Shown here one piece after another: positions 1 through 64,000 of a stretch of 64,000 nt of DNA. Where the stretch lies: contig VMFR01000002.1 of assembly GCA_007376135.1 (NCBI GenBank), positions 92,870 through 156,869 on the forward strand, in the 5' to 3' direction. The notes beneath the pieces were generated by a model. That model searched no databases. It saw only the letters and a program-made list of their open reading frames with translations, and had not been told where the DNA came from. Position 1 is the first letter of the stretch. Each line of letters begins with the position of its first letter. The DNA comes from Parcubacteria group bacterium Gr01-1014_31 (lineage in GTDB: Bacteria > Patescibacteriota > Patescibacteriia > Buchananbacterales > GWA2-38-13). The position numbers were made by a program, and so were the translations under genes.

Positions 1-86
1 ATCCACCAACGACTTGCCGTCGATTTTGGTGATATCAATGTGCTCAACGGGCTTGGCGAGCAACTCCTTTTTCGTGGGCTTGGGCA
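1..86 (-). CDS. partial hypothetical protein (N-terminus only; gene continues past window start)
   Basis: Reverse complement begins ATG at 84-86 and reads MPKPTKKELLAKPVEHIDITKIDGKSLVD. GC is host-like, unlike the adjacent low-GC island. No recognisable family from this fragment. Confidence 0.3.
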
Positions 87-115
87 TAAGAAATACTGTT
101 ATCTAGGCGTCATTG

Positions 116-619
116 TTATAATTCTTTTAATAAATTACAACCACGGATACGCCACCACATCGCCTCGTCACTTACATCAAAAACATCGGCCAAACTCTTC
201 ACGTTCTTTAACCCATCCCGAATTTCTCCTTTCAATAACCCTAAAGGCATTAACAGCTCGGCGGCGAATTGATTTGCCTCAATTTCTTCTGGTTTTTGAC
301 TAGTTAAATCAAAAGGTGAATCACCGGTAGTATGCCCCATCATAAAATGCCCAATCTCATGGGCTACTGTGAAACGTTGACGGTGCCGATGCTGATTTTG
401 ATTATATCCAATCGTAATATTCTCTCCTTGGGTTAGTTGCATACCATCGGTGTCTTTACCAAAATCCCACGGGCAAATGGATAAATCGGATGTCTTTTTT
501 AAATATTCAACAATATCCCTTATCCTAATCGGTGGTCTTGTAACTCCAGCGTTGGCTAAAAGTCGCCTAGCAACTTTCCTTGCACTACCAACCCTAGGGT
601 TACCATCAACTTCGCTCAT
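116..619 (-). CDS. ImmA/IrrE family metallo-endopeptidase (COG2856-like)
   Basis: 167 aa with zinc-peptidase motif HEIGHFMMGH. Its start overlaps the stop of the upstream XRE-HTH gene by 14 nt, the typical repressor/anti-repressor pair arrangement. Low GC. Confidence 0.75.
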   Translation of the reverse strand: MSEVDGNPRVGSARKVARRLLANAGVTRPPIRIRDIVEYLKKTSDLSICPWDFGKDTDGMQLTQGENITIGYNQNQHRHRQRFTVAHEIGHFMMGHTTGDSPFDLTSQKPEEIEANQFAAELLMPLGLLKGEIRDGLKNVKSLADVFDVSDEAMWWRIRGCNLLKEL

Positions 620-971
620 GCTTCTTTTTCTTCACAAAGTCGATAAACCGAAGAATCTCCTCCTGATCCTGCTTAGAAAGATTCTTATCTGCACGTAAGG
701 CGAAATTAATATCTTGTTTCTCCTCCAAGCCCAAGAAAAATTTAATATCACGGTGTAAAAAATTGGAAATCTCTTCCAAATCCTCAGCGCGTACCTTTCT
801 TTCACCGGCTTCAATTAATGAAATTGCTGTGGCCGACTCAAATCCAATCACTTCTGCCAGGTCTTTCTGCGATTTTCCGGCAGATTCACGCGCCTCCTTT
901 ATTTTTGAGCCTATAAATTTATTTTTGTCGTCATGATTTTTCATATCAACAGTATGCCCCTCCTCAATCAT
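606..971 (-). CDS. XRE-family helix-turn-helix transcriptional regulator
   Basis: 121 aa. HTH_XRE-like segment KIKEARESAGKSQKDLAEVIGFESATAISLIEAGERK. Co-oriented with and overlapping the ImmA-like gene. Low GC. Confidence 0.75.
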   Translation of the reverse strand: MIEEGHTVDMKNHDDKNKFIGSKIKEARESAGKSQKDLAEVIGFESATAISLIEAGERKVRAEDLEEISNFLHRDIKFFLGLEEKQDINFALRADKNLSKQDQEEILRFIDFVKKKKHERS

Positions 972-1040
972 TCTGGCAAGGCATGGCTGCCAAAACGATT
1001 TGACAGGTTTATTTCAATTTGATAATATAAAAATGCCAAA

Positions 1041-1418
1041 GTGGAAATCTGCAATAAAGGTCGACTGATGAATACTTTGTGCAAGCAAAAACTAATCCAG
1101 TCAAGTCCTATGGTACACAAATACCAAGGCCCATTCCTATACAACGATGAGGTAATTAGCTCTTGGAATTCGAACGCAATCGGCGTCTATTACTGCGGCT
1201 ATCTAAACAGTCGCGAGGTGCTGATTACTCTCTACGTTGGTAAGGGAGCGGGCGAGGGAGGTATTCGTAATCGCCTTCTTGAACACCTACGGAATGAATA
1301 CTGGCCGGATGTTACCCATTTCGGTTACTGCGTCTGCGATACCAAGGAAGATGCCAATAATTTCGAGGCAGTCGAAATTGCGCGTCTAAAACCCAAATAC
1401 AACGTTCAAGGGAAATGA
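1041..1418 (+). CDS. GIY-YIG nuclease domain protein (stand-alone)
   Basis: 125 aa. GIY-like GVYYCGY, YIG-like LYVGKG, conserved Arg IRNRLLEHL, downstream Glu in EAVEIARL. About 40% GC in a 65% GC context. Confidence 0.5.
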   Translation: MEICNKGRLMNTLCKQKLIQSSPMVHKYQGPFLYNDEVISSWNSNAIGVYYCGYLNSREVLITLYVGKGAGEGGIRNRLLEHLRNEYWPDVTHFGYCVCDTKEDANNFEAVEIARLKPKYNVQGK

Positions 1419-1452
1419 AGTGAAACCAACATAAAATACGTTGAATGACAAC

Positions 1453-1480
1453 GGGGGCTAGCTACAACTGGCCCCCTTAA
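1453..1480. terminator. bidirectional rho-independent-type hairpin between GIY-YIG gene and greA
   Basis: GGGGGCTAGCTACAACTGGCCCCC stem-loop followed by TTAATAATTT. Confidence 0.4.
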
Positions 1481-1977
1481 TAATTTAGGCTCACCACCCT
1501 ACACCCCACCCGCTTGCCTGCCAACTGGATTTCCACGGTGTCGCCGACTTGACAGCCCATCAGCGCGGCGCCGACGGGAGATTTGTGCGAGATGACGCCA
1601 GAGGTAGGGTCGGTTTCCGATGACCCCAGAATGGTGTAGGTTTTTTGCTTGCCGTTTATTTCAACGGTCACCGTGCTGCCCAGTTGCACGACCCCGGATT
1701 TTACCGGCTGGATGATGACGATGTGCTTCAGGTATTCCGTCAGCTCGGTGATGCGGTCGTTGAGGTGGCGCAACCGGCCCTTGGCAATGGAGTAGGCCGC
1801 GTTTTCGGAAAAATCCCCCATCTCCGCCAGCCGTTTTACTTCCAAAATGGCGCGGGGCTGCGTCACCGACTTCAACCGGGCAAGCTCCTGTTTGAGCTCG
1901 TCAAGCTTCGCGGCCGTCAGGTTGGGGTCGCTTGGCAAATTGGTGTACTTGCCGGGTTTGCGGATGGGAACGCGCAT
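1477..1977 (-). CDS. greA: transcription elongation factor GreA
   Basis: 166 aa. N-terminal coiled-coil LTAAKLDELKQELARLKSV..RLAEMGDFSENAAY and C-terminal FKBP-like domain typical of GreA. Confidence 0.85.
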   Translation of the reverse strand: MRVPIRKPGKYTNLPSDPNLTAAKLDELKQELARLKSVTQPRAILEVKRLAEMGDFSENAAYSIAKGRLRHLNDRITELTEYLKHIVIIQPVKSGVVQLGSTVTVEINGKQKTYTILGSSETDPTSGVISHKSPVGAALMGCQVGDTVEIQLAGKRVGCRVVSLNY

Positions 1978-1993
1978 GGCTGCTGCCGCGCGC

Positions 1994-3607
1994 CTACGGG
2001 CTGCCGACGGTGAACAGCAGCATCATGCCGGCCTCCAGGTGCTCGGCGATGTGGCAGTGCGCCATCCATTCGCCGGGATTGGTGACTTCCAGCAGCAGCT
2101 CCACGCGGTCGCCCGTTTGAATGGTCGTGGTATCTTTCCACACCAGGTTGTCGCTTTTGACGCCGTTGGTGCTGACCACCAGGAAACGGTTGCCGTGGAA
2201 ATGGATAGGATGCTGCATCGGGTGCTCCGAGTTGGGGTCATTGAACACGCTGATTGTGACCAGGTCGCCGGTTTCAAATTGCCAGTCAATATCCATATTC
2301 GTCTTGCCGGTATCCTCGTCAATGAGCTGCCACTTGACCATTTCGGAGTTGGACATCACGTTCATCATGCCCATGTCATCCTCCCACTCTATCTTTTGTA
2401 CCTGGCCCGCGCCCATCTGGTCGTTGCGCATCATCTGGCCGCCGGCCATCATGTGCATGTCGTGGCCGCCGGCCTGCTGCTGCATCATGCCCATGCCCTC
2501 CATCTTGAGCCCCAACCGCAGCCGCTTGTCCACCGGGCCGTCCATTTCTGCCCGCAGGCGTGAAAGCTCCTCCTGCAGCACCGCGTCGGTCCGCAGGGCG
2601 GCAAACTGCTGGGCATAGGATGGAGAGATTGCCTCGCCGGCAACCACAATCTCGCCCAAGGAATATGTTTTACCCGGCGTGCGGTGCTCCAGGCGGTAGG
2701 TGCCCGGGGTCGCAAACTGCGCTTCTACCACCGCCCGTTCGGAGGGATTGATGAGCACCTCGGAAACCATCTGCTCGCGAACGTAGCGCCCGTTGTCGCC
2801 GCCGACCAGTTTCAGGCGCAGACCACTGATACCCACCTGCAACGGCCGCGCATTGGCGACATTCGTCAGGTAGAAACGGACCACCTCGCCGGTTTGCACT
2901 TCTTGGCGGTAGGACGTTTCGCCGTTGACCAGCAGCACGTTGCCGTAGCGGCCCATCAGCGTCCGGTTGGAAAATTTCTGGTTGAACGGCTCAATGCCGT
3001 TGGGCCCGACCAGCAGGTCATCCAGCGCCAGCACGACTTCGCGGTTCACTGGCGACCAGTAGCCCGCTTGTGTTGGAGTCACCAAAAAATTGCCGTACAG
3101 GCCCAGCTCTTGGGCATAGTCCTCCCGGAAGTGCGGATGGTACCAGTACACGCCCGCGTCCGGGAATTTGATCTCATAGGTAAACGACTCGCCCGGCGGA
3201 ACCACCGGCTGGGTGACGTTCGGCGTGCCGTCAAATTTATTTTTCAGCCGCACCCCGTGGGAGTGGATGGTGGATGGGATGTCGCTGTTGTTGGTGAACC
3301 TGATGGTGACCTCCGCACCCTGCGCCACTTTGATGAGCGGCCCGGGGATGGAGCCGTTGTATGCCAGCATCCGATGCTCGCGGCCATTGATGGTTTTCTT
3401 GACGAAGGAGGCGGTCAGCCGGTACGTGTCGCCGTTCTTCAGTTCCACGGTCTCCGTCGGCTGGGCCTCCGGCAGGTCGGCGGCGGTCGTCGCGAAGGTA
3501 TCGCCAGCTGGCGCGCCGCCAGGGGCAAGCGCGCGGCGGGAGTACAAAGCAAAACCAGCGCCCACGACGGCGACGGTAATGATGATGGCGATGAGCGATT
3601 TTTTCAT
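1994..3607 (-). CDS. multicopper oxidase (CueO/PcoA-like) with Met-rich segment
   Basis: Copper-site motifs HPIHFHG and WMAHCHIAEHLEAGMM. Met/His-rich insert MGMMQQQAGGHDMHMMAGGQMMRNDQMG. N-terminal signal/TM. Start chosen at MKKSLIAIIITV (ATG at 3605-3607); the ORF could extend to 3682. Confidence 0.85.
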   Translation of the reverse strand: MKKSLIAIIITVAVVGAGFALYSRRALAPGGAPAGDTFATTAADLPEAQPTETVELKNGDTYRLTASFVKKTINGREHRMLAYNGSIPGPLIKVAQGAEVTIRFTNNSDIPSTIHSHGVRLKNKFDGTPNVTQPVVPPGESFTYEIKFPDAGVYWYHPHFREDYAQELGLYGNFLVTPTQAGYWSPVNREVVLALDDLLVGPNGIEPFNQKFSNRTLMGRYGNVLLVNGETSYRQEVQTGEVVRFYLTNVANARPLQVGISGLRLKLVGGDNGRYVREQMVSEVLINPSERAVVEAQFATPGTYRLEHRTPGKTYSLGEIVVAGEAISPSYAQQFAALRTDAVLQEELSRLRAEMDGPVDKRLRLGLKMEGMGMMQQQAGGHDMHMMAGGQMMRNDQMGAGQVQKIEWEDDMGMMNVMSNSEMVKWQLIDEDTGKTNMDIDWQFETGDLVTISVFNDPNSEHPMQHPIHFHGNRFLVVSTNGVKSDNLVWKDTTTIQTGDRVELLLEVTNPGEWMAHCHIAEHLEAGMMLLFTVGSP

Positions 3608-3614
3608 AACCGGA

Positions 3615-3800
3615 TTACTTAGACGCGTATTTTTCAGGATGCAGCGTAAACTCCTGCTTACAATCCTCGGAGCAGAACGCATAGATTTTGCCTTCGTGTG
3701 AGAGCGTGATGGCGCCGTTTGCGGACATGCCGCAGACCGGGTCGTTGCCGGCTCCCTGCATCGGCGCGGCTTGGAACTTCTTGAACAGGTTGCGGAACAT
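3615..3800 (-). CDS. YHS/TRASH-domain metal-binding protein
   Basis: 61 aa with DPVCGM...YAFCSEDC. The cysteine pattern is characteristic of YHS copper-binding domains. Confidence 0.65.
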   Translation of the reverse strand: MFRNLFKKFQAAPMQGAGNDPVCGMSANGAITLSHEGKIYAFCSEDCKQEFTLHPEKYASK

Positions 3801-3814
3801 AATAATTAAAAAGA

Positions 3815-4051
3815 TTAAAAATGAGGATTATGTGGCGATTCGTCCCGGCCATGATGGCCCTGTCCGCCGCCGTGCTGCCGGTGCATAAAGATATGCAGGA
3901 GCGGACACAATAGAAGGACGACATAGGGAATGACGGAAACGAGGTGCGTCGTATGATCCTGCAGCAGAAATACGAGGCCAATGACACCAATGGCGGCAAT
4001 GCCGATCCAGACCGGCCGGGAGAACAACCCGATGCGTTCGCTGCTACCCAT
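3815..4051 (-). CDS. small membrane protein, DUF2933-like (common in copper/heavy-metal loci)
   Basis: 78 aa from MGSSERIGLF. One TM segment followed by a His/Gly-rich tail HRQHGGGQGHHGRD. Start ATG complement at 4049-4051. Confidence 0.4.
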   Translation of the reverse strand: MGSSERIGLFSRPVWIGIAAIGVIGLVFLLQDHTTHLVSVIPYVVLLLCPLLHIFMHRQHGGGQGHHGRDESPHNPHF

Positions 4052-4062
4052 GGGAAAAAGGG

Positions 4063-4560
4063 TTATTGCCCTACCCCGGCACCGAAGTGAGTGTGAACAC
4101 CGCCAATCATTTGCCGCACGCACCATTGCGCGTACATCTTGCCAAACAACCGTCCGAGCCACGCGTTCTTCGCGGGCAGGTCGTAGTCAATGAACACGCG
4201 CAGTGTTGCACTAGTTCCCTGCGGCCGGATCTCAAAACCCATCCGGTAATCGCCGACCACCAACAGCCGCGGCGTGCCGACCGTCTCCCAGGTTTTTGCG
4301 CGGGGCGGATCGCGGCGCATGACCACTTCGTGCAGGGACAATGACAGCCCGAGCACACGGCCGTGCATCCGGATATGCGAGCCTACCTTCTGGCCCCGTC
4401 CTTCGTCCAGCACCACCTCCATGCGACCGCCACCCATCATCCAGGAGGACTTGTTCATGTGCGAGGAAAAACTGGCGTGGTCGTCGGTGTACGCAAACAC
4501 CTGCGCCGGGAGCGCGGCGACGGAGATACTGGCTTCGTAATGTCGTTTGGCTTGGGACAT
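4063..4560 (-). CDS. SRPBCC (Bet v1/START-like polyketide-cyclase fold) family protein
   Basis: 165 aa. Overall pattern resembles the SRPBCC ligand-binding superfamily. Judgement by fold-family resemblance only. Confidence 0.45.
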   Translation of the reverse strand: MSQAKRHYEASISVAALPAQVFAYTDDHASFSSHMNKSSWMMGGGRMEVVLDEGRGQKVGSHIRMHGRVLGLSLSLHEVVMRRDPPRAKTWETVGTPRLLVVGDYRMGFEIRPQGTSATLRVFIDYDLPAKNAWLGRLFGKMYAQWCVRQMIGGVHTHFGAGVGQ

Positions 4561-4565
4561 ACGAG

Positions 4566-6662
4566 CTACAGGTGCAACCGCGATTCAACGCGCTTCAGGA
4601 GCACCGCGTTGGTGGCCACAATGATGGAGGAGGCGGACATCAGGAGCGCCGAGACCTCTGGCCGCAACGACCAACCCAGGGAACTATAGAATACCCCGGC
4701 GGCCACGGGAATGGCCAGCAGGTTGTACACGGCGGCCCAGAACAGGTTCTGCTTCATCTTCGTGACCGTGGCCTTGGAAAGCCGGATCGCAGCCACCAGG
4801 TCGTAAGGGTCGGACTTCATCAGTACGATGTTACCCGTCTCAATGGCGACGTCCGTACCGGCGCCGATGGCGATGCCAATATCCGACTGGGCCAACGCAG
4901 GGGCGTCGTTGATGCCATCGCCGACCATCGCGACCCGCTTGCCCTCATCCTGGAGTTTTTTGACGTACTTGGCCTTGTCTTCGGGCAGCACCTCGGCAAA
5001 GTAGCGATCAATCCCCAGGTCCGCGGAGATCGCTTTGGCCACTTGCTCATGGTCGCCCGTGATCATGGCAACCTCCATGCCGAGCTCCTTGAGTTTTTGG
5101 ATGGTCTTTTTGGCGGTCGGCCGCACGGTATCCGCCACGCCGATCACGCCGGCGACCTGCCCGTCAATGGCGACGATGCTGATGGTGTTCCCCGTGCCGA
5201 GGAGTCGGCCGAGTTCCTGCTGCAACGGCGAAAGGTCAATGTGGTGCTGCCGCATCAGGCGTTCAGTCCCCGCAATGACCGTTTTTCCGTCTGCCACCGC
5301 GCGGACGCCGTGGCCGCCAATGGACTCGAACTGTGCGACGCTTTTTTCGATGGAGATGTTGCGCGTTTTGGCCTCCTCGATGATAGCGAGGCTGATGGGA
5401 TGGTTGGAGTTGCGCTCCACGGCGGCCGTGTACGCGAGCACGTCCTCCACAGTGAAGGAGGAAGCCGCCACCACTTCGGTAACCCTGGGTTTGCCTTCGG
5501 TCAGCGTGCCGGTTTTATCCAGCACGATGGCATTGAGCCGCGAGGTGTTCTCCAGCGTGGCCGCGTCTTTGATCAGGATATTATGCTTGGCGCCCAAGCC
5601 GGTGCCGACCGCCACGGCCGTCGGGGTGGCCAGGCCGAGGGCGTCGGGGCACGCAATGACGATCGCCGAAACGGCGAACGTCAGGGCCGTCAGCAGGCCC
5701 GCCCCCGCGACGAAGTACCAGCCTACGAACGCCGCAGCGCCGGCGCCGAGCGCGACCACTACCAGCACCGCGGCGGCCTTATCGGCGATGCGCTGGCCGG
5801 GAGCTTTGGAATTCTGGGCGGTCTCGACCATTTTAATGATCTGCGCCAGCACGGTTTCCGACCCGACCTTCGTCGCCCTGAACTTCGCCGCCCCCGTCAG
5901 ATTGACCGACCCGCCGATGACCTTGGCGCCGGTCTTTTTCGCGACGGGAATGGACTCCCCCGTGACCAGCGACTCATCAATGGACGTTTCCCCCTCAATA
6001 ATTTCACCATCCACGGGCACTTTGTCGCCGGGCCGGAGCACGACCACATCGCCCCGCAGGATCTCGGAACTCGGTATGGTGACTTCCTGGCCATGACGGA
6101 TAACCTTTGCCTGGGGCGGCACGAGGTCAAAGAGCGCGCGCAAGGCGTCCGAAGTACCGCGCCTCGATTTCATTTCCATCCAATGGCCGAAGAGCACGAA
6201 CGTGACCAACAGCGCCGCTGCCTCATAGAAGGTCTCGCTCTCCGGCCGGATGACGGTGAGCAGTACGCTGAAGAGGTAGGCGGCCAGCACGCCGGTCGCG
6301 ATCAGGACCGACATGTTCAGCTTCCGGGCTTTGAGCGCGTGGTAGGTGCCGGTGATGAAGATCGAACCGGTCCAGAATACTACCGGCGTGGTGAGGAGGA
6401 ACAGGAGCCAGCTGACCGGGAGAGGGGTTGGGAGATCGAGTTTGAAGTAGTTGAGTCCCACCGGAGAGTAAAGAAAGATCGGCACCGACAGGATAAAGGA
6501 GATCCAAAACCGCCGGCGCATGTCCGCTTCCATCGCTTTCGCCATCTGCGGATTGGTCATGGCCGCGTCATGATCGGCATGGCTCAGGTGGCGGACGTCG
6601 GGAGCGGGCGTGGCGCTCGCAGGAGCTGCCTGGTGATGTTCGTGCGGGTCGGAGTGGTGCAT
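4566..6662 (-). CDS. heavy-metal (probably copper) translocating P1B-type ATPase with His-rich N-terminus
   Basis: 698 aa. DKTGTLT phosphorylation site, GDGINDAPAL hinge, TGES actuator-type region, eight predicted TM helices. N-terminus MHHSDPHEHHQ resembles CopB-type exporters. The TM6 motif reads CPD rather than the usual CPC/CPH. Confidence 0.9.
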   Translation of the reverse strand: MHHSDPHEHHQAAPASATPAPDVRHLSHADHDAAMTNPQMAKAMEADMRRRFWISFILSVPIFLYSPVGLNYFKLDLPTPLPVSWLLFLLTTPVVFWTGSIFITGTYHALKARKLNMSVLIATGVLAAYLFSVLLTVIRPESETFYEAAALLVTFVLFGHWMEMKSRRGTSDALRALFDLVPPQAKVIRHGQEVTIPSSEILRGDVVVLRPGDKVPVDGEIIEGETSIDESLVTGESIPVAKKTGAKVIGGSVNLTGAAKFRATKVGSETVLAQIIKMVETAQNSKAPGQRIADKAAAVLVVVALGAGAAAFVGWYFVAGAGLLTALTFAVSAIVIACPDALGLATPTAVAVGTGLGAKHNILIKDAATLENTSRLNAIVLDKTGTLTEGKPRVTEVVAASSFTVEDVLAYTAAVERNSNHPISLAIIEEAKTRNISIEKSVAQFESIGGHGVRAVADGKTVIAGTERLMRQHHIDLSPLQQELGRLLGTGNTISIVAIDGQVAGVIGVADTVRPTAKKTIQKLKELGMEVAMITGDHEQVAKAISADLGIDRYFAEVLPEDKAKYVKKLQDEGKRVAMVGDGINDAPALAQSDIGIAIGAGTDVAIETGNIVLMKSDPYDLVAAIRLSKATVTKMKQNLFWAAVYNLLAIPVAAGVFYSSLGWSLRPEVSALLMSASSIIVATNAVLLKRVESRLHL

Positions 6663-6670
6663 ACGGGAAG

Positions 6671-7411
6671 TTAATGAAAGAGGTATTGATGGAATAATTG
6701 TGCCTGGTCGACGATCACCTGGAGCACTATTTTTTCCTCACCGGATACGGCTCCGCCGGTCGGCAACAGGAGCACGCCGCGTTCCGGCGCTTGCGCATCT
6801 GAACTCCCGATAATATCGATGTTTGCGGGTGCAAGAGTATTCCCGGCGGCAAGGGCCTGCAGGATCGCTTTGTTGCTCAGGCCATTCGTTTGCCCGGGCC
6901 ACGCTTCCTCGGAATGAAAAAACTCATGGGTGGTCCGGGCGTTCCGCGGGTTGATGAAACGGAAAAGCCCCCACTTGGTTTTCGCGATCGATGTGGCCGC
7001 AATGCCGAGGAGCTGTTCAAATATGGCGTTCTTTTGCCGGTGCGTTATCTTTTCCCGGCGCAACAAGGTACTGGTCAGCGTCTTGAGCAGCGGGAGGCGG
7101 ACGTTGACCAGACCAATGTACTTCGCTGCGTCAAGGAGCCGGCCGTCCAGCTGCTGTAAATGTTCTTGCAACCGGATCTTTTCCCGCTCACGTTTTTTAA
7201 TTTCATTAACATGCATCTCATACGTGAGCCACGCCACGCCCATAACCAGCACCGTAACAATATTTTGGATGAAGGGCGATGACAATGAGAACAGGTGCCC
7301 GCGAATAATGTGCGGCTGAACGATGAGCACCGCGAACAGAACGAAGTAAATGATCTTTACAATACGGGACATATCGGAATGCGAACACGCATGGTAGCAG
7401 ATATTGGACAC
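6671..7411 (-). CDS. hypothetical membrane-anchored protein
   Basis: 246 aa. Two N-terminal TM helices, then a coiled-coil (NEIKKREREKIRLQEHLQQL) and a soluble domain. No recognisable family. The start may be the internal MSRIVK. Confidence 0.35.
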   Translation of the reverse strand: MSNICYHACSHSDMSRIVKIIYFVLFAVLIVQPHIIRGHLFSLSSPFIQNIVTVLVMGVAWLTYEMHVNEIKKREREKIRLQEHLQQLDGRLLDAAKYIGLVNVRLPLLKTLTSTLLRREKITHRQKNAIFEQLLGIAATSIAKTKWGLFRFINPRNARTTHEFFHSEEAWPGQTNGLSNKAILQALAAGNTLAPANIDIIGSSDAQAPERGVLLLPTGGAVSGEEKIVLQVIVDQAQLFHQYLFH

Positions 7412-7626
7412 TAGCGGCCTTCACGCTCCAACTGCCGGCGGTACAGCGCGCAAATGCCGGCCGAAATCGCGATCAGCTGAAGGATGGCGGCGTCGGCGAA
7501 GAGATGGAACTGCGAAAAACCGAACGCGGTCCCGCCATCCCCCGCCAGCCAGGCCCCGACGAGCGCCGATACGCCCCAGATACCCGCAACGATGGATACT
7601 CCGTGCATCATGGTGGATTTTTTCAT
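7411..7626 (-). CDS. small two-TM membrane protein, unknown function
   Basis: 71 aa with two hydrophobic helices. Lies in the copper locus between csoR and the P-type ATPase. Confidence 0.3.
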   Translation of the reverse strand: MKKSTMMHGVSIVAGIWGVSALVGAWLAGDGGTAFGFSQFHLFADAAILQLIAISAGICALYRRQLEREGR

Positions 7627-7637
7627 AGGTGGTTCAA

Positions 7638-7910
7638 TTATTTATTCGACAGCGTGTACACCCGGATCAACTCCTTGATGGCCTTCTCGTCGCCACCGGC
7701 TTTCTGCATCTGCTGCTTCACGTGCGAACGGAGATGGTTCTCCAGGAGAAAACGGTCAAGACTCTTGAGCGACCGCTGGATCGCGAGGGACTGCTCCAAG
7801 AGGATGGGGCAATACTCTTCGCTTTCGATCGCCTTCACCAGGCCGTCGAGCTGCCCCCGGATGATCTTCGCCCGGTGGATGGCCCGTGTTTTGAGCTTTT
7901 GATCCAGCAT
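7638..7910 (-). CDS. csoR: CsoR/RcnR-family copper-sensing transcriptional repressor
   Basis: KTRAIHRAKIIRGQLDGLVKAIESEEYC...HLRSH follows the CsoR pattern (RGHLDG-like helix and Cys/His ligands). Start taken at MLDQ (ATG complement 7908-7910); the ORF could extend to 7943. Confidence 0.75.
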   Translation of the reverse strand: MLDQKLKTRAIHRAKIIRGQLDGLVKAIESEEYCPILLEQSLAIQRSLKSLDRFLLENHLRSHVKQQMQKAGGDEKAIKELIRVYTLSNK

Positions 7911-7950
7911 AAAGCTTGTGGGGATATGGATAAGACGCGACAACCTGCCT

Positions 7951-7967
7951 ATAGGGTATACCCCTAT
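7951..7967. promoter_or_regulatory. candidate CsoR operator (GC-cored pseudo-palindrome) upstream of csoR
   Basis: ATAGGGTATACCCCTAT is a near-perfect palindrome of the TACCC..GGGTA type used by CsoR repressors. It lies about 40 nt upstream of the csoR start on the minus strand. Confidence 0.35.
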
Positions 7968-8064
7968 ATCCTATTTGTCAATCCCCCGCCCGATTCTCCC
8001 CCGGTCAAAACGTGAATCAATAACCCTGCGGCAGAAACCGCAGGGTTATTAAAGCGGAACCGTT

Positions 8065-8847
8065 CTATTTCACGTACTGGTCGATGGTCGTTTTAACCTG
8101 CTCGAACGGCTGCGCACCGGAGATAATGCGGGTTTCGCCGCTGCGGGTGAGGAGTACCGTACCCGGGGTGCCGGTCACGCCGGCCTGCTGGCCTTCGGTC
8201 ATATCCTGCTGGACCTTCTGGGCGTACTTGCCGCTGTCCAGGCACGACTTGAACTTGGCCTCGTTCAAACCGATCTCCTTGGCTAACGGCACCAAGTCAG
8301 CTAACGGAAACCCCGTACCATTCGAAGTCGTGCGCTCGAACATGGTATCAAGGTATTTCCAGAACGCGACATTGCCGCCCAGCTCACCCGCGCACTCGGA
8401 GGCTTCCGCTTCCTTCTGCGCGTTGGCGTGGAACGAGAGCGGGAAATGGCGGTATACCCAGGCGACCTTGGTGCCGTAGGTCTGCACGACCTGCTCCATC
8501 GTCGGATGGAACCGTTTGCAGAATGGGCACTCGATGTCGGAGTACTCGATGAGGAAGATCTCGGCCTTAGAGAAATCACCCTTGATGTGGTCGGTCTTGG
8601 AAACCGGCTTGACCTGGCCGGCCGTGGGCTCGGTCGGGTCGTTGGCCGACGGCAACTGCGCCCCGGCGACCTGGCCGCCCGTCGACGGCTTGGCCGCGAC
8701 CACGTCGTCATCGCCGCCGCCCAACCCTTGGCCCTTCAGCACCAAGGGCAGCGTGATGACAAACCCGATGGCCATCACGGCCAGGATGCCACCGACAAAG
8801 CCGGACCAGAACGCCGACTTCGGAGGCAGATTATTGATCACCTGCAT
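8065..8847 (-). CDS. DsbA/BdbD-family thiol-disulfide oxidoreductase, membrane-anchored
   Basis: 260 aa. N-terminal TM, Gly/Asp-rich linker, thioredoxin-fold domain with CPFC active site. Confidence 0.75.
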   Translation of the reverse strand: MQVINNLPPKSAFWSGFVGGILAVMAIGFVITLPLVLKGQGLGGGDDDVVAAKPSTGGQVAGAQLPSANDPTEPTAGQVKPVSKTDHIKGDFSKAEIFLIEYSDIECPFCKRFHPTMEQVVQTYGTKVAWVYRHFPLSFHANAQKEAEASECAGELGGNVAFWKYLDTMFERTTSNGTGFPLADLVPLAKEIGLNEAKFKSCLDSGKYAQKVQQDMTEGQQAGVTGTPGTVLLTRSGETRIISGAQPFEQVKTTIDQYVK

Positions 8848-8947
8848 AAACGGTGTGCGTTAATGATTATGAATAACGATTGACGAGCGAACGAGATTCG
8901 CTGTATGCGGAAAAGGCAGATCACCGACGCGCGAGATCACCCAAACA

Positions 8948-9973
8948 TCAACAACTAAGCTGGTGGCAGACGCGCTGGTTACTGCCGCCCGGAATATGAA
9001 TCTGGGGTTTTGGCGACTGCAGCAACAAAGCAGGCGTTTGATGGTCGGGCAGAGCTAAGGCCAGGCCAGGACCCGTAGGGCAATGGACTGGCGAGCCCAC
9101 ACGGGCCGATGCGGGCGGCGTCAATAAAAATACGAAGAGCATCATCGCGACTGCGGTTGCGATGATGTGCACGAACGGCACGGGGGCAGAAGAAAAGCGT
9201 TGACCGGCAAGCGTGGCCACGCGGACGGAGATCAACCCACGTTGGGCGAATGCAACTGCCACCCCGCGGGGAACAGCGGCGGCGGAAAGCTGATAAAGCG
9301 CTCGTGCCAGCGCAGCTCGGCCACCGGGTTGATGCAGCGCAGCGTTATCCGCAGCTATTTCCTGCGCAACGGTATACCGCTGCCGCAACACGCCCACCAA
9401 GGGCAGAAAGAATAACGCCTGCTGCAGGGCCGTCAGAAGCGCCATGCGCATCGGATCCCGGCGCCGACGATGGTGATCTTCGTGGGCAAGCACTGCACTA
9501 AGTTCCGGCTCTTGTAACCGCGCTACCGTAGTGGTCGAAAGATATATTCTTGGATGGAAAAAACCGGTACAAAAGCACAGCGGCCGAGGTGAATCCACCA
9601 CCACCAGCGAGTCGGCGTTCAACCGCAACCGCCTTCGCAGCTGATGTATCGGCGTCGGCTCGATGTCAGTGATCAGGTCGGTCAGCGAGCGCCGCAAACG
9701 GTTCGTCGCCAGAACCTGCCAGAGCAGCGACCCAATACATACTACCGCGAGCATGGTTGGGATACTCAACGCCAGCAATAATTGGATCGGCATACCGACA
9801 AACAGCGAACCGAGTACCTCGGTGCAACGGGCACGCACCGCCATGACCACCTGCTGAACCTCGAACGATCGCAGGGCGCGCAGGAGTACTTGCCCCAGCA
9901 CGACAAAGACGCCAGTCCCTATGGCGAGCGCGGCTAAAAATGTTCCATCGTACCACTGGCGGAATCGCGTCAT
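8948..9973 (-). CDS. BlaR1/MecR1-like M56 family membrane metalloprotease (signal transducer), lacking a penicillin-binding sensor domain
   Basis: 341 aa. Four TM helices and HEDHH zinc motif in a cytoplasmic loop, as in M56 peptidases. Too short for a C-terminal PBP-type sensor. C-terminus is Cys/His-containing (HCPTGP...VCHQLSC). Directly downstream of the BlaI-family repressor gene. Confidence 0.65.
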   Translation of the reverse strand: MTRFRQWYDGTFLAALAIGTGVFVVLGQVLLRALRSFEVQQVVMAVRARCTEVLGSLFVGMPIQLLLALSIPTMLAVVCIGSLLWQVLATNRLRRSLTDLITDIEPTPIHQLRRRLRLNADSLVVVDSPRPLCFCTGFFHPRIYLSTTTVARLQEPELSAVLAHEDHHRRRRDPMRMALLTALQQALFFLPLVGVLRQRYTVAQEIAADNAALHQPGGRAALARALYQLSAAAVPRGVAVAFAQRGLISVRVATLAGQRFSSAPVPFVHIIATAVAMMLFVFLLTPPASARVGSPVHCPTGPGLALALPDHQTPALLLQSPKPQIHIPGGSNQRVCHQLSC

Positions 9974-9982
9974 ACCACAAGA

Positions 9983-10378
9983 TTATTCCCCTTTCGCGTG
10001 CTTTGCAGAACGGAGCTGATGCAGCAACCGCTTAAGCGCTTTGCGGTCGGTGCGCTGCAGCTCTTCGGCAAAACACGCGACGGCCACCGGACCGAACTGG
10101 CGTCTCATCTGCCCAAAAAACGTTTCTGCCGCCGACCGAAAAAACTGCTCTGGCGTAAAAACGGCTTGATAGTGGTGCACCTGCCCAGCCGCGCGTACGA
10201 GCAATCCTTTGACGGCCAGCCGATTGATAACGGTCAGGACCGTCGTATAGGCCAGATCACGGTTGCGCTGCAGGAGCCGCACGACCTCGCCGACCGGCAA
10301 TGGTTTTTGGTACGACCAAAAAATAGCCATCACTCGATGTTCGAGTTCACCCAGGAGTTGGCGCGGAATTCGTCTCAC
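9983..10378 (-). CDS. BlaI/MecI/CopY-family winged-helix transcriptional repressor
   Basis: 131 aa. N-terminal MAIFW...PLPVGEVVRLL...YTTVLTVINRLAVKGLL matches the Penicillinase_R winged helix. No C-terminal CxCx4CxC copper site. Confidence 0.8.
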   Translation of the reverse strand: MRRIPRQLLGELEHRVMAIFWSYQKPLPVGEVVRLLQRNRDLAYTTVLTVINRLAVKGLLVRAAGQVHHYQAVFTPEQFFRSAAETFFGQMRRQFGPVAVACFAEELQRTDRKALKRLLHQLRSAKHAKGE

Positions 10379-10381
10379 AAA

Positions 10382-10429
10382 GAATTACTACAGATTGTAG
10401 TTAGTGTTTACTACAATCTGTAGTAATTC
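10382..10429. promoter_or_regulatory. BlaI/CopY-type operator: 20-bp perfect inverted repeat containing TACAnnnTGTA boxes
   Basis: GAATTACTACAGATTGTAGT .. 8 nt .. ACTACAATCTGTAGTAATTC. Each arm itself contains ACTACAgatTGTAGT. Sits immediately upstream of the repressor gene start, consistent with autoregulation. Confidence 0.6.
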
Positions 10430-10607
10430 TTACAAGGAGTCAAGCAAAGTTATCCACACGAAATCTTGATGCCAAGGCCGCGCACCAGTTCTCGCCGTAA
10501 TTCACCCAACCACAACACAATCGGATGCCAATGGCACAGAATGTTTCTCTACCCGCCCGATTTCCTGATGCAAATTTGCAGGTGATCCCATCCTCCCGCG
10601 CGCCGTT

Positions 10608-10641
10608 AAAAAAAAACGAGAGGAAAATTCCTCTCGTTTTT
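10608..10641. terminator. bidirectional rho-independent terminator
   Basis: A9-CGAGAGGAAAATTCCTCTCG-T5: GC stem flanked by an A-run and a T-run. Confidence 0.55.
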
Positions 10642-10689
10642 CATCCCTTCTCTCGAAAGTTCGAAATCTCGTTTCCTGGTTGAACGCCG

Positions 10690-10944
10690 CTACGACAGGT
10701 GCTTGGAGACAAGCTTGGTCATTTCGAACATGCTGACGGTTGCCTGGCCGCCAAAGACTGCCTTGAGCTTCTCATCCGCGTTGATGTTGCGCTTGTTCTG
10801 GGCATCCTGCAGGTTGTTTTTCTTGATGTAAACCCACAGCTGTTTAGCAACTTCCGACCGGGGCATCGGCCCCGGGCCGATAACGGCTGCCAGCTCGGCG
10901 CTGACCTGCATTGGCTTCATGAACGCGGAATTGGCCTTTGGCAT
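10690..10944 (-). CDS. SWIB/MDM2-domain protein
   Basis: 84 aa from MPKANSAFMKPMQVSAELAAVIG...LWVYIKKNNLQD...KLKAVFGG, matching the SWIB/MDM2 fold consensus. The longer ORF to 11070 has no support. Confidence 0.55.
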   Translation of the reverse strand: MPKANSAFMKPMQVSAELAAVIGPGPMPRSEVAKQLWVYIKKNNLQDAQNKRNINADEKLKAVFGGQATVSMFEMTKLVSKHLS

Positions 10945-11015
10945 ACGGTTTTTATTGGTTAGTTGTTTAATGGTCTTTACTATAACACTATTTCCCTCCC
11001 AAGCGGAGGGGGCGC

Positions 11016-11453
11016 TTATTTCTTGCTGGTGCAGTTGAACATCCACTGGATGCCATACTTGTCGGTGCACGAACCGAAGTAATCGCCCCAGAACATCTCC
11101 TGCAGCTGCATGCCTACCTTGCCGCCCTTGGAGAGCGCCACAAACAAGCGATCCGTTTCGCCCCGTGTGTCGGGCTCCAGGTTGATGTGCATATTGTTCC
11201 CCGGGGTAACCGTGAAGCCCATGGACTCGGGCGCGTCGGTGCCCATTAGGACATGCCCGCCAAGGATTTTGATCTCCACATGCATGACCAGATTTTTGTC
11301 CGCCGCCGCCATCGGGGGCGTCCCTGGTTGCGGGGGGACCTCGGAGAACCGATGGATGCCATTGGTAAACTCGCCGCCGAACACCGATTTATAAAAATTG
11401 AACGCTTCCTCGGTCGTGCGAGGAAAATTCAGATACGTGCTGACTCGGGCCAT
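11016..11453 (-). CDS. VOC-family (PhnB/glyoxalase-like) protein
   Basis: 145 aa. YLNF...EEAFNFYKSVFGG start typical of PhnB-like 3-demethylubiquinone methyltransferase-fold proteins. Confidence 0.65.
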   Translation of the reverse strand: MARVSTYLNFPRTTEEAFNFYKSVFGGEFTNGIHRFSEVPPQPGTPPMAAADKNLVMHVEIKILGGHVLMGTDAPESMGFTVTPGNNMHINLEPDTRGETDRLFVALSKGGKVGMQLQEMFWGDYFGSCTDKYGIQWMFNCTSKK

Positions 11454-11539
11454 ACTGATGATAGTTACTTGGATAATTTAGATCTCCCTCGCGAGCGGAG
11501 AGGGAGGCTCAAAAAATCATATAGGAGTAACCCCCAGGG

Positions 11540-11624
11540 CGGAGAGGGAGGGATTCGAACCCTCGAACCCTTGCGGGTTACCGCATTTCGAGTGCGGCGC
11601 ACTAGTCCACTATGCGACCTCTCC
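11540..11624 (-). tRNA. tRNA-Ser (anticodon CGA)
   Basis: Minus-strand GGAGAGGTCGCATAGTGGACTAGTGCGCCGCACTCGAAATGCGGTAACCCGCAAGGGTTCGAGGGTTCGAATCCCTCCCTCTCCG. 7-bp acceptor stem, anticodon loop CUCGAAA, long variable arm, GTTCGAATC T-loop. CCA not encoded. Confidence 0.85.
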
Positions 11625-11942
11625 GCTCTGGGGGTTAAAAAACATTTGGACGACCGGATATACCAGCACAAGTATGCGCGAATGGCATTACCCGCGGACC
11701 CCGCACCAATTTTGCACCAGGGAGACGGCCCCGCCATTCGGCGGGGTAAACTCCGCGCTGCGCCCTAAACGGGGAGGGCCTATTCGTCCAGCCCATTCCG
11801 CGAATGAGCTGGATTATTTCCGTACCTTTCTTTATTGTCCCACCCGCACACGTGCGGGCGTTCTGGAGGACGGAAAGTAAAATTATGCTATACTGAAAAA
11901 AGCTAAAAGTCAACGAAAAAAGGCTGAACCTCCTTATTTCTT

Positions 11943-12821
11943 ATGCCCTCTGTCCGCAAGCTCGTCATCCCCGTGGCGGGTCTCGGCACCCGCTTTCTCC
12001 CGGCCACCAAAGCGCAACCCAAGGAAATGCTGCCGCTCCTGGACAAGCCCATCATCCAGTACATCGTGGAAGAGGCAGTGCGCTCCGGCATCACCGACAT
12101 CATCCTGGTGACCGGCAAGACCAAGCGCGCCATTGAGGACCACTTCGACCGCGACGAGGAACTGGTCAACTACCTCAAGACCCACAACAAGGCCGAGGCG
12201 TCCGAGAATATCAGAAAGATATCCGAGATGGCCAATTTCATCTTCGTGCGCCAGAAGGGGCCGTACGGCAACGGCACGCCCGTGCTCAACGCGCGGCACA
12301 TCATCGGCGACGAGCCGTTCGCGGTGGTCTGGGGCGACGACATTTGGCGCTGCCCGACGGACCCGCACGTGGCGCAGCTGGTGTCCGTCTACGAGCGCTA
12401 CCACGACCCGGTCATCACGCTGAAGGAAACCGACGACGAGGGCGCGCGCCGCTACGGCATCGTGGAAGGCCCCGAGGTGCAGCCGGGCGTGTACCAGCTT
12501 AACCAGATCATGGAAAAGCCCGGGCCGGACAAAACGCGCAGCCGCCTGGCGTCGCACGGCGGGTACGTTTTCACCCCCGACATCTTTGACGCGCTGGCCG
12601 AGACCGCGCTGGGCCGCGACGGCGAGCTGTGGCTGGTGGACGCCATCGCCAACCTCCTGAAGCGCCGCACCATCTACGGCAAGGTCATCGAAGGCGAATT
12701 CTACGACACCGGCAACAAGATCGGCTGGCTGAAGGCCAACGTCGAGTTCGCGTTGCGCGATGCCCACGTCGGCCCGGCATTTGAAGCCCATCTGAAACGC
12801 CGCATATGCGATACCAAGTAA
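11943..12821 (+). CDS. galU: UTP--glucose-1-phosphate uridylyltransferase
   Basis: 292 aa. VIPVAGLGTRFLPATKAQPKEMLP N-terminal nucleotidyltransferase motif and overall GalU architecture. Confidence 0.9.
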   Translation: MPSVRKLVIPVAGLGTRFLPATKAQPKEMLPLLDKPIIQYIVEEAVRSGITDIILVTGKTKRAIEDHFDRDEELVNYLKTHNKAEASENIRKISEMANFIFVRQKGPYGNGTPVLNARHIIGDEPFAVVWGDDIWRCPTDPHVAQLVSVYERYHDPVITLKETDDEGARRYGIVEGPEVQPGVYQLNQIMEKPGPDKTRSRLASHGGYVFTPDIFDALAETALGRDGELWLVDAIANLLKRRTIYGKVIEGEFYDTGNKIGWLKANVEFALRDAHVGPAFEAHLKRRICDTK

Positions 12822-14188
12822 ACCGCCGCCTGCTGCCGCTGTTGCTGCTCGGCACCCTCGTGCTGACCGCCGGATTCCGCTGCACGCTGGTGCCCCAGAA
12901 AGTCCGCGAGCTGCTCAAGCCCGTGACCCTGGACTGGTGGCGCGTCTACGATTCTCCCAGCGACCTTTCCGACATCATCAACAGCTACCGCGCCATCCAC
13001 CCCAACATCACCATCAACGTCCGCACGCTGCGCTACGAGGAGTTCCGCGACAAGCTGCTGGAAGCCTACGCCAAGCGGCAGGAGCCTGACATCATCTCCA
13101 TGCACGTGGGGTGGCTGCGCTATTACCTGCGCCAGGGGTTCATCCAACCGATGCCCGCCAGCGTCACGATGGCGTACCAAAAGACCCAAAAAACTTTGGG
13201 CGTGAAAGAAGAGGTATTGATCGAACAGCGCACCACCACGATGCCGTCCCTGGGCCAGCTGCAGGCGCAGTACCTGGATACGGTGGTGCGGGACATCATG
13301 ATCAGCGGCAAGGTCTACGGGTTCCCGCTGTCGGTGGACACGCTGGCGCTGTTCTACAACCGCGCGCTGTTCAACGCCGCCGGTATTCCCCTGCCGCCCG
13401 CCAGTTGGAACGAATTCCAGGAAATGGCGGCCAAGCTCACCCTGCGGGATGCCGACGGCAATATCCAGCAGGCCGGCGCGGCGCTGGGCACGGGCGCCAA
13501 CGTCCGCCGCGGCGCGGACGTGCTGTCCCTCCTGCTGCTGCAGAACGGCACCTACGTCATGACCGAGAGCGGCGCGGCGCAATTTCACATCGGCCCCAGC
13601 GGCCGCGACGCCTACCACCCGGGCCTGGAAGCGCTGCGCTTCTACACCGATTTTGCCAACCCGACCAAGGAAGTCTACAGCTGGAACGCGCAGCAGCCCG
13701 ATTCCATCTCGGCGTTCGCCGCCAGCCGCGTGGCCATGACCTTTGGCTACAGCTTTGACCTGGCCGAGATCAAGGCCGCCAGCCGCGGCCGGCTGAACAT
13801 GGGCGTGGTGCCCGTGCCCCAGCTCCCGGGCGTGAACGCCAACGTCGCCAGCTATTGGGTGGAAACGGTGTCCAGCCGCACCAACAACCCCAGCGAAGCC
13901 TGGGATTTCCTCCTCCACGCCGCCAAGGCCGAGGTGGTCAAAACCTATCTGGCCAAAACGGGCAAGCCCACGGCCCTGCGCGCGCTGGTCAACGACCAGA
14001 AGGCCTCCGACCAGCTGGGCCCGTTCGCCTCGCAGCTCCTGACGGCCCGCACCTGGTACTTCGGCTATGACATGGACACGGGCGAGAACGTCCTGCGCGA
14101 ACTCATCGAGGCCCTCCCGGTCAGCGCCGAGACGCCCGCGCGGCTGATGACCCAGGCGGCGCGCCGGCTGGAAGAAACCTCACGCTAA
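12806..14188 (+). CDS. ABC-transporter solute-binding protein (family 1, sugar-type), secreted/lipoprotein
   Basis: 460 aa. Signal peptide with Cys (LTAGFRCT). SBP_bac_1-like size and pattern. Overlaps the galU stop by 16 nt. Confidence 0.7.
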   Translation: MRYQVNRRLLPLLLLGTLVLTAGFRCTLVPQKVRELLKPVTLDWWRVYDSPSDLSDIINSYRAIHPNITINVRTLRYEEFRDKLLEAYAKRQEPDIISMHVGWLRYYLRQGFIQPMPASVTMAYQKTQKTLGVKEEVLIEQRTTTMPSLGQLQAQYLDTVVRDIMISGKVYGFPLSVDTLALFYNRALFNAAGIPLPPASWNEFQEMAAKLTLRDADGNIQQAGAALGTGANVRRGADVLSLLLLQNGTYVMTESGAAQFHIGPSGRDAYHPGLEALRFYTDFANPTKEVYSWNAQQPDSISAFAASRVAMTFGYSFDLAEIKAASRGRLNMGVVPVPQLPGVNANVASYWVETVSSRTNNPSEAWDFLLHAAKAEVVKTYLAKTGKPTALRALVNDQKASDQLGPFASQLLTARTWYFGYDMDTGENVLRELIEALPVSAETPARLMTQAARRLEETSR

Positions 14189-14197
14189 CGCAACCCC

Positions 14198-14869
14198 ATG
14201 CGTTCATCCCGTTCCCTCATCCTGGCTGCCGCGCTCATGGCTGCGGCGTTCTTCGCCGCGCCGGACGCCGCCAATGCCCAGATGCACTGCTGCTGCGACG
14301 TGGAGTTCGAACGCTGCGCCCCTTCCCCCATCATGCAGGGACAGCCGGGCGTTGCCGGATACCCGTGTCCGCCAGTCGGCGACGAAACGCTGACCCTCTG
14401 GCGCGCCTCCAACGACCCGGCGTACCAGACGTGCTCAGCCTGGGTCAACCCGAACGCCGCTGAATTCCGTACCGCCGCCGAGCAGGAGGCGCGCGAACGC
14501 AGCTGGCTGAAGCTGGTCATCGGCACCGAACTCATCCCCGATGCCTGTCGCACCGGCGATGCGAAGGGCTGCACGCTGTCCCACCTGCTGCAGGTCCTTG
14601 CCAACGTCGCGCGGGCGATGCTGGCGTTGCTGGGCAGCGCGGCGTTCGCGATGTTCGTCTACGGCGGGGTGGTCTTTCTGACCTCCCAGGGCAACCAGGA
14701 GCGGGTCACTACGGGCCGGCGCATCCTCACCAATGCCGTATTGGGCATTCTGGTGGTGCTGGTATCCTGGACGGCGGTCAACTTCGTAGTGGTCGCCCTC
14801 AGCCAAGGCCGGGGCGGATTTGGCCAAATGGCCAACATCTTTGGCAATCAATGGAACCGCGGTCCATAA
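14198..14869 (+). CDS. VirB2/TrbC-like pilin family protein (T4SS-pilin-like) with Cys-rich N-terminal extension; paralog 1 of 9
   Basis: 223 aa. Signal peptide ending ANAQ, a roughly 110-aa domain with 10 Cys (QMHCCCDVEFERC...), then the shared C-terminal hairpin ...FVYGGVVFLTSQGNQERVTTGRRILTNAVLGILVVLVSW. This aligns with the GG(F/Y)xWMTAxGNEE..KAK..I..A.IGL block of the following genes. Confidence 0.6.
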   Translation: MRSSRSLILAAALMAAAFFAAPDAANAQMHCCCDVEFERCAPSPIMQGQPGVAGYPCPPVGDETLTLWRASNDPAYQTCSAWVNPNAAEFRTAAEQEARERSWLKLVIGTELIPDACRTGDAKGCTLSHLLQVLANVARAMLALLGSAAFAMFVYGGVVFLTSQGNQERVTTGRRILTNAVLGILVVLVSWTAVNFVVVALSQGRGGFGQMANIFGNQWNRGP

Positions 14870-14895
14870 GGTGTGGATAACCGGTTTAAAATTTG

Positions 14896-14924
14896 TTGAC
14901 AGGTAGTGAAAAACCTTGTATAAT
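14896..14924 (+). promoter_or_regulatory. consensus sigma70-type promoter (TTGACA-17-TATAAT) for pilin paralog 2
   Basis: TTGACA at 14896-14901, exactly 17-nt spacer, TATAAT at 14919-14924. About 105 nt upstream of ATG 15030, which carries a strong SD (GGAAGGGGGTGA). Confidence 0.6.
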
Positions 14925-15029
14925 TACTGTGTTTTCCTTTGCATTTTGCTTGAAACATAGCAGAATAATGCGGCTGGAACCGGGCGGGTGACCGCTTGGC
15001 GCCGGCAGCACTCGGAAGGGGGTGAAACA

Positions 15030-15395
15030 ATGAAAAAAATTACTACAGGGATTGCTACGGCCGCGGGGCTGATCGCAGCACTGCCGGTCTTCGCCCAGCT
15101 CCCGGCGACGGTTAACCAGGGGTTAGCCTACTCGACGATCGTCGGCTGGGGTACCCAGGACCTTCGTACGACCATCATGCTCGTGATCAACATCATCATG
15201 GGCTTCCTGGGAATTATCGCCGTTATCATCATTCTCACCGGTGGATTCAAGTGGATGACCGCCGGCGGCAACGAGGAGAAGGTAGCGGAGTCCAAGAAGC
15301 TGATCATCGCTGGTATCGTTGGTTTGGCAATTATCTTTGGCGCCTACGCGATCGCGTCGTTCGTCATCAGTTCGCTGGTGAACGCCACGACCTAG
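15030..15395 (+). CDS. VirB2/TrbC-like pilin (T4SS-pilin family), probable major subunit; paralog 2
   Basis: 121 aa. Signal peptide ...ALPVFAQ, short mature N-terminus, TM1 IMGFLGIIAVIIILTGGFKWMTAGGNEEKVAESKKLIIAGIVGLAIIFGAYAIASFVI (TM2). Start moved to the internal MKK with a good SD. Own promoter and terminator. Confidence 0.7.
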   Translation: MKKITTGIATAAGLIAALPVFAQLPATVNQGLAYSTIVGWGTQDLRTTIMLVINIIMGFLGIIAVIIILTGGFKWMTAGGNEEKVAESKKLIIAGIVGLAIIFGAYAIASFVISSLVNATT

Positions 15396-15420
15396 TTCGC
15401 AAGACTCCACAGAGGCAAAG

Positions 15421-15445
15421 GGCCCCGCTCGGCGGGGTCTTTTGT
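15421..15445 (+). terminator. rho-independent terminator after pilin paralog 2
   Basis: GGCCCCGCTCGGCGGGGTC hairpin followed by TTTTGTT. Confidence 0.5.
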
Positions 15446-15481
15446 TACGCCCGGCCGGTGGCGTTCGGGCCGCTGCTGCGA

Positions 15482-15487
15482 TATAAT
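15482..15487 (+). promoter_or_regulatory. candidate -10 element (TATAAT) for the pilin 3-8 operon
   Basis: GCTGCGATATAATGG lies 20 nt upstream of ATG 15508. No good -35 was found, so support is weak. Confidence 0.3.
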
Positions 15488-15507
15488 GGGTTCATCACTT
15501 TTTCCCC

Positions 15508-15903
15508 ATGCGCCGCCGATCTGCCGCCATTGTTCTGACCCTCCTGCTGGGTGTTGCGCTGGCGACGCCGATTTCTGCGGCGTTGGCCCAGGGTGACGAC
15601 TACGGCCTGAACGAAACCTATACCGCCGCCACCGGGGAGCAACCGCCCGCGAACCCCGACCCCCTGCCTCAAACCCTTGGGCTCATCATCAACTGGACGC
15701 TCGGGCTGCTGGGCTTTGTTTTCCTGATGCTCATGATCTGGGCCGGCATCGGCTGGATGACGGCCGGCGGCAACGAGGAGAAGGTGACGAAAGCGAAAAC
15801 GATGATCAACGCTGCCATCGCCGGTATGGTCGTGGTCTTCATTTCCTACGCGCTGGCCGACGCTATCGTTGCCGCGCTGTCGGCGGCGTCCAATACCGGC
15901 TAG
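15508..15903 (+). CDS. VirB2/TrbC-like pilin family protein; paralog 3
   Basis: 131 aa. Signal peptide ...AALAQ. Conserved LMLMIWAGIGWMTAGGNEEKVTKAKTMINAAIAGMVVVFISYALA. The 30-nt core is nearly identical to paralog 2. Confidence 0.7.
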   Translation: MRRRSAAIVLTLLLGVALATPISAALAQGDDYGLNETYTAATGEQPPANPDPLPQTLGLIINWTLGLLGFVFLMLMIWAGIGWMTAGGNEEKVTKAKTMINAAIAGMVVVFISYALADAIVAALSAASNTG

Positions 15904-15911
15904 CTCTCCCT

Positions 15912-16319
15912 ATGCGCCCTCCCCGGCAACTCATTGCCCACACCGCCGCCGGCTTGCTGGTGTTCCCCGGCGCCGCCTTGGCCCAGAACGAATATCGCGG
16001 CATCGGCAAGGTCATCAACAAAGCGATGCGCGACACGGCGCTGTTCGCGGGGTTCATCCCCGAGAGCGGCCAGCCGCGCAACTTCATGCAGATCATGGGC
16101 GCCTACACCAACGGCATCATCACTTTTCTCGGCCTCATTTTCCTGGTGCTCATCATCTGGGCCGGCTTCAAGTGGATGACGGCCGCCGGCAATGAAGACC
16201 AGGTCACCAAGGCGCGCGGCTACATCAAGAATGCCGCCATCGGGCTGACCATCATCCTGGTGGCGCGGATGATCACCTACCTGCTGCTGGAGATCATCCA
16301 GCCCGCCGTCACGCCATAG
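15912..16319 (+). CDS. VirB2/TrbC-like pilin family protein; paralog 4
   Basis: 135 aa. ...AALAQ signal. LVLIIWAGFKWMTAAGNEDQVTKARGYIKNAAIGLTIILVARMITY. 8-nt gap from paralog 3, no SD. Confidence 0.7.
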   Translation: MRPPRQLIAHTAAGLLVFPGAALAQNEYRGIGKVINKAMRDTALFAGFIPESGQPRNFMQIMGAYTNGIITFLGLIFLVLIIWAGFKWMTAAGNEDQVTKARGYIKNAAIGLTIILVARMITYLLLEIIQPAVTP

Positions 16320-16322
16320 CCT

Positions 16323-16727
16323 ATGCACGCAAAAATCCCCTCGCTTCCCCGCTGGCTGGCTGCCGCCGTGGCGCTGGCGCCAAGCGCGGCGCTGGCACAA
16401 ACGACCCGCAGCGCGGGCGGGCTGTTCGCTAACATCCGCTCCAACATTGAAACATCGGGTATCATGCCGGGCACGGCCACCGACGCACAGCAGGTCATCG
16501 GTGGCATCATCACCGGCGTCATCGGGCTGCTGGGCGTCATTTTCTTCATCCTCATTCTCTACGGCGGGTACCTGTGGATGACGGCGCGCGGCAATGAGCA
16601 GCAGATAGAAAAAGCCAAGGACATCATCAAATCCTCCAGCATCGGGCTGGCGGTCGTGCTGGGCGCCTACCTCATCACGTTCATCGTGGTGCAGCTGCTC
16701 ATCAGCCAGACGCTAACGTCGCTGTAG
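16323..16727 (+). CDS. VirB2/TrbC-like pilin family protein; paralog 5
   Basis: 134 aa. ...AALAQ signal. ILILYGGYLWMTARGNEQQIEKAKDIIKSSSIGLAVVLGAYLITF. 3-nt gap from paralog 4. Confidence 0.7.
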   Translation: MHAKIPSLPRWLAAAVALAPSAALAQTTRSAGGLFANIRSNIETSGIMPGTATDAQQVIGGIITGVIGLLGVIFFILILYGGYLWMTARGNEQQIEKAKDIIKSSSIGLAVVLGAYLITFIVVQLLISQTLTSL

Positions 16728-16731
16728 ACCT

Positions 16732-17148
16732 ATGCGCCGTAATTTCTCTACCTGGGCGTGGACGGCGGCGGGAATCGCAGCGGGCTTGCCCATGCCGGTG
16801 CTGGCGCAGACGCGCAACACTATTATGGGCCGCCTCATCAACACGGCGTCCATGTTTGGCCCGTTCCAAACCATCGACAATGAGCCGGGCGCAGGACTGC
16901 GGCAGGCGGCGCGTATCATCGGCCTTATCATCGGCAGCTTGCTCGCATTCTTGGGCATCGTGTTCATGCTCCTCATGATAACGTCGGGCATCCGTTGGAT
17001 GACGGCGCGCGGCAATGAGACGGAAATTGAAAAAGCCAAAGAAACCATCAAGAGCGCCGCCATCGGGCTGCTGGTGGTCGTGCTCTCCTACGCCTTTGTG
17101 ACCCTCATCAGCCGGATGGTGGTAGACACCGGCCTGCTACGCGGATAG
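16732..17148 (+). CDS. VirB2/TrbC-like pilin family protein; paralog 6
   Basis: 138 aa. ...PVLAQ signal. LLMITSGIRWMTARGNETEIEKAKETIKSAAIGLLVVVLSYAFVTL. Confidence 0.7.
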   Translation: MRRNFSTWAWTAAGIAAGLPMPVLAQTRNTIMGRLINTASMFGPFQTIDNEPGAGLRQAARIIGLIIGSLLAFLGIVFMLLMITSGIRWMTARGNETEIEKAKETIKSAAIGLLVVVLSYAFVTLISRMVVDTGLLRG

Positions 17149-17159
17149 TTTTTCTCCCT

Positions 17160-17543
17160 ATGTCGCATCGCTTTGCTTCGTGGACGAAAGGGCTGGCGGC
17201 CGCTCTGGCGCTCTTGCCCTACCGCGTGCTGGCGCAGGCCCCGCCGCTGTTCGGGCCGGGCAGCCTGGTGAACGAAACCTGCGAAGGCGCCGGGTTCAAC
17301 TGCAGCGAGCGCGACGAGACGTTCTTTGCCGAGGCGCTGGGCTCCGTCGTGTTCGCGCTGCTGTCGTTCACCGGCCTGGTATTCACCGCGCTCATCCTGT
17401 ACGGCGGGTATCACTGGATGCTGGCGCGCGGCAACGAGTCCGAGATCGACAAAGCCAAGTCCATCATCCGTTCGGCCATCATCGGGCTGGTCGTCACCCT
17501 GGCGTCCTACTCGGTGTGGATCGCCATCTCCTACTTTATCTAA
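17160..17543 (+). CDS. VirB2/TrbC-like pilin family protein; paralog 7
   Basis: 127 aa. ...RVLAQ signal. Mature N-terminus has CEGAGFNC. ALILYGGYHWMLARGNESEIDKAKSIIRSAIIGLVVTLASY. Confidence 0.7.
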   Translation: MSHRFASWTKGLAAALALLPYRVLAQAPPLFGPGSLVNETCEGAGFNCSERDETFFAEALGSVVFALLSFTGLVFTALILYGGYHWMLARGNESEIDKAKSIIRSAIIGLVVTLASYSVWIAISYFI

Positions 17544-17548
17544 CCACG

Positions 17549-17986
17549 ATGCGCCGCTTGACCTCCCGCGTGCTTCAAATCTTGGCCCCGCTGGTCGTAT
17601 TGTTCGCCACGGCGGCGCAGGCGCAAACCGGGCGCTTGCTGGGTGGCGGCCTGAGCGACCGGATGCGCGGCATCGCGGGGGTGTTTGCCCGCAACGTCGG
17701 GCTGCAGGAAACGCCGCTGTCGTTCGTCGTCGCGCGGGTCATCTTCATGTTCCTGGCCATCCTCGGCATCATTTTCGTCGGCCTCATCACCTACGCGGGC
17801 TACCACTGGCTGACCGCGCGCGGCAACGAGGAAAAGGTGCGCAAAGCCCAGGATACCCTGCGGCAGGCGACCTGGGGGCTCATCATTGTGCTGGCCGCCT
17901 ACTCCATTTCGTACTTCATCCTGGCGTACCTGCTGGGCGAATTCGGCACCGCCCCGCCGCCCCCGCTGACTGGCGGCGCAACATAA
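17549..17986 (+). CDS. VirB2/TrbC-like pilin family protein; paralog 8
   Basis: 145 aa from MRRLTSRVLQ... with ...AAQAQ signal. GLITYAGYHWLTARGNEEKVRKAQDTLRQATWGLIIVLAAYSISY. Pro-rich C-tail. The long track ORF 17180..17986 is an out-of-frame overlap of paralog 7; the real start is ATG 17549. Confidence 0.65.
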   Translation: MRRLTSRVLQILAPLVVLFATAAQAQTGRLLGGGLSDRMRGIAGVFARNVGLQETPLSFVVARVIFMFLAILGIIFVGLITYAGYHWLTARGNEEKVRKAQDTLRQATWGLIIVLAAYSISYFILAYLLGEFGTAPPPPLTGGAT

Positions 17987-18007
17987 TACAACCCGGCAAA
18001 AAGAAGA

Positions 18008-18040
18008 ACGGCGCAAAAGCATTGCCTTTGCGCCGTTTTC
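18008..18040. terminator. bidirectional terminator between the pilin operon and the convergent lipoprotein gene
   Basis: GGCGCAAAAGCATTGCCTTTGCGCC hairpin with T-run on the plus strand and A-run (T-run on the minus strand). Confidence 0.5.
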
Positions 18041-18066
18041 GAATCGAAGAACGATCCGCTTGCCCA

Positions 18067-18648
18067 CTACTTGGGCTTTACGCACGCCGCCCACTTCACG
18101 GTGCGCACCACGGTGGTTTCGTTGACCGTCTCGAAAACCACGTTCCCGCTGGCAGTCTCGATGAACCGGAAAAGATATTTATACCCCTCCGGTAACGAAC
18201 AGGCGACCGTGGTCGGCTCCACCTTGGGATTCGGCGCAGGAGCGAGGTTGACCACTTCCACGGTTGGACCGTTCAAGTTGATCCGACCTCGGTGATCGAC
18301 CTGGAAAACCTGGCAGACCAGGGCAAGACCGGTGAAATTACTGATGCCCCCATCCACCAAAATCATGGTGGGCTCCTCAGGCTTGGTGGCCTTGATCTGC
18401 TCGAGCTTGCGCTCGGCCAAATCGACGTCGCCCTCCTTGGCGTTGATGACCGCAGTTCGCGCGGCCGTCAGTTGGGAATTGTACTCCATCAACTCCGCCG
18501 CACGCATCGCCGTGATCGGGTCCGTTTCGCCAAACCACGCGTGAACCACGATCTTGGGATCGCGCTTGTCCTCCAACAACACATCGGAGGAACGGCAGCC
18601 GAACGCAGCGGCGAGCGGGAGGACAACCAACATCATCCGGTACGACAT
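18067..18648 (-). CDS. hypothetical lipoprotein
   Basis: 193 aa from MSYRMMLVVLPLAAAFGC (lipobox-like AFGC). No family recognised. The longer ORF to 18783 lacks a signal-peptide context. ATG complement at 18646-18648. Confidence 0.45.
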   Translation of the reverse strand: MSYRMMLVVLPLAAAFGCRSSDVLLEDKRDPKIVVHAWFGETDPITAMRAAELMEYNSQLTAARTAVINAKEGDVDLAERKLEQIKATKPEEPTMILVDGGISNFTGLALVCQVFQVDHRGRINLNGPTVEVVNLAPAPNPKVEPTTVACSLPEGYKYLFRFIETASGNVVFETVNETTVVRTVKWAACVKPK

Positions 18649-18915
18649 GTAAAGACTCCTGCCAGAAACTGGCGTTGTGGGACGCATTGTCCAAGGTTCA
18701 ACCGTATTAAGCCCCGGTGAAGGCTCCACAGCAGTGGAGAAAAGCCAAACATTGGCTTTTGACTTAAGATGTAATGATACCACAAATTGAAACTATTGTC
18801 AATATAATTAGCAATATTTGGCTTATTTTAGATGATTATAATCAATACTATATTACGCCCGCCAATGCTAATTCCCCTTGTTTCAGCCAACCCGGGAATC
18901 CTGTATAATGAACGT

Positions 18916-19025
18916 GGTATGCCCGGTAGTACAATGGATATACTGGGCAGAAGAGCGGTGCGGCAGTAATTAATTACGCTGGAACGCGAACACCAGTAAA
19001 CAACCATTGTCCTGCCGGGTATGCC
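18916..19025 (+). promoter_or_regulatory. conserved inverted-repeat 5' leader element (copy C); 3' arm contains the start codon of pilin paralog 9
   Basis: 5' arm GGTATGCCCGGTAGTACAATGG (18916-18937) and 3' arm CCATTGTCCTGCCGGGTATGCC (19004-19025) form a 22-bp stem (with G-U pairs) around an AT-rich core. An extended -10 TGTATAAT (18902-18909) is 6 nt upstream. The same architecture occurs at 55591-55691 and 60110-60224. Confidence 0.5.
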
Positions 19026-19431
19026 CATCGCAGAGCGCGTCGCCGTCAAACTCGCCCAGCTCTCCCCCGATATTCGGGAGTCGCAAGGGCCGCTGTGGCG
19101 CGCGATAAAGAACCAGTACACCCCGTTCAACCTGTTCTTCGGCCCGCCCTCCGACCCGCGCGTCGTGGCGGCGCTGGTCATCAAGGGGTTCATGTCGCTG
19201 CTGGGCATCTTGTTTTTGCTCTACGTGGTGTACGCGGGGTTCATGTGGATGACGGCCAACGGCGACGAGGAAAGGATCCGCAAGGCGAAATCCACCATCA
19301 CCACCGGCGCATTCGGGGTGCTGGTCATCCTGGCGGCGTACTCCATCGCCCAGTTCATCACCACGGCGTTCGGCTGCGCGACCGCCACCTACGGCGAGTG
19401 GTGCCTTTTCTTCAACAACCTGACGTGGTAG
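19021..19431 (+). CDS. divergent VirB2/TrbC-like pilin family protein without N-terminal signal peptide; paralog 9
   Basis: 136 aa. The conserved hairpin LLYVVYAGFMWMTANGDEERIRKAKSTITTGAFGVLVILAAYSIA is present, but the N-terminus MPIAERVAVKLAQLSPDIRES is not a signal peptide. C-terminal CATATYGEWC. Confidence 0.55.
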   Translation: MPIAERVAVKLAQLSPDIRESQGPLWRAIKNQYTPFNLFFGPPSDPRVVAALVIKGFMSLLGILFLLYVVYAGFMWMTANGDEERIRKAKSTITTGAFGVLVILAAYSIAQFITTAFGCATATYGEWCLFFNNLTW

Positions 19432-19446
19432 CGCTGCCCCGCATTG

Positions 19447-19477
19447 CGCCCCCGGAACGCTCCGGGGGTATTTTTTT
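19447..19477 (+). terminator. rho-independent terminator after pilin paralog 9
   Basis: CCCCCGGAACGCTCCGGGGG hairpin followed by TATTTTTTTG. Confidence 0.6.
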
Positions 19478-19511
19478 GTCTTCATCCACGGTAAGCTGAA
19501 CCCGCATCCTT

Positions 19512-21479
19512 ATGGCGACTCCCCCGCTGCTGCGAAACTGCCGCGACTCCCATGCCGGGCTCCTGCTCGCCGCTGCCGCCGCGCTCTGGCTGGCCGTGGT
19601 TTTTGTCGCCGCGCAGTGGAAGTACGCCAACCTCCGCTACACCGCGATGGACTTGGGCATCTTCACACAGGTCGTTGCCCGCAGCGCGGACGGCGATTGG
19701 TTTGGCAGCACCATCCACCCGCCGACGTACCTGGGCGACCACTTCAGCCCGGCGCTAGCCGTGCTCACGCTCCCCTACCGCCTGGTACCGTCGCCGCTGA
19801 CCTTGGTGTTCGCGCTGCAGCTTTCTTTGGCGTTGGGCGCCTGGCCGCTCTATCGTTTGGCGCGCACCGCCCTGCCGCCGCTGGGCGCGCTCGCCGTTGG
19901 CCTCGCCTACCTGCTTTCCCCGTTCACCCAGAACCTGGCGCTGTTTGAATTCCACTTCATCGCGTTCTCCGTGCCGGTCCTGCTCGCGGCGGCCAACACT
20001 TTTGCCAGAAAAAAACTGCCGGCGTTCTCCGGCTGGTGTTTGGCGGCCCTCCTCATCCGCGAGGACGTCGCGCTGGTGGTGCTCGGGTTCGCGGTGCTGG
20101 CGTTGCTCCAACGGCGGCCTTGGCGCTGGGTGCTCGTGCCCGGCGTGGCCGCCGCCGCCTGGCTGCCCGCGGCGCTAGTTATTATCCGCGCGGCCGGAGT
20201 AAGCGGCAGCTATAAATTTTTTGCCTACTACGCGTGGCTGGGCGACACGCCGGCAGCCATGCTGCAAACCATCTTCCTGCGGCCCTGGCGCTGGCTTGCC
20301 ATGCTGCTGCGGCCGCCAAACGTCATCACCGCGGCGGGACTGCTGTTGCCATTCGCGTTCCTGCCGCTGTTTTCCCCTGCCGCATTGGCGCTGGCCGCGC
20401 TTCCGGCGCTCCAAATGTTCCTGGGCGCGCCCGGCGGCGGCGACCTGGTGCTGCGCACCCAGTACAGCGCGCTGTTTTTGCCCGGGCTGTGGCTGGCGGC
20501 AATTTTGGCGATTCCCCGGCTGCCCCGCAGCAAACTGGCGGCGATCGTTGGTCGCCAGGGCGGACTGGCGATCGCGGTGGTAACGGCCGCCGTGGTCTAC
20601 GGCGGGCTGACGCTGGGGCCGCTGCCCGGCACCCTGCGGCTGATGGTCCGCCAAGGCTGGCAGCATGAGTCGGCACTGGCGCGACGCGCGCTGGCAGCCG
20701 CAATGCCCCAGACCGGCGGGGTTGCCGCCGCCTACCCTTTGTTGCCGCAGGTCGCCGGCCGCACCGCAACCGTCGCCAGTTTGAACTACGCGTTCATCGG
20801 CCGCCAGCAGCTCTCCACGCTCTCCTACGCGCTGCCCGCCGACATCGACTTCGTGCTGTTGGACGTGGAAGAATTCCTCACCTACCACCTGCAATACCGG
20901 ACGCACGTGCTATACCACGGCGACTATCCGACGGCCGCGGCCAACCTTCGCGCCGCGCTCGCAACCGGCAATTTCGGCATCACCCAGATAGCCGGTTCCA
21001 CCGTGCTGCTGGAACGGAACGCCTCCAGCACCCTGACGCTGGCAACCGTCCTGCCGGGAACCCCGGCGGACGTGCACGGAACTCCGCAGGAACTCGATGG
21101 CGGCGTGCGGTTCTTGGGCTACCGCGCAGGCCCGCCGGCGCCCGGGCCGATGCCGCCCGAACGCCAGCTGCCGCTGGTCCTGTACTGGTCCGTGAACAGC
21201 GTCCAGCCAACACCGCTCTACTGGCAGATGCTGGCAGACGGCAAACCCTGGGGCGCACTGCAGCCCCTCGGGAACGGCGTGCTGCCGGTCACGGACTGGC
21301 CCCAGTCCGCGGTCGTGGAAACCAGCACCTGGCTATGGCGGCCGACCGCTTCGACGCTGGCGCTGCAGGTGGTCGCCGTGAATTCCGGCGGGCTGTTCCT
21401 CGCCCTTGACCTTGCCTCCGAACTGCGGGTCACCAAAATGACGCCCGTGGGCGAACCGATACCTTTGGATGACCTGTGA
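19512..21479 (+). CDS. DUF2079-like polytopic membrane protein (often glycosyltransferase-associated)
   Basis: 655 aa. Multi-TM N-terminal half with DLGIFTQ...GDHFSPALAVLTLPY, recalled as the DUF2079 signature. Large C-terminal extracytoplasmic domain. Confidence 0.45.
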   Translation: MATPPLLRNCRDSHAGLLLAAAAALWLAVVFVAAQWKYANLRYTAMDLGIFTQVVARSADGDWFGSTIHPPTYLGDHFSPALAVLTLPYRLVPSPLTLVFALQLSLALGAWPLYRLARTALPPLGALAVGLAYLLSPFTQNLALFEFHFIAFSVPVLLAAANTFARKKLPAFSGWCLAALLIREDVALVVLGFAVLALLQRRPWRWVLVPGVAAAAWLPAALVIIRAAGVSGSYKFFAYYAWLGDTPAAMLQTIFLRPWRWLAMLLRPPNVITAAGLLLPFAFLPLFSPAALALAALPALQMFLGAPGGGDLVLRTQYSALFLPGLWLAAILAIPRLPRSKLAAIVGRQGGLAIAVVTAAVVYGGLTLGPLPGTLRLMVRQGWQHESALARRALAAAMPQTGGVAAAYPLLPQVAGRTATVASLNYAFIGRQQLSTLSYALPADIDFVLLDVEEFLTYHLQYRTHVLYHGDYPTAAANLRAALATGNFGITQIAGSTVLLERNASSTLTLATVLPGTPADVHGTPQELDGGVRFLGYRAGPPAPGPMPPERQLPLVLYWSVNSVQPTPLYWQMLADGKPWGALQPLGNGVLPVTDWPQSAVVETSTWLWRPTASTLALQVVAVNSGGLFLALDLASELRVTKMTPVGEPIPLDDL

Positions 21480-21496
21480 GCACGGCGGTGACGCAA

Positions 21497-21526
21497 TAAA
21501 AAAACCGGCGCCAGCCGGTTTTTTTC
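21497..21526. terminator. bidirectional terminator between convergent DUF2079 gene and glycosyltransferase operon
   Basis: A8-CCGGCGCCAGCCGG-T7. Confidence 0.55.
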
Positions 21527-21536
21527 GTGTCGGAGT

Positions 21537-23153
21537 TCACTCGGCGACCCGGAACATCGTTCCGGCGGAATTTGCGAACACGGGGATCAACCCGGGAACG
21601 GTATCGGGCGGAACGGCCGCGGCGGCGCGGTCCAGAAATCCGTACCAGACGTACCGTGCGCCCGTACGCTTGAGCAGCGCGGCCCGAAAGGCTGGGTCGG
21701 AGGAAGTGTAGAATTGCTCCACCACCGGACGCTTGGCCGCGCTGTTGATGGTCTCGTCGCCGTGGCCATAGTACTGGGTCCTCGCGGTGTACGCTCCCAG
21801 CCACATCCCGCTGTCGTGGGCAGCCAAGATAATCTCCCCCGGTCGGATGTGTCCGTGCACCCAGTCGGCGGCGGCAAAAAAATCATCCGGGAAATAGTAG
21901 GAGGCGGGAAACTTCCGGTAGTACTGCAGGTCGCGGGCGGCAATGCCCAGCGGCGAACCCAGCAGCACGGCGGCGGCCAGAACTGCGGCGACGCTCACGC
22001 CCAGCCACCCGCCGCGCCGCATGACCCAGCGGAATACGGTAACGGCGGCCGGAGCGGCAATGATACTCAACGGGAACAACAGCCCCTGCAGGTAGCGCGC
22101 CTGGAATTGGCTGGGTAAGAGGGCCAGTACCGTGGCGGCGGCGAGCCACGCGCCGGCCCACCAGCGATGCGTGGTGGTCCGCGAAAAATACGTTCGCGCG
22201 CCGAACACGGCCAGCACCGCCACTGCGCCGAGCCCTACCAGGACATAGGGCAACGGCGGCAAGCGCGAAATGTTCTGCAGCGCCCGCGCGGCCGATACCG
22301 GGTCAACGGCCAGCAGCCACGCGTGATATACAAGCGAGCCGGCGACCGCCAGGAACAACGGCAGCAAATAGGGTGTTGCGGCCAGCGGCGCGCGACGCTC
22401 GTTGCGCCAGCGCAGCAGCAGCCAGCCGACGGGGACTGCCAACAGCGTCGGCCAATGGTAGGGATGAAAATTCAACAGCACCGCCGCGGCAATACCCGCG
22501 CTCCAGCCGGCGCGCCACGACCACTGCTCCGCGGCGCGAGCGGCAAGCAGCAGGGTACCGACCAAAAGCGCCCACGAAGCCACCAGGTGCGGCGACGATC
22601 CTAAACTGAGTATGGGCGAACTCCACGGCAGCCACAGGTCCAGGGGCCAGCGGTAACCCGCCCCGCGCTCAAGGTACTCGGCAGTGGGCAGGAACGGCGT
22701 GGCCCAGATGCCCACACCGCCCGATAGCGTGAGTGCGAACGCGGCCACGCGTTCCCACCGGTCGGTGAGGAACCACGCGATGCCGCGATACAGCACCGCC
22801 AGCAGCACCACACCCAGCAGCACGCGGCTGGCGTGGAAAGTCGCCGCAGGCGTGAGGCGAAACAACCGCCCCGCGGCGCCCAGCGCCAGCCACAGCACGT
22901 TCAATGTGCCGACCGGCTGAGGCTCGGCGGTAAAAATGTCGCGCAGCGTCAAGTTGCCATCCTCTATTTGGCGCAGGTAGCTGTAATAAACCGGCGGGTC
23001 GGCGGGCATGAGCGTCCGTACCCCGATGAAACGCGTGCCCGCAGGTGTTTGCAAAAATCCGTAGAGCAGCGACCCGTTGGCAACGATCAGCGCCAGCGCG
23101 CCGATGGCTACGGCGGCCCAAGCAAAACGATGCGGGGTGGCAACAGCAGACAT
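21537..23153 (-). CDS. polytopic membrane protein, putative GT-C-type glycosyltransferase (paralog of 23161..24801)
   Basis: 538 aa with at least 10 predicted TM helices. First loop YYSYLRQIEDGNLTLRDIFT parallels YVYWSYLWQARDGNLALTDLYT in the adjacent gene. Last gene of a nine-gene glycosylation operon. Confidence 0.4.
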   Translation of the reverse strand: MSAVATPHRFAWAAVAIGALALIVANGSLLYGFLQTPAGTRFIGVRTLMPADPPVYYSYLRQIEDGNLTLRDIFTAEPQPVGTLNVLWLALGAAGRLFRLTPAATFHASRVLLGVVLLAVLYRGIAWFLTDRWERVAAFALTLSGGVGIWATPFLPTAEYLERGAGYRWPLDLWLPWSSPILSLGSSPHLVASWALLVGTLLLAARAAEQWSWRAGWSAGIAAAVLLNFHPYHWPTLLAVPVGWLLLRWRNERRAPLAATPYLLPLFLAVAGSLVYHAWLLAVDPVSAARALQNISRLPPLPYVLVGLGAVAVLAVFGARTYFSRTTTHRWWAGAWLAAATVLALLPSQFQARYLQGLLFPLSIIAAPAAVTVFRWVMRRGGWLGVSVAAVLAAAVLLGSPLGIAARDLQYYRKFPASYYFPDDFFAAADWVHGHIRPGEIILAAHDSGMWLGAYTARTQYYGHGDETINSAAKRPVVEQFYTSSDPAFRAALLKRTGARYVWYGFLDRAAAAVPPDTVPGLIPVFANSAGTMFRVAE

Positions 23154-23160
23154 AGAAATA

Positions 23161-24801
23161 CTATTGCTGCGCCACGCGGTAAAGACGCACCGAGCCGTTA
23201 TCGTACACGCGGGTCAACTGCGGCAGCGCCTCCAGACCGGACCAATCATTGCCGACCTCGCGCGGGCCGGCGAACACGTGCGTCACTCCGTACCGGCGCA
23301 GCCAGGAGAGCTGCTGTTCCGGATTACGTGCCTGGAAAAACCACAGAAGAGCGACGCGCTTGGCCTCATCATCCAGCGTTTCAATGCCGTGGCCCGCAAC
23401 GACGCGTCGGCCGATGCGTCCTGGGATCAGATAACTCGTCAACGGGTGGGCGGCAATGACCGACGTTGCGCCCGTCATCGGGCGCAACGCAGTGATCGCT
23501 GCCAACTGGTCGCGTGGCCAGAACATCAGCTCGTGGCGTTCCCACATTAACCCGAGCTCGTTGGCAAGATTCGTCATAGGGGTGAAGCCAAAGAGCAGCA
23601 CGAACGCGACGGCGGGCAGCATCGGCAATATCCGGAGGGCTGCGGGGACGCCCGGCCACCGCTTGCTCATCCACGCCCAGACCGGAGGAAAACCGTAGAC
23701 CGACAGCAGCACCAGTGGCAACTGCAAACCGGTCAGGAGCCGGCGCTGAAAATCAAGGTTTGGAAAAAATACCAAGGTCAGCTGGGCAAAGAGCCAGATA
23801 CCGCACAACAACCACGGCAGTTGGCGCCACTCGCCAGTCCGACGGAGCCGCCAAAGCCCGGCTGCCGCACCGGGTACGAGCCAGCCGTAACCGATAATCA
23901 TCAAATACCAGGCTGGCGTGTACGCGACGTTCTGCGCCGCTCGGCCAGCAGTGACCGGGTCTACTCGCAACGCGTACGTATAGTAGGCGAGCACCGGCGC
24001 GGCCGCCATACCGACCAACACCACCTGCCGCACCACATCACCGCGCCAGCGACGGCTGACCAGCGAGACGGCTACGGCCCACGCTGACAATATCACGGCC
24101 ACGGTCGGCACGTGGAACGGGTGGAAACTGAACAGCCCCAACGCCGAGGCGGCGGCGACCGCTACCCAGCGCCAACGGGAATCCCGCGCGCCAACCAGCG
24201 TGGCCGAAAAAATAACTGCCATGAGCGTTACCGCGGCCAGCATGTGACCGGAATGCATCGCCGACAGAAAGACGTTGGATTCCGCGACCCACAGGTCCGG
24301 AGGCCAATGGTAGTACCCCCACTGATAAGGACCGGGGTGCAAGAACGGCAACAGGTAACCCGACCAGCCGCCGGCGAATACCGCCAGCAGCAGTGTCCAG
24401 CGCCGCTGGTCCGGCGTCAACGGGAATTGCCGGATCAACCACCACAGCGCTGCCAGCGTGAGTGGGATCATCGCGAGCCGCACGAGGTGGAACGTCAGGG
24501 AAACGGGTAATTGCAGCGAGGCTCCCAGCAGACCGGCGCCGCTCCAGAATGTATTGAGCATGGGGACCGCGGCGAGTTCCGTCGTATAGAGGTCCGTCAA
24601 CGCAAGATTGCCATCGCGCGCTTGCCACAGATACGACCAGTACACGTAGGTATCCCCGGAGGCGAACCCATGCAACCCAAGGTAACCAAGTTGGGGCGTT
24701 GCGCGCAGCCAGCCCAGCACGTACGGCAGGCTGGAAAGTACTGCCAGCGTAACGGCGACGCCAAGCAGGAAACGGCGATCAGACCATCTCTCCGAGAGCA
24801 T
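23161..24801 (-). CDS. polytopic membrane protein, putative GT-C-type glycosyltransferase (paralog of 21537..23153)
   Basis: 546 aa from MLSERWSDRRFLLGV (ATG complement 24799-24801). The longer ORF to 24951 would overlap the GT2 gene by 80 nt. Multi-TM with C-terminal soluble domain. Confidence 0.4.
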   Translation of the reverse strand: MLSERWSDRRFLLGVAVTLAVLSSLPYVLGWLRATPQLGYLGLHGFASGDTYVYWSYLWQARDGNLALTDLYTTELAAVPMLNTFWSGAGLLGASLQLPVSLTFHLVRLAMIPLTLAALWWLIRQFPLTPDQRRWTLLLAVFAGGWSGYLLPFLHPGPYQWGYYHWPPDLWVAESNVFLSAMHSGHMLAAVTLMAVIFSATLVGARDSRWRWVAVAAASALGLFSFHPFHVPTVAVILSAWAVAVSLVSRRWRGDVVRQVVLVGMAAAPVLAYYTYALRVDPVTAGRAAQNVAYTPAWYLMIIGYGWLVPGAAAGLWRLRRTGEWRQLPWLLCGIWLFAQLTLVFFPNLDFQRRLLTGLQLPLVLLSVYGFPPVWAWMSKRWPGVPAALRILPMLPAVAFVLLFGFTPMTNLANELGLMWERHELMFWPRDQLAAITALRPMTGATSVIAAHPLTSYLIPGRIGRRVVAGHGIETLDDEAKRVALLWFFQARNPEQQLSWLRRYGVTHVFAGPREVGNDWSGLEALPQLTRVYDNGSVRLYRVAQQ

Positions 24802-24871
24802 AGAAAATGGTGGGGTGTAAAACGTAAAGCGTGAAACCTGCAACGCAAATACACCGTACGCGTTCCACGTT

Positions 24872-25669
24872 TCAGGTTCCAGGTTCCACGCTCTGGGGCC
24901 GCTCCGACCGCAAGTGCCACACTTTCCAAAACGCCTCCACCATGATGGCAAGGTTGAACTTGGATTTGCCGTGTCGGCGCTCGGTGAAGGTGATGGGTAC
25001 CTCCGTCACGCGGTAACCGTGCCAGACCGCGCGGGCGGTCGTCTCGATCTGAAAATTATATCCCACGGAACTCAAATGGCCGTGAGTGATTGCCTCCAGC
25101 GCCTGGCGCCGGTAGGCCTTGAACCCGCCGGTCAGGTCGCGAATTCTCAGCCCCAGGACCGTTCGGGCATACCAATTGCCGAACCGACTGATGCTGCGGC
25201 GTAAAAACCCCCAGTTGACGATGCTGCCGCCGCGCACGTAGCGCGAGCCCAGCGCGACGTCGGCTCCCTGCTGCAGCGCGGAGATCAGCACGGGAATGAC
25301 CGCCGGGTCGTGGGAAAAATCCGCATCCATCTGCACGACCACGGATACATGCTGCAGGAGCGCCCAGCGGAAACCGTCCACGTACGCGGTCCCTAATCCC
25401 CCCTTGCCGGCACGATGCAGCACGTGGAGTTCGGACTGCCGCGCGGCAAGCTCATCGGCGAGCCTGCCGGTGCCATCCGGCGAATGATCGTCCACGACCA
25501 ATACCCGAAGGTTGGAAATTCCCAGCCCAAAAATCTGGCGCAGGAGCGGCTCCAGATTGCCGCGCTCGTTGTAGGTCGGGATGACCACGCACACGAGCGG
25601 GTGGACAGACGGACTATGAGCGATGTCTCTCTCGCGGGGTCCTCCAACGGAAATAAAATTAGTAGGCAT
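24872..25669 (-). CDS. polyprenol-phosphate (dolichol-phosphate-type) mannosyltransferase, GT2 family (Dpm1/Ppm1-like)
   Basis: 265 aa. CVVIPTYNERGNL, VLVVDDHSPDGT and DADFSHDP motifs of GT2 polyprenol-phosphate sugar synthases. Confidence 0.8.
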   Translation of the reverse strand: MPTNFISVGGPRERDIAHSPSVHPLVCVVIPTYNERGNLEPLLRQIFGLGISNLRVLVVDDHSPDGTGRLADELAARQSELHVLHRAGKGGLGTAYVDGFRWALLQHVSVVVQMDADFSHDPAVIPVLISALQQGADVALGSRYVRGGSIVNWGFLRRSISRFGNWYARTVLGLRIRDLTGGFKAYRRQALEAITHGHLSSVGYNFQIETTARAVWHGYRVTEVPITFTERRHGKSKFNLAIMVEAFWKVWHLRSERPQSVEPGT

Positions 25670-26990
25670 ATAACCGCATAATCATCCACATACCATAAAA
25701 TCCGCTAATAGTGAAAAAACCCGTACCGCCCACGAGCAGCCAGCGGCCCCAATCCGCACGGCGGAAAGCAAGCTGCCAACCAGACATCAGCAGGATGAGT
25801 GCCGCGACAATGAGCGGCATCAGGTAGCGGCCGTCCGGCTGGTGCAACACCGCAAAGTTATGACGCACCACGGCGGCAAAGAGGGCAAGGCACGCCGCCA
25901 GTGCCGAACCCAGTAACCAACGCCGCGACCGTCCCTCCGGAGAATCGACGCCGGGAGTGCGACGAAAGAGAAAACGCACAAACCCAGCACACCCGCCCAC
26001 GACGAATAAAAGATACCAAGAAAGGAACGGCGAGGGAAAAACGATATCATAACTATAGGCGTTAAAGCTGCTGAAGAATATCTGCCCGAAAAAACCCATC
26101 CAGTGCAACGGCTGCCGCCAGTCCAAATGAACGATCGGGTATGTTGACCCGACGCGCAACCCCGACTGGACAGCCTCGATGAAGGAATAGTCGGGCGGCA
26201 CCCAAGCGATGCCACTGCCGACCAATATCGGAATGAATGCGCGGCCATAGGTGAGGTACTGATGCACGTAAAACGCCGTCGGCACCAGGAGCCAAACGGC
26301 AACCGCAGCGGCGATCGGCCCGGCCACGGAACGGCCGCGCGTCATCAGCAACCAGAGGCAATACCCGGCCGCCAGAATATAGCCACTATAACCGTTCTCA
26401 CGGCCGAGGAACACGAGTCCCAGCGCCGCGCCAAGCGCAACGGATGTGCCCCAATGCAATGTCCCGCGGCGATGCGCGAGACTTAGGACGTACAGTACCA
26501 CGGTCACCGCGAATATCGTGAAGGCGTCGGAGTTCAAATAAGTCCCCAGTCCAAGCACTTTGGGGTGGAGCGCCACCAGCGTCGCGAGCGTGGCGGCGTG
26601 CAGCGGTTTATCGGGCCAAAGATTACGTACTATGAAGTACGCAACCACGATGGTCATGGCACCAAGGAACGCCGATCCGAAACGGATCTTGACGAACAAC
26701 GGCAAGCCACCGGGAAAGGCATGCGCAACCCAGGCGTTCAGACGATAGCCAAAAATCGGTTTCACCACGAAATGCGGCACCCAACCCTCCTGCCCATATC
26801 GCGGAGCATGATTCTTCTGGTACAACTCGGTCATCACCTGATAACGGTACCGCTCGTCCGGACCGGCATCGAATGGTAACGCTAGGGCGAGAGAAAACCG
26901 CAATGCTAACGACGTAACCACTACAGCCGCCAGCCACCACCGCGCGAGCACCAGCGGCGGAAACGGCAGCAATTTGGAAATACTAGCCAT
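25659..26990 (-). CDS. GT-C fold glycosyltransferase, ArnT/PMT (GT39/GT83)-like polytopic membrane protein (paralog of 26983..28302)
   Basis: 443 aa with 11 or more TM helices. First periplasmic loop PFDAGPDERYRY carries the Asp-Glu motif typical of GT-C enzymes that use polyprenol-phosphate sugars. Confidence 0.5.
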   Translation of the reverse strand: MASISKLLPFPPLVLARWWLAAVVVTSLALRFSLALALPFDAGPDERYRYQVMTELYQKNHAPRYGQEGWVPHFVVKPIFGYRLNAWVAHAFPGGLPLFVKIRFGSAFLGAMTIVVAYFIVRNLWPDKPLHAATLATLVALHPKVLGLGTYLNSDAFTIFAVTVVLYVLSLAHRRGTLHWGTSVALGAALGLVFLGRENGYSGYILAAGYCLWLLMTRGRSVAGPIAAAVAVWLLVPTAFYVHQYLTYGRAFIPILVGSGIAWVPPDYSFIEAVQSGLRVGSTYPIVHLDWRQPLHWMGFFGQIFFSSFNAYSYDIVFPSPFLSWYLLFVVGGCAGFVRFLFRRTPGVDSPEGRSRRWLLGSALAACLALFAAVVRHNFAVLHQPDGRYLMPLIVAALILLMSGWQLAFRRADWGRWLLVGGTGFFTISGFYGMWMIMRLYAY

Positions 26991-28302
26991 AGAACGTCAA
27001 TAATTTCCAAAAGCTATACCCACCACTCATAATAACAAAGCTCACACCGAACGCCACCCAAAATCCTCGCGACTTTCCCAATATCGCCGAATACCAACCC
27101 ATGACTCCCCACACGGCACCCGGGACCGCCAACGGCAGAAGGTATCGGCCCTGAGGTTGAAAGATGACAGAAAAATTATGCCGCAGGACCGCGGCCGCGA
27201 GCGTAAGGATGGCGACAATGGAACCAGCGAGCAACCAACGTCGATGGTCAACGCCGCCGACGGATAGAGACGCGGGTAGCGAAGACAGCCGGCGCCAGCC
27301 GGCAACACTCGCACCCACCATCAGTACGAAAAGTGCATACCAATGGAACGGCAGCCAGATATCCATATAGCCGAAGAGCCCGAAGGCGCTGGGCACCAGC
27401 CATGCTCCAAAGATGGCCCAATGCTTTGGGTTGGACCAGATCAAGTGGAACACCGGGTAATCGAACCCTCCTACTGGCAGGCGGGCAAAGGCATCGGCCA
27501 CCGACCAGCCCGGCGGCACCCAGGCAACGCCACTCCCCCCCAACAACGGCAAGAAGGCATGGCCGTAGACCGACTGCTGCTGCGCGTAGAACAGCACGGG
27601 GAACGCCAGCGCCACCACGGCGGCCGCGAGCAGTTCGCAGCGGTAACGACGCCTCTGCGCAATGAACGGCAGGAGTGCAGCGGCGGCCAGCAGGAATCCA
27701 GCGTACCCGTTCTCACGCCCGAGGAACACCAGCCCCAGCGCCCCGCCGATGCCCACGGCCAGCGGCAGCCTTAGGCGACCGTCGCGGATCGCCAGCGCCA
27801 GCAGCCAGAATAACAGCGCATTCGCGGCGATAGTATACGCGTCGGCGTTCAAATACGAAGAAAGGAAAACCAGCTGCGGGTAGAACGCCAGCACCGCAGC
27901 GATCGCCAGGGCGCGCCCCGCGGAGGCAGGCCACAGCGCCCGCGCTGCAGCATACCCGGCCACGACGGCGGCAACGCCTGCCAGCACCGACCCGAGGCGC
28001 AATTTGATATAGAGCGGCAGCGCCAGAGGGACGAAGTGTGCGGCCAGCGCATTCAGCCGGTAGGCCAGCATCGGTTTCACGACGTAGTGGTGCCAGGTCT
28101 CCGTGCCGTACCTGGGCGTACGGCCCGTCGCATAGATCTGCGCGGTGACCGGATACCGACGCCGTTCGTCGGGACCGCCATCATAGGGCAAGACCAGCGC
28201 CAGCGCCAACCGCAGCAGCAGCGCGGCGGCCACCAGTGTCGCCACCAGCCAACGCGCCGTCGTTGCCGTCGGCGCAGGCGCGAAATAAGACGCGGCGACC
28301 AT
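26983..28302 (-). CDS. GT-C fold glycosyltransferase, ArnT/PMT-like polytopic membrane protein (paralog of 25659..26990)
   Basis: 439 aa from MVAASYFAPAP (ATG complement 28300-28302). Loop motif PYDGGPDERRRYP. TM architecture parallels the adjacent paralog. Confidence 0.5.
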   Translation of the reverse strand: MVAASYFAPAPTATTARWLVATLVAAALLLRLALALVLPYDGGPDERRRYPVTAQIYATGRTPRYGTETWHHYVVKPMLAYRLNALAAHFVPLALPLYIKLRLGSVLAGVAAVVAGYAAARALWPASAGRALAIAAVLAFYPQLVFLSSYLNADAYTIAANALLFWLLALAIRDGRLRLPLAVGIGGALGLVFLGRENGYAGFLLAAAALLPFIAQRRRYRCELLAAAVVALAFPVLFYAQQQSVYGHAFLPLLGGSGVAWVPPGWSVADAFARLPVGGFDYPVFHLIWSNPKHWAIFGAWLVPSAFGLFGYMDIWLPFHWYALFVLMVGASVAGWRRLSSLPASLSVGGVDHRRWLLAGSIVAILTLAAAVLRHNFSVIFQPQGRYLLPLAVPGAVWGVMGWYSAILGKSRGFWVAFGVSFVIMSGGYSFWKLLTFYG

Positions 28303-28307
28303 ACGAT

Positions 28308-29069
28308 TCACGCCGGTCGGACGCTCGCGCGTCGGAATTGCGGCGAACGGGAAATACCCAGGCACGTCAACCCGTACCGCCCCATCGTGCGGATGATGTC
28401 CAGCCCATAGCGGACGCTACCGGAAAATCCGACCGAGGACGCATCCTTGAAATACCGCGTCGGAATGGGGATCTCCTGGATGTGGAACCCGTGCACCACG
28501 AGTTGCACAATAATCTCCGTGTCAAAAACGAAACCGTCCGAGTTCAGGTGCAGAGGCACGGTGTTCAGCACGCGCGCGCTATAGGCGCGGAATCCCGAGT
28601 GGTACTCGGTCAGCCGCAGCCCCAGACACCAATTCTCAAATACCGTCAACGCAATGTTGGGATAGTACTTCCAGCGCGGCATGCCGCCACTGAGGGCCGC
28701 GCCGCGGTAAATCATCCGCGAGCCGAACACCGCGTCGCACTGGCCGTTGATGATGGGAGCGACCAACTGCGGAATGGCGTGCGGGTCGTACTGGTGGTCG
28801 GGATGCACCATCACCACCACGTCGGCGCCGAGTTTGAGCGCTTCCGCGTAGCAGGTCTTTTGGTTGCCGCCGTAGCCGCGGTTGTTCGGATGCACCACGG
28901 TGCGTAGTCCCGAGGAACGGGCCAGCGCCGCGGTCCCGTCGGTGGACGCGTCATCCACCAGCACGATGTCATCCACCGTGTCGCGCGGGATGTCATGGAG
29001 CGTCTGCCGCAGCGTCTTTTCCGCGTTGTAGGCCGGCAGTACGGCAATGACCTTTGGGTGCGCGGGCAT
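28308..29069 (-). CDS. GT2-family glycosyltransferase (polyprenol-phosphate sugar synthase-like)
   Basis: 253 aa. VIAVLPAYNAEKTL...VLVDDASTDGT...HPDHQYDP. Confidence 0.75.
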   Translation of the reverse strand: MPAHPKVIAVLPAYNAEKTLRQTLHDIPRDTVDDIVLVDDASTDGTAALARSSGLRTVVHPNNRGYGGNQKTCYAEALKLGADVVVMVHPDHQYDPHAIPQLVAPIINGQCDAVFGSRMIYRGAALSGGMPRWKYYPNIALTVFENWCLGLRLTEYHSGFRAYSARVLNTVPLHLNSDGFVFDTEIIVQLVVHGFHIQEIPIPTRYFKDASSVGFSGSVRYGLDIIRTMGRYGLTCLGISRSPQFRRASVRPA

Positions 29070-29072
29070 AGC

Positions 29073-30338
29073 TCAGGAAGTTTGCGCCGGAGCCGGCCGC
29101 CGCACCCAGGCGGTAGCGAGCAGCGCAATAATCACCCAGACGTAATTCTCGTTGAAGAACCGCGACAGCCACCAGAACGCCAGCAGCAGCGCAGCGCTAC
29201 CGGCCAACGCGCGGGAAAGGTCGTTGTCGCGCCGCTGCCACCACAACAACAAGGAAAGCAAGGGAATGACGACCATCAATTGAAGCATCCCGTAAGGGAA
29301 ATATGCCCGCGGCGACGATGGCCAGCCCAGCAGCTGCAGCAGCACCGACAGCCCAAGCCCGTAGATCGGATAGCTGGTCGGCAGCAAGCCGGCCGGGTAG
29401 CGATAGACGTCATCCCAGAACGCGGACCAGTTCCAGAGCGCAAAGGGGGCCGTAATGATGGCGGCGACCGCGGGCAGCAGCCACAATTGCCGCCGCTGTC
29501 GCGGATGTTCCCACCACCAATATGCCGCCAGGAACGGAATGACGAGCCACGCCGTCTGCTTGGAGGTGGCCGCCAGCGCCAGCGCAACGGCGCCGGCACT
29601 GCCGCGCCCGGCGGCGAACGCCGCGGCCGCGGCCACCAAGAATGCCAGCACGAACGTATCGCTGGTTCCCATGGTCACGGCGGCAACCGCGAAAGGATTG
29701 GCCAACAGCACGACGAGGTACGCCAGACGGTCCTGCTTGCGGCGCGGCAGCGTCCAGGCAGCGGCGGCAAGCAACGCCAGCGCCGCCAAGTGGGTGATGC
29801 GCTGGTCGTAGAACCCCAGGATCGGCTCGCTTACCATCGCCACGCCCGCGGATGCGACCGTATAGAACGGCAGCGTGATGTAGTGGAAGAGCGCGGGGTT
29901 GGCAAACCAAGTATTGCTGGATGCATCGTAGAATTGCCCGCCCTGCCACTGCTGGAGCGGCGTGCCGAGGTAGTCCACCGCGTAGAAATTACTACCGGCG
30001 CGCAGTTCCCGCACGCCCTCCTCGATCAATATGGCGTTGTCGTGCACGAACGCGACCGGGCCGGAGGCGCGGCGCAGCGCGACGAATGCGACCGTCGTCA
30101 CCCCCAGCAGCAGCACGAGCGCCGCACCGACGGCGATACCGCGCACCCGCGAAGACCATGACCGCGCCGCCAGATCGGCAACCAACGCGACGAGCGCGCA
30201 CAGCCAAAAGAGGTTGGCGATCGCGGTCCACACCGGCAACGGCAATTCTGCGCGCAGGCCAACGATGTCCAGCGCGCCCAGCAACAGCAAAGCCGCGGTT
30301 TCCGGCGCGATGATGCGGGTGCTGGTAATGGCGGGCAT
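29073..30338 (-). CDS. polytopic membrane protein, putative GT87/DUF2029-like mannosyltransferase
   Basis: 421 aa, about 12 TM helices, no large soluble domain. Size and topology resemble PimE/DUF2029-type polyprenol-phosphate-mannose-dependent transferases. Family assignment is tentative. Confidence 0.35.
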   Translation of the reverse strand: MPAITSTRIIAPETAALLLLGALDIVGLRAELPLPVWTAIANLFWLCALVALVADLAARSWSSRVRGIAVGAALVLLLGVTTVAFVALRRASGPVAFVHDNAILIEEGVRELRAGSNFYAVDYLGTPLQQWQGGQFYDASSNTWFANPALFHYITLPFYTVASAGVAMVSEPILGFYDQRITHLAALALLAAAAWTLPRRKQDRLAYLVVLLANPFAVAAVTMGTSDTFVLAFLVAAAAAFAAGRGSAGAVALALAATSKQTAWLVIPFLAAYWWWEHPRQRRQLWLLPAVAAIITAPFALWNWSAFWDDVYRYPAGLLPTSYPIYGLGLSVLLQLLGWPSSPRAYFPYGMLQLMVVIPLLSLLLWWQRRDNDLSRALAGSAALLLAFWWLSRFFNENYVWVIIALLATAWVRRPAPAQTS

Positions 30339-30340
30339 AC

Positions 30341-31081
30341 TTATCCTTTGGCGGCGGGCGGATCTTGCCGCAGCTGGCGGCGCAAGCGCAGCACGTCCTT
30401 CAAGTAGGTGATGCTGAGAGAAAAAATATTGACCTTGCTCACGCGGCCAGGCGGCTCGTGCCAGCGCACCGGGATCTCTTTGATGCGGTACCCCGCCACC
30501 CCTGCCCGAACGACCAGCTCGGTATCAAAGAACCAGCCGCCGTGCCGTATCTGGGGCAGCAAGGTGTCGCGCACGCGGCGGCTGATGGCCTTGAAGCCGC
30601 ACGGAGCATCCTGCACGGTGATGGGTACCAGGCTCGCCAGCACCCAACGGTAGCCGCGCGACGCCGTCCGGCGCAACCAATCGCGCGCGACCACGGCGCC
30701 CGGCGCGTAGCGCGACCCGACCGCCACGTCGTACCCCTCATGGGCAACCGCCCCGACCACCGCCGGGAGCGCCGAGAGGTCCGTCGCCAGGTCGGAATCC
30801 ATGAACAGATACACATCCGCATCCACTGCGCGCCACCCCGCCGCGATGGCATTACCCTTCCCTCGTTGGGGCACGGCCTCATACCGCACCCGCGCGTCGG
30901 TCGCCGCCAGGCCTTTCACCTGCGCTGCCGTATCGTCGGCGGACCCGTTGTCGGCCACCACCAGCACCGTGTCCCAATCGGGCAGCGATGCGGCGGCTGC
31001 CGTCAACACGGCGCGGCTGTTGGCGATGATGATTGTCCCCTCATCCAGGGCCGGGATGACGATGGCCAATTTTTGCTTCAT
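30341..31081 (-). CDS. GT2-family glycosyltransferase (Dpm1-like)
   Basis: 246 aa. LAIVIPALDEG...VVADNGSADDT...DSDLATD. Confidence 0.75.
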   Translation of the reverse strand: MKQKLAIVIPALDEGTIIIANSRAVLTAAAASLPDWDTVLVVADNGSADDTAAQVKGLAATDARVRYEAVPQRGKGNAIAAGWRAVDADVYLFMDSDLATDLSALPAVVGAVAHEGYDVAVGSRYAPGAVVARDWLRRTASRGYRWVLASLVPITVQDAPCGFKAISRRVRDTLLPQIRHGGWFFDTELVVRAGVAGYRIKEIPVRWHEPPGRVSKVNIFSLSITYLKDVLRLRRQLRQDPPAAKG

Positions 31082-32685
31082 AGGGCGGGTACGGGCGACA
31101 CTTCAAAAATAGTAGCCTCGGGGTCGCGGTAGACTTCGCGGAAGCCCGGATTGCCGGCGACCAGCTTGCGCATGGACTCCTGCTCTTTGCCGACGAACAC
31201 GAACTGAGCGCCGAAGCGTTGAGCCACGATCTCGTACAGCCGAACGCGCTCACGGGCGGTGGTCACTCGTTCCCATTCACCATAGCGGACACGGTCGAAC
31301 CGGTACATGAATGTCGGGTCCAGGCCGACCAGGTAGCGGCTCTGGCTATTGTAGTACCACAACATCGGGAAATCGTCCCAGTCGCTGTGGAAGACCAGCG
31401 CATCGGGCGGCGTGTTGGCCCGCAGCCACGCCGAGGCCGCGGCAAACCGGGTCAGCGGGATGCCGTCGCGAAATGCGCCGCGCACGCTGGAAACGTCGCG
31501 CACCACCAGGTAGGGCACCATCAGCAGCGGCAGCACCACGGCCGCCAGGAACAATTTTTGCTCACGCAGGAACGCTTTCAATTCGTTCCAAAACGGCTGC
31601 AGCGGCTGGCCTGCGACGCAGCCACGCAGCGCATCGGCGGAAAAGAGGATGGAGATCGGCACGAGGTACTCCACATTGCGGCGCGACCGCAACGTCAAGG
31701 CGTAGAGCAGCGCCGTCGCCAGCAGCAGGAATCCCGTTCGCGGGGCTTGCCGCCGCCACGTCAGGACATAGAGCGTCAACCCCACGATCGCAACGAACGA
31801 GGCTAAGCTGGTGGCCGCCAGCAACTCCAGCGCGGGGTAGGGATACCACTCCCCGCCTACGCCGATGGTTTCCTGATAGTTGATGACGGCGATCTGCACG
31901 ATCTGATTCCAATAGAACTGGAGGTGGTAGGGAAAATACGGGTGCAGCAGCAGCGCCAGCAAGATGCCGCCCATGACCGCGCCCAAGCTCCTGATCTGCC
32001 GCCGGAGCGCAGCCCGCCGCTCCCCCGCGGGCGCGAGCCCAACCAGCGCGAAGGCGTACAACCCGGCCAGCACCACCATGAGCGGCCAGCCACCGTAGAG
32101 CCAGACGTAGAAAAAACTGGTTGCGGCCAGCCACCGCAGGCGCGCGCGCGTCAGCAGTATGAGCCAGACAAACAGCACCGCGAACGCGAGCGGCTGCGCT
32201 TTCGCGAGGTTGGCGCGGAACACGAACGGACTGGTGGCCAGTAGTAGCGCCGTTGCATAGCCGGCCCGGGGCACGCCCCAGGTCCGCAGCAGCGCGTAGA
32301 ACGCGGTCACCGCCGTGGCGAAGAACGTGACGGTCGCCAATTTCAGACCCAGCAGCGGCGGCAAGAGCCGCACCCACGGAATGAGCAGCACGTGGTAGAG
32401 GAATTGATGATCCGCAAAGCTGTCACGTAGTACCGTGAACTGCAGCCACGGGAACTGGGTGAAGATGCCGCGCTCCGAGATGAGGAGCGCCATCTTGGCG
32501 TGGTAGAAAGAATCCGGGTCGGCGAAGGTCGGCGTGGCCTGCACCCAGACGGACAAGAGTCCGGCAACGGTAAAAACCGTCAGGTACGCCAACATCGGCC
32601 GTCGCGCCAAGTGACGGGCGAATGCGTGCCGCAGCGCGGCGATGGCGGCAACCAACGGATGGCGGGCAACCCAGGCAAATGGCAT
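31078..32685 (-). CDS. polytopic membrane protein with C-terminal soluble domain, putative GT-C-type glycosyltransferase; first gene of the operon
   Basis: 535 aa. N-terminal multi-TM region with DPDSFYH in the first loop and a roughly 150-aa C-terminal extracytoplasmic domain. Overlaps the next gene by 4 nt. Confidence 0.4.
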   Translation of the reverse strand: MPFAWVARHPLVAAIAALRHAFARHLARRPMLAYLTVFTVAGLLSVWVQATPTFADPDSFYHAKMALLISERGIFTQFPWLQFTVLRDSFADHQFLYHVLLIPWVRLLPPLLGLKLATVTFFATAVTAFYALLRTWGVPRAGYATALLLATSPFVFRANLAKAQPLAFAVLFVWLILLTRARLRWLAATSFFYVWLYGGWPLMVVLAGLYAFALVGLAPAGERRAALRRQIRSLGAVMGGILLALLLHPYFPYHLQFYWNQIVQIAVINYQETIGVGGEWYPYPALELLAATSLASFVAIVGLTLYVLTWRRQAPRTGFLLLATALLYALTLRSRRNVEYLVPISILFSADALRGCVAGQPLQPFWNELKAFLREQKLFLAAVVLPLLMVPYLVVRDVSSVRGAFRDGIPLTRFAAASAWLRANTPPDALVFHSDWDDFPMLWYYNSQSRYLVGLDPTFMYRFDRVRYGEWERVTTARERVRLYEIVAQRFGAQFVFVGKEQESMRKLVAGNPGFREVYRDPEATIFEVSPVPAL

Positions 32686-32872
32686 AACCGAGACGCGCGG
32701 AGCAACATCAGCACCGCCAGTGCGCCACTATGAAAAGGGGAAGCGCTGCCTTTATCCTAGCGGTCGGTTGCTGTCAACGCAACAGCGTTTTTACCGCCGA
32801 ATGGATTGCGCGGAATGGAAAAATATGGCATACTGACCGCTGCACATCACCGTTCATTCAGGTTGATTTTTT

Positions 32873-33586
32873 ATGTCAGGACACAGCAAATGGGCGACCA
32901 CCCACCGCGCCAAGAGCGCCGTGGATTCCAAGCGAGGAGCCGTCTTCACCAAACTGACGCGGGCGATCTCTTCGGCGGCGCGGAGCGGCGGCGGCAATCC
33001 GGAATCCAATTTCAAACTGCGGTTGGCCATGGACCAGGCGCGGGCGGCCAACATGCCCAAGGATAATATAGAACGCGCCATCGCCAAGGCGACCGGCCAG
33101 GGCGGCGACGTGCAGCTGGAGGCGGTCACCTACGAGGGCTTCGGCCCGCACGGCGTGGCTGTCATCGTCGAGTGCTTGACGGACAACCGGAACCGCACCA
33201 GCCACGAGATCCGCCACCTGTTCGAAGGACGGGGCGGCCACATCGGCACGCCCGGCAGCGTGGGCTGGCAATTCGAACGGACGGGCATCGTCACGACGGC
33301 AACCGTTTCCCCCGATGACGAGCTTGCCCTCATTGACTTGGGCGCATCGGACATCCGGCGCGACGACCGCGAGGTAACGGTCCTCTGCCCGCCCGCCCAA
33401 CTGGAGGCCGTACGGAAATTCTTCAACTCCCGGGGCGTGGCCGCGGAAGCCAAGCTGGGCCTACTACCGAAGGAGACCAAGCCGCTCGCCAGCGAAAAAG
33501 AAGTCGCCGACCTGCAGACGCTGCTCGACCAGCTCGACGACCACCCCGACGTCCAAGAATGCCATCATAATGCCGAAAGCCCGTGA
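32873..33586 (+). CDS. yebC: YebC/PmpR-family DNA-binding regulatory protein
   Basis: 237 aa starting MSGHSKWATTHRAKSAVDSKRG, a highly conserved YebC N-terminus. Confidence 0.85.
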   Translation: MSGHSKWATTHRAKSAVDSKRGAVFTKLTRAISSAARSGGGNPESNFKLRLAMDQARAANMPKDNIERAIAKATGQGGDVQLEAVTYEGFGPHGVAVIVECLTDNRNRTSHEIRHLFEGRGGHIGTPGSVGWQFERTGIVTTATVSPDDELALIDLGASDIRRDDREVTVLCPPAQLEAVRKFFNSRGVAAEAKLGLLPKETKPLASEKEVADLQTLLDQLDDHPDVQECHHNAESP

Positions 33587-33680
33587 ACCCCGTACCACAG
33601 GCTTATCCTCGGAGATTTACCTCATCGTCCCTCAGTTATGCTCATGGTATTTTGCGCGAGACATACGCGCGTAGTTTCCT

Positions 33681-34181
33681 GTGGTACGGGGTGAACGCAC
33701 CGTGCTGGGGATCGACCCGGGGCTGGCAACGACCGGCTTCGGCGTGCTGACGGTTGCCCCCGGCACCATCTCAGCCCAAGCCTTCGGCGTCATCCGAACC
33801 CCGGCGCACCGCCCGGATACCGAGCGCCTCGTTTCTATCCAGCGCGAACTCGAAGCGCTGATTTCTCGCTACCGACCCGACCTCGTGGCCGTCGAAAAAC
33901 TTTTCTTCAACACCAACACCACCACCGCGATGGCCGTCTCGCAGGCGCGCGGGGCGGTACTGGCGGTCTGCGGTGCGGCGCACCTGCCCCTCCGGGAGTG
34001 CACGCCGCTCGAGGTCAAGCAGGCGGTGACCGGCTACGGCCGCGCCGACAAAGGCCAGATGCAGCGGATGGTCGCGCTGCTGCTGAAACTCAAGGAAATC
34101 CCGCGCCCGGATGATGCGGCCGACGCGCTGGCCGTGGCCATCTGCGGCGCGCAGACCAAAGTTTGGGGAGAGAACCGCTGA
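33681..34181 (+). CDS. ruvC: crossover junction endodeoxyribonuclease RuvC
   Basis: 166 aa. VLGIDPGLATTGFGVL catalytic Asp region and overall RuvC length. Confidence 0.85.
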   Translation: MVRGERTVLGIDPGLATTGFGVLTVAPGTISAQAFGVIRTPAHRPDTERLVSIQRELEALISRYRPDLVAVEKLFFNTNTTTAMAVSQARGAVLAVCGAAHLPLRECTPLEVKQAVTGYGRADKGQMQRMVALLLKLKEIPRPDDAADALAVAICGAQTKVWGENR

Positions 34182-34185
34182 ATCT

Positions 34186-35244
34186 ATGTCGTACCGCATC
34201 GCCTTGCTCGCCACGCCTTGGGAAGCGGTACCGCCCCCGAAGTACGGCGGCACGGAACTGATCGTCGCCAACCTCGCGGATGAACTCACCCGCCGCGGCC
34301 ATACCGTCACGGTGTTTGCCACCGGCGACTCGCGTCCCGCTGGCCGCCTGGCGGCGGTGTTCCCCCGCGCGCTCTACCGCGACGGCGTCCCCTGGAACGA
34401 CACGCTGCGCCCGCTGCAACACGTCGCTGCCTGTTTCACCCGCGCCCGCGAGTTCGACCTCATCCACAACCATGCCAACTACTTCGGCCTGCTGTTCGCG
34501 AACCTGGTGCCAACCCCGGTGGTCACCACCTACCATGGCGACTTTGTGACCGCGGAAAAGATCCCGGAAAAACGGCACCTGCTGGAGGCGTTCCGTCGCG
34601 CTCCGTTCGTTGCCATCAGCTGGCGCCAACGCGCCCTGGCAAAAACCCGCCTCAATTTCGTCGGTACCGTTCACAACGGCATCGCCATTGAACAGTTCCC
34701 TTTTTCGCCGCGGCCCGGCAACTACCTGTGCTGGCTAGGACGCATCACCGAAAAAAAAGGGATCCTTGAAGCCATCACGGTCGCCCGTCGGCTGCGCCTG
34801 CCGCTGAAGATCGGCGCCAAGATCGACCCGGTCGACCGCGCGTTCTTCAAACACCGCGTGGAGCGCCGCATCGACGGCAAACATATCCAATACCTGGGAG
34901 AGCTGGACCACCGCGGAAAAACCCGGCTGCTGAAAAGGGCGCTCGCGCTCTTGAACCCCATCACCTGGGAGGAACCATTCGGCCTGGTCATGGCGGAGGC
35001 GATGGCCTGCGGCACGCCGGTTATCGCCTTCCCCCGCGGCGCGGCTCCCGAGATCGTTGCCGATGGAGTGACGGGCTACCTGCCCACCACGGTGGACCGC
35101 ATGGTGGCCGCGGTCAAACGCATCCACCATATCCGGCGTAGCGCCTGCCGTGCCCGCGCAGCGCGATACTTCAGCCGGGAAGCGATGACTGACGGCTACG
35201 AGAAGATCTACGCGCGAGTACTGCGACGGGAAAAAGGCCGATAA
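34186..35244 (+). CDS. GT4-family glycosyltransferase (retaining, GT-B fold)
   Basis: 352 aa from MSYRIALLATPWEAVPPPKYGGTELIV. C-terminal EX7E-type region EEPFGLVMAEAMACGTPVIAF. Start placed at ATG 34186, just after the ruvC stop. Confidence 0.8.
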   Translation: MSYRIALLATPWEAVPPPKYGGTELIVANLADELTRRGHTVTVFATGDSRPAGRLAAVFPRALYRDGVPWNDTLRPLQHVAACFTRAREFDLIHNHANYFGLLFANLVPTPVVTTYHGDFVTAEKIPEKRHLLEAFRRAPFVAISWRQRALAKTRLNFVGTVHNGIAIEQFPFSPRPGNYLCWLGRITEKKGILEAITVARRLRLPLKIGAKIDPVDRAFFKHRVERRIDGKHIQYLGELDHRGKTRLLKRALALLNPITWEEPFGLVMAEAMACGTPVIAFPRGAAPEIVADGVTGYLPTTVDRMVAAVKRIHHIRRSACRARAARYFSREAMTDGYEKIYARVLRREKGR

Positions 35245-35291
35245 CTCAACACCCTGTTCCCCTCCGCCTAATTCCTATCTTTCACCGCGAT

Positions 35292-36509
35292 ATGCCCCAG
35301 CCGCTGAGAATACTATTTTTGCACCACTTCCCGTTGTGGGGCTGCGGCAGCGGCACGTTCGTGCGCAACCTCGCTATCCGATTGTCCGGCAAACAAGAGA
35401 TCGCCATCGCCTGCCCGGAAACCCGCACGGTCGAGGGCGTCAAACTCTACCCCATCAAGCTGCCGTTCTTCGCCTCGTTCACCGGCCATCCGGAACACCC
35501 GAACAGCAAACTCTATGCGGAGCTATCGCCCGGGGAGATCACGCAGCTGTACCGGGCGTTCCTGCACTACGCGGTGGACGCGGTGGAGAATTTCCGGCCC
35601 CACATCATCCACGCCAACCACGCCGGCGTGCTGACGTGGGCGGCGCGCTACCTCTACGCCATCTACGGCATCCCGTACCTGGTCACCATCCACGGCACCG
35701 ATCTGCACAACATCGACCTCGACCGCCGCTACTGGCACCTGTCGCGCGACGCCGTCAAAGCCGCGCGGCAGATCACGTGCGTGTCCGGCGATACGCGGGC
35801 ATGGTTCTACCGCATCTTCGGGGGCGAGGACAAGCTTCGCGCCAAGATCCGCACCATCCCCGCGGGCATCAACTTGGCCGATTACGACCGGACCCTGAGC
35901 ACCGACGACCTGGACGCCAAGTACAAACTGACCGGACGTCCGGTGGTCATGTTCGCCGGCAAGCTGACGCCCTACAAGGGAGTGCGCTACCTGGTCAAAG
36001 CAGCGCGCTGGATCAACGGCGAGGTGGTCATCATCGGCGATGGGCCGGAACTCCACACGCTCACGGACCTCGCGCGCGACCTGAAGGTCTCGAACGTGCG
36101 GTTCTTGGGTCACTTCGGAAAAAAGGATGACCTCTGGCTGCACAAATTCTATCAGCGGGCAGACGTGTTCGTGGCGCCGTCGGTCTGGGATGAGCCGCTG
36201 GGCATGGTCATCCTGGAAGCCATGGCCTACGGCACGCCGGTGGTGGTCACCCGCAAGGGCGGCATCCCGCTGGCGGTGAAAGACGGCGTCAACGGCCGCT
36301 TCATCAAGCCGCGCAACAGCCACGACATCGCCGACAAGGTCAATGCGCTCTTGGCCGACCCCGCGCGGCGGCGGCAACTGGGCGAACAGGCCCGGCAGGT
36401 GGTGGAGGAGAAATTCACCTGGGACAAGATCGCCGAGAAGTTCCTACAGATCTACCGGGCGCGGGCCGCGGGAGGCAACGGAAAGAACGGCAAAACCGAT
36501 CGCACCTAG
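35292..36509 (+). CDS. GT4-family glycosyltransferase
   Basis: 405 aa. DEPLGMVILEAMAYGTPVVVT and GT-B fold pattern. Distinct subfamily from its four neighbours. Confidence 0.8.
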   Translation: MPQPLRILFLHHFPLWGCGSGTFVRNLAIRLSGKQEIAIACPETRTVEGVKLYPIKLPFFASFTGHPEHPNSKLYAELSPGEITQLYRAFLHYAVDAVENFRPHIIHANHAGVLTWAARYLYAIYGIPYLVTIHGTDLHNIDLDRRYWHLSRDAVKAARQITCVSGDTRAWFYRIFGGEDKLRAKIRTIPAGINLADYDRTLSTDDLDAKYKLTGRPVVMFAGKLTPYKGVRYLVKAARWINGEVVIIGDGPELHTLTDLARDLKVSNVRFLGHFGKKDDLWLHKFYQRADVFVAPSVWDEPLGMVILEAMAYGTPVVVTRKGGIPLAVKDGVNGRFIKPRNSHDIADKVNALLADPARRRQLGEQARQVVEEKFTWDKIAEKFLQIYRARAAGGNGKNGKTDRT

Positions 36510-36598
36510 CCCGGACAACATTGGGGAGAAACGACGGCCGTCAAGGCCGTCTTTTTCGCGCCTTCGACCGGTAAATAATGGTATACTGAAGCCGTCCT

Positions 36599-37657
36599 AT
36601 GTCCCGCACGCGACGGCCCCGCATCGCAATTATCGCTCCATTCTTCCTGCCCATTCCGCCGCGGCGGCAAGGCGGTACGGAATGGATCGTTGCCCATCAG
36701 GCCGACGGCTTGGTGGACCGCGGCTATCCCGTCACCCTCCTGGCGGTCGCGGGATCCACCACGCGCGCCCGGCTCATTCCCGTCATTACGCGCGGCGTGA
36801 GCGACTACCCACTGCGGCTGGACTCCATGGAGGCGTCACGGAAATTACGGCTGGAAATGACGGCGCTTGGATTGGCCGCCGAGCACCTGCGCCAGAACCG
36901 CTTCGACCTGGTCTTCAACCATGCCCGCGGCGGCGAGCTGCTCTACCCGCTGTTGCGGCAGATGGGGGTGCCCATGGTCACCGTGCTGCACCTGCCGGTG
37001 TTCAGTGAAAACGCAAAATTCCTGGCCGGACAACGAGCGCCGCTGGTCTCTATCAGCAACCATGAACGGCGGGCCTTTCCGCGACTCAATTATGTCGCGA
37101 CCGTGTACAATGGTGTGAACACCAAAACGTTCTCCTTCAACGCCAAACCCCGCGATTACCTGCTGATGATGACCACCATCGGCGAACATAAAAATACGCT
37201 CGATGGGATCGTGGCGGCAAAACGCGCGCGCCGAAAGCTGATCATCGCCGGCAAGATCCGCGACCATGCCTACTTTGCCGCCAAGATCAAACCGCGCCTG
37301 GACGGCCGAACGGTGCGCTACCTCGGCGAGGTCGGGCTCAAGGAAAAGATCCGGCTCTACCGCAACGCCAGTGCACTCCTGTTCCCGGTGGTCTGGGAAG
37401 AACCATTCGGCTTGGTGATGATCGAATCACTCTCCTGCGGCACGCCGGTTGTAGGCTACCGGAGCGGCGCCGTGCCGGAGGTTATCCGTCACGGCATCAC
37501 GGGTTTCATCACGCCGAAAACTCCGGCTGCGTTGGCCCAAGCCATCCGCCGCCTTCCCGAGATCGACCGCGCCGCGTGCCGGCACGACGCGGTACGACGT
37601 TTTTCGCTCGACCGCATGCTCGACGGCTACGAAAAGGTCATCCATCATCTCATTTGA
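36599..37657 (+). CDS. GT4-family glycosyltransferase
   Basis: 352 aa. APFFLPIPPRRQGGTEWIV N-terminus and EEPFGLVMIESLSCGTPVVGY. Confidence 0.8.
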   Translation: MSRTRRPRIAIIAPFFLPIPPRRQGGTEWIVAHQADGLVDRGYPVTLLAVAGSTTRARLIPVITRGVSDYPLRLDSMEASRKLRLEMTALGLAAEHLRQNRFDLVFNHARGGELLYPLLRQMGVPMVTVLHLPVFSENAKFLAGQRAPLVSISNHERRAFPRLNYVATVYNGVNTKTFSFNAKPRDYLLMMTTIGEHKNTLDGIVAAKRARRKLIIAGKIRDHAYFAAKIKPRLDGRTVRYLGEVGLKEKIRLYRNASALLFPVVWEEPFGLVMIESLSCGTPVVGYRSGAVPEVIRHGITGFITPKTPAALAQAIRRLPEIDRAACRHDAVRRFSLDRMLDGYEKVIHHLI

Positions 37658-37659
37658 AT

Positions 37660-38733
37660 ATGAAGAGATTGAAGATCGCGCAGATCGCGCCCCTCTGGAT
37701 CCGAGTGCCGCCCGAAAAGTACGGCGGCACGGAGCTCATCGTCTACCACCTGTGCGAAGAATTGGTTGCCCGCGGCCACAAGGTGACGCTCTTTGCCTCG
37801 GGCAATTCGAAAACTTCGGCGAAATTGGTGCCGGGGTTCCGCACCAATTTATTGGCCGCCGGCATCCCATGGACCAGCCAGCTGGAAACGCTGCGCCATC
37901 TCGCGCAAGCCTACGCGCGCAGCGGCGAATTCGACCTGGTGCACTCGCACGTCGACCTGTATGAGACGTTCTTCGCGCGCTTCTCCCGCGCGCCAGTGGT
38001 GCACACCATCCACAACCCGCTGTATTCGTCGCGCAAAGACGACCTGCGGCTGCAGATCCTCACGAACAGCCGGTGGTCGCATTATGTGACCATCTCCAAT
38101 TCGCAGTATCGGCTCGGCTCGGCTCACCTCAACCGCGCGGGCACCGTGTACAACGGCATCGATATTTCGAAGTTCCGATATATCAAAAAAGGCGGCGACC
38201 ACTTCATCTGGATCGCGCGCGTTGACCCCTACAAAGGTATTGAGAACGCAATCACGGCCTGCGAACGGGCTCACGTCAAGTTGACCCTGGCTGGCCGGCT
38301 GGATGCGACGCGGCGGCAGTACTTTCGCCAGCGCATCCGCCCGCACCTCAGGCACGGTATCCGTTGGGAAGGCGAGATCGGCGGCAGCCAGAAGAACGCG
38401 TTCTTCGGCTCGGCTCAGGCGCTGCTCTACCCGATCGAGTGGCACGAACCGTTCGGCCTGGTCATGGTGGAAGCCATGGCCTGCGGCACGCCGGTCATCG
38501 CCTACGACCGCGGCTCGGTGCGGGAGCTGGTCAAAGACGGCGTGACCGGGTTTGTGGTGAACACCATCCCGGAAATGGTACGGGCCATCAAAAAGGTGGG
38601 CGCCATCGACCGCGCCGCCTGCCGCGCCTGGGTGGAGAAAAAATTCACGGTGCAAACGATGGTGGACGGCTATGAACGAGTATACGAACGGATCTTAAGT
38701 CAACGTACGAAAGGTAAAGGGCGGAATTCTTGA
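37660..38733 (+). CDS. GT4-family glycosyltransferase
   Basis: 357 aa from MKRLKIAQIAPLWIRVPPEKYGGTELIV (ATG 37660, 3 nt after the previous stop). C-terminal roughly 45 aa identical to the GT4 at 39732..40865. Confidence 0.8.
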   Translation: MKRLKIAQIAPLWIRVPPEKYGGTELIVYHLCEELVARGHKVTLFASGNSKTSAKLVPGFRTNLLAAGIPWTSQLETLRHLAQAYARSGEFDLVHSHVDLYETFFARFSRAPVVHTIHNPLYSSRKDDLRLQILTNSRWSHYVTISNSQYRLGSAHLNRAGTVYNGIDISKFRYIKKGGDHFIWIARVDPYKGIENAITACERAHVKLTLAGRLDATRRQYFRQRIRPHLRHGIRWEGEIGGSQKNAFFGSAQALLYPIEWHEPFGLVMVEAMACGTPVIAYDRGSVRELVKDGVTGFVVNTIPEMVRAIKKVGAIDRAACRAWVEKKFTVQTMVDGYERVYERILSQRTKGKGRNS

Positions 38734-39720
38734 ATGAGTATGGTACCCCCCGGCAACATCCTTATCCCGCGCATCGGCGAAAAGATCGCCGCCGTGCTGC
38801 GGCGGCACAAACTGCGCCCCGAGGTCAGTCCGAAAAAATTCTTGGCGCGCGTCAAAACCAGCAAGCACCGCTACTTCACTCCGGCCCGAACGCCCGAGGG
38901 AACGACGGTGGCATTCTATGCGCGGCTCCACGCCAACCCCGACGCGCAACGGAAATTCCTGACCGAAGTCAGCGTCCTGCGACGGCTCAACCGGATGCCG
39001 CAGCCGTTCGCCCGCTCGGCGCCGCGGCTGCTGTCGGCCGGACGGGAATCCTCATTCGAATGGTTCACCCGCGAGCACATCAACGGCAACCCGCTGGGCC
39101 ACAGCCGCCACTTATCCGGACGGCTGGCTGCCTCCACGGTGGCGCAGCTGGCCTCCTCCATCGTTTCCATCGGCCAACTGCCGCCCAAGGAGCTGCGGGT
39201 CAAACTGCAGCGGTTCAATCCCGATAACTACCGCATCGACCGCCAGTGCTACGGGCTGGCCCAAGCGGCAGCGGTACCGGCGACCACCTGCCGCGGCGTC
39301 GGCCGCCTGGTTTCGAACAATCGCCAGCTACTGCATCGCTGCAACCGGGTGGTCGCGCACGGCGACCTGAATTTAGGCAACATCCTGGTGGACGGCGGGA
39401 TCGTGCGCATCGTGGATTGGGAACTGGCTCAGCTCAACAACTTGGCCTACGACCTGGGGTATTTGTGGGTTCATCTCTGGGAAGCTCCCAAACGCTTCCG
39501 CCAGCTCCTGCTGCAATCATTTGTCCGGCAGTTGCCGTCGCCGCAGCGCGCCCTCTTCCGCCAGCTCCTGCCGGTGGTGGTCGCGTACCTGGCGATCGGC
39601 GGCATCCCCTACCGGAGGAGCGCGCATGAACGCCACGCCGAACAGGAACGGCGGCGGCGCTACCATGTTCGGTTGCTGCAGCAATGCCTGCACGGCTTTT
39701 CCGCCCTGCGGAACGCCTAA
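38734..39720 (+). CDS. aminoglycoside-phosphotransferase (APH)-fold kinase, possible sugar (anomeric) kinase
   Basis: 328 aa. Catalytic loop HGDLNLGNILV and IVDWE (Brenner and DxD motifs of the APH/choline-kinase fold). Embedded in a glycosyltransferase/sugar-nucleotide cluster. Confidence 0.55.
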   Translation: MSMVPPGNILIPRIGEKIAAVLRRHKLRPEVSPKKFLARVKTSKHRYFTPARTPEGTTVAFYARLHANPDAQRKFLTEVSVLRRLNRMPQPFARSAPRLLSAGRESSFEWFTREHINGNPLGHSRHLSGRLAASTVAQLASSIVSIGQLPPKELRVKLQRFNPDNYRIDRQCYGLAQAAAVPATTCRGVGRLVSNNRQLLHRCNRVVAHGDLNLGNILVDGGIVRIVDWELAQLNNLAYDLGYLWVHLWEAPKRFRQLLLQSFVRQLPSPQRALFRQLLPVVVAYLAIGGIPYRRSAHERHAEQERRRRYHVRLLQQCLHGFSALRNA

Positions 39721-39731
39721 CGCCAACGCCT

Positions 39732-40865
39732 ATGTCGAAACGATTGCGCATCGCGATGTTCTGCACCAACGAGTGGCAAACGCCGCCGCCCCAGAACACG
39801 TTCTACGCGCCGTTGTGGATCGCCCAGGCCATCGCCGAAGGATTGCATCGCCGCGGCCACCGCATAACGTACTTCGGCGCCCGCGGCTCCACGCTGCGCG
39901 CCCCGCTGGCGCACCTGAACATGCCCGCCATCAAAACCAACCGTCAACTCAAACCGTTCCTCGCTCGGCAGAATGAAACGGTGGTGAACTTCTACGAACA
40001 GTTGATGATCGCCGAGATCTACCGGCGTGCCAACCGCGGCGATTTCGACCTCATCCACATCCACCCCTACCGGCGGGCCATCCAGTTCGCGCCCCTCACG
40101 CAAACGCCCACGGTCATTACCCTGCACGATCCGATCGAGGACTTCCGCCGCTACATGCTGCAGCAGACGGTGACGCAACGGAACACGCACCTCATCTCCA
40201 TCAGCAACGCCCAGCGGAAACCCGCTCCGCGGCTCAACTTCGCGGCCACGGTCTACAACGGCGTACGCCTCGCCGACTACCCCTTCAACCCCGCGCCGGG
40301 CAACCACCTCGTCGCGGCTGGACGCTTCGTACCGGAAAAAGGCATCGACGTGGCCGTCCAGGTGGCGGCGCTCGCCAAAACTCCGCTGCGGCTGGCGGGC
40401 GGACAGGCCGAGGGGCACTACTGGGACGCTTACATCAAACCCTACGTGCGGCCGCGCGGCCGAACCCGCTACGTGGGGATGCTGAAGTCCCGGGAGATGG
40501 GCAAATTCTACGGCTCCGGTCGAGCACTTCTCTACCCGCTGCGCTGGGAGGAACCGTTCGGCCTGGTGATGGTGGAGGCTATGGCCTGCGGCACGCCGGT
40601 CATCGCGTTCCCGCACGGCTCGGTGCGGGAGCTGGTCAAAGACGGCGTGACCGGGTTTGTGGTGCACACCATCCCGGAAATGGTACGGGCCATCAAAAAG
40701 GTGGGCGCCATCGACCGCGCCGCCTGCCGCGCCTGGGTGGAGAAAAAATTCAGCACGGAAAAAATGGTCGATGGATACGAAAATGCCTTCTACGACATTC
40801 TCACGCAAGAACGACGGAGTGCAAAACGCAAAATGCAAAACGCAAAACAACAACGCAAAAAATAA
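39732..40865 (+). CDS. GT4-family glycosyltransferase
   Basis: 377 aa from MSKRLRIAMFCT. EEPFGLVMVEAMACGTPVIAFPHGSVRELVKDGVTGFVVHTIPEMVRAIKKVGAIDRAACRAWVEKKF. Lys-rich tail. Confidence 0.8.
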   Translation: MSKRLRIAMFCTNEWQTPPPQNTFYAPLWIAQAIAEGLHRRGHRITYFGARGSTLRAPLAHLNMPAIKTNRQLKPFLARQNETVVNFYEQLMIAEIYRRANRGDFDLIHIHPYRRAIQFAPLTQTPTVITLHDPIEDFRRYMLQQTVTQRNTHLISISNAQRKPAPRLNFAATVYNGVRLADYPFNPAPGNHLVAAGRFVPEKGIDVAVQVAALAKTPLRLAGGQAEGHYWDAYIKPYVRPRGRTRYVGMLKSREMGKFYGSGRALLYPLRWEEPFGLVMVEAMACGTPVIAFPHGSVRELVKDGVTGFVVHTIPEMVRAIKKVGAIDRAACRAWVEKKFSTEKMVDGYENAFYDILTQERRSAKRKMQNAKQQRKK

Positions 40866-40911
40866 AAGATTTCTTTTACGCTTTTCGCTTTGCATTTTTC
40901 GCTGACTTTCT

Positions 40912-42774
40912 ATGCAGCTTGAAGACGGCCTGTGGATCGACGACGGATTTTACGTCGACTTCGACGAGCAGGGCCAGTTCCGCATCATCGGCCCCAATAA
41001 CCACCTCTACTGTGGGCTGGTGGACATTCCGCGCCACCGTCTGCGGGTCCGCAGCGTGCGCTCGCCGCAGCCCGGGACCGTCGTGGTCAGCGGCAGTTTC
41101 GTCGGACCCGCCGTCAACCTCTACTACCCGGCGATGGACGACATCCGCACCATGCGGACGTTCGCCGGCAGCGACTCATTCCTGGCGGCGCGTCAGAAAT
41201 CCTTCGACCGCCTGGTACCCCACCACATGCACCGCACGCGGCGGAACGGCCAGACCGTGCTGGAATTCTCCCGCCACTACCATGAACGGCTGTCCTACCG
41301 GTGCAGTTTTTCCTTTCCCTCGGCCGTCGCGGTCAAAAAGATCACCCGGCCGTTCGCGGGATTCCGCGTCAGCAGCGCTACGGCCCGCGCCGCCATCCCG
41401 TTCACCCTGACGGCGCAAACTAACGATCTGGCCGCCCACCACCCGTTGAAGCGCTACTTCCTCCAGGATGCCGGCGACCTGCCGTTCGAATTGTTCGGCA
41501 AGCGCCAGCACATTCTGCGCGCGTTCTGGGAACGCACGGCGGTGGAGATCGCTCACCTCATCGCCTGGGGAAAAACGTCCGGCGACCGCTTCGGCACGAT
41601 CTTTCCCCGCGACTGGATGGAATCGGCCGACCTGGGCGTGCATGACCTGACGCCGGAAGCGCGCGCCCACATGTATACGGTCAGCCTCCGCCACGTCAAC
41701 ACCAAAGGCGAGGGATGGCACGAGGATGTCGTGGGCGAGTACCGCTACGAGTACCAGCTCTCGGGCCGCGACATCTACGACCGGCACATGATCGACATCG
41801 AACCCCACTACCTGATCGGATTGCAACAACTGCCGCAGGAGATCCTCCTTGACCCCCAGGTGCGTACGGCCTTGCAGCGGGTCGCCCGCTATGTCGTGGC
41901 CCAGGCGCGGTCAAAGGAATTCATCACCTTTAAAAAATTGCCCCCGCGCGACCGTAAAACCGGCAACCAGTACTATGTGAGCGGCAACTGGCGCGACAGC
42001 GAGTGGGCGTTCAAAAAGATCGGCCAAGACATCGCGCCCTTCGATGTCAACGCGGTCTTTTACCCCAAGGCGCTCGCCGTCCTGAAGGAATTCCAGCGGC
42101 CGCTGGGCGTGAAAACCGCTGACCTGGACGAGCTGATCTCCCGCTGGCACGCCAAGGAGCAGTATTTCCGTTTCACCAACAAAGACGGCACGAGCGCGTA
42201 TGCGCTGGCCGTCTATGGCATCCACGGCCGCGGGGCGGCGGTACGCTGCAACCAGCTGAAAGTCAACCATCTGGACGAGGCCTACCGCTACACCTACGCC
42301 ACCGCCACGCGTGACCAGGTCGTCAGCTTCTGTAAGCGCCTGACCGACCCGGCCTACTTCTTCACCAAGTACGGTCCGCTCCTGGTGGCGAACGTCAACG
42401 ACCACGGCTACACCAACCGCGAGTACCATGGTCAGGTCATCTGGATGAAACAGGCCGCCTACGCCATCTTGGGCTTGAGCAAGCACCTCAAGATCGCCGT
42501 GGTGGAACGATGGCCCGCCGATGTGCAACGCTTGATCAAGGAGGCAATGCTGCAGGTCAGCATCGGGGTCATTTCCGCCTGCGTACAGCTCAACGCCATC
42601 CCCGAACTCCATTGGGTGGATGGAGGCCAGCCGAAATTCTTCCCCATCTCGTCCAGCAAAGTTCAGCTTTGGTCGGCGGTGGGCGTGCGGCGCATCATCC
42701 GCAAGTATCTGGAGCTGCAAACCGATCCGAATTACCGTACAATAAAGACGGCTGTGACCTGGCCCAAACTATGA
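40912..42774 (+). CDS. hypothetical protein (large soluble; possibly a glycoside hydrolase-like enzyme)
   Basis: 620 aa, no TM or signal. Location between GT4 genes and galT-like/ROK genes suggests carbohydrate metabolism. No motif confidently recognised. Confidence 0.3.
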   Translation: MQLEDGLWIDDGFYVDFDEQGQFRIIGPNNHLYCGLVDIPRHRLRVRSVRSPQPGTVVVSGSFVGPAVNLYYPAMDDIRTMRTFAGSDSFLAARQKSFDRLVPHHMHRTRRNGQTVLEFSRHYHERLSYRCSFSFPSAVAVKKITRPFAGFRVSSATARAAIPFTLTAQTNDLAAHHPLKRYFLQDAGDLPFELFGKRQHILRAFWERTAVEIAHLIAWGKTSGDRFGTIFPRDWMESADLGVHDLTPEARAHMYTVSLRHVNTKGEGWHEDVVGEYRYEYQLSGRDIYDRHMIDIEPHYLIGLQQLPQEILLDPQVRTALQRVARYVVAQARSKEFITFKKLPPRDRKTGNQYYVSGNWRDSEWAFKKIGQDIAPFDVNAVFYPKALAVLKEFQRPLGVKTADLDELISRWHAKEQYFRFTNKDGTSAYALAVYGIHGRGAAVRCNQLKVNHLDEAYRYTYATATRDQVVSFCKRLTDPAYFFTKYGPLLVANVNDHGYTNREYHGQVIWMKQAAYAILGLSKHLKIAVVERWPADVQRLIKEAMLQVSIGVISACVQLNAIPELHWVDGGQPKFFPISSSKVQLWSAVGVRRIIRKYLELQTDPNYRTIKTAVTWPKL

Positions 42775-43745
42775 ACCGCCACCACTACACGTACGACCAC
42801 CCGCGAGCGCGCCGCGGCAAGATCCGCGACGCCGAATTGCGCAAGGACTACATCCAGGACAAGTACGTCATCATCGCGCCGCGCCGCGGCAACCGGCCGC
42901 ATGAACTTGAGCGCGTCGTCCGCGCGCGGTCGGCGGTCCGCAAAACCTGCGCGTTCTGCCCGGGATTAGTGGAGCAACAGCGGCAGATCATGACCGTGGA
43001 GGCCAAGCGCGGCTGGATGATCAAGGTCATCACCAATAAATTCCCCGCGGTCACTCTGGATAACCCCCGGGCCTACGGCATGCAGGAGGTCGTGGTAGAA
43101 ACACCCGACCACCGGCCGGAACTGGAAGAGCTGCCGACGGACCACATCGCAACGCTGTTTGCCGTCTACGCCGAGCGCACCAAGCAAATCTCCGAGAACC
43201 CGCGCATCGAGTACATCATTATTTTCAAGAACCAAGGGGGGACGGCCGGCGCGTCCATCCTGCACGCCCACTCGCAGATCTTTGCCACCGACTTTTTGCC
43301 GCCGCATCTGCTGGATAAGTCGCAGGTGGTCCAAGCCTACAAGCTCAAGACCGGCCGCTGCGTCTACTGCGACGTCATCCGCCGCGAACGGAAGTCCCCG
43401 CGCATGGTCTACGATGACGGCATCGCCGTGGCGTTCACGCCCTATGCGTCGCTCTACAACTACGAACTGTGGGTCATGCCAGCGCGGCACATCGACAACA
43501 TCACCCAGATGAACGCCGAGGAGCGGCGGTCCTTCGCCCACGTCTTCAAACGCGCGCTCAGAAAGATCACGCAGCTGGGGCTGCCATACAACTACTACTT
43601 CCACCAGGTGGTCCACGATGAGGACCAGCACCTCTACTTCAAGATCACCCCGCGCGGCTCGGTGTGGGCCGGCGTTGAAATTGGTTCGGGGGTCATCATC
43701 AACCCGGTCCCGCCCGAGGAGGCGGCCGCGTACTATCGAAAATAG
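42771..43745 (+). CDS. GalT-like (HIT-superfamily) hexose-1-phosphate nucleotidyltransferase
   Basis: 324 aa from MNRHHYTYDHP (ATGA overlap with the previous stop). His-x-His active-site motif LHAHSQIF and Cys pairs (CAFCPG, CVYCD) resemble the zinc site of galactose-1-phosphate uridylyltransferase. Confidence 0.6.
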   Translation: MNRHHYTYDHPRARRGKIRDAELRKDYIQDKYVIIAPRRGNRPHELERVVRARSAVRKTCAFCPGLVEQQRQIMTVEAKRGWMIKVITNKFPAVTLDNPRAYGMQEVVVETPDHRPELEELPTDHIATLFAVYAERTKQISENPRIEYIIIFKNQGGTAGASILHAHSQIFATDFLPPHLLDKSQVVQAYKLKTGRCVYCDVIRRERKSPRMVYDDGIAVAFTPYASLYNYELWVMPARHIDNITQMNAEERRSFAHVFKRALRKITQLGLPYNYYFHQVVHDEDQHLYFKITPRGSVWAGVEIGSGVIINPVPPEEAAAYYRK

Positions 43746-43867
43746 TTCCGGCGGACCACGACGCGTCCGGCTCATGCCGGACGCGTTTTTTATTGTATAA
43801 TAGGAGCACTCCACCGCACCCCCTTGTCTGCGGTGGTACCCCCGGGGTACTATCCGGCAATCATCAT

Positions 43868-44755
43868 ATGCCCAACTCTCACATCGGCGTTGACGTCGGC
43901 GGCACCAAGATTGCGGCCGGCATCGTGCGCGGCAGCCACGCGGTTCGCGTCACGACCATCCCCACGCCAAAAACCGGCCGGCGGGAGGTAGTCGCCGCGA
44001 TCGTCCAGCTGGTCAAAACCCTGGATGGCCCGCGCTCAACCCGCGTGGGTATCGGCATTGCCGGCGCGGTGAACGCGGCAAAAGGGATCGTGTACTCCAG
44101 TCCGAACCTGCCGCCGGATTTCAAGAACGTACCGCTGGCACGATTGGTAGCGCGCGCCGTGCGACGTCCGACCAGGATCGAGAATGACGCCAAATGTTTC
44201 GCATTGGCGGAAGCGACGCTGGGTGCCGGGCGCGGCAAGCGCATTGTTGCCGGCTTCACGCTGGGATCCGGCATCGGCTTTGGCATCGTCATGGACGGGA
44301 AAATTTTGCACGGCCGCGGCGGTATTGCCGGAGAATTGGGCCACACCACCGTCGTGGAAGATGGCCTGCCCTGCAGCTGCGGGCAGCGCGGCCACCTGGA
44401 AAGCTACGCCTCGGGACGGAGCATGACGCGCCTCTACCGGCGGCTGACCGGCAAAACGGTCAACTCATTCGAGCTGGAACGGCGCGCCAAAGACCACGAG
44501 GCGGCGGCGCGACGAGTGGTCGCGTACGGCGCCGAGATCCTGGCCATCGGCCTGGCCAACGCCATGACCACCTTCAACCCTGATATCATCGTGCTCGGAG
44601 GCGGCCTGAGCCGGGTACCGATCTACTGGCGCCCCGCCGCACGGCGCGCGTCACAACTGGTTCCCTACCGCCAGTTCCTCCCCACCCCGATCGTCAAGGC
44701 AAAGTTTGGCTCCCAAGCCGGCTTGATCGGCGCAGCGCTGGTGGCCAACACCTAG
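43868..44755 (+). CDS. ROK-family sugar kinase (glucokinase-like)
   Basis: 295 aa from MPNSHIGVDVGGTKIAAGIV. Zinc motif HTTVVEDGLPCSCGQRGHLE typical of ROK kinases. Confidence 0.75.
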   Translation: MPNSHIGVDVGGTKIAAGIVRGSHAVRVTTIPTPKTGRREVVAAIVQLVKTLDGPRSTRVGIGIAGAVNAAKGIVYSSPNLPPDFKNVPLARLVARAVRRPTRIENDAKCFALAEATLGAGRGKRIVAGFTLGSGIGFGIVMDGKILHGRGGIAGELGHTTVVEDGLPCSCGQRGHLESYASGRSMTRLYRRLTGKTVNSFELERRAKDHEAAARRVVAYGAEILAIGLANAMTTFNPDIIVLGGGLSRVPIYWRPAARRASQLVPYRQFLPTPIVKAKFGSQAGLIGAALVANT

Positions 44756-44767
44756 CACCAATCCATC

Positions 44768-47596
44768 ATGCCTATCCCCGGGCTCACACCCGTTCCCAAT
44801 CGCCCCTCGTCATGGCGCTACGGACCCGCCACCCGACGACGGCCGCCGCTGCGACGACGTTGGTTGCGACTCTTGCTGGCAGCGATCGCCCTCCTGACCG
44901 TCGGCGGCGCTATTTTTGTTATTGGCCTGGCCGCGTGGCTGGCCAAAGACCTGCCGGACCCCAACCGCTTGAGCCAACGGGCAGTCGCCCTGACCACAAA
45001 ACTCTTCGACCGCACCGGAAAAACCGTGCTCTATGAGATCCATGGCCCGGAACGCCGGACGCTGGTCCCGCTCGCCGACATCCCAAAATACTTGGTCCAG
45101 GCGACGCTGACCGCCGAGGATCGGGATTTCTATCATCATAAAGGCTTCAGTATCACCGGCATCATTCGTTCCGTGCTCCGCAACGTCCGCACGGGCAGCC
45201 GCGTCGGCGGTTCCACGCTCACCCAACAGTTCGTCAAGAACGCCATTCTCACGACGGAGAAAACCTACACCCGCAAGATCAAGGAGGTGCTGCTCGCCTA
45301 TCAGATGGAACGGCACTTTACCAAGGATCAGATCCTGCAGCTCTACTTCAACGAGATACCCTACGGCAAGAACGCCTACGGCGCGCAGGCGGCCGCCGAA
45401 ACCTACTTCGGCAAGGGCGTCAAAGACCTGACCGTGGCGGAAGCGGCGGTGATCGCGGCCATGACCCAGCGGCCCAGCTACTTTTCCCCGTACGGCAGCC
45501 ACCGCGATGAGCTGGTCGTACGGCAACGCTGGATCTTGGATTCCATGGTCGAAGAGGGCTACCTGACCGCAGCACAAGCGACCGCGGCCAAAGAAGAGAA
45601 ACTAACGTTCCGGCAGCTGACGGATAACATCTTAGCGCCGCACTTCTCGCTCTACATCAAGGAGCTGCTCTCGTCCCGTTACGGCGAGAGCGCCGTGGAA
45701 ACCGACGGCCTGCAGGTCATCACCACCCTGGATCTGGAAAAACAGAAGCTGGCGGAAGCCGCGATCGCCGAAGGAGCGGAGAAGAATGAAAAATTCGACG
45801 CCGGCAATGCCGCGCTGCTGGCGGTTGACCCGGCGACCGGCCAGATCGTCGCCATGGTAGGGTCGCGAGACTTCTTCGACGAGGATATCGACGGCCAGGT
45901 CAACGTCGTGACGCGGCCGCGGCAGCCGGGGTCCTCGTTCAAACCGGTCGTCTACGCGGCCGCATTCCGCAAAGGGTTCACGCCGGAAACGGTGCTCTAC
46001 GACGTGGTCACGCCGTTCATCAACTACGACGGGAACGTGTACGAACCGAAAAACTACACGCTCAAGGAGTACGGCGCGGTCGCCATGCGCCAGGCGCTGG
46101 CGGGATCGCTCAACATCCCCGCGGTGCAAACCATCTACCTCACCGGCATCGGCAACGTCCTGCAGCTGGCCGAGGAACTGGGCTACACGACGCTGAAACC
46201 GCGCTCGCGGTTCGGCCTCAGCCTGGTGCTGGGCGGCGGTGAGGTGACGCTCCTGGAGCATGTTGGGGCCTTCGCCGCGTTCGCGCGCGACGGGGAACGC
46301 CGCCCGATCACCCCGATCCTCAAGGTCACCAACCGCAATGGCGAAGTACTGGAAGAGTACCGCGACCAACCCGTCAAAGTGCTCGAAACCCAAGTGGCGC
46401 GCCAGCTTAACTCCATCCTCTCGGACAATGCCGCGCGGACGTTCATCTTCGGGGCCCAGAATTCTCTGATCCTGCCGGACCGGCCAGTCGCCGCCAAAAC
46501 TGGTACAACCAACGACTACAAAGATGCCTGGACCATCGGGTTCACCCCGCAGTTGGTCACCGGCGTGTGGGTCGGCAATAGTCGCGGCGAGGAAATGAAA
46601 CGGGGGGCGGACGGATCAGTGGTCGCCGCCCCCATCTGGCAGCGCTTTATGCGCGAAGCGTTGAGCGGCCTCCCGGTGGAAGAATTCCGTCCGCCGGAAC
46701 CGGTCACCACCGGAAAACCGGTCCTGGATGGCACCATCAAGGACGGTCTCAAGATCGTTGTCGACCGCGCCTCCGGGAAACTCGCGACCGAACGGACACC
46801 GCTGAATTTCCGCGAGGAGCGCGCATTCCTGGTACCCCATAGCATTCTCCACTACCTCAACCCGGACGACCCGCGCGGACCCGAGCCCGCTGAGGGCCAA
46901 CGCGACCCGCAGTACGGCGTGTGGGAGGCGGCAGTGCAGCGCTGGGCCAGCGAGCAGGAACTGACCATCAGCGAACCGCCGACCGAGGAGGACGACCTGC
47001 ATGTGCCGGCCAACACTCCCACGATCCGCTTGGTCAGCCCGTCAGGCGGCGAGCGTTGGACCAGCCGACAGCTGCATCTCCAGTCGTGGGCGGCCGCCCC
47101 GCGCGGCGTGCGCCGCGTGGAATATCGGCTCGGCGGCGTGCTGATGGGGACCGCCTGGCAGGAACCGTTCGCCCTGGACTTTTTCCTCGATAACGCCAAT
47201 GTGGCCAACGGCTACGCGACGCTCACGGCCACGGCCTACGACGACGTGGACAACGCGGCGAGCGCCTCGGCCAATGTGCTCCTCGACCTGCCGCTCCTGG
47301 AACGCGGCATCATCTGGTCGGCCCCGCGCGACGGCGTCATCCTGGAGACTAAGCAGTTCCCGGTCACGCTGCAGCTGAACCTCATCCGCCCGGAGCAGGT
47401 CAAACAAGTGGATGTGGCCGCCCGCGGGCCGGACGGGACCACCTACTTCATCAATTCCATCCGCCAGATCCGCTCGACCGTCGGCACACCCTGGATCCGC
47501 CCGCCGGAAACCGGCATCTTCCGCCTCACCGCAACGGTCACCAATCAGGACGGCTACCAGTACACGAGCGATGAACTGACCGTAGAAGTAAAATAA
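44768..47596 (+). CDS. class A penicillin-binding protein (PBP1A-type transglycosylase/transpeptidase) with roughly 300-aa C-terminal extension
   Basis: 942 aa. N-terminal TM, GT51 motifs (EDRDFYHHKGF, GGSTLTQQ), transpeptidase SxxK/KTG-type region (KTGTTNDYKDAW). Long C-terminal repeat-like domain. Confidence 0.85.
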   Translation: MPIPGLTPVPNRPSSWRYGPATRRRPPLRRRWLRLLLAAIALLTVGGAIFVIGLAAWLAKDLPDPNRLSQRAVALTTKLFDRTGKTVLYEIHGPERRTLVPLADIPKYLVQATLTAEDRDFYHHKGFSITGIIRSVLRNVRTGSRVGGSTLTQQFVKNAILTTEKTYTRKIKEVLLAYQMERHFTKDQILQLYFNEIPYGKNAYGAQAAAETYFGKGVKDLTVAEAAVIAAMTQRPSYFSPYGSHRDELVVRQRWILDSMVEEGYLTAAQATAAKEEKLTFRQLTDNILAPHFSLYIKELLSSRYGESAVETDGLQVITTLDLEKQKLAEAAIAEGAEKNEKFDAGNAALLAVDPATGQIVAMVGSRDFFDEDIDGQVNVVTRPRQPGSSFKPVVYAAAFRKGFTPETVLYDVVTPFINYDGNVYEPKNYTLKEYGAVAMRQALAGSLNIPAVQTIYLTGIGNVLQLAEELGYTTLKPRSRFGLSLVLGGGEVTLLEHVGAFAAFARDGERRPITPILKVTNRNGEVLEEYRDQPVKVLETQVARQLNSILSDNAARTFIFGAQNSLILPDRPVAAKTGTTNDYKDAWTIGFTPQLVTGVWVGNSRGEEMKRGADGSVVAAPIWQRFMREALSGLPVEEFRPPEPVTTGKPVLDGTIKDGLKIVVDRASGKLATERTPLNFREERAFLVPHSILHYLNPDDPRGPEPAEGQRDPQYGVWEAAVQRWASEQELTISEPPTEEDDLHVPANTPTIRLVSPSGGERWTSRQLHLQSWAAAPRGVRRVEYRLGGVLMGTAWQEPFALDFFLDNANVANGYATLTATAYDDVDNAASASANVLLDLPLLERGIIWSAPRDGVILETKQFPVTLQLNLIRPEQVKQVDVAARGPDGTTYFINSIRQIRSTVGTPWIRPPETGIFRLTATVTNQDGYQYTSDELTVEVK

Positions 47597-47647
47597 AAAA
47601 ACCCGAGGGCGAGACTTGAACGGCGCCGCCAAATGGCGGCGCTTTGC

Positions 47648-48076
47648 TTACCGAGGCGGTACAGGCGCGCCATCAACGCGGTCGTGGCGCCGCGCTGTCC
47701 ACGCACCGGCGATCAGATAAGCGGCAACGCCCGTCAACCCGAGCTGCAGGGTGGGCGACCAACCCGTGTTCAGTAGCGGCACGACGGGCATGAACGGGCC
47801 GTACGCCCAACGGGCGGTTGCCAGCGCCCGCCACTCAATGGCGAGCGCCGCGGTCACGCCGCCGAGAAACAGCAGCGGCAGGCGCAGTTCGCGCCGCGGG
47901 AAACGCCTCACCAGCCACCCCAGGACAGTAATGACGGTCGCGTCAACGGCGGCGGCATACAGCAGCACCGGCCACGTTATGGGCCCGCCGCGGAAGTGCA
48001 GATACAACGGGGCGTGCAAAACCTCCCACACGAGATTGACCGCGTAACTTGCTCCCCAGAGACGCGCCCAGAGCAT
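47648..48076 (-). CDS. hypothetical membrane protein
   Basis: 142 aa from MLWARLWGASYAVNLVWEV with four predicted TM helices. Start trimmed to avoid an 80-nt overlap with the upstream gene. Confidence 0.3.
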   Translation of the reverse strand: MLWARLWGASYAVNLVWEVLHAPLYLHFRGGPITWPVLLYAAAVDATVITVLGWLVRRFPRRELRLPLLFLGGVTAALAIEWRALATARWAYGPFMPVVPLLNTGWSPTLQLGLTGVAAYLIAGAWTARRHDRVDGAPVPPR

Positions 48077-48080
48077 AAGC

Positions 48081-49268
48081 TTACTGCGGGCGATCTTTTT
48101 CCAGCACCACCAGCCGCCGCAAAGCGCACCACCGGCCCACCACGCTCGCGCACGCGTCATCAGCCGCTGACAATGCGGGCACCAAGACCGACGGCACCAA
48201 CGCGGGATAGGAAAACCCGCCGGTCAGCGGGTAGAGCAAACACGCGAGGTACTGGCCGTGGACCAGGTGGAGCTGCGGCAGCTGCGCCAATACCGCCGCG
48301 CGGTACTTGGTGAACAGCAGCGTGGGCAGCGCTTGGTTGGCGTACTCGCCGGGCAGGACAGGGAGGGCCGCCTCTTCGGCCGGCGTGAGCGGGGGCGTGG
48401 CTCCCATCTCCACGGGTTCCGCGTGGGTCAAACGATACACAAGAAATGACCAAGGGGTGATCCATGGTTCCAGCAGCACCAAACGGCCGCCGGGGGAAAG
48501 CACCCGTTGGGCTTCGCGTAGAAAACGCAACGGCCGCCGCAGGTGGTGCAGCATATCGATGCCCACAATGTTGTCAAATGCGCCGTCGTCGAACGGCAAC
48601 GCTTCCGCATCGGCCACCACATCCACCCAAGGGTTGGGGTGCACGTCGGTGGCGACCACGTCCGGCTTGAACGCCTTGAAATTGCCGATCCCGCAACCAA
48701 CCTCCAGCGTCCGGCCGGCAATGAGTTGCCGGGAGATCCGACGGTACCAGCCGGCGTACACCGCCCGGAGCGCCGGTTTACGCCGCCAGATCGCGATGTT
48801 CTCGGCCAGATGGGCAGCCGCGTAAGTGGGATCCTCGCGGGGCGGGGCTACCGTTACAGCAAACTCTCGCGCCTGCCGTTCGTCCTGCGCCAACTGCTCC
48901 CGCAACGCCGCCGAGCTGGGGAATGAACGCGTAGCCCGCAGCCGCCGCTCCACTCGTACGCTCAGCTCTTTCCCCTGCAACGCACCGTCATATCCCAAGA
49001 GATGCACCTCGAAGACCGGCACGGTCTCGCCGAACGTCGCCGCCGGCCCCCAATGCGCGAGCATTAACCGCCAAGGCTGGCTGGACACGCGCGCCCAGCC
49101 GCAATAGACGCCCCACGGCATGTCGGCGAGAGCCTCGGGTTGCCCGAGATTTGCCGTCGGCATCCCAAGACCCTTCCCCCGGCCGCGCCCGGGAACGACG
49201 CGCCCATGAAGTTGAAGTGGCAGCTGCATATACTGCACCATTGTAGGGGCCAGTCCTGGTGGTGGCAA
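48081..49268 (-). CDS. fusion protein: riboflavin kinase domain + class I SAM-dependent methyltransferase
   Basis: N-terminal GRVVPGRGRGKGLGMPTANL...GVYCGWARV...FEVHLLGYDG matches the RibF C-terminal flavokinase domain. C-terminal LEVGCGIGNF...DAEALPFDDGAFDNIVGIDMLHHL is a methyltransf_11/25-type motif set. Exact start (MPPP, MVQY or MQLP) is uncertain. Confidence 0.6.
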   Translation of the reverse strand: MPPPGLAPTMVQYMQLPLQLHGRVVPGRGRGKGLGMPTANLGQPEALADMPWGVYCGWARVSSQPWRLMLAHWGPAATFGETVPVFEVHLLGYDGALQGKELSVRVERRLRATRSFPSSAALREQLAQDERQAREFAVTVAPPREDPTYAAAHLAENIAIWRRKPALRAVYAGWYRRISRQLIAGRTLEVGCGIGNFKAFKPDVVATDVHPNPWVDVVADAEALPFDDGAFDNIVGIDMLHHLRRPLRFLREAQRVLSPGGRLVLLEPWITPWSFLVYRLTHAEPVEMGATPPLTPAEEAALPVLPGEYANQALPTLLFTKYRAAVLAQLPQLHLVHGQYLACLLYPLTGGFSYPALVPSVLVPALSAADDACASVVGRWCALRRLVVLEKDRPQ

Positions 49269-49314
49269 GCAAAACCCCCGCTGCGGCGGGGGCGTGGGAG
49301 GAGAACGTCGCGCC

Positions 49315-50460
49315 CTACTGTTTGATCGGCATCACCAAATAGAGGTAATCGGTCCGTCCGCGGGGTTTGAGCACGCACGGGCTGGCGTTGTCGATCAGGT
49401 GCAGCTCCACCTCCTCGGTTTCGATATTCTGCAGGCCGTCGAGCAGGAACCGGTAGTTCAGGACCGTGCGGTTCTCTTGGCCGGTCACCTCGGCGGCAAT
49501 GCGGGAAGTGTTCTCCCCCAGTTGGGCGTTGGCGGCCGACAAGCTGAGCGAGCGCTGGGTAGGCATAACGGCCAGCGCCACGTCATAAATGCCACTCCGT
49601 GAAAAGAGGCTGGTGGTTTTTGTGGCCTTTGTCAGATCCACGGTCGCGGCGCGCGCCGTAGTGGCGTACTGCTTGGGAATGATCTGCTCATAGTCAGGGT
49701 ACTGGCCCTCGATCACCCGCGAGACGATCTCCACCGTCCCAAGCGTGAAGAGCACCTGGTTTTCCGCCACGAACAGCTCAACCCGATCGACGGTCGCCAA
49801 TGCGGCGGGATCTTTGAAACTCGTGAGAATGCGGAGGAGCTCCTGAAGCGCACGAGCGGGAACGATGACCTTCTGCGGCTTGGTCGGCGCGGTCAGCAGC
49901 CGCACCTTTCTCTCCGCCAGGCGATAGCTGTCGGTCGCCGTCAACGTCAATTGGTTGCCGCTGGTGGTCAGGAGCACGCCATTGATCTCCGGCCGAGTCT
50001 CGCTCATGGAAACGGCGAATATCACCTGGGCAATGGCGGCACGGAGGTCGATAACCGAGCAAGACAGGGTGTTGGTGCGCTCCACGGTGGGAATGAGGGG
50101 AAAATCGGCCGCTGCGATTCCCTTCATCTTCATCTCTGAGCTCCCACCCTTCACAACCATTGACCCCCCGTTCTCGCCACTCGCATTCTCCAGCGCGATT
50201 TCCACGCTATCTTTCGGCAAGAGACTGACGTAATCGGCGAAAAGCTTGGATTGCACCGTGAACGACCCCGGGCGCTCGATCTTCCCTCGCACCTGGCAAC
50301 TGACGCCGATCTCTAAATTGGTCGCGGATAGCTTAATGCCGTTCTCTCCCGCTTCGATCAGCACGTTATTCAACACCGGTAGGTTCGTATTCTTGGCCGC
50401 GACGTGGGCGACGGTCATTAAACCCTGGCTTAAATTTTCTTGAGTAACAACGAATTTCAT
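49315..50460 (-). CDS. dnaN: DNA polymerase III subunit beta (sliding clamp)
   Basis: 381 aa. MKFVVTQENLSQGL...LPVLNNVLIEA N-terminus and three-domain length. Directly downstream of dnaA. Confidence 0.9.
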   Translation of the reverse strand: MKFVVTQENLSQGLMTVAHVAAKNTNLPVLNNVLIEAGENGIKLSATNLEIGVSCQVRGKIERPGSFTVQSKLFADYVSLLPKDSVEIALENASGENGGSMVVKGGSSEMKMKGIAAADFPLIPTVERTNTLSCSVIDLRAAIAQVIFAVSMSETRPEINGVLLTTSGNQLTLTATDSYRLAERKVRLLTAPTKPQKVIVPARALQELLRILTSFKDPAALATVDRVELFVAENQVLFTLGTVEIVSRVIEGQYPDYEQIIPKQYATTARAATVDLTKATKTTSLFSRSGIYDVALAVMPTQRSLSLSAANAQLGENTSRIAAEVTGQENRTVLNYRFLLDGLQNIETEEVELHLIDNASPCVLKPRGRTDYLYLVMPIKQ

Positions 50461-50805
50461 ACGAGGGATAACAGGGGTTTGATAACGGTGATAATTATAT
50501 TGATACTAGGTAGTAATAGTAGTAGGCGGCAGGGATAAGTGGACAAGTGGGAGATTCGACTGTGTGAGTTCGTTTACGGCGAGTTACGATGGGATAAGTC
50601 CGGGATACACGGCGTGGGTTGGCCGTGGATGGATTGGGTATGAATGTCGCGGCGGCGGCTGACGCCGCGTCGGCAGTGCATAGGTCAGTGGACAGTTCCC
50701 AGGTTATCCAACTGAGAGGCGGGGCTTTTACCCCACCTCTTCCCCACGCTGTCCCCGCATCTTCCCCAGTTTCCGGGCCCATGCCGTTGGCACGGCAACG
50801 GCTCG
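50461..50805. other. dnaA-dnaN intergenic region with AT-rich stretch and repeated GGATAA/GATAAC DnaA-box cores (candidate oriC segment)
   Basis: gGGATAACa, tTGATAACg, gGGATAAGt and gGGATAAGt within 140 bp, plus AT-rich GATAATTATATTGATACTAGGTAGTAATAGTAG. No full 9-mer consensus box. Confidence 0.35.
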
Positions 50806-52197
50806 TTAACTGGTGATGTTGGTCATGTTGAAGAGCCGCTGGCGGATGACACCGACGTCTTGCTGGAGTTTCTCGTCCACCTGCAGTTCCCGGCTGATCT
50901 TGAGATACGCGTGCATGGCGGTGGTGTGGTCGCGATTGCCGATTTCGGAGCCGATCGCGGGGTAGGAGCACTTGGTCTCCTCCCGCATCAGATACATGAT
51001 GATCTGCCGCGGCAGCGCCAGGTTCTTTTTCCGGCAGCTGCCCATGATATCCTCGGTTTTTAGGTCAAAATATTCGATCACGGCGGAAATGATCTGCCGC
51101 GGCGTGAGGGATTTTCGGGGGCCGTCGCCGCTGAGCGTTCCCAGCATCTTTTTCACCCCTTCCAAGGTGATGGGGCTGCGGTCCAGCTGGTGGAACGCGA
51201 CGATCCGGTTCAGCGCTCCTTCCAACTCGCGGACGTTGTTGGCGACCGACGTCGCTACATAGTGCAGAATTTCCCGCTCCATGGCGAAGGCGCGTTCCCG
51301 GCACTTGGTCTCAAGGATCGCCAGCCGTGTTTCCAGGTCCGGGGTGCCGACGTCGGCGATCATCCCCCATTCAAAGCGCGATACCAGCCGGTGTTCGAGC
51401 GCCGGGATGGCCTTTGGCGGTCGGTCCGAGCTGATGACGATCTGTTTATTATTCTGGTGCAGCGCGTTGAAGGTATGGAAGAACTCTTCTTGCGTGCCTT
51501 CTTTCCCGGCGAGGAACTGGATATCGTCGACCAGGAGGACGTCGACCGAGCGGTAAACGTTCTTGAAGCGCGACGTGACGTTGGAGGAAATAGAGCGGAT
51601 GAAATCGTTGATGAATTTTTCAGAGCTGACGTACAATACTTTGGCGCCCCCCTGCCGGCGCGCCAGATGGTTGCCGACGGCCTGCAGCAGGTGCGTTTTG
51701 CCCAAACCGACGCCGCCGTAGATGAACAATGGGTTATACACGCGACCGGGTTTGTTGCAGACGGCCAAACAGGCGGCATGTGCCAGCTCATTGGCCTTGC
51801 CGATGACGAAATTTTCAAAGGTGTAGCGCTGGTTGAGCCCGAGTTCGTTCGGGGTTGCCTCGCCCCCGTCGTCGGCCGCAGTCGGTGTTGCAACCGTTAC
51901 CGCCGCCGTGATCTCAACGACCGGTGCGGCGGCGCGGGGTCCGGTTTCAACCTTGTAAATAACCTCGCGCACGCGGTTTTCCGAGACTTTTTGCAGGGCG
52001 CGCAAAATGAACGCGTGATATTTCTTTTCAAACCACGCTTTGGTGAACGTATTGGGAACGCCGACAATGACCCGCTCGCCTTCGGCGGAGGCGATGAAGG
52101 TGTTTTTGAACCAGGTCATGAAATTGGCCCGGCTCAAGGTCAACTCCAATTCCCCCAGCGTGGCCTGCCAGAGTTGCTGATGATCGATCATACTCAA
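50806..52197 (-). CDS. dnaA: chromosomal replication initiator protein DnaA
   Basis: 463 aa. AAA+ Walker A GGVGLGKTHLL, sensor motifs and C-terminal DNA-binding domain (...AIGSEIGNRDHTTAMHA). Confidence 0.9.
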   Translation of the reverse strand: MSMIDHQQLWQATLGELELTLSRANFMTWFKNTFIASAEGERVIVGVPNTFTKAWFEKKYHAFILRALQKVSENRVREVIYKVETGPRAAAPVVEITAAVTVATPTAADDGGEATPNELGLNQRYTFENFVIGKANELAHAACLAVCNKPGRVYNPLFIYGGVGLGKTHLLQAVGNHLARRQGGAKVLYVSSEKFINDFIRSISSNVTSRFKNVYRSVDVLLVDDIQFLAGKEGTQEEFFHTFNALHQNNKQIVISSDRPPKAIPALEHRLVSRFEWGMIADVGTPDLETRLAILETKCRERAFAMEREILHYVATSVANNVRELEGALNRIVAFHQLDRSPITLEGVKKMLGTLSGDGPRKSLTPRQIISAVIEYFDLKTEDIMGSCRKKNLALPRQIIMYLMREETKCSYPAIGSEIGNRDHTTAMHAYLKISRELQVDEKLQQDVGVIRQRLFNMTNITS

Positions 52198-52583
52198 ATG
52201 TGGGACGCGGCGGCTGCCACCAAGGAATGGCGGCAGGCCGGTGAGATGATGGCTGGGGTATCAGCGACGAGTGCCGGCTGACGACAGCCCGTCGCGATAA
52301 AATTTTTTTTTCAGCTCCTGTTTTTTCAACTTGGACACCCGGAACAGTGATTTCTTTTTTGAGCTCCCCCATAGTATACCACGAGGGTTGGCGTGTCAAA
52401 GCTGACATGCCAACTGTGCATTTGTGTACAAGCTGTGGAGTGCATGTGCATATTGTAAATCCGCCCGACATTTGAAGCCGCGATGATTGACGGTTTGCCA
52501 TTCCCCTGCTAGGATAGGTGTACCTTGAGCGCTCGGCGGACCTCCGCCCCGCGCGCAAACGAATTCAATCCTCCTTTTTGCTT
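52198..52583. other. dnaA-rpmH divergent intergenic region: candidate oriC/DUE
   Basis: Classical oriC location. A/T-rich run (AAAATTTTTTTTTCAGCTCCTGTTTTTTCAACTT...TTTCTTTTTTGAG) and degenerate DnaA boxes (TGTGTACAA, TGTGCATAT, 7/9 each). Confidence 0.4.
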
Positions 52584-52721
52584 ATGCCGAAACGGACGTA
52601 CCAACCGAAACGCCGCCGCCGCCAGCGCGTGCACGGATTCCGCCGCCGCATGCGGAGCAGCAATGGCCGCAACGTGCTCAAGCGCCGACGGACCCGGGGG
52701 CGCCATCGCTTGACGGTATAG
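52584..52721 (+). CDS. rpmH: 50S ribosomal protein L34
   Basis: 45 aa. [25 protein letters not shown] is near-universal L34 sequence. Start at the internal ATG of the 67-aa ORF. Confidence 0.85.
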
Positions 52722-52757
52722 TTCTGACGGGGCATTCGCCCCGCTGGTGCCGTCGCT

Positions 52758-53102
52758 ATGTTGTCCCAACACTACCGCCTGACGAAGCGTGGAGAGTTGA
52801 TGGCCGTGCTCCGGCACGGCGCTATGGTGCGGGGCGGCGGTTTGACGGTACGCGTCCTGCCGACCGGCCGCCAGGGCAGCCGTTTTGCTTTCGTTGTTTC
52901 CAATAAAGTCTCCAAGCACGCCGTGCAGCGCAACCGTTTGCGTCGGCAGTTGCGAGAGCTGGTGCGTGCCATGCTGCCGGAGGTGGCGGGCGGTTACGAT
53001 GTGGTGGTCACGGTGCAGCCGGGACGTCCGGTGCGTACTACCGTTGCGCTCAAGGATTCACTGGCCATTGCCCTGCGCCGCGTTCGTCTCCTTTCCCTAT
53101 GA
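52758..53102 (+). CDS. rnpA: ribonuclease P protein component
   Basis: 114 aa, basic. RNR motif region SKHAVQRNRLRRQLRE. Follows rpmH. Confidence 0.8.
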   Translation: MLSQHYRLTKRGELMAVLRHGAMVRGGGLTVRVLPTGRQGSRFAFVVSNKVSKHAVQRNRLRRQLRELVRAMLPEVAGGYDVVVTVQPGRPVRTTVALKDSLAIALRRVRLLSL

Positions 53103-53353
53103 ACCGATTTTCCCGGCGTTTGGCCTCAGCCATGGCTGCGGGTATCCGGCTCTACCAGCGGACGTTTTCCATGGACCACGGATTACTGAGCCGCATCATT
53201 CCCGGCGGACGCTGTCGGTACTGGCCGAGCTGTTCGGAGTACGGACGCCAGGCGTTCCGGCGTTACGGCCTGCGTCGCGGGCTGTTGCTCACATTGTGGC
53301 GCATCGGGCGATGTAATCCCTTCAGCGCCGGCGGCGTTGATCCACTTCCCTAG
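53099..53353 (+). CDS. yidD: membrane protein insertion efficiency factor YidD
   Basis: 84 aa. YQRTFSMDHGLLSRIIPGGRCRYWPSCSEYGRQAF...GRCNPFSAGGVDP matches YidD/haemolytic domain. Overlaps the rnpA stop by 4 nt. Confidence 0.8.
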   Translation: MNRFSRRLASAMAAGIRLYQRTFSMDHGLLSRIIPGGRCRYWPSCSEYGRQAFRRYGLRRGLLLTLWRIGRCNPFSAGGVDPLP

Positions 53354-53446
53354 TTTGTAGGAGTTAGCTTGTGGCTGGTAGGCAATCGTTGCCGGCCCGC
53401 CCTACAAGCTACCAGCTAAAAGCTACAAGCCTTACCTCCACGCATC

Positions 53447-54193
53447 ATGGGCCAACTCTTCCACACCGTGCTCTACCAGCCGATCTTCAATTTGCTGGTT
53501 ATTTTGTATAACCTCGTCCCCGGCCACGACCTGGGCGTTAGCATCCTCCTGTTGACCGTCCTGCTGAAAGTGCTGCTCTACCCGATCGCGGCGCGGTCCA
53601 TCCGCATCCAGCACCAGATGCAGCGGCTGCAGCCCCAGATCTCTGCCCTGCAGCAGAAATTCAAAGGGCAGAAGGAGCAGCTGTCGCGCGAGCTGATGGA
53701 GTTGTATAAGAAAGAAAAGGTGAACCCGTTCTCGTCGTGCCTACCATTGCTCATCCAGCTCCCGTTCCTCATCGCCGTGTACCGCGTGTTCATCGACGGT
53801 CTGAAACCCGGCCCCGTGGAAGGATTGTATTCGTTCGTTACTAACCCTGGCCCGTTGAATCCCGTGGCGTTCGGCTTTTTGGATCTGGCCGACGCCCGGA
53901 ACTGGGTGCTGGCGATCCTCGCCGGCGGCGCGCAATACTGGCAAGCCAAGATGCTGCAGACGAAAAAACCGCCGGTGCACGGGGCGGGCACCAAGGATGA
54001 AGATATGGCCGCCGCCATGAGCAAGCAGATGGTGTATATGATGCCGGTGATGACCGTGTTCATTAGCGCCAGCCTGCCGGCTGGCCTTGCGCTGTACTGG
54101 CTCGCGACGACCTTGTTGAGCGTCGCCCAGCAGCACCTGATGTTGCGTCCCAAGTCTGCCTTGCCGCCCGCGACCCCGGCTTCTCAGGTTTAG
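53447..54193 (+). CDS. yidC: membrane protein insertase YidC (short, Gram-positive-like form)
   Basis: 248 aa. PIFNLLVILY...LLLTVLLKVLLYPI...QPQISALQQKFKG...CLPLLIQLPFLIAVYRV are YidC/Oxa1 core motifs. Confidence 0.85.
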   Translation: MGQLFHTVLYQPIFNLLVILYNLVPGHDLGVSILLLTVLLKVLLYPIAARSIRIQHQMQRLQPQISALQQKFKGQKEQLSRELMELYKKEKVNPFSSCLPLLIQLPFLIAVYRVFIDGLKPGPVEGLYSFVTNPGPLNPVAFGFLDLADARNWVLAILAGGAQYWQAKMLQTKKPPVHGAGTKDEDMAAAMSKQMVYMMPVMTVFISASLPAGLALYWLATTLLSVAQQHLMLRPKSALPPATPASQV

Positions 54194-54201
54194 TATTGGC
54201 C

Positions 54202-54239
54202 ATAAAGAAAACACCCGCGGCCGCGGGTGTTTTCTTTAT
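54202..54239. terminator. bidirectional terminator: 17-bp perfect palindrome
   Basis: ATAAAGAAAACACCCGCGGCCGCGGGTGTTTTCTTTAT between convergent yidC and the lipid-kinase gene. Confidence 0.6.
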
Positions 54240-54243
54240 GGTT

Positions 54244-55011
54244 CTAAAACACCCTGGTTTTCCCGACGATGACCCGCAGTTTACCGGGCAGCACGTCGAC
54301 GGTGACCGGCGTTTTTAGCACGCGCTCGCCATCCGTCAGCACCGTCGTGGATTTCCCGCCGCTGATCTTTATTTGCCGACAGGGCAGGATACTGGGCGTT
54401 GATTGCCGGCGCCGGCGGAACAGCCCGCCGCCGTTCTCGGGCGGTTCGATCACCACTTCGAGCAGCCCGTCGGCGGGGTCGAAGCGGCGGCCGACCGCAT
54501 CTGCGCTCCAACCTTCCGGCGGCAAATTGCGGATGAGGACGGTAAAGCTGCCGGCGTTGGGCTTGACGTGATACCGGCTATCCAGTTCGAAGGATGCCTG
54601 GTTGGATGGCACCCGTAGTCCGGACAGGAAATAGGTGGTGTTTGCGCGGCCGATGTCCAAACGGCTGAGCCGCCGGGCGGCGATGACGTCGCAGGCCGCC
54701 TCGCCGTTCGGGATGCCCAGCGCGGCGGCGATGACGCTGGTGCCGCCCAACGGGATAAAACCGGCCGTGACGTTGTCGTACGGGATGATCTCGTTGACGA
54801 CGCTCAAGAACGTGGCATCGTCGCCGACGGCCACCACGGTCCGTACGCCGCTCGCAACCTCATCGTGGATGAGCTCGCGGAGGTTTTTCAGCGGCGAGAG
54901 CCGGCTGATTTTGCCGCCGATCCCGAGGTCGGTCAAACGGGTTTCCACCCGCACCAGCGCGTGCTGGAATGGTTTGCCCGACAACTGGGCATCGTAAAGA
55001 TATAGGTACAT
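54244..55011 (-). CDS. diacylglycerol-kinase catalytic-domain (YegS/BmrU-like) lipid kinase
   Basis: 255 aa. TVVAVGDDATF and GFIPLGGTSVIAAALG match DAGK_cat nucleotide-binding motifs. Confidence 0.65.
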   Translation of the reverse strand: MYLYLYDAQLSGKPFQHALVRVETRLTDLGIGGKISRLSPLKNLRELIHDEVASGVRTVVAVGDDATFLSVVNEIIPYDNVTAGFIPLGGTSVIAAALGIPNGEAACDVIAARRLSRLDIGRANTTYFLSGLRVPSNQASFELDSRYHVKPNAGSFTVLIRNLPPEGWSADAVGRRFDPADGLLEVVIEPPENGGGLFRRRRQSTPSILPCRQIKISGGKSTTVLTDGERVLKTPVTVDVLPGKLRVIVGKTRVF

Positions 55012-55038
55012 ACCGCCACCCCGGCGGAGCGTTAAGGC

Positions 55039-55464
55039 CTACGCGGCCAGCTTGGCTTTTGGGAGGGGCGGACGGTTCGGGTCGGGGACGTGTTCGCGGG
55101 GCTTGGGTTCAGTGCGCGCGCGGTGTTCGCCGACCTCGACTTTGCCGTTGATCTGCGCTCCGGCAGCCACCGCCAGGACCTTGGTGCGGATGTCGCCGAA
55201 GATCTTACCGGTGCTGGTGATCTCCAGGGTTTCGCGCACCGTTACGTTACCAACGATCTCGCCGGCGACGAGCGCCGCTCCGGCGCTGACGTTGGCCGTG
55301 ATCTTGGCTTGCTCGCCGATGCGCAGCGACTGCTCGGTGCGCAGCTGTCCGCTGACCGCACCCTCTACCACGACGTCACCGGCGGCCGCAAAATCACCCT
55401 CAACTTTGACCGTTGGGCCGATGATGGTTTCGATCTCGTGTCCGGCATCGTCGCGTTTGAACAT
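55039..55464 (-). CDS. bactofilin-family cytoskeletal protein
   Basis: 141 aa from MFKRDDAGHEIETIIGPTVKVEGDFAAAGDVVVEGAVSG. Repetitive beta-helical G-x-V/I pattern (ITANVSAGAALVAGEIVGNVTV) typical of bactofilin DUF583. The longer N-terminus to 55545 would overlap the rpsT promoter. Confidence 0.65.
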   Translation of the reverse strand: MFKRDDAGHEIETIIGPTVKVEGDFAAAGDVVVEGAVSGQLRTEQSLRIGEQAKITANVSAGAALVAGEIVGNVTVRETLEITSTGKIFGDIRTKVLAVAAGAQINGKVEVGEHRARTEPKPREHVPDPNRPPLPKAKLAA

Positions 55465-55535
55465 AAAAATGGTGAAAATTATGAACGCACGATGAATGTA
55501 CCATGCCCTCCCGAGGGCCAGCAAGGGGAATGCCA

Positions 55536-55564
55536 TTGACAGCAAAAACGTTTTCGCGTATGCT
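55536..55564 (+). promoter_or_regulatory. candidate sigma70-type promoter for rpsT (TTGACA-17-TATGCT)
   Basis: TTGACA at 55536-55541, 17-nt spacer, TATGCT at 55559-55564. About 125 nt upstream of the rpsT ATG. Confidence 0.4.
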
Positions 55565-55590
55565 GTCGACTATTCTTACCGCCTCTGCCC

Positions 55591-55691
55591 GGTAGGACAA
55601 CGGGCTGGCGAGGTAGAGGTATAAACCCGACTGAGAATTATAGCGTCGTACCGCGAAGATTACACATTTGACCGTTGTCCTACCGGGTATG
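55591..55691 (+). promoter_or_regulatory. conserved inverted-repeat 5' leader element (copy A); 3' arm ends in the rpsT start codon
   Basis: GGTAGGACAACGG (55591-55603) pairs perfectly with CCGTTGTCCTACC (55672-55684), followed by GGGTATGCC with ATG at 55689. A 68-nt lower-GC core lies between the arms. Confidence 0.5.
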
Positions 55692-55955
55692 CCGATCAAA
55701 CATTCCGCCGTCCGTGATTTGCGGGTCAGCCGCAAGCGTGCCAGCGCCAACCTAAAGGTTCGCGAGAACCTGCGCTTTTTGCTGCGCCGGTGCCGTCAGC
55801 AGTTCGTCGCCAAGGATGCCGCCAAGGCAACGGCCGCCGTGGCCGCCGCGGTGTCGGCCTTTGACCGCGCTGCCCGTGCCGGTATCGTCAAGGCTGGCCA
55901 CGCCGCGCGGCACAAATCGCGTCTGATGTTGCGGCTCAACCGGCTCGGACGCTAG
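55689..55955 (+). CDS. rpsT: 30S ribosomal protein S20
   Basis: 88 aa. MPIKHSAVRDLRVSRKRASANLKVRENLRF...AGHAARHKSRLMLRLNRL matches S20. Start at the internal ATG of the 95-aa ORF. Confidence 0.85.
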   Translation: MPIKHSAVRDLRVSRKRASANLKVRENLRFLLRRCRQQFVAKDAAKATAAVAAAVSAFDRAARAGIVKAGHAARHKSRLMLRLNRLGR

Positions 55956-55979
55956 CGGCCGTTTCACCCGCGACCTGCC

Positions 55980-56004
55980 TCACCCCCGTTTCCCGGGGGT
56001 GTTT
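55980..56004. terminator. bidirectional terminator between rpsT and holA
   Basis: CACCCCCGTTTCCCGGGGGTG hairpin followed by TTTT. Confidence 0.5.
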
Positions 56005-56017
56005 TAGTATTCCTGGT

Positions 56018-56986
56018 TCATCGCGCCGCCGTCGTGAGCCAGAGCGTTAGGAGCGCCGAGCCGTTCGCCCGGCTGCTTTTGGATGCGCGGTCCAGCGTGA
56101 GCAGCGCTCGGTAGCGGGTTTCCAGTTCCGCCAGCGTGAAGTTGGTGACCTGGCCGAGCGTTTTTTTGGCGACGAACGGATGCAGCCGCAGGGCGTCGGC
56201 CATCGCCCAGGAAGTCCCCTGGTTGGGGTGGTCGGAAATCCACGCCTTGGCCAGCAGCAGGTTGCGGCAGTGCCAGGTGATCTTGGCGACCAGTTCCGGG
56301 GTGCTGACGCCGGCACGCTGCTGCTCCTGTAGCAGCCGCAGCGCTTCCGTCGTGCGCCGTTGGCCGATGGCATCCGTCAGCGCAAAGACGTTTTCCTCCA
56401 CGTCGCTCGATGCCAGCTCCTGCACATCGGGAATTGTTGCCGCGCGGCCGTGGCAGTAGGCGGAAAGTTTGGCCAATTCCCCATCCGCCCGCCACAGGTC
56501 GTTGTTGGCGCAGTCCATGAGCCGCTCCATCGCCCCCGGCGCGAATTGCGCGCCATGATGCTTGGCGCGCGTTCGGTACCAGGCGGCAAGCGGCATCCCT
56601 TGGAGGGGTTCGAACTGTTCCGCGTACGGGCTTTCTCGCAGGAATGACAGCAATGCCCCTCCTTTGCGCGTGGCGGGCAGCTCCCCTTCCCAGAAGACGG
56701 CGACGGCCGTCGCTGCCGCCGGGCGCTGCACCAGTTCCAGCACCTGTTTTTCTACCGCTGCCGTGGGTTTGCCGCCGAAAAATTCTTCGACCATGACCAG
56801 GCGTTTGGGGGCGAGGAACGGAGCGGCCAACAGCGCCTGTTCCAAATCCTCGACCTTCAGCCGCTTGCCGTCCAAGGCCGCGGTGTTATAGCCGGTCTTG
56901 TCGACTTCGCGCCGGAAACGTTCCTTGATCTGGCGGAGTTTGCCGCGGCTGCGGAAGGTGTCCGCGCCGTGGAGAAAGATGACCAT
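56018..56986 (-). CDS. holA: DNA polymerase III subunit delta
   Basis: 322 aa from MVIFLHGADTF (HolA N-terminal pattern). Overall helical clamp-loader delta architecture. The ORF could extend to 57022. Confidence 0.7.
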   Translation of the reverse strand: MVIFLHGADTFRSRGKLRQIKERFRREVDKTGYNTAALDGKRLKVEDLEQALLAAPFLAPKRLVMVEEFFGGKPTAAVEKQVLELVQRPAAATAVAVFWEGELPATRKGGALLSFLRESPYAEQFEPLQGMPLAAWYRTRAKHHGAQFAPGAMERLMDCANNDLWRADGELAKLSAYCHGRAATIPDVQELASSDVEENVFALTDAIGQRRTTEALRLLQEQQRAGVSTPELVAKITWHCRNLLLAKAWISDHPNQGTSWAMADALRLHPFVAKKTLGQVTNFTLAELETRYRALLTLDRASKSSRANGSALLTLWLTTAAR

Positions 56987-57054
56987 AGAACGGCGAAGCA
57001 AGAATCGAGAATCAGGAATCAAGGGTATGGTTGCATCGGTCGGACTCGTACTCC

Positions 57055-59802
57055 TTACTGTTTGCCTTTTATTTCGTCAACCGGCTTGAGGTCGCCCCAG
57101 TTTTTGCCGACTTCGACATGCACGAGGATCGGGACACGGAGCTGGTAGACGCCCTCCATGGTTTTCTTGACGAACCGCGCCAATGCAGCGGCGTCGCTTG
57201 CCGGTACTTCGAAGACCAGTTCGTCGTGCACTTGCAGTAGCATCCGGGCGGCCGGACAAACGGCCGGCAGCCGGTCGTGGACGGCGATCATCGCCAGCTT
57301 CATCAGATCGGCGGCCGTGCCCTGCACGGGGTGGTTGATGGCCGCGCGTTCGGCGCCTGAGCGGATCTGCGGTGCGGAGCTCGCAATTTCGGGCAGGTAG
57401 CGACGCCGGCCGAAGATGGTCTCCACGAATCCGTGCTCCAGCGCCAGCCGCTTGGTGTCCTCCAGGTAAGCGGCGATCTTCGGATGCAGCCGGAAGTAGG
57501 TATCAATGAAGGTTTTGGCTTTGTCGCGGGTGATGCCCTGGCGCTGGGACAGCCCGACCACGCCCATGCCGTAGATGATGCCGAAGTTCACTTCTTTCGC
57601 CGTTCGTCGCAATTCTTTGGTGACCTGCGCCACGGGCACATCGTGGATCTCGGCGGCGGTTCTCGTGTGCACATCCTCGCCGCGGGTGAACGCGGATATC
57701 ATCGTCGGGTCTTGCGCCAGCGAGGCGATGATGCGCAACTCGATCTGATTGTAGTCGGCCGACAGCAGGACGTTGCCGCGCTCGGCGATGAACGCTTTCC
57801 GAATTTGGCTGCCTAACGGGGTGCGGATGGGGATGTTCTGGAGGTTGGGGTCGGAGGATGACAGCCGGCCGGTGGCGGCGATGGTCTGATTGAAACTGGT
57901 GTGGAGCCGTTGATCGCGGGGAGACACCAGCTGGGGCAGCGCTTCCAAATAGGTGGACTGCAGTTTCGACAGCTCACGATATTCCATGATGAGCGGGATG
58001 ATCTGGTGCTGGTCGGCCAATTTTTCCAGTTCGCCCGCCGCCGTAGAGATGCCGGTTTTGGTGCGGCCCAGCCCGACGGTGGAGATTTTGAGCTTGCCGA
58101 ACAGGACCTCTTTCATCTGCAAGGGGGAGGCGATGTTGAACGGTACGCCCGCCAGGTCGTGGATCTTGGATTCCAGTTTGGCCAGCTGTTTGCCGACAGT
58201 CGTCGACATTTTTTTCAGGAACGCCGTATCAAGTTTGATGCCGTGCCGCTCCATTCGCGCCAGCACCTGGATGAGCGGCAGTTCGATCTTTTCCAGCAAG
58301 CCGAGCTGGTTTTTATTCTCCAGTTCGCGGTGCAGGCGAGAAAACAGCCGCAGCGAGTAGTCGGCATCGGCGCAGGCGTAGGGCACCACCTGGTCCAGCG
58401 GCACCTCGGTCATCGAGCGCTGCTTGGCCCCGCTGCCGATGAGGTCGGTGATTTGCGTCATTTGGAAACCGAACTCCGAGAAGCTCAACCCATCAAGACC
58501 GTGCTGCCGGGAACCGGGGTTCAGCAGGTACGACGCGATCATGGAGTCAAAAGCGATGCCGGAGAGCGGCAGCCCCGCGGTTTCGAGGCTGTGGAGGTCG
58601 AATTTCAAATTATGCCCTGTTTTCGGAATGCCAGCGTCGGACAGCATCGGTTTGAGTTTGGCCAGCAGTTCGGGTTTGGGCAGGACGAACGCCGCCTCCC
58701 CTTCCGCCCAGGCCAGGCTGATGCCGACCAGGTCAGCCGTCAGGGGATCCAGGCTCGAGGTCTCCGTGTCCACGGCGATCAGGGGTGCGCGGCGGATGTG
58801 CGACAGCACATCATCCAGTTTGTTCGCATCATCCACCAGCCGGTAGCCGGGCAGCAGTTTCGTGGGCGCGTCGTTCTGGGCGTTGCCCAACGCGAGCGCC
58901 CCCTGGGCGTCGGCGACGTGCTTGCTGGCGGGTAGCCGGTTGATGAGCGACTTGAACTCCAGCTCGGAGAATAGCCGTATCACGGCTGCCGGGTCGTAGG
59001 CCCCGACCTCGCACTCGTTCAGATGGAATTTGACCGGGGCATCGGTCGTGATCTTGCACAGCCGTTTGGCCAGGAGGGCTTTTTCCCGATGCTCCTGCAG
59101 CAGCGCGCGCGTGCGGACGGGAATTGCGGGGTCCTCCACGTGTTGGTAGAGGTTTTCCAGGCTGCCGAATTGTTGCAGCAGCGCGGTGGCCGTTTTTTCC
59201 CCGATGCCGGGTACGCCCGGGATGTTGTCGGACGGGTCGCCTCGCAACGCCTTGTAGTCCACCAGCTGTTCGGGGTTGAGGCCGAATTTTTCCCGCACCG
59301 CGGCCGCATCGTAGGTAACGGTGTCGGCGATGCCCTGCCGCAGGGCGTACACGGACACGCCCGGCGCAACCAGTTGAAGTGCATCCTGGTCGCCGGTGAC
59401 CACGATCCGCTCCAGGCCGCGGGCGGCGGGGTTCGCAACCAGGCTGCCGATCAAGTCGTCGGCTTCCAGGCCCGGCTGTTCAAACAGCGGCAGTCCGAAG
59501 GCGGCAACCACTTGCCGGATACGGTCGAACTGGTCGTAGAATTCCTGGGGTTTTTTGACCCGTTGCGCTTTGTACTCGGGGAATTCGTGGTGGCGGAAAT
59601 TTTTGCCCGGCGCGTCCATGGTGACGGCCAGATACCGCGGTTTCAGGTCCTTGATGACCTTGAGGAGGATGCTGGCGAACCCGAAGACCGCGTTGACCAA
59701 TTCACCCTTGCTGTTTCGCATGGTCTGGGGCAGCGCATGCCAGGCGCGATGAATAATTGCATTTCCATCGATGATCACCAGCTTGTCTTTTCGGTCGCTC
59801 AT
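57055..59802 (-). CDS. polA: DNA polymerase I
   Basis: 915 aa. 5'-3' exonuclease N-terminus (KLVIIDGNAIIHRAWHA), 3'-5' exo region, and polymerase motifs A, B and C (DYNQIELR, RRTAKEVNFGIIYG, VHDELVFE). Confidence 0.9.
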   Translation of the reverse strand: MSDRKDKLVIIDGNAIIHRAWHALPQTMRNSKGELVNAVFGFASILLKVIKDLKPRYLAVTMDAPGKNFRHHEFPEYKAQRVKKPQEFYDQFDRIRQVVAAFGLPLFEQPGLEADDLIGSLVANPAARGLERIVVTGDQDALQLVAPGVSVYALRQGIADTVTYDAAAVREKFGLNPEQLVDYKALRGDPSDNIPGVPGIGEKTATALLQQFGSLENLYQHVEDPAIPVRTRALLQEHREKALLAKRLCKITTDAPVKFHLNECEVGAYDPAAVIRLFSELEFKSLINRLPASKHVADAQGALALGNAQNDAPTKLLPGYRLVDDANKLDDVLSHIRRAPLIAVDTETSSLDPLTADLVGISLAWAEGEAAFVLPKPELLAKLKPMLSDAGIPKTGHNLKFDLHSLETAGLPLSGIAFDSMIASYLLNPGSRQHGLDGLSFSEFGFQMTQITDLIGSGAKQRSMTEVPLDQVVPYACADADYSLRLFSRLHRELENKNQLGLLEKIELPLIQVLARMERHGIKLDTAFLKKMSTTVGKQLAKLESKIHDLAGVPFNIASPLQMKEVLFGKLKISTVGLGRTKTGISTAAGELEKLADQHQIIPLIMEYRELSKLQSTYLEALPQLVSPRDQRLHTSFNQTIAATGRLSSSDPNLQNIPIRTPLGSQIRKAFIAERGNVLLSADYNQIELRIIASLAQDPTMISAFTRGEDVHTRTAAEIHDVPVAQVTKELRRTAKEVNFGIIYGMGVVGLSQRQGITRDKAKTFIDTYFRLHPKIAAYLEDTKRLALEHGFVETIFGRRRYLPEIASSAPQIRSGAERAAINHPVQGTAADLMKLAMIAVHDRLPAVCPAARMLLQVHDELVFEVPASDAAALARFVKKTMEGVYQLRVPILVHVEVGKNWGDLKPVDEIKGKQ

Positions 59803-60109
59803 ACTATTGCAGCGTTACCGCCTGCCCCGTACGAAGCTGAGGGCAGAAATTTGTCTCTCCTGGAGCGAGCCGCAGGCGGTTGACCGCGCCGGAAAGACTG
59901 TAGCCTTTCTGTAAACCCAAGCCCGCGAGCTTTCGTGCGGGGTCGATGATGACCAGCTTGTCCTTTTTTTCAGCCATAACGGTAGTATAGCACCCTGGGT
60001 GCGGCCGCAAACCCGGCGTTTCCCGTTGTTTTTAAGCCGACGATTTGCTATTTTGACAGCGTTACCGCGGGGGGTGGCAGTTGCTGCGCACGCCCCGCGT
60101 TCCCTATCT

Positions 60110-60224
60110 GGTATGCTCGGTAGGACAACGGATCTCACGGAGCAAGGCATACGATACACGGATTAATTATTTTTTGGTCCTAAACGCAATTACTCCATTC
60201 GGCCGTTGTACTACCGGGTATGCA
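60110..60224 (+). promoter_or_regulatory. conserved inverted-repeat 5' leader element (copy B); 3' arm contains the smc start codon
   Basis: GGTATGCTCGGTAGGACAACGG (60110-60131) and CCGTTGTACTACCGGGTATGCA (60203-60224, ATG at 60220). The ACAACGG/CCGTTGT pair carries a compensatory change relative to copy C (ACAATGG/CCATTGT). Confidence 0.5.
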
Positions 60225-62502
60225 TTTAGAATCCCTGGAGATCACCGGTTTCAAGTCATTCGCCACTACCACCGCGCTGAAATTCCCGGCTGCGGCTGCT
60301 GGTACTCGTGGCGGCATTACCGCCATCGTCGGGCCCAACGGTTCGGGCAAGTCCAACATCACCGACGGCATCCGCTGGGCGCTGGGCGAGCAGTCGCTGA
60401 AAACCCTGCGCGGCAAGAAGGCCGAGGATGTCATCTTTTCCGGCTCGGACAAGAAGGCGCGGCTGGGGTTGGCCGAAGTATCGCTGGTGCTCAACAACGA
60501 GGACCGCGCGATGCCCGTGGATTTCCCCGAAGTCGTCATCACCCGGCGGCTGTACCGCAACGGCGAGGGAGAATATCTTTTGAACAAGCAGCCCATTCGG
60601 CTGACCGACGCGGTGCTGCTGATGGCCAAAGCCAATTTCGGCCAGAAGAGCTACTCCGTCATCGGCCAGGGCATGGTGGATGCCATCCTCAACGCCACTC
60701 CCCAAGAGCGCAAGGAATTCTTCGAGGAGGCCGCCGGCGTCAAGCAATACCAGCTCAAGCGCGAGCAGTCGGTGCGGAAACTGCAGCACACTTGGGAGAA
60801 CATCAGGCAGGCGGAAGCGGTCATCGAAGAGATCGAGCCGCGGCTGCGTTCCCTGCAGCGGCAGGTGAAAAAGCTCGAACAGCGCGAGCAGCTCATCCAA
60901 GAATTGTCCGGCAAGCAGCGCGAGTACTATGGCCGCGCGTGGCGTGCCATGCAGGAGGAGGAGTGTGTGGTCAAACCGCGCGTGCAGGAGCTCACGGGAC
61001 AGCTGCAGGAGCAGACCCGCCAGCTGCAAGCGGTCCAACAGCAGCTTGACCGGTTGGAGCAGGAGGACCGTCGGACCGAGGTATTCAACCGGCTGCAACA
61101 GCGCTACCAGAAAGCCGTGGAGGCCAAGTCCCAGCTGCGGGAAACCCAACTTTTGCTGCGCAACAAGATAGAATTGGCCAAGACCAAGGCCGCGCTTTCC
61201 GCCATTCCCGTGCCGCTGCCCGAGATCGTTACCCGCCTGGAGCGCGTGGCCGCGACCTACGATGATTTTTTACAGCAGCTGTCCGCCGCCCGGAAGCCCG
61301 AGGACCTCGCGCGGCTGCAGGAGCGCGCCAAGACCGTGAGCGGAACGTTGCGCGAGCTCTTGGCCGAGCTGCAGCACGGGAAGAAGCAACAGACGGCTGC
61401 CGTGGACCCGCAGATGGTCGCCGACCTGGAGCGCGCGAGCGGCAAACTGGAAGCGCTCGAAGCGGAGGTTGTTTCCGCGCAGCGGGAGATCACCGAGTTC
61501 AACACCACCGAGGAGGCCAAGCGCGGGAAATTTTTCGACCTCCAGCGCCAGTTCCAAGCCCGGCAGCAGGAATTGAATGCGACCGCCGCCCAGCTGTCCG
61601 AGTTGCGAGTGGCGATGGCCAAATTGGACACGCGGCGCGAAGCATTGGAAGAAGAGGTGAAGACCGAGCTGCAGTCCACCGCGTGGCTGCACGACTACCA
61701 GCCCGCCGGCGCGGGCGAGGACCCGCAGCTGAGCTCAAGCGTCCACCAGTTGAAGCGCCAGCTGGAGTTCATCGGCGGCATTGAGCCCCAGACCGTCAGT
61801 GAGTACCACCAGACCAAAGAGCGTTACGATTTTTTGAGCACCCAGGTTGCCGATCTGCGCACGGCGCTGGAGCAGCTGCGCACGGTCATTGAGGAGTTGG
61901 ATGGAACCATTCACCGGCAGTTCCACGACTCGTTCCGCCAGATCAACCACGAATTCGGGCGCTACTTCAAGGTATTGTTCAACGGCGGAAAAGCGGAACT
62001 GGACGCCATCACCCAGGAGGTGGCGGAGGCCGAGGAGGAAAAGCAGGTGGAGGCTGCCGCCGAAGGCGTGGAGGTTGCCGATGAAGCCGACCAGGAGGAA
62101 GAGGAGATTAGGCGGCTCTTGCGCGGTCGCACCGGCAAAGTGGTTGTTGGCGTGGAGATCCGCGCCACGCCCCCGGGCAAGAAGCTGGTGTCGGTGACCA
62201 TGCTGTCGGGCGGCGAGCGGGCGCTCACGTCCATCGCGCTCATTTCCGCCATCATTGCCAACAACCCCTCGCCCTTCGTGGTGCTCGATGAGGTGGATGC
62301 CGCTCTGGACGAGGCCAATTCCGAACGGTTTGGCGCCATCCTGGAGGAGCTGTCCGGCAAGACCCAGTTCATCGTCATCACCCACAACCGCGCCACCATG
62401 CACCGCGCGGCGGTTCTCTATGGCGTGACCATGGGCGACGACGGCGTGTCGCGTATCCTTTCGCTGCAGCTGGAGGAGGGGGAGAAATTGGTGAATCGGT
62501 AG
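60220..62502 (+). CDS. smc: chromosome segregation protein SMC (short form)
   Basis: 760 aa. N-terminal Walker A GPNGSGKSNI. C-terminal signature LSGGERALTSIAL and Walker B VLDEVDAALD. Long coiled-coil middle. Located upstream of rpsP and the KH-protein gene, as smc is in many bacteria. Shorter than canonical SMC, with no obvious hinge. Confidence 0.7.
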   Translation: MHLESLEITGFKSFATTTALKFPAAAAGTRGGITAIVGPNGSGKSNITDGIRWALGEQSLKTLRGKKAEDVIFSGSDKKARLGLAEVSLVLNNEDRAMPVDFPEVVITRRLYRNGEGEYLLNKQPIRLTDAVLLMAKANFGQKSYSVIGQGMVDAILNATPQERKEFFEEAAGVKQYQLKREQSVRKLQHTWENIRQAEAVIEEIEPRLRSLQRQVKKLEQREQLIQELSGKQREYYGRAWRAMQEEECVVKPRVQELTGQLQEQTRQLQAVQQQLDRLEQEDRRTEVFNRLQQRYQKAVEAKSQLRETQLLLRNKIELAKTKAALSAIPVPLPEIVTRLERVAATYDDFLQQLSAARKPEDLARLQERAKTVSGTLRELLAELQHGKKQQTAAVDPQMVADLERASGKLEALEAEVVSAQREITEFNTTEEAKRGKFFDLQRQFQARQQELNATAAQLSELRVAMAKLDTRREALEEEVKTELQSTAWLHDYQPAGAGEDPQLSSSVHQLKRQLEFIGGIEPQTVSEYHQTKERYDFLSTQVADLRTALEQLRTVIEELDGTIHRQFHDSFRQINHEFGRYFKVLFNGGKAELDAITQEVAEAEEEKQVEAAAEGVEVADEADQEEEEIRRLLRGRTGKVVVGVEIRATPPGKKLVSVTMLSGGERALTSIALISAIIANNPSPFVVLDEVDAALDEANSERFGAILEELSGKTQFIVITHNRATMHRAAVLYGVTMGDDGVSRILSLQLEEGEKLVNR

Positions 62503-62541
62503 CGGAATACTAAGTAGTAAGTTCTAAGAAACTTTTGGTTC

Positions 62542-62570
62542 TTGACTTTTCTTCCCCTTTCCGATAATCT
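62542..62570 (+). promoter_or_regulatory. candidate promoter for rpsP (TTGACT-17-TAATCT), bracketed by a 19-bp inverted repeat
   Basis: TTGACT at 62542-62547, 17-nt spacer, TAATCT at 62565-62570. Flanked by CTAAGTAGTAAGTTCTAAG (62510-62528) and its inverse CTTAGAACTTAGTACTTAG (62579-62597). Confidence 0.4.
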
Positions 62571-62609
62571 GCATAGCACTTAGAACTTAGTACTTAGCAC
62601 TGTCCGAAA

Positions 62610-62951
62610 ATGCTCGCCATTCGTTTCGCCCGCGTCGGCAAGACCAAGCAGCCCACCTACCGTATCACGGTGTCCGAAAAGGGCCGTGATCTGTTCGGTC
62701 GCAGCCTGGAGATCCTGGGCCACTACAACCCCCGTTCCAAGGTGTGTGACGTCAACGCGGAGCGCATCAAGTATTGGCTGTCGGTCGGTGCCGCTGCTTC
62801 CCCCACCGTCCACAACCTTTTGGTGGACCAGCACGTCATTGAGGGTCCCAAGATCAAGGTGACGCGCGGCAAAAAGAAAGCCGCCGAAACACCGGCCGCC
62901 GCCGCGCCCGCTGCTCCCGCTCCTGCCAAGGCCAAACCGGCCGCCGCGTAG
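62610..62951 (+). CDS. rpsP: 30S ribosomal protein S16 with Ala/Pro/Lys-rich C-terminal tail
   Basis: 113 aa. MLAIRFARVGKTKQPTYRITVSEKGRDLFGRSLEILGHYNP matches S16. Low-complexity tail AAAPAAPAPAKAKPAAA. Confidence 0.85.
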   Translation: MLAIRFARVGKTKQPTYRITVSEKGRDLFGRSLEILGHYNPRSKVCDVNAERIKYWLSVGAAASPTVHNLLVDQHVIEGPKIKVTRGKKKAAETPAAAAPAAPAPAKAKPAAA

Positions 62952-63181
62952 AATTCACCCCTCCGATATCCGCAACGAACCGCCGCCGCCGGTTCGTTTT
63001 GATGTCGGTGAATGTTTGATTTCCCTGCTGTTGACGGTGGTAGGGGGCTATGCTAGCGTAGGCTTACATTCACCAGAGCGGCAAATTCCGGAGAACTACT
63101 AAGGTTTTCGGATCGTCGAAACCGTGCTGGTAGCTAATGATTAACGCTCCGCACTTGCGCGGAGTTTCCTGAGCCAGTCCT

Positions 63182-63529
63182 ATGGCTGAAGAACACAAGG
63201 ACCAAGAGTTTGTCGAGTACATTGTCAGGGGGATCGTCAACCACCCCGAGGACGTCAAGGTCGAGCGGACCGTGGATGAGATGGGGGTGTTGCTAACCCT
63301 GCACGTTAACCCCGAGGATATGGGGTACGTCATCGGCCGCCAAGGGCAGACGGCGCGGTCCATCCGTACGCTGCTCAAGATCGTCGGCGCCAAGAGCAAC
63401 GCTCGCGTCAACCTGAAGATCTACGAACCCGAGGGTTCGCGCCGCGCGCACAGCGAGGAAGGTCGCAGCCGCAGCACAGAGACGTCCGCCGAGCCGGACA
63501 CGTCGGTGCTCGACGACCTCAAGATCTAG
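63182..63529 (+). CDS. KH-domain RNA-binding protein (YlqC/UPF0109-like)
   Basis: 115 aa. VIGRQGQTARSIRTLLKIVGAK is a KH GxxG-type motif. Conserved position after rpsP. Confidence 0.75.
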   Translation: MAEEHKDQEFVEYIVRGIVNHPEDVKVERTVDEMGVLLTLHVNPEDMGYVIGRQGQTARSIRTLLKIVGAKSNARVNLKIYEPEGSRRAHSEEGRSRSTETSAEPDTSVLDDLKI

Positions 63530-63551
63530 GTTAAGATCCCGTTTCCCGACT

Positions 63552-63588
63552 CCAGCTCCGATGTCCATCGGAGCTGGATTTTTTTTGC
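63552..63588 (+). terminator. rho-independent terminator after the KH-protein gene
   Basis: CCAGCTCCGATGTCCATCGGAGCTGG hairpin followed by ATTTTTTTTG. Confidence 0.65.
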
Positions 63589-63693
63589 GTTGACATGCCG
63601 TTCACGCTTTGGTAGCGTTGTTGATTGTTGGCGCGCTGTTCGCCACACCTCGCCGCCGGGTTGGCGGTAGCTCTTTCCCCCTGGGGGTTCCCG

Positions 63694-63879
63694 ATGAAGA
63701 CCGTCTGTGTGCAGAAGCAAGTGACGTTCCGCTCGGCCCGTCGAGCCAGCGGGTGCACGTTTTGTCCGCAGCCCGCCAAGCTTGAGGCCATTTGCGGTTT
63801 GGCGACCGTCTACTGCTGCAAGCAGCCTTCATGCAAATCGCAGGCCGCTGAACGCGCGCGGCGTCATTCCAGGGGGTAA
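63694..63879 (+). CDS. small Cys-rich hypothetical protein
   Basis: 61 aa from MKTVCVQKQ... with 8 Cys (CTFCP...CGLATVYCC...C). Could be a zinc-ribbon-like protein. Weak coding evidence. Confidence 0.2.
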   Translation: MKTVCVQKQVTFRSARRASGCTFCPQPAKLEAICGLATVYCCKQPSCKSQAAERARRHSRG

Positions 63880-64000
63880 CCGTATCCCCGCTCTTTAATC
63901 TATCTCCATCTCCGCAATCATCCGCGGCGGCCAGTCATTATCCGACGGCCGCTCTTTTTGTTCGCCTGCCTCCGCAACAAGGGAACTCGTGACCGCCAGT

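Follow-up and report, generated by a model that had tools for sequence, protein, structure and literature searches.

What is the short low-GC island that separates a deoxyhypusine-synthase-like (DS) gene from greA in this 64,000-nucleotide stretch of DNA from a Parcubacterium, a member of the Patescibacteria (hereafter the window), and what would its nuclease be doing beside a repressor and a protease? An earlier note, made from the sequence alone, had left three options, namely a mobile-element remnant, a defence or addiction module, or a freestanding homing-endonuclease-like gene. Patescibacteria have tiny genomes, and their mobile elements and defences are little known. In this study, we favor the reading that the island is a complete acquired cassette of low-GC Patescibacteria mobile DNA, in which a repressor-protease switch would release the nuclease, and we give this reading a probability of roughly 0.6. 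The features of the locus are as follows.

1-87, minus strand: host DS gene, the left flank; it starts at 87 and continues beyond the window edge
88-1486, no strand: the entire foreign cassette, its extent set by composition and cassette features
116-619, minus strand: short ImmA-type M78 zinc metallopeptidase, 167 aa (Pfam PF06114)
606-944, minus strand: XRE-family HTH repressor, 112 aa (Pfam HTH_3 PF01381, E = 4.7e-12)
951-979, minus strand: candidate XRE-ImmA promoter, TTGCCA (979-974), 17 nt, CATACT (956-951); 9/12 in a consensus scan
960-986, no strand: GC-rich 27-nt insertion unique to the window copy, a gap in 13/13 other cassettes (alignment A4)
987-1025, no strand: candidate operators O2 (987-1006) and O1 (1011-1025), with columns conserved or invariant in 20 and 14 cassettes
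1000-1028, plus strand: predicted nuclease promoter, TTGACA, 17 nt, TAATAT, with an extended TG; 10/12 in a sigma-70-type scan
1035-1109, plus strand: conserved nuclease 5'UTR, with a stem (1037-1043 pairing with 1073-1079) and a family-invariant motif
1110-1418, plus strand: minimal stand-alone GIY-YIG nuclease, 102 aa, defined by homologue alignment, profile and structure model
1453-1486, plus strand: intrinsic terminator of the cassette, GGGGGCTAG, loop, CTGGCCCCC (1453-1476), and a T/A tail (1477-1486)
1477-1977, minus strand: host greA, the right flank (Pfam GreA_GreB N- and C-terminal domains)

The composition of the island was compared with that of the rest of the stretch. The GC content of positions 88-1476 was 0.419, compared to 0.619 +/- 0.030 in all other 1389-bp windows (z = -6.6), the lowest of which had 0.521. 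The abrupt drop described in the earlier note was reproduced, and the host level, which had been put at about 65%, was corrected to about 62%. The foreign character was also seen in GC3, which was 0.35-0.51 in the three island genes against 0.76-0.79 in greA and the multicopper oxidase gene, and in the tetranucleotide L1 distance (0.68 vs 0.275 +/- 0.04). Contigs recovered from two other samples (L001 and L002) were 100% identical to the window wherever they overlapped it, island included. They contain the full DS gene (342 aa, Pfam PF01916) followed by CN_hydrolase and PAD_porph genes, and the GC content returns to 55-63% in their DS region to the left of the island. In the L018 lineage, DS is 97% identical. 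The greA product matched the NCBIfam GreA model with E = 7.7e-38; its 129.9 bits did not reach the curated cut-off of 145 set for this model.

The closest relatives, L016 and L017 (DS proteins 93% and 91% identical), keep greA and/or DS and carry different low-GC inserts in the greA-DS slot; the insert of L017 is flanked by a 235-bp duplicate of the DS 5' end. Homology to L016 extends from the DS gene as far as position 93 and, from the other flank, as far as 1507, 30 nt short of the greA stop codon, so that 94-1506 is the stretch lacking homology to relatives. No truly empty allele was found among the relatives, which hold other inserts; such a GIY-YIG nuclease was absent from those inserts, and no relative had the same genes at this locus with host-like composition. 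As the slot holds other low-GC inserts in the relatives and colinear cassettes reside in genomes of 30-47% GC, the sequence comparison supports the horizontal acquisition proposed earlier. The insertion is genuinely foreign and recent-looking. Around it, we found no tRNA within 10 kb and no direct or att-like flanking repeats, as had been noted before, and the whole 64 kb contained no homologue of the recombinase, terminase or methyltransferase of related elements. The window also lacked packaging and structural genes, the other hallmarks of a prophage or integrative element.

The two minus-strand genes were identified by profile searches, which agreed with the earlier description of an XRE regulator overlapping an ImmA/IrrE peptidase. 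The overlap of their reading frames is 14 nt, so that the two genes form one operon. ImmA matched PF06114 with E = 4.6e-19 (68.9 bits, cut-off 22) and carries HEIGH at residues 87-91 and EIEANQF at residues 112-118, corresponding to the HExxH motif and the downstream Glu ligand of M78 peptidases. HExxH was present in all 31 unique ImmA homologues from cassettes. The protein has no GAF domain, and its match to the PADLOC capP model (E = 2.7e-29) covered profile positions 4-150 of 242 only. The XRE protein matched PADLOC capH over the whole profile length (E = 2.9e-10) and was 65% identical to the XRE protein of L010. Its reading frame is open to 971, and a length of 121 aa had been read from the ATG there. 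This start was rejected because ATG 971 lies inside the 27-nt insertion unique to the window copy; the alignment with 13 other cassettes (A4) sets the start at ATG 944. Median dN/dS was 0.09 for ImmA, 0.03 for XRE and 0.08 for the nuclease, with dS saturated between the window copy and the other cassettes. These medians indicate purifying selection on all three genes in the cassette family.

The same regulator pair also raises the question of a RosmerTA/spr1629-type toxin-antitoxin or addiction module, in which the nuclease would be the toxin and the XRE protein and M78 protease would jointly be the antitoxin. PADLOC RmrA models matched both XRE and ImmA (E down to 8e-12 and 2.8e-10), as did the NCBIfam 'spr1629 family repressor/antitoxin' model, and a subset of nuclease homologues faces an antitoxin-like HTH-Panacea protein. 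However, none of these NCBIfam and RmrA matches comes near a full-length or curated score; NF052239, the test for a full-length RosmerTA/spr1629-like antitoxin, gave 33.6 bits where its cut-off is 335. The regulators are also two separate proteins encoded divergently from the nuclease, and the effector is not in their operon. The nuclease gene is moreover paired with LexA-like S24 repressors at 21 loci, which fits transcriptional control and not neutralisation by protein binding. We consider a toxin-antitoxin module very improbable.

We next consider the divergent gene. The earlier note had called it a 125-aa protein consisting only of a GIY-YIG domain. The domain call held, and the length was revised to 102 aa, because every homologue starts at an ATG aligned to position 1110; the longer product, read from the open frame at GTG 1041, was rejected. 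The key residues are GVY27, Y42-V-G44, R55, H59, H70, E86 and N98 (alignment A1, 29 homologues). Y27, Y42, G44, R55, H59, E86 and N98 were invariant in 69 unique homologues, which disposes of the concern that the GIY-YIG residues might not be conserved. The catalytic Arg, metal-binding Glu and conserved Asn of GIY-YIG enzymes are R27, E75 and N90 of I-TevI, and the spacing of R55, E86 and N98 parallels that in UvrC in an HMM alignment. The window nuclease had no match to Pfam, including PF01541, or to PADLOC models, and the single-sequence NCBIfam search gave nothing significant (best UvrC, E = 0.068). Among the 29 homologues, weak PF01541 matches occurred in 10 (best E = 0.0033) and weak DUF123 matches in 13. 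The family is thus a divergent member of the GIY-YIG group, and to identify it, both a profile of the family and a structure model were needed. The family profile matched the UvrC GIY-YIG domain 1yd6 in the PDB with E = 7e-5. The AlphaFold2 model had a pLDDT of 93.1, and the nine best PDB matches to it in Foldseek were UvrC GIY-YIG domains (probability 1.0, TM 0.62-0.73), with R.Eco29kI in tenth place. In BFVD, the model matched small phage GIY-YIG endonucleases with probability 0.99-1.0. Motifs, residues and modelled fold together confirm the 102-aa protein as a member of the GIY-YIG superfamily. The catalytic domain takes up all 102 residues, leaving no DNA-binding or target-recognition domain.

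The resemblance to UvrC is relevant to another explanation, a damage-induced repair nuclease on mobile DNA that serves as a Cho-like helper in nucleotide excision repair or lesion processing. UvrC N-terminal domains are the closest matches in both sequence and structure, and the repressors linked to the gene are of damage-responsive kinds, LexA-like and ImmA-type. However, UvrC and Cho have UvrB-binding and C-terminal regions that are missing from this protein. Its family is also tiny, with 147 cluster representatives among 1.84 billion proteins, and its members are found in variable or mobile surroundings and not as part of core genomes. We hold a repair nuclease to be very improbable. The comparison with phage databases that the earlier note had proposed gave no help on the origin of the nuclease, as there was a single weak, irrelevant match in IMG/VR and none among GenBank phages by DNA or protein; PLSDB plasmids gave no match by protein.

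The intergenic region between the XRE and nuclease genes contains the predicted control signals. The nuclease promoter was the best sigma-70-type match in the region, and its -35 hexamer was invariant in 20 loci. O2 overlaps this hexamer and O1 sits in the promoter spacer; O1 reads ATTTCAATTTGATAA and fits the family palindrome TTATCAAnTTGATAA. The XRE protein would bind these palindromic candidate operators, which contain TTGATAA half-sites. On the other strand, the candidate -10 hexamer of the XRE-ImmA promoter is followed by 6 nt and then ATG 944, an arrangement shared by the other cassettes, and this geometry suggests a leaderless mRNA. In the nuclease 5'UTR, the family-invariant motif is TAAAGGTCG, and its form in the window is TAAAGGTCGA (1055-1064). 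The 5'UTR stem has 7 pairs, 3 of them with compensatory changes (RNAalifold), and some covariation was seen only for the stem of XRE-type cassettes. A hairpin around the RGTCG motif, considered over all upstream regions, was rejected as no better than shuffled sequences (mean stem 4.9 vs 4.4), and an Rfam search of window positions 1-1600 at E <= 1 gave no match. Downstream of the nuclease, the terminator hairpin is kept in 15 cassettes with 14 pairs, 7 of them showing compensatory changes, followed by a T run. With its own promoter, conserved 5'UTR and own terminator, the nuclease gene is probably transcribed alone.

The window copy deviates from its relatives at two points. The 27-nt insertion lies between the XRE -10 hexamer and the -35/operator region that the two promoters ancestrally share, and the AAGGAG ribosome-binding site found before the nuclease ATG in most relatives is missing. 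Expression of the window copy may therefore be altered or lost.

The cassette was then compared with its counterparts elsewhere. Window positions 128-1422 aligned with about 68% nucleotide identity to eight loci (L107, L113, L099, L129, L098, L101, L103 and L100). Colinearity with other Patescibacteria cassettes ended at the outer gene ends, and the aligned cassettes had the promoter, palindromic operators, 5'UTR and covarying terminator in common. No fourth conserved gene was found beyond ImmA, where the open reading frames were unrelated or spurious. Across 94 loci, the partner of the nuclease gene was XRE plus ImmA in 40, XRE only in 3 (on cut contigs), a LexA-like S24 repressor in 21, and an HTH protein with a SocA/Panacea domain in 8. 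Judged by these predicted domains, the gene always has a cleavable or stress-linked kind of repressor as its partner. The sequence shows the island to be one full copy, with defined boundaries, of a cassette that recurs elsewhere, and not a random prophage scrap.

In six loci (L010, L003, L152, L162, L163 and L170), the cassette heads a small terminase/serine-recombinase element, in which the nuclease is followed by ParB-methyltransferase, TerS, TerL (phrog_38, 1e-74) and serine recombinase genes. The cassette is therefore probably derived from, or shared with, the induction switch of such elements. This relationship also gives rise to the possibility that the island is an inert remnant, the immunity end of such an element or of a prophage from which the other genes were deleted, persisting only because it is recent or because it supplies transcription and termination signals to its neighbours. 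The full elements carry the same switch and nuclease, and their remaining genes are all missing from the window. The insertion in the promoter and the weak ribosome-binding site agree with decay. The DS gene follows ImmA in the same orientation, 28 nt after its stop codon, and the terminator tail contains the end of greA, namely its final codons and stop (1477-1479). However, the cassette is intact in its three reading frames, all catalytic motifs, the two promoters, the operators and the terminator, and the boundaries match a unit found at many loci lacking terminase and recombinase, an outcome that random deletion would rarely leave. An inert remnant is possible, and we hold it at about one chance in five.

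Many neighbours of the cassette are restriction-modification (R-M) genes. Cassettes adjoin at least 7 kinds of type II R-M system, among them an EcoRI-like unit in L100 and a ScaI-like unit in L102, and Shedu in one locus, and the R-M genes are invariably on the nuclease side. About 27 of 33 cassette relatives have an adjacent R-M system or methyltransferase, whereas the window copy has none. Solitary nuclease homologues adjoin type I R-M, Mrr-like and FokI-like genes. We considered whether the nuclease is the methylation-protected restriction half of a neighbouring methyltransferase, and rejected this because near-identical nucleases stand beside methyltransferases of at least 5 families and at least 6 specificities. 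Cassettes about 90% identical to one another adjoin different R-M systems, with a sharp boundary between cassette and R-M genes, and their homology stops 72-134 nt past the nuclease stop codon, just beyond the terminator.

Such junctions are what a selfish mobility cassette might leave. Its GIY-YIG enzyme would cut near its own locus like a homing or recombination-stimulating endonuclease, spreading the cassette and promoting exchange of adjoining DNA such as R-M cargo and hot-spot inserts. The different R-M systems beside near-identical cassettes, always on the nuclease side, agree with this, as do the apparent presence/absence pattern at the conserved greA-DS locus, where relatives hold other inserts, the DS duplicate around the L017 insert, and the structural likeness to small phage GIY-YIG endonucleases. 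However, the protein lacks the DNA-binding domain that gives I-TevI-type enzymes their target specificity, and a homing gene would have no use for the repressor that invariably accompanies this one. The cassette junctions showed no conserved target sequence, flanking repeats are absent, and the other greA-DS inserts have no such nuclease. We regard selfish mobility as unlikely. Among the three options first proposed for the island, the relatives place it in a mobile-element and defence context; the random scrap is discarded, and the homing endonuclease is the least supported, as it has no DNA-binding domain and the gene always has a repressor partner.

We return to the acquired cassette with a repressor-protease switch. 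XRE and ImmA are co-operonic and face a divergent promoter that is a candidate for repression, and this promoter and the palindromes are conserved. The best reading of this arrangement is an orphan switch of the ImmR/ImmA type (CapH/CapP-like), which would release the nuclease after DNA damage. We infer every biochemical step from ICEBs1 ImmR/ImmA, Deinococcus DdrO/IrrE and CBASS CapH/CapP, whose mechanism has been described (bioRxiv 10.1101/2022.04.27.489752 and PMC13228613). In ICEBs1 and phi105, the ImmA protease cleaves the ImmR repressor after DNA damage (10.1101/2022.04.27.489752). By analogy, an XRE dimer on the operators would silence the nuclease promoter; DNA damage or single-stranded DNA, arising for instance in phage attack or restriction, would activate the protease; the active protease would cut the XRE repressor; and loss of the repressor would lead to a burst of nuclease. 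As the cassette recurs in mobile elements and beside R-M systems, a stress-induced nuclease module is a plausible prediction. The cassette neighbourhoods point to a role in defence or mobile-element conflict, and a housekeeping repair role is less likely.

A bolder extension is that the cassette is an undescribed defence or mobility module, which we entertain tentatively and rate no higher than the inert remnant. As a second-line nuclease, it would be an autonomous damage-triggered system of CPR bacteria that cooperates with the R-M system following its terminator. Restriction breaks or phage replication would yield single-stranded DNA, the repressor would be destroyed, and the nuclease would finish the DNA. 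Alternatively, the nuclease itself would generate the sharp recombination junction where one R-M cargo replaces another. In either case, the window would contain such a module in stand-alone form.

The analysis defines a compact, bounded three-gene unit that recurs in at least 40 loci, is tightly linked to methyltransferases and restriction enzymes of many specificities, and joins a well-understood kind of damage-sensing switch to the smallest kind of GIY-YIG nuclease. If the proposed switch is true, CPR bacteria would have in this unit a simple candidate module for defence or conflict; it would also be a minimal inducible-nuclease circuit of natural origin and would mark variable hot spots in these genomes. 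The practical message for the window itself is modest; the island may now affect how the downstream polyamine-pathway operon is transcribed and where greA transcription ends.

Known systems resemble the cassette in part. UvrC, by its N-terminal GIY-YIG domain, and E. coli Cho provide the closest solved fold and profile match (1yd6, 1ycz) and have the catalytic Tyr, Arg, Glu and Asn set in common with the window nuclease. In contrast to them, the window protein is a bare domain, with no UvrB-binding region, RNase H-like second nuclease or helix-hairpin-helix. T4 EndoII, the I-TevI catalytic domain, actinophage 'GIY-YIG endonucleases' and R.Eco29kI have the same fold and are small and encoded by mobile DNA; however, the small phage enzymes and R.Eco29kI are 119-250 aa long with extra DNA-recognition parts. 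RosmerTA, in which the antitoxin RmrA is a fused XRE-M78 protein, uses the same two regulator domains with variable partner effectors, whereas in the cassette the domains are in separate proteins and the effector is divergent and under a predicted repressible promoter.

CapH/CapP of CBASS and other defence operons gave the best PADLOC matches to XRE and ImmA. Together with Deinococcus DdrO/IrrE, they follow the same logic, in which an HExxH protease cuts an HTH repressor and a potentially toxic effector is turned on. CapP has three domains, a peptidase, an HTH-like linker and a GAF domain (10.1101/2022.04.27.489752). The window ImmA does not have this architecture, as it ends after the peptidase domain. 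It lacks the linker and GAF part of CapP and IrrE, including the groove where CapP binds single-stranded DNA, and it has no cysteine in the corresponding loop. Its activating signal may therefore differ. The effector is also different, being a single 102-aa nuclease without a PADLOC match rather than a CBASS or other known defence operon.

The ImmR/ImmA systems of Bacillus subtilis ICEBs1 and phage phi105 likewise consist of an XRE repressor and a short COG2856/M78 protease in one operon, and in these systems as in the cassette, the operon faces the promoter of the induced genes. ICEBs1 ImmA, at about 169 aa, is near the 167 aa of the window protein, and it depends on RecA or RapI. Unlike ICEBs1, the cassette has no integrase after ImmA, its first induced gene would be a GIY-YIG nuclease and not an excisionase, the window has nothing else downstream, and the sequence similarity is at the family level only.

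The low-GC island encodes an XRE repressor, an ImmA (M78) protease and a divergent GIY-YIG nuclease, and it is laid out as follows.

Start at 87, minus strand: deoxyhypusine-synthase-like gene (DS), left border of the island
116-619, minus strand: M78/ImmA-IrrE peptidase, with HEIGH at residues 87-91
606-971, minus strand: open reading frame of the XRE HTH protein
987-1006: imperfect inverted repeat related to the palindrome at 1011-1025, overlapping the -35 hexamer of the nuclease promoter
1000-1028, nuclease direction: predicted nuclease promoter, TTGACA-17-TAATAT, extended TG
1011-1025: candidate operator palindrome TTATCAAnTTGATAA, within the promoter spacer
From ATG 1110, divergent from XRE-ImmA: GIY-YIG nuclease, 102 aa
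1453-1486: terminator hairpin and T run, 3' of the nuclease gene
1477-1977, minus strand: greA, right border of the island

We gathered 94 loci on public contigs (L numbers below), each encoding a nuclease homologue. Head to head with the nuclease gene, 40 loci carried XRE+ImmA, 21 a LexA-like S24 repressor and 8 an HTH plus SocA/Panacea protein; a further 3 loci, on cut contigs, had XRE only. The gap between the facing genes was usually 90-170 bp in XRE-type loci. Over 1.3 kb, window positions 128-1422 aligned without a break to eight XRE+ImmA loci (nucleotide identity about 68%), and the homology went no further than the outer ends of the ImmA and nuclease genes. In the genomes of those loci, cassette GC matches the surroundings (30-47%); the cassette lies next to clearly GC-richer DNA in the window, L102/L104 and L129. 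No fourth conserved cassette gene was found. The intergenic region was as conserved as the genes, and the median dN/dS among cassette copies (0.03-0.09) points to strong purifying selection on each of the three genes. These alignments indicate that the island is a single copy of a recurrent, bounded cassette. The nuclease family is small and was not found in IMG/VR, GenBank phages or PLSDB plasmids; a search of 1.84 billion proteins gave 147 cluster representatives at E <= 1e-3.

The GC content at 88-1476 was 41.9%, against a mean of 61.9 ± 3.0% for all other 1389-bp windows of the 64 kb (z = -6.6), the lowest of which was 52.1%. GC3 was 0.35-0.51 in the three island genes, compared with 0.76-0.79 for greA and the gene after it, and the tetranucleotide distance of the island to the remainder of the window was 0.68 (comparison value, 0.275 ± 0.04). 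The abrupt GC drop described in the earlier note was therefore confirmed, and the island was atypical in windowed GC, tetranucleotides and codon-position composition alike. Elsewhere in the window, GC fell below 50% only at 10200-10800 and 18500-19100 (minimum about 0.48). The former adjoins a BlaI-like repressor (9983-10378) and a BlaR1/M56-like gene (8948-9973), and has the second most atypical tetranucleotide distance in the window (0.46).

The window comes from Parcubacteria group bacterium Gr01-1014_31, a metagenome-assembled genome that has been published. Two overlapping contigs, L002, which spans the entire island and both flanks, and L001, which spans most, were each 100% identical to the window in the overlap. 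From them, the gene cut by the left end of the window was read as DS, followed by CN-hydrolase and then agmatine-deiminase-family genes at host GC. Since these contigs extend the left flank to DS at host GC, greA and DS bracket the island. Past DS, L001 also has low-GC patches (43-49%, amid 55-65%) at 3700-4450 and 5500-5950, the first being a 626-bp gap without a called gene between CN_hydrolase and PAD_porph.

A DS-protein scan of species-representative genomes gave three close relatives, L016, L017 and L018. In L016, both greA and DS (93% identical) are homologous to those of the window, and the slot between them holds an unrelated 874-bp segment (4130-4982) of 41.5% GC on a 54.5% GC contig. 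Its minus-strand ORF (184 aa) had no Pfam or PADLOC match and was not assigned to a family. In L017 (DS 91% identical), a 490-aa AAA_14/DUF4143 ATPase, PADLOC candidate PDC-S01 (E = 1e-47), lies upstream of DS in an insert (358-1938) of 47.5% GC on a 56.8% GC contig. The 5' end of DS (235 bp) is duplicated around this insert (100-334 and 1933-2167), and the upstream copy has 89.8% identity to the window's DS; the arrangement looks like the footprint of an integration that brought in a new gene start, or like a chimeric assembly. L018 (DS 97% identical) breaks off within DS and was uninformative on the slot. Because L016 and L017 hold different low-GC inserts, the greA-DS junction is a hot spot at which foreign genes differ between lineages. 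The horizontal origin claimed earlier thus held when relatives were compared at the same slot.

Pfam bore out the XRE and ImmA/IrrE pair proposed in the earlier note (E = 4.7e-12 and 4.6e-19). Alignment against 13 other cassettes placed the XRE start at ATG 944, giving 112 aa. A start further upstream was rejected, as the extra codons fall in a window-only 27-nt insertion (960-986). For the nuclease, ATG 1110 was preferred to GTG 1041, and the product is 102 aa, not 125 aa as first claimed. Pfam and PADLOC searches of this ORF gave no match. In 29 aligned homologues of about 102 aa each, GVY...YxG, R55, H59, H70, E86 and N98 were invariant, and a profile built from them picked up the UvrC GIY-YIG domain 1yd6 (E = 7e-5). 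Y27, Y42, G44, R55, H59, E86 and N98 were 100% conserved in 69 unique homologues (92 loci), in agreement with the GIY-YIG domain claimed earlier. The AlphaFold2 model (pLDDT 93.1) matched UvrC GIY-YIG domains at PDB ranks 1-9 (probability 1.0, TM 0.62-0.73), then R.Eco29kI, and small phage GIY-YIG endonucleases in BFVD. The family alignment, profile match and predicted structure indicate that the ORF is a GIY-YIG nuclease. A Cho-like repair nuclease is weakly suggested as an alternative.

The -35 hexamer of the nuclease promoter was invariant in 20 loci. In other cassettes, the XRE promoter stands back to back with it, with the -35 region in common, and 6 nt separate the XRE -10 hexamer from the ATG, a spacing that points to a leaderless mRNA. 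The 27-nt insertion in the divergent promoter (63% GC, host-like; absent from the 13 other cassettes) brings an in-frame upstream ATG 971 and also a new -35-like hexamer, TTGCCA, with the proper 17-nt spacer to CATACT. The nuclease 5'UTR contains a 7-bp stem, three of whose pairs covary, and TAAAGGTCG (1055-1064) is invariant there in XRE-type cassettes; an Rfam search of the 5'UTR matched no family. Of 17 S24-type loci (for example L124, L125, L141, L157 and L158), 12 had an RGTCG motif 40-90 nt before the nuclease ATG, against a chance expectation of about 7%. Hairpin loops contain some of the copies, and overall these hairpins were no better than shuffled sequence. The terminator hairpin was kept in 15 cassettes (14 pairs, 7 with compensatory changes), so the nuclease gene looks monocistronic in cassettes of the window's type. 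The whole cassette carries its own set of signals.

DS and ImmA share a strand, with 28 nt between the ImmA stop codon and the DS start (window 1-115) and no terminator found in between; therefore, the polyamine-pathway operon may now be transcribed from inside the island. The stop codon and last codons of greA fall within the terminator's T/A tail (1477-1490 region), and the window-L016 greA homology ends 30 nt short of the stop codon. From this layout, the island may supply expression signals to both neighbours.

Among 33 XRE/ImmA loci whose flanks were long enough, about 27 had a DNA methyltransferase next or next but one to the cassette, on the nuclease side in every case. Directly 3' of the terminator were type II R-M units of various kinds (ScaI-like, TdeIII, DpnII-like, EcoRI-like, MunI, NgoPII, and a D12 methyltransferase with an uncharacterised partner), which often close with a small C-protein-like HTH gene. 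Cassettes sharing about 90% identity (L099/L100/L107; L109/L112) stood beside differing R-M units, and their homology stops 72-134 nt past the nuclease stop codon. A Shedu gene adjoins ImmA in one locus, and solitary nuclease homologues adjoin type I R-M, Mrr-like and FokI-like genes. No homologue of the partner genes, including the methyltransferase, terminase and recombinase genes of the elements described below, was present anywhere in the 64-kb window. A homing-type selfish nuclease would explain the greA-DS hot spot and the sharp cargo junction, but this nuclease is without a DNA-binding domain, and its invariable repressor partner would be left unexplained. From the defence-island context, we favour a nuclease role in defence or inter-element conflict. 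Elsewhere, cassette-plus-R-M islands end beside tRNA genes (L102 4747-4822; L104 8444-8519 and 8843-8917; L100 4138-5017), namely tRNA-Lys, duplicated in L104, and an Ile/Met/Met/Asp cluster, as is typical of integrative islands. There is no tRNA near the window copy.

In XRE-type L010, L152, L162 and L163 and S24-type L003 and L170, the switch and nuclease are followed by a ParB-methyltransferase, TerS and TerL (phrog_38, E = 1e-74), with a serine recombinase in L010, L003, L163 and L170. Because no capsid or portal genes were seen within about 8 kb, these elements look more satellite-like than full prophages. The patescibacterial set (L010 5072-12309, L003, L152, L162, L163, L170, L175/L176) comprises repressor, GIY-YIG gene, ParB-N6/N4 methyltransferase, TerS and TerL. 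Some of these elements also have a large serine recombinase and a weak HNH-like gene. L175/L176 have the recombinase directly next to ImmA, pointing to a permuted or circular form. The L003 element also encodes a second, divergent GIY-YIG paralogue (4928-5233, minus strand, 101 aa) downstream of the S24 repressor, with a weak PF01541 match (E = 8e-4) and 45% identity to the window nuclease over 64 aa. It is possible that the island is a functionless remnant of such a terminase/recombinase element, as the promoter insertion and the lack of the AAGGAG ribosome-binding site that most relatives show would suggest. However, accidental deletion is not expected to leave precisely the recurrent unit with all signals intact.

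The analysis established gene content, catalytic motifs, operon layout, conserved promoter, operators and terminator, cassette borders and foreign composition, which supported and sharpened the earlier reading of the island. The cassette parts are already familiar; literature searches turned up no earlier description of this specific bounded cassette, of its limitation to uncultured Patescibacteria, or of how tightly it is linked to methyltransferase/R-M genes and small terminase elements. The best PADLOC matches of the regulators were CapP (2.7e-29) and CapH (2.9e-10), with RmrA weaker, and they are probably of the ImmR/ImmA kind. A RosmerTA-like toxin-antitoxin would be a doubtful reading. 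In ICEBs1, phi105, Deinococcus and CBASS, an HTH repressor is cut by a protease after DNA damage (10.1101/2022.04.27.489752). By analogy with these systems, the XRE protein would occupy the palindromes and keep the nuclease promoter silent, and removal of the repressor by the protease would release it. Unlike CapP, the window protease is without a GAF domain and matches the peptidase part only (profile positions 4-150 of 242), which makes it resemble ImmA more than CapP and leaves its trigger uncertain. The LexA-like self-cleaving repressor as alternative partner strengthens the idea that damage-linked transcriptional release, not neutralisation via protein binding, may be the conserved feature.

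Follow-up and report, generated by a model that had tools for sequence, protein, structure and literature searches.

Why does a patescibacterial genome carry nine pilin-like genes nearly in a row, as interchangeable variants or as parts that are used together? The question is raised by positions 14198-19431 of the window, a 64-kb stretch of the MAG "Parcubacteria group bacterium Gr01-1014_31" (GCA_007376135.1), from an ultra-small groundwater bacterium (CPR/Patescibacteria, class ABY1). The reading that we prefer, with a probability of roughly 55%, is that the nine genes code for VirB2-like membrane pilins that form a fixed, non-redundant set, are expressed together, and belong to a Patescibacteria T4SS-related surface apparatus.

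ORF calls on the window gave nine plus-strand ORFs, P1-P9:

14198..14869, plus strand: P1, 223-aa long pilin; PF18895 score 33.7 bits
15030..15395, plus strand: P2, 121-aa pilin with the shortest mature N-terminus; PF18895 35.5 bits, TrbC 18.3 bits
15508..15903, plus strand: P3, 131-aa pilin heading the P3-P8 block; PF18895 29.2 bits; sister-strain ortholog 89% identical
15912..16319, plus strand: P4, 135-aa pilin; PF18895 39.3 bits; ortholog 88% identical
16323..16727, plus strand: P5, 134-aa pilin; PF18895 36.5 bits; ortholog 91% identical
16732..17148, plus strand: P6, 138-aa pilin; PF18895 34.8 bits; ortholog 90% identical
17160..17543, plus strand: P7, 127-aa pilin; PF18895 27.1 bits; ortholog 93% identical
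17549..17986, plus strand: P8, 145-aa pilin; PF18895 27.7 bits (correct start); ortholog 92% identical
19021..19431, plus strand: P9, 136-aa leaderless pilin; PF18895 30.0 bits

An HMM built from P1-P9 recovered exactly these nine (E 1e-37 to 1e-49), and no tenth family member, among all six-frame ORFs of the window. The ORFs and the HMM thus agree with the original prediction of nine paralogous genes, eight contiguous and one beyond a single interloper. P1 and P2 are separated by 160 nt and P2 and P3 by 112 nt, whereas the gaps from P3 to P8 measure 8, 3, 4, 11, and 5 nt, as expected from the predicted 3-11 nt packing of genes 3-8. The P8-P9 gap of 1034 nt holds one minus-strand gene. Within P2-P8, a repeat finder located a 120-nt core eight times, at intervals of ~400-500 nt. 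Fused multi-module proteins of the PF18895-type family are known elsewhere, and the nine ORFs could in principle be fragments, pseudogenes, or mis-called parts of one large repetitive protein. We discount this reading almost entirely. Each of the nine begins with an ATG of its own, and eight encode a separate signal peptide; the stop codons are TAG or TAA, and the reading frame differs for most of them; independent gene callers agree on the nine genes; and identical gene boundaries occur in at least 3 other strains or species. The separate frames and stops and the individual starts rule out fragments of one protein, and P1-P9 are separate ORFs.

All nine proteins pass the Pfam gathering cut-off for T4SS_pilin (PF18895; 27.1-39.3 bits compared to 26.6 bits). 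Assignment to TrbC/VirB2 proper (PF04956) held in part: P2 matches the profile over nearly its full length, but its score of 18.3 bits is below the threshold of 27.9 bits, and an hhalign comparison with VirB2/TrbC gave a probability of 18%. The predicted motif GG(F/Y)xWMTAxGNEE...KAK...IGL is present in P2-P9, and P1 has a degenerate version. A signal peptide ending in A-x-A-Q had been expected in each gene; P1-P8 have signal-peptide-like leaders with this A-x-A-Q ending (AQAQ in P8, VFAQ in P2), but P9 has none, which makes its topology uncertain. The predicted two-helix hairpin was supported by a hydrophobicity scan and by an AlphaFold model of P2 (helices 43-77 and 82-120; pLDDT 86-92). The loop joining the two hydrophobic helices carries 2-4 Lys/Arg in P2-P9 (the scan did not capture the P1 loop), and cysteines are confined to predicted outside segments. 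Fold searches returned generic helical hairpins only.

The array proteins resemble VirB2 (PDB 8cue/8exh), TrbC, and TraA in being small precursors with a leader that closes on small residues, the next residue being Gln (VirB2 reads ...PAAAQ-SAGGG in its PDB entry, the array proteins A-x-A-Q) and in having two hydrophobic helices with a short basic loop between them. P2 can be placed in register with VirB2 (GTQDLRTTI.../GGTDPATMV... and GFKWM/GISWM). Unlike these pilins, the array proteins match PF04956 only below threshold, occur in a single-membrane host, number nine paralogs instead of one, and show no linkage to virB3, virB4, or virB6. Of the nine, seven align with nearly the whole 80-position NCBIfam profile NF045849 (E 4e-9 to 2e-5), with array proteins scoring 24-36 bits, all lower than the cut-off of 40 bits. 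This profile describes the Mbov_0395/MMCAP2_0565 family pilin-like conjugal transfer protein of Mycoplasma ICEs, which is a single gene inside the ICE, in contrast to the nine genes here. The near end-to-end matches fit the reported kinship of Patescibacteria T4SS with the MPF-FATA class of conjugation systems, those of bacteria with a single membrane (PMC12102498).

VirB2-like arrays are real, already described, and common in Patescibacteria. A recent survey reported 441 arrays of 2-11 genes in 383 Patescibacteria assemblies, mainly in Microgenomatia and Saccharimonadia, with a mean paralog identity of 25% (Quinonero-Coronel et al. 2025, PMC12102498). The array in Gr01-1014_31 shares with them the PF18895 family, the arrangement in tandem or with one non-pilin gene between, and the low paralog identity (20-25% here). 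GCA_007376135.1 is within that dataset, with VirB4 listed as present (Table S1). The survey table gives only 1-3 VirB2 hits for two ABY1 genomes, in one of which (L039) we found 8 family ORFs. Other examples are the "Sec-secreted array" of TM7x and, in Ca. Southlakia epibionticum ML1, an essential array of six genes located within a T4SS cluster (Wang et al. 2023, PMC10633639). The present array differs in being distant from T4SS genes and following galU and a solute-binding-protein (SBP)-like gene. In 80 related loci, the median cluster size is 8 and the maximum 14, with at least 9 genes in 31 loci, so that nine genes are ordinary and the paralog expansion is not the unusual feature it had been taken for. 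What is new here is the set of signals around P2, the P3-P8 operon, variability limited to P1 and a lipoprotein, and the galU-SBP context without T4SS genes. Pili of the VirB2 type have not been observed in any Patescibacterium, and reviews mention just a potential to elaborate pili.

The original prediction proposed that conserved cores could drive gene conversion and antigenic variation; a repertoire of alternative pilins reshuffled in this way might also vary in host range. The paralogs do combine a conserved core with outer segments that are unlike one another (~24-105 aa of mature N-terminus that do not align between paralogs), and a 32-mer common to P2 and P3, exact at 15754 and with 1 mismatch at 15252, has a chance expectation of none. 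In addition, the P1 outer domain varies between strains, and the 2025 survey speculates on array adaptation to different hosts and cites as an analogy the Anaplasma and Bartonella VirB2 paralogs, for which antigenic variation is proposed (PMC12102498). The paralogs of Anaplasma phagocytophilum and Bartonella likewise arose by tandem amplification and divergence, but here purifying selection acts on P2-P8, and their order is maintained across genomes. Between strains with dS ~0.4, P2-P8 orthologs are 88-98% identical, and the pooled mature N-termini of P2-P8 have a dN/dS of 0.09 at dS ~0.43 relative to the sister strain. Thus, the N-termini are variable among paralogs, as predicted, but each is conserved between strains, and the P1 outer domain is the only hypervariable one. 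The order P1 to P9 is retained in L009 and L015, and all nine paralogs preserve both order and identity in distant genomes, down to 64% P2 identity. The cores, described as nearly identical in nucleotide sequence, share 43-63% DNA identity between paralogs, with a longest exact run of 24 nt (62-75% identity to the repeat finder's reference copy). Codon identity at shared residues (495 of 841, compared to 415-425 expected from codon bias) is near the codon-bias expectation, and a repeat search turned up neither silent or partial cassettes nor flanking repeats. Moreover, the 3-11 nt spacing implies co-expression and not the choice of one gene. Reshuffling by gene conversion is already largely refuted by this conservation of sequence and order between strains, and we regard it as very improbable. 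A fixed set is supported by the ortholog identities, the low N-terminal dN/dS, and the order kept in L009 and L015, and we infer that paralog diversity reflects old subfunctionalisation instead of ongoing variation.

A second alternative comes from the neighborhood of the array, which begins with two genes:

11943..12821, plus strand: galU, UTP-glucose-1-phosphate uridylyltransferase (Pfam NTP_transferase; NCBI name agrees)
12806..14188, plus strand: SBP-like gene, 460 aa (SBP_bac_1/SBP_bac_8; Pfam E 7e-28)

The conserved partners of the array are galU and the SBP-like gene, instead of T4SS genes. galU opens a conserved galU-SBP-pilin module, and its last 16 nt are shared with the SBP-like gene; the SBP-like protein has an N-terminal hydrophobic anchor, its gene stops 9 nt 5' of P1, and no ABC permease or ATPase gene lies near it. 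An SBP-like gene is directly upstream on the same strand in 43 of the 48 related arrays with enough upstream sequence, whereas among 12 solitary or small pilin loci just one has it there, and galU directly precedes it in 39 related arrays, an arrangement that is not mentioned in PMC12102498. VirB4, VirB6, and VirD4 are absent from the window and from the surroundings of all 80 related loci; of the T4SS partners that had been anticipated, VirB4 is recorded for the genome. The connection to VirB4 is thus based on homology and within-genome co-occurrence. This context would suit a VirB4-independent, membrane-embedded hetero-oligomeric ring, channel, or envelope scaffold that is no T4SS pilus and that acts with the SBP-like protein, GalU, and nearby glycosyltransferases in a task such as capturing nutrients or handling surface glycans. 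A ~20-kb cluster rich in glycosyltransferase genes downstream of the array is consistent with such a role, as is the top Foldseek match, ATP-synthase subunit c, which is not significant (E 0.26). Natural fusion proteins with 6 and 17 hairpin modules after one signal peptide would also be hard to extract from a membrane subunit by subunit. On the other hand, PF18895 is annotated and used as a T4SS pilin, and P2-like ABY1 proteins match the CONJScan MPF-T VirB2 profile in PMC12102498. ABY1 pilins are marked there "VirB4 proximity: No", whereas Microgenomatia arrays are marked close to VirB4 (GCA_000990335.1 rows), and the homologous Saccharibacteria array lies inside an essential T4SS cluster. 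The galU/SBP synteny may also mean that the genes belong to one envelope operon without acting together. We consider a structure unrelated to T4SS less likely than the T4SS-related set.

For the T4SS-related set of nine pilins, we infer all steps of a mechanism from sequence features. Eight proteins would be exported by Sec and probably cleaved at A-x-A|Q. Once in the membrane, each would adopt a hairpin whose two termini face outward and whose conserved charged loop (GNEE-K-x-KAK) points into the cytoplasm. A VirB4-type ATPase encoded elsewhere in the genome could then pull the proteins out of the membrane into one shared filament or conduit. Within this scheme, P2 may be the abundant major subunit, with its own expression signals:

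14896..14924, plus strand: perfect sigma-70 consensus promoter 5' of P2 (TTGACA-17-TATAAT, 12/12 matches)
~15014-15024, plus strand: Shine-Dalgarno site GGAAGGGGGTG for P2
15415..15448, plus strand: intrinsic-terminator-like hairpin GGGCCCCGC-TCG-GCGGGGTC with a T-run, directly 3' of P2 (RNA fold)

The hairpin reached -17.4 kcal/mol in a dedicated hairpin scan; the generic scanner did not list it. P2 is the most conserved paralog (49-98% identity across genomes), with a dS to the sister strain of only 0.09. Together, the perfect promoter, Shine-Dalgarno site, terminator, and top conservation make P2 the candidate, and probably the actual, major subunit. This assignment was supported by the long spacers that set P2-like genes apart in related arrays (median gap after them 112 nt, compared to 17 nt for other members) and by solitary additional P2 copies elsewhere in the genome.

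By their spacing, P3-P8 are a tight operon, which would supply accessory subunits of lower abundance. Co-assembly is suggested by the short gaps and by the natural multi-hairpin fusions. Type IV pili and type II secretion pseudopili are likewise built from one highly expressed major subunit and a conserved operon of diverged minor subunits, which share an assembly core and differ in their exposed parts. The analogy to the array is functional only, as fold, family, and assembly machine are unrelated. P7 carries a C-x6-C pair in its mature N-terminus, and the C-terminal tail of P8 is Pro-rich.

Only two parts of the locus are hypervariable between strains: P1 in its Cys-rich outer domain, and the lipoprotein encoded between P8 and P9. 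After its signal peptide, P1 has CCC at the mature N-terminus, the outer domain of ~100 aa, a degenerate hairpin, and a C-terminal tail conserved among orthologs (GRGGFG..ANIFGNQWNRGP), and in most related loci the array opens with a P1-type gene. Its variable part is sharply bounded:

14300..14499, plus strand: hypervariable cassette in P1, outer-domain residues ~35-101

In the sister strain, blastn found nothing that aligns with the cassette, although the sequences on either side of it are 94% and 89% identical, and variability of the outer domain was also visible in protein alignments of orthologs. P1 would be translated beside the SBP-like protein, and such a bounded cassette suggests that P1 is probably the exposed, host-contacting subunit.

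The region from P8 to just past P9 contains the following features:

18007..18037: bidirectional terminator-like hairpin of 14 pairs, in the gap separating P8 from the convergent lipoprotein gene
18067..18648, minus strand: interloper, a predicted lipoprotein of 193 aa (MSYRMMLVVLPLAAAFGC...), conserved in position and hypervariable in sequence
18774..18854: AT-rich divergent promoter region between the lipoprotein gene and P9
19448-19469: P9's own terminator, after P9 (terminator scan)

The lipoprotein has no family match in Pfam or NCBIfam and no tblastn match below E 0.15, and its DNA does not align with the sister strain, though the flanks are 89% identical. Small minus-strand genes occupy the same position in L005, L009, L015, and L029, and those of the first three open with a lipoprotein-type signal ending in Cys. 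The start of P9 at 19021 is the first past an in-frame stop, and the same leaderless N-terminus occurs in other strains; its C-terminal tail carries a C-x8-C pair. A terminal pilin beyond a ~1-kb gap recurs in many related loci. In the proposed scheme, P9 would be a leaderless variant under its own promoter. In the divergent region, a minus-strand TTGACA-17-TATCAT (11/12, with TG) faces the lipoprotein gene, and a weaker plus-strand promoter match faces P9.

Nine + strand open reading frames (ORFs) of 121-223 aa were found between positions 14198 and 19431, which bears out the nine-gene array of the original prediction. An HMM made from the paralog alignment retrieved exactly these nine from all six-frame ORFs of the 64-kb window (E 1e-37 to 1e-49), and exact matches among NCBI protein entries fall in TSC76490-TSC76523 (MAG 'Parcubacteria group bacterium Gr01-1014_31'). 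The array and its immediate surroundings contain the following features.

8065-8847, - strand: DsbA-like thioredoxin gene, 5 kb upstream of the array
11943-12821: galU
12806-14188, + strand: solute-binding-protein-like (SBP-like) gene
14198-19431, + strand: nine pilin ORFs, P1 to P9
14300-14499: variable block 1 (blastn), inside P1, in the Cys-rich outer domain
~17993-18644: variable block 2 (blastn), essentially the whole lipoprotein gene
18067-18648, - strand: predicted lipoprotein gene (the interloper) between P8 and P9

P1 to P8 are contiguous and P9 lies past one minus-strand gene, an arrangement of at least two pilin genes in tandem or one non-pilin gene apart that is also found in published VirB2-like arrays, whose mean identity is 25% (Quinonero-Coronel et al., 2025, PMC12102498). 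Intergenic gaps from P3 to P8 are 8, 3, 4, 11, and 5 nt, in agreement with the predicted spacing of 3-11 nt, and those at P1-P2, P2-P3, and P8-P9 are 160, 112, and 1034 nt, the last including the minus-strand gene. The conserved hairpin motif that had been described is present as well. By contrast, the nucleotide cores, said to be nearly identical, share only 43-63% pairwise DNA identity, with a longest exact run of 24 nt in aligned cores; near-identity between P2 and P3 is confined to a stretch of ~32 nt encoding WMTAGGNEEKV. A repeat finder detected a 120-nt core eight times, at 62-75% identity to the reference copy and with a spacing of ~400-500 nt within P2-P8. Amino-acid identity is 20-25% over the full length to P1 and 21-47% in the cores, a divergence that fits that of published arrays (mean 25%, maximum 54% amino-acid identity; PMC12102498). 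There is practically no chance that the paralogs are fragments of one large repetitive protein, an outcome that would have overturned the prediction: the ORFs have separate starts and TAG or TAA stops and lie mostly in different frames.

Judged by profile scores, the claimed assignment of the nine proteins to the T4SS_pilin family is correct. All nine are at or above the PF18895 gathering score of 26.6 bits (whole protein), with 33.7, 35.5, 29.2, 39.3, 36.5, 34.8, and 27.1 bits for P1 to P7, respectively, 30.0 bits for P9, and 27.7 bits for P8 with its correct start. Against PF04956 (TrbC/VIRB2; gathering score 27.9 bits), P2 reached 18.3 bits (E 0.0027, profile positions 16-97 of 98) and P9 13.3 bits, both below threshold, and the other seven paralogs gave no match in this search; many P2 homologs have precomputed PF04956 hits. 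In hhalign comparisons with A. tumefaciens VirB2, whose sequence was verified against PDB 8cue, the P2 family aligned in register but weakly (P 0.0013, probability 18%), and the nine-paralog profile aligned with a probability of 3.5%. A PDB sequence search with the P2 family returned no match, even at E 10. Seven paralogs scored 24.0-36.1 bits against NCBIfam NF045849 (Mbov_0395 pilin-like conjugal transfer protein, Mycoplasma ICE), all below its cut-off of 40 bits, and P1 and P7 had no match to this model. The nine-paralog profile matches 82,618 clusters (50% identity) at E <=0.001, and most of the best-scoring family members in a library of 1.84 billion proteins match in 2 to 17 stretches. 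Two of these database homologues, P0145 (555 aa, 6 modules) and P0149 (1775 aa, 17 modules), are fused tandem hairpins with one signal peptide.

The predicted membrane hairpin was recovered in the hydropathy peaks and loop charges and in the AlphaFold model of P2 (helices 43-77 and 82-120, pLDDT 86-92), which give two hydrophobic helices with a short charged loop. Fold searches returned only generic helical hairpins, a result that does not discriminate for T4SS-pilin membership. Cysteines are limited to the N- and C-terminal segments; together with the hydropathy and the basic loop, this placement fits an arrangement in which both termini are outside and the loop is inside. The cysteine pairs in the predicted outside segments suggest disulfides in P1, P7, and P9, which the DsbA-like protein could form. 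Signal peptides ending in A-x-A-Q, claimed for every paralog, appear to hold for P1 to P8, whose N-termini on inspection begin with basic residues and continue with a stretch rich in Ala and Leu, a Pro near -6, and A-x-A-Q; the claim fails for P9, which lacks a signal peptide (no start before 19021 is possible downstream of an in-frame stop) and whose leaderless N-terminus is identical in other strains. TrbC/VirB2 conjugative pilins polymerize into an extracellular pilus; for Patescibacteria, a 2025 review claims only the potential to elaborate pili. The Ig-fold donor-strand pilins of the preprint 'A Novel Pilus System in CPR Bacteria' belong to a different system.

Arrays of this kind are already known from Patescibacteria (PMC12102498; PMC10633639). 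The published survey reported 441 VirB2-like arrays of 2-11 genes each in 383 assemblies (PMC12102498). Its Table S1 includes GCA_007376135.1 (GTDB class ABY1, 1.34 Mb, 1210 CDS) with 'Presence of VirB4: Yes', which by the survey's own listing places the array in a Patescibacteria host with VirB4 (PMC12102498). In S. epibionticum, the one species tested genetically, both the T4SS-like system and the pilin array have been found essential (Wang et al., 2023, PMC10633639), and the essentiality of this pilin series has been restated in a 2025 review. That series lies within a T4SS cluster, whereas the array here does not. Searched with the P2 family, GTDB species representatives yielded 80 related loci, nearly all from Patescibacteria by their titles, with a median of 8 and a maximum of 14 family ORFs per cluster and at least nine in 31 loci; these counts are lower bounds, as contig ends cut many loci. 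Thus, we conclude that the array is another example of an already published kind and that its nine genes, whose expansion had been called unusual, are of ordinary number.

ABY1 arrays appear to be under-counted in the published survey, as far as its listed hits go. Among the rows listed in Table S3, two ABY1 genomes have one to three VirB2 hits, all with 'VirB4 proximity: No' (PMC12102498). One genome (GCA_000992085.1) has a single VirB2 hit among those listed, to the MPF-T VirB2 profile and not near virB4 (PMC12102498), compared to 8 clustered ORFs found there by our family HMM.

We compared the array with those of related strains. The sister strain GCA_030648715.1 has the same array, and its P2-P8 orthologs are 88-98% identical, with dS of ~0.2-0.6 for P3-P8 and 0.09 for P2. 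The mature N-terminal segments, which had been predicted to be hypervariable, show a pooled dN/dS of 0.09, compared to a higher value of 0.37 for the signal peptides; the outer domain of P1 is the exception. The order from P1 to P9, including the last gene past the interloper, is kept in two further loci, L009 (P2 88% identical) and L015 (P2 64% identical). All positions in L009 are clearly best matched by their counterparts; L015 retains the order, but its paralog assignments mostly have small score margins. Codons at residues common to paralogs are identical in 495 of 841 cases, versus 415-425 expected from codon usage. Pilin systems that undergo antigenic variation by gene conversion have long near-identical tracts, silent cassettes, and rapid turnover between strains. 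This pattern was not seen here: the repeat finder detected no silent cassettes or long repeats, and all copies are complete genes. On the codon-sharing and run-length tests, gene conversion between paralogs is rejected. The original idea of a repertoire of alternative pilins varied by gene conversion is thus largely refuted by the conservation of P2-P8, the kept gene order, and exact runs of at most 24 nt, and we regard it as very improbable. From these comparisons we infer that the diversity of the paralogs reflects old subfunctionalization rather than gene conversion or antigenic variation.

A blastn comparison with the sister strain revealed two sharply bounded non-aligning blocks within DNA that is 88-94% identical. 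The flanks of the first, the P1 cassette, are 89-94% identical. P1 orthologs conserve the leader, a CC(C/Y) motif, several cysteines, the motif SW..G.E(L/I)IP..CR.G..GC, the hairpin, and the tail, and the intervening 60-70 residues are unrelated. A third strain carries the window-type P1 allele, with substitutions and one indel mostly within the variable segment, and at least two classes of cassette allele occur among the three strains. The second block corresponds to the interloper, a small opposite-strand gene whose position is kept in the sister strain (L005), L009, L015, and L029 (P2 identity down to ~55%) and whose product, in the window, L005, L009, and L015, carries an N-terminal lipoprotein-type signal that ends in Cys. 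A tblastn search of all loci with this lipoprotein gave nothing below E 0.15, and no BLAST match was found even in a strain with ~90% identical flanking genes; an 'identity' of 37% to the sister strain came from a forced global alignment and is not meaningful. The outer domain of P1 and the neighboring lipoprotein, as the sole parts that vary between strains, are thus candidate host-contact determinants.

The expression architecture was read solely from the DNA sequence. Packing is tight at the start: galU overlaps the SBP-like gene by 16 nt, and P1 follows that gene after a 9-nt gap. A perfect promoter, TTGACA-17-TATAAT, lies at 14896-14924, and P2 is the only array member with a canonical purine-rich Shine-Dalgarno site. 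P1, P3, P4, and P7 have a pyrimidine-rich tract whose final CCCC or CCCT abuts the ATG (14170-17560), P5 and P6 have only CCT or ACCT, and P8 has CCACG. Directly 3' of P2, near 15415-15448, is a GC-rich hairpin with a T-run, and a bidirectional terminator-like hairpin (18007-18037) closes P3-P8. The lipoprotein gene and P9 have an AT-rich divergent promoter region in common, and P9 has its own terminator. In related arrays, the median spacer is 112 nt after P2-like genes compared to 17 nt after other members. Conservation is highest by far in P2 (49-98% identity over the 80 loci, versus ~23-63% for the other paralogs outside the two closest genomes), which also has the lowest dS. The same genome encodes, on another contig, at least one solitary P2-like protein (P0058, 70% identical to P2; L007, 6842-7228) whose gene adjoins metK, and the sister MAG contains three solitary P2-like loci (L010, L013, and L016). 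Together, the promoter, Shine-Dalgarno site, terminator hairpin, spacers, conservation, and solitary copies point to P2 as the putative major subunit, with the other paralogs as accessory subunits. A Wzy_C-domain (O-antigen-ligase-like) protein recurs in 8 loci, in one of which its gene (L011, 7165-8517) adjoins a solitary P2-like gene; this recurrence hints at pilin glycosylation.

The prediction of a conjugative-type pilus had directed attention to VirB4, VirB6, and VirD4 homologs. No virB3, virB4, virB6, or VirD4 genes were found within the 64-kb window, and no T4SS machinery was found among the conserved neighbors of the 80 related loci; in this respect the array is unlike TrbC/VirB2 pilins, which are encoded with such machinery. 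A Walker-A screen of ORFs of at least 500 aa near arrays gave six candidates, none obviously VirB4. Instead, the conserved neighbors among the 80 loci were the SBP-like gene (57 loci), galU (51), and DUF2079 (14, plus the window), and the clustering also gave PNPase, GT28, Wzy_C, Polysacc_synt, NYN, and S15. The SBP-like gene is immediately upstream on the same strand in 43 of the 48 arrays with enough upstream sequence, and galU precedes it in 39 of those 48, compared to an SBP-like gene in 1 of 12 solitary or small P2-like loci. Solitary pilin loci occur without galU and the SBP-like gene. This linkage is not mentioned in the 2025 survey (PMC12102498). The product of the SBP-like gene has 460 aa, and no ABC permease or ATPase gene is nearby.

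We favor, with a probability of roughly 55%, the interpretation that the nine genes encode a fixed heteromeric VirB2-like set for a T4SS-related surface structure of Patescibacteria. P2 would be its major subunit, P3-P8 accessory subunits, and P1 a variable subunit that is exposed; assembly would be driven by a VirB4 from another part of the genome. It is rather unlikely that the hairpins instead form a T4SS-independent membrane ring or scaffold with a functional link to the SBP-like protein, GalU, and glycosyltransferases. The synteny with galU and the SBP-like gene and the lack of linkage between pilin arrays and virB4 argue for such a scaffold, as do the natural fusions of 6 and 17 hairpin modules in P0145 and P0149; these fusions support co-assembly of different modules in one structure under either reading. 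More speculative, and in our estimate quite improbable, is that the galU/SBP-like/array module of ABY1 and related Patescibacteria specifies a T4SS-ATPase-independent organelle, a heteromeric hairpin filament or ring in which the strain-variable, Cys-rich P1 and the SBP-like protein would capture host-derived sugars or attach to host glycans. If so, ultra-small bacteria would have a new device for uptake or attachment built from 'T4SS pilins'.

A large part of bacterial diversity falls within the Patescibacteria, whose members live attached to host cells. The locus adds no new kind of system. To return to the favored interpretation, the arrays resemble constant sets, with one major subunit and several accessory ones, rather than variable repertoires, and in ABY1 they are linked to galU and the SBP-like gene instead of virB4. 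The modest interest of the locus lies in this linkage, the proposed major/accessory split, and the two strain-variable surface cassettes, leads that are testable in cultivable relatives.

The wider surroundings of the array are as follows.

Upstream: copper-resistance genes and the DsbA-like gene
Downstream: DUF2079, several GT-C, GT2, and GT4 glycosyltransferases, RuvC, PBP1A
Toward the replication origin: dnaN, dnaA, rnpA, yidC, then polA, SMC
19512-40865: ~20 kb cluster rich in envelope-glycosylation genes, directly downstream of the array (DUF2079, DUF6541, two PMT_2-type GT-C, an MptA/B-family protein, several GT2, five GT4), interrupted by RuvC, a YebC-type regulator, and an APH-family kinase gene
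49315-54193: dnaN, dnaA, rnpA, yidD, yidC
1-1450: low-GC island
116-619: IrrE/ImmA-like M78 peptidase, in the low-GC island
606-971: XRE-type HTH protein, in the low-GC island
1041-1418: small ORF with no family, in the low-GC island

T4SS genes are often near the origin (PMC12102498); no virB4 was found near the replication origin of the window. This origin was placed at 49315-54193 from the dnaA-region genes and the minimum of the cumulative GC skew near 50 kb, and the pilin array is ~31 kb from dnaA. The island at 1-1450 has a GC content of 47%, compared to ~62%, and is probably acquired DNA.

Follow-up and report, generated by a model that had tools for sequence, protein, structure and literature searches.

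Does a single member of a tandem series of pilin-like genes constitute a self-contained, strongly expressed unit that supplies the bulk of a filament, and could its promoter answer to DnaA? The question is raised by p2, a 121-aa pilin gene (15030-15395, plus strand) that is one of nine PF18895 paralogs in an uncultured, ultra-small Patescibacteria bacterium, and that we analysed within a 64-kb stretch of DNA, hereafter the window. Patescibacteria form a huge, mostly uncultured and apparently host-attached radiation whose VirB2-like arrays are essential in its only genetically tractable member and functionally opaque. Such arrays and their proximity to dnaA have been described (PMC12102498), the pilin arrays of Ca. 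Southlakia epibionticum were found to be essential (PMC10633639), and T4SS pilins count among the five most strongly expressed secreted genes of Paceibacteria (PMC10936435). For Patescibacteria, both pilin arrays and strong expression of T4SS pilins are on record; the p2 expression module has not been published.

The pilin array and its neighbours

A preliminary description of this DNA had counted eight paralogs. Pfam profile searches found nine, all of them above the gathering threshold of PF18895 (T4SS_pilin), with scores of 27.1-39.3 bits. They are arranged as follows.

14198-14869, plus strand: p1, 223 aa, cysteine-rich, fast-evolving, without a Shine-Dalgarno (SD) site, directly upstream of p2 (PF18895, E = 3.8e-8)
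15030-15395, plus strand: p2, PF18895 (VirB2/TrbC-like) pilin of 121 aa, slow-evolving core paralog
15482-15487, plus strand: TATAAT, an isolated -10 box whose -35 is poor, 20 nt ahead of the p3 start
15508-17986, plus strand: p3 to p8, six fast-evolving PF18895 paralogs without SD, gaps of 3-11 nt
18067-18802, minus strand: lipoprotein-like gene, 193 aa, LAAAFGC lipobox, fast-evolving, between p8 and p9
19021-19431, plus strand: p9, the ninth PF18895 paralog, monocistronic, terminator at 19448-19469

The earlier portrayal of p3-p8 as closely spaced, SD-less genes with CC(C)TATG-like starts and a lone -10 box was accurate; the starts are pyrimidine-rich. The box is probably a weak promoter of the p3-p8 operon; it reads TACAAT in the orthologous locus L009, and the promoter scan did not call the TATAAT site. 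The lipoprotein-like gene, which has no Pfam or NCBIfam match, is preceded by a TG-extended TTGACA-17-TATCAT promoter (18802-18774, minus strand), and a lipoprotein occupies the same position in the orthologous loci L008 and L009, undetected by tblastn at E<=1e-5. The remaining neighbours are envelope-glycan genes encoding GalU, a sugar-binding protein (SBP), a DUF2079 protein, PMT-like glycosyltransferases and a GT4 enzyme. A 134-aa plus-strand ORF of the public record (10019-10423) was set aside as the shadow of a blaI/copY-like gene on the minus strand.

The p2 protein scores 35.5 bits against PF18895 (gathering cut-off 26.6). It had been called the shortest and most canonical paralog; it is the shortest, but p4 and p5 score higher against the family. 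TrbC (PF04956) matches p2 weakly, under the family threshold (E=0.0027), and the best NCBIfam match is NF045849 (E = 3.8e-9, residues 43-115 over positions 7-79 of the 80 in the model), of which p2 is not a member, its 36.1 bits falling below the curated cut-off of 40. In the alignment, the N-terminus MKKITTGIATAAGLIAALPVFAQ corresponds to a Sec-type signal peptide and leads into a pair of hydrophobic helices with a short connecting loop, GGFKWMTAGGNEEK, that is conserved among homologs. The AF2 model is a helical hairpin over residues 41-120 (helices 41-77 and 82-120), with block-mean pLDDT values of 70-93 across residues 41-110. A Foldseek search of the PDB with this model returned nothing at E <= 0.001; the best match was ATP synthase subunit c (E = 0.63) and the others were generic helical hairpins, a type of fold that carries little information. 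A sequence profile search of the PDB with p2 was empty. Homologs of p2 number 1711, the orthologs among them being 57-98% identical, and a metagenome scan with the p2 protein alone yielded few close relatives. In codon usage, p2 stands lowest of the paralogs for GC3 (0.76) and highest for T3.

Expression signals of p2

The signals that surround p2 are the following.

14872-14880, minus strand: perfect DnaA box (9/9 consensus), TTATCCACA on the minus strand and TGTGGATAA read toward p2
14881-14895, plus strand: A/T-rich spacer CCGGTTTAAAATTTG between the DnaA box and the -35, with an AAA(A) run in six orthologs
14896-14924, plus strand: sigma-70 promoter TTGACA-17-TATAAT, 12/12 consensus, kept in six orthologs
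14943-14966, plus strand: 5'UTR hairpin, AUUUUGCU - loop - AGCAGAAU (RNAalifold, six sequences)
15016-15025, plus strand: extended SD AAGGGGGTGA, 10 nt, ending 4 nt before the ATG at 15030
15415-15447, plus strand: intrinsic terminator, 14-bp stem CAAAGGGCCCCGC-UCG-GCGGGGUCUUUUG and U-rich tail (folding; orthologs)

Promoter, SD, pilin gene, terminator and DnaA box are thus all present within 14872-15445, where they had been announced, and the description of p2 as a stand-alone unit is borne out by a promoter, an SD and a terminator of its own, all kept in orthologs whose flanks have diverged. The further claim that p2 alone possesses this status and its own terminator did not survive, p9 being likewise monocistronic and followed by a terminator. 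The overall reading is supported in part: the self-contained p2 unit stands, and the argument that had been built on a contrast in SD sites does not.

The TTGACA-17-TATAAT promoter is real and is the only 12/12 match to the sigma-70 consensus on either strand of the window. The runner-up, with 11/12, is that of the lipoprotein-like gene, and five sites follow at 10/12. From the promoter spacing, transcription is predicted to start near 14931, and the spacer upstream of the -35 is possibly an UP-like element. Counted from the predicted start, the hairpin of the leader would extend from about +13 to +36; the RNAalifold model comprises eight pairs, one of which has changed on both sides and two of which show G-U changes among the six sequences. 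Folded in its entirety, the 105-nt leader reaches -42.4 kcal/mol (z = -4.2). A gathering-threshold Rfam scan of the whole window detected a tRNA-Ser only and no family matching the leader, which speaks against a riboswitch or other known RNA at this place. An upstream ORF of seven codons seen by eye in the leader (ATG at 14967) is unconserved in L009, L108 and L109 and was discarded.

The strong SD reported for p2 was confirmed. Part of a longer stretch, GGAAGGGGGTGA (15014-15025), it is complementary to UCACCUCCUU with one G-U pair, the reference being the canonical 16S 3' end since the organism's own lies outside the window, and its GGGGG core ends 7 nt upstream of the ATG. It is the sole SD of at least 8 nt within the window, where at most 4 of the 55 called genes have any SD and where dnaA, dnaN, polA and galU have none. 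Across related loci, SD sites occur at a frequency of about 8%, where control positions inside genes give about 5%, both figures being rough averages taken by eye from a per-locus table; anti-SD motifs reportedly went undetected in about half of Parcubacteria (PMC9297842). The motif GG[AG]GGTG followed by a start codon is found at 46 of 80 p2-type genes and at none of the other plausible ORFs in 850 kb of related DNA. The missing SD that had been used to set p3-p8 apart is therefore the genome-wide norm and does not by itself mark these genes as weakly expressed. On this sequence evidence the informative point is the exceptional SD of p2 rather than its absence in p3-p8.

The terminator is slightly longer than first delimited (15421-15445): its hairpin spans 15415-15445, with 14 bp, the loop UCG and the tail UUUUGUU. 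A simple terminator scanner missed it, and it was found on folding, the 55-nt segment 15396-15450 reaching -25.1 kcal/mol (z = -3.0). A GC hairpin follows the stop codon directly in every p2 ortholog, each time with a different sequence. The terminator is predicted to insulate p2 from the p3-p8 operon downstream; its U-tract is interrupted and lies partly within the stem, so that it may leak.

Conservation of the p2 unit

Six orthologous loci, with 88-98% identity in the p2 protein, were compared (the window, L008, L108, L109, L088 and L009). Their flanks are unalignable and their signals are kept: the phylogenetic footprint consists only of TGTGGATAA, the A-run, TTGACA, GTATAAT, the TTTTGCT/AGCAAAA arms of the hairpin and AAGGGGGTGAA in the SD region, with TTGACA, GTATAAT and AAGGGGGTGAA invariant throughout.

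The p2 protein is itself the best conserved product of the locus. Between the window and L009 it is 87.5% identical, above all neighbouring genes: p1 is at 51%, p3-p6 at 53-59%, p7-p8 at 70-73% and p9 at 72%, and among the non-pilins the adjacent housekeeping-type SBP gene is at 68% and DUF2079 at 50%. Divergence of the other paralogs is visible even at strain level, where p2 is 100%, GalU 99% and p4 82% identical; p3-p8 as a group are at 82-91% between strains with 99% GalU identity, and p1 is at 62% relative to L008, where GalU is at 98.6%. No gene of the locus evolves more slowly than p2, which would suit an abundant core subunit beside fast-evolving, variable paralogs. Counting against the simplest form of this proposal, related genomes contain about four p2-type copies each, at different loci, so that the major subunit may be several isoforms.

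The DnaA-box motif upstream of the promoter

The window has two perfect DnaA boxes where 0.27 are expected; the one upstream of p2 is separated from the -35 by 15 nt, not by the 16 first given. The hint that pilin expression might be coupled to DnaA has gained weight. The 9-mer TGTGGATAA is invariant and 15-16 nt from the -35 in all six promoters of the footprint set, and no non-SD 8-mer upstream of p2-type genes ranks above TGTGGATA (11 independent loci against 0.33 expected), which has a 19-34 fold enrichment across Patescibacteria. A second enriched k-mer, TGTGATATA(AT), was considered as a variant of the box and rejected, being the extended -10 (TGnTATAAT) of p2-type genes in AT-rich clades; its enrichment is, on sequence grounds, further evidence of strong promoters and not of DnaA. 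Also discarded was a p1 terminator formed by the box and the 3' end of p1 (GGUCCAUA...UGUGGAU), which folds at -11.3 kcal/mol (z = -1.7) and is unconserved in the orthologs.

Recognition by DnaA is suggested by the identity of the 9-mer with the canonical consensus and by the protein itself. The dnaA gene of the window (50806-52197, minus strand) lies about 36 kb from the array, and domain IV of its product aligns with the E. coli (1J1V) and B. subtilis (8BTG) structures, keeping PRQ, P, RDHTT and H, which we take to be the base-contacting residues of 1J1V. Paired TGTGGATAA boxes occur in AT-rich intergenic DNA of relatives (L061, L081, L082), and the GGATAA core clusters beside dnaA, with four copies in the 345-nt dnaA-dnaN spacer (28-fold the window density); three of the window's five copies of GGGATAA are found there as well. 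This core cluster is all that the window's own oriC and dnaA promoter offer in place of perfect boxes: no DnaA box with up to one mismatch was detected in the dnaA-dnaN and dnaA-rpmH spacers.

That last result also bears on a competing explanation, which we regard as a serious one although its probability falls short of even: TGTGGATA(A/T) may serve as operator for a different transcription factor, perhaps one specific to Patescibacteria, or it may form half of a TATCC...GGATA RNA stem-loop at the 5' end, with a part in stabilising or regulating the mRNA. Its identity with the DnaA consensus would then be coincidental. In other lineages TGTGGATA is located at a fixed 17-19 nt (14 in one locus) downstream of the -10 box, (G)GTAAAAT or TACAAT, in about 12 independent promoters. 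It would there be transcribed, and the TATCC(A) that precedes it can pair with (T)GGATA. This arrangement counts against the DnaA-based explanation, since an operator or a 5' RNA hairpin fits it as well as DnaA does and since no single, simple model of activation by DnaA fits all cases. Palindromes (TGTGGATAtaTATCCACA) are found in L025 and L030, and the motif also precedes other pilin-like genes (L033, L036, L038). In the second family of p2-type genes (L010-L012, L110, L112) the block conserved upstream is another one, which also counts against our main reading. On the other side, the motif of the window's clade lies upstream of the -35 with no conserved -10 ahead of it, and is hence absent from the transcript of the consensus promoter; moreover, the right arm TGTGGATA is invariant whereas the left arm varies without compensation, which favours sequence-specific recognition over pairing alone.

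Probable role and expression level of p2

Taking these observations together, we consider that p2 is probably the core VirB2-like pilin of the array, expressed from a maximum-output cassette as the bulk subunit, with p1 and p3-p9 as minor or variable subunits and with a promoter modulated by DnaA. The consensus promoter, the 105-nt leader with its hairpin and the 10-nt SD would drive monocistronic expression of p2 at maximum output. The product would be exported through its Sec-type signal peptide as the bulk structural subunit, and the intrinsic terminator would cut p2 off from the weakly promoted, SD-less p3-p8 operon, whose rapidly diverging products, like p1 and p9, may be low-abundance or variable (host-contact) subunits. 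Through the box, at about -59 to -51, the promoter may be modulated by a protein that binds DNA sequence-specifically, for which DnaA is the likeliest candidate, and p2 output could in this way be tied to replication or growth status. It is from sequence that we infer both the role of p2 as major subunit and the binding of DnaA.

A more ambitious proposal is that DnaA directly controls the core T4SS-type pilin promoter across Patescibacteria through a single box (upstream of the -35 here, at about +12 elsewhere), coupling a host-contact or uptake filament to replication or growth, and that the anti-SD has been retained in these SD-poor bacteria largely for this gene family. We put this forward tentatively, as an idea with the odds against it.

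An alternative that we find unlikely holds p2 to be an abundant, conserved two-helix membrane or secreted envelope protein rather than a pilus subunit, the paralogs being variable surface proteins and the analogy with major and minor pilins a formal one. The fold and PDB searches reported above are compatible with it, as is the neighbourhood of envelope-glycan genes; p2-type genes are also found alone beside polysaccharide genes, and the function of PF18895 is itself predicted. No T4SS machinery (VirB4, VirB6, VirB3 or others) was recognised by Pfam among about 20 larger ORFs of the window, nor any T4SS component among the gene calls of L001, so that the pilus stays predicted. Against this reading stand the nine out of nine proteins above the PF18895 threshold, the weak matches of p2 to TrbC/VirB2 and to the Mycoplasma ICE pilin-like NF045849, the presence of VirB2-like genes near virB4 in 1135 of 1948 assemblies (PMC12102498) and the essential pilin series within the Southlakia T4SS cluster (PMC10633639).

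Least probable in our view is that all paralogs are expressed at comparable levels, with SD-independent initiation, which must work well where nearly all genes lack an SD, as an efficient default, p3-p8 fed by read-through of the p2 terminator and by their own conserved -10, and the SD and terminator of p2 serving mRNA stability or autonomous regulation, since p2 has the sole consensus promoter in 64 kb and the sole extended SD among 850 kb from relatives, evolves much more slowly, which is the usual signature of high expression, and belongs to a class of pilins highly expressed in related bacteria (PMC10936435).

If p2 is what it appears to be, singling it out provides a concrete candidate for the structural subunit of the filament, and the fast-evolving paralogs set apart from it become candidate determinants of host specificity. 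With its promoter, SD and DnaA-box motif, the module is an entry point for studying how Patescibacteria regulate genes and begin translation, and it could be reused in their genetic tools as a strong cassette that is easily transferred. The motif also allows a direct test of whether pilin production is linked to the initiation of replication; DnaA control, if true, would add a regulatory layer over the known clustering of T4SS genes near oriC.

Comparison with known systems

The closest parallels are the VirB2-like (PF18895 / PF04956) arrays of other Patescibacteria, which likewise consist of 2-11 tandem, small, highly divergent genes, sometimes with a non-pilin interruption, and which share with the present array a patescibacterial host and a location in the same chromosomal region as dnaA, about 36 kb away in our case (PMC12102498, PMC10633639). 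Unlike here, no conserved core paralog, promoters, SDs, terminators or DnaA-box motif have been described for the published arrays, whose high expression was explained by gene dosage near oriC; no virB4 or other T4SS gene was found with the array among the larger ORFs scanned in this window.

Tandem, rapidly diverging VirB2 copies are also known from the T4SS of Bartonella and Anaplasma, where they are thought to vary surface interaction (cited in PMC12102498). The tandem amplification and fast divergence of the copies are features common to both situations. The Bartonella and Anaplasma arrays, unlike the one studied here, belong to complete virB operons, and their owners are diderm intracellular pathogens. 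We know of no description, in either genus, of a conserved core copy that is insulated from the rest and equipped with a consensus promoter and an SD of its own. The Mbov_0395 / MMCAP2_0565 pilin-like protein of Mycoplasma ICEs (NF045849) belongs to a monoderm, MPF-FATA-type system, as does the T4SS of Patescibacteria; p2 lacks the ICE context of the NF045849 proteins.

DnaA acts as a transcription factor at single boxes in the autoregulation of dnaA and at nrdAB in E. coli, at sda in B. subtilis, and at gcrA, ftsZ and podJ in Caulobacter, among others. As in these cases, a sigma-70 promoter at p2 is accompanied at short distance by one consensus box of the high-affinity type, and both positions of the motif have counterparts among known DnaA targets, upstream of the -35 (activation-type) or just past the transcription start (repression-type). 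To our knowledge no pilin or T4SS gene has been documented as a DnaA target, and our literature search returned no paper linking DnaA boxes with Patescibacteria.

Among pili at large, a hairpin behind the major subunit genes fimA and papA lowers transcription of the low-abundance subunit genes further on, and pilA of type IV pili is monocistronic. The protein families and assembly machines of these pili are unrelated to those considered here, and the genes downstream of p2 are paralogs of this putative major one. The major pilin is variable in many pathogens, whereas p2 is the most conserved. In p2, as in these systems, expression signals are strongest at the gene of the (here putative) major subunit, with a hairpin behind it; in some systems that subunit is also the more conserved core scaffold.

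A conserved monocistronic cassette within a variable pilin array

The paralog p2 (15030-15395) is a monocistronic cassette that combines the window's strongest promoter consensus, a conserved leader hairpin, the sole extended Shine-Dalgarno sequence (SD) and a terminator. It belongs to an array of nine small ORFs (14198-19431), all of them above the PF18895 gathering threshold (T4SS_pilin, VirB2/TrbC-like; Pfam), rather than the eight paralogs counted in the preliminary description:

14198-14869: p1, PF18895
15030-15395: p2, PF18895
15508-17986: p3 to p8, PF18895
18067-18648, minus strand: lipoprotein-like gene between p8 and p9
19021-19431: p9, PF18895
49315-54193: dnaN and dnaA (minus strand) and rpmH-rnpA-yidD-yidC (plus strand), at the cumulative GC-skew minimum

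The position of the last block at the skew minimum places the replication origin region about 36 kb from the array. Window GC is about 62%. Seven public metagenome contigs, one of 288 kb, encode the identical p2 protein, and p2 homologs carry Patescibacteria or Parcubacteria-group annotation. In the related locus L009 the gene order GalU - sugar-binding protein (SBP) - p1 - p2 - p3...p8 - lipoprotein - p9 - DUF2079 is retained. The lipoprotein-like gene (lipobox ...FGC or ...VGC) always lies on the opposite strand between p8 and p9 (window; L008, 9041-9655, minus strand; L009, 5775-6341, minus strand) and is very fast-evolving, tblastn at E<=1e-5 giving no match between strains with 92% p8 identity; in the window (18067-18802, minus strand) it has a leader of about 120 nt, and it matches no family.

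By protein identity, p2 is better conserved than any other gene of the locus, and the comparisons reveal a single slow core paralog between fast-evolving ones.

Protein identity between the window and related loci
L009: p2 87.5%; SBP 68%; DUF2079 50%; p1 51%; p3-p6 53-59%; p7-p9 70-73%
L108: p2 95%; SBP 71%; p1 53%; p3 64%; p4 55%
Strain L002 (GalU 99%): p2 100%; p1 92%; p3 90%; p4 82%
L008 (GalU 98.6%): p2 98%; p1 62%

High expression and a structural scaffold role are the usual correlates of slow evolution. The fast evolution of the other paralogs is consistent with the variable surface-contact functions proposed for such pilin arrays (PMC12102498). Variation is greatest in p1, which exceeds every other gene of the locus in this respect and has a 130-aa N-terminal extension that is Cys-rich at its outset (QMHCCCDVEFERC...).

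The TTGACA-17-TATAAT promoter first assigned to p2 (14896-14924) proved to be the sole 12/12 consensus in the 64 kb, both strands considered. Second to it, at 11/12 and with an extended TG, is the promoter of the lipoprotein-like gene inside the array, and the 10/12 match at the dnaA promoter shows that the sigma-70 consensus is valid for this organism. The p2 terminator was likewise borne out (14-bp hairpin at 15415-15445 with a U-rich tail; -25.1 kcal/mol for the 55-nt segment, z = -3.0); p9, too, is monocistronic with a terminator of its own. The description of p3-p8 also stands: the gaps measure 3-11 nt, the start contexts are pyrimidine-rich and devoid of an SD, and a lone TATAAT lies upstream of p3 (15482-15487).

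Orthologs were gathered from GTDB genomes, metagenomes and exact-protein look-ups, and six of array type were compared: the window, L008 (98%), L108 (95%), L109 (90%), L088 (90%) and L009 (88%). Their upstream regions are unalignable apart from a few short blocks, namely TGTGGATAA, an A-run, TTGACA, GTATAAT, the arms of the leader hairpin (AUUUUGCU...AGCAAAAU) and AAGGGGGTGAA directly before the ATG. Directly 3' of the stop codon every ortholog has a GC-rich hairpin whose sequence differs each time, and this retention of position with change of sequence has the look of a selected terminator. The promoter, leader hairpin, SD and terminator of p2 are all under purifying selection, and its protein is the slowest-evolving of the locus; at the sequence level, this conservation supports well the reading of p2 as a stand-alone, strongly expressed unit.

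An extended Shine-Dalgarno sequence as the exception

The SD of p2 (AAGGGGGTGA, 15016-15025) ends 4 nt from the ATG, as initially described. An SD-like pentamer of any kind stands at a plausible distance from the start in at most 4 of 55 window genes (GC-frame-based gene call); none has an SD approaching this 10-mer, and dnaA, dnaN, polA and galU all lack one. Across about 85 related loci a pentamer precedes approximately 8% of genes vs approximately 5% of internal control positions, both figures being rough averages judged by eye from a per-locus table. Starts often follow pyrimidine-rich runs (CCCTATG, TTCTTATG) in the window and in loci L008-L112, and the default initiation of these Parcubacteria-group lineages seems to be SD-independent. 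The SD contrast between p2 and p3-p8, originally taken as an argument about expression, thus loses its force: SD-less starts being the genome default, their presence in p3-p8 tells little of expression, and it is the SD of p2 that is the exception.

GG[AG]GGTG plus start codon precedes 46 of 80 p2-type genes over a GC range of 32% to 66%, and no other plausible ORF (>=60 codons) in the 850 kb of these loci. Among all words upstream of p2-type genes, 8-mers derived from the SD show the strongest enrichment (up to 150-fold). The (G)AAAGG(G/A)GGTGA element is complementary over 10-12 nt to the canonical 16S 3' end, and closely related genomes show both GGAGG and GGGGG variants, which is consistent with a normal CCUCC anti-SD, G-U pair included. 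An anti-SD motif is detectable in just 48% of Parcubacteria 16S sequences (PMC9297842) and, since the organism's own 16S lies outside the window, we infer the pairing partner.

A DnaA-box motif at p2-type promoters

Upstream of the p2 promoter, TGTGGATAA at 14872-14880 is, as reported, a perfect DnaA-box consensus, one of two in the window (0.27 expected); its gap to the -35 is 15 rather than 16 nt. The 19.7 kb upstream of p2-type genes contain 14 copies of TGTGGATA and the other 780 kb contain 29, a 19-fold enrichment; outside these upstream regions its frequency is that of random expectation. In an unbiased, strand-specific 8-mer test over 76 non-redundant loci it was the top word outside the SD (11 loci vs 0.33 expected). 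The second enriched word, TGTGATATA(AT), was set aside as an extended -10 element. Such a promoter, TGTGATATAAT, second among enriched non-SD words, is conserved 45-125 nt upstream of p2-type genes in AT-rich clades (L037, L039, L041, L053, L059, L073, L075, L078).

Box placement differs by clade: that of the window has it 15-16 nt upstream of the -35 (about -59 to -51). About a dozen other promoters (L023, L025, L029-L032, L048, L049 and L058; L033, L036 and L038, before other pilin-like genes) carry it at about +12 to +20, where 17-19 nt (14 in one locus) separate it from the (G)GTAAAAT/TACAAT -10 upstream of it. These downstream boxes follow a TATCC(A) with the potential to base-pair with (T)GGATA. 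Only the left arm varies, without compensating changes in the constant right arm, and this speaks for recognition of a specific sequence rather than for an RNA stem alone.

A second family of p2-type genes (L010, L011, L012, L110, L112), 78-80% identical to p2 and often near Wzy_C or Polysacc_synt genes, is preceded by another conserved block, TTATACCATGTTGA(C/T)AA. The members of this family are solitary and show ATTATACCATGTTGA(C/T)AAnnnGTTGTAAAT...TATACT upstream, the same extended SD and their own terminator, and samples ERZ4903072 and ERZ28563803 contain both a second-family gene and the window's p2.

DnaA as candidate reader of the box

DnaA is the most likely protein to read the conserved box, judging from several features: the 9-mer is identical to the canonical consensus; domain IV of the window's DnaA, aligned with that of E. 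coli (1J1V), retains the PRQ, P, RDHTT and H positions; relatives have paired TGTGGATAA boxes in AT-rich intergenic DNA; and the window's densest GGATAA lies in the dnaA-dnaN spacer (4 in 345 nt, 28x background). Against DnaA stand the lack of perfect boxes at the window's dnaA promoter and oriC spacers, the different upstream block of the second p2-type family, and the opposite, clade-dependent box placements, which imply different regulatory signs.

The 49315-54193 region is the probable oriC; its dnaA-dnaN spacer (50461-50805) holds the window's densest cluster of DnaA-box-like cores (GGATAA / GTGGACA), and an A/T-rich stretch lies at 52295-52330. The perfect pairs of relatives (L081, 10800-10900; L082, 10280-10380; L061, 10300-10400) sit within repeats (TAAGTCTACA...TGTAGACTTAA, GTCCACA...TGTGGAC), 3' of tRNA genes and 5' of a region that has no annotation and may be a structured RNA. 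In L081 and L082 they are about 8 kb from dnaA-dnaN, and a p2-type pilin is just about 3.5 kb from dnaN.

The other perfect box of the window (10450-10458), in the same orientation, is followed after 6 nt by a TTGACT -35, so that both are promoter-proximal. This promoter drives a blaI/copY-like repressor gene with TACA...TGTA operators:

8948-9973, minus strand: M56 (BlaR1-like) peptidase gene
9983-10378, minus strand: BlaI/CopY-family repressor gene, PF03965
within 10380-10458, minus strand: two TACA...TGTA dyads, ATTACTACAGATTGTAGT / ACTACAATCTGTAGTAAT, 3' of the -35

The pair adjoins copper-type genes (multicopper oxidase, P-type ATPase, DsbA); a public 134-aa plus-strand gene call here was dismissed as a shadow ORF.

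Proposed model and relation to known pilin systems

We propose that p2 may serve a VirB2-like filament as its abundant core subunit, that p1 and p3-p9 would be low-abundance or variable subunits produced from weak promoters plus read-through, coupling or SD-independent initiation, and that the conserved box may be read by a DNA-binding protein, most likely DnaA. Both the major-subunit role and the DnaA coupling of p2 are plausible, if unproven, readings, and are better founded than before this analysis. With about four p2-type copies per related genome, spread over different loci and in some cases solitary beside polysaccharide genes, a small family of p2-type proteins may make up the major subunit. 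Structure comparison of p2 was uninformative, and a scan of about 20 larger ORFs across the 64-kb window found no T4SS machinery gene among them.

Among Patescibacteria, 383 assemblies have VirB2-like arrays, of 2-11 genes each, and T4SS genes are grouped near dnaA (PMC12102498). The pilin series of Ca. Southlakia is essential (PMC10633639), and T4SS pilins rank by expression within the top five secreted genes of Paceibacteria (PMC10936435). A DnaA box is described in none of these three studies, nor is a core paralog or its expression module, and a literature search joining "DnaA box" with "Patescibacteria" gave no match. Patescibacterial VirB2-like pilin arrays are already known as a kind; the conserved expression module of p2 and its DnaA-box association are new.

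The initial view of p2 as the most canonical member does not hold for PF18895, where p4 and p5 score higher, and p2 alone among the paralogs touches TrbC (Pfam). In NCBIfam, p2, p3 and p4 each score highest against the "Mbov_0395 family pilin-like conjugal transfer protein" (NF045849) of a Mycoplasma ICE, a monoderm MPF-FATA-type element; p2 scores best, yet all three are below the cut-off. As MPF-FATA systems are reported to be without VirB2 homologs (PMC12102498), it may be worth re-examining where the Patescibacterial pilins came from.
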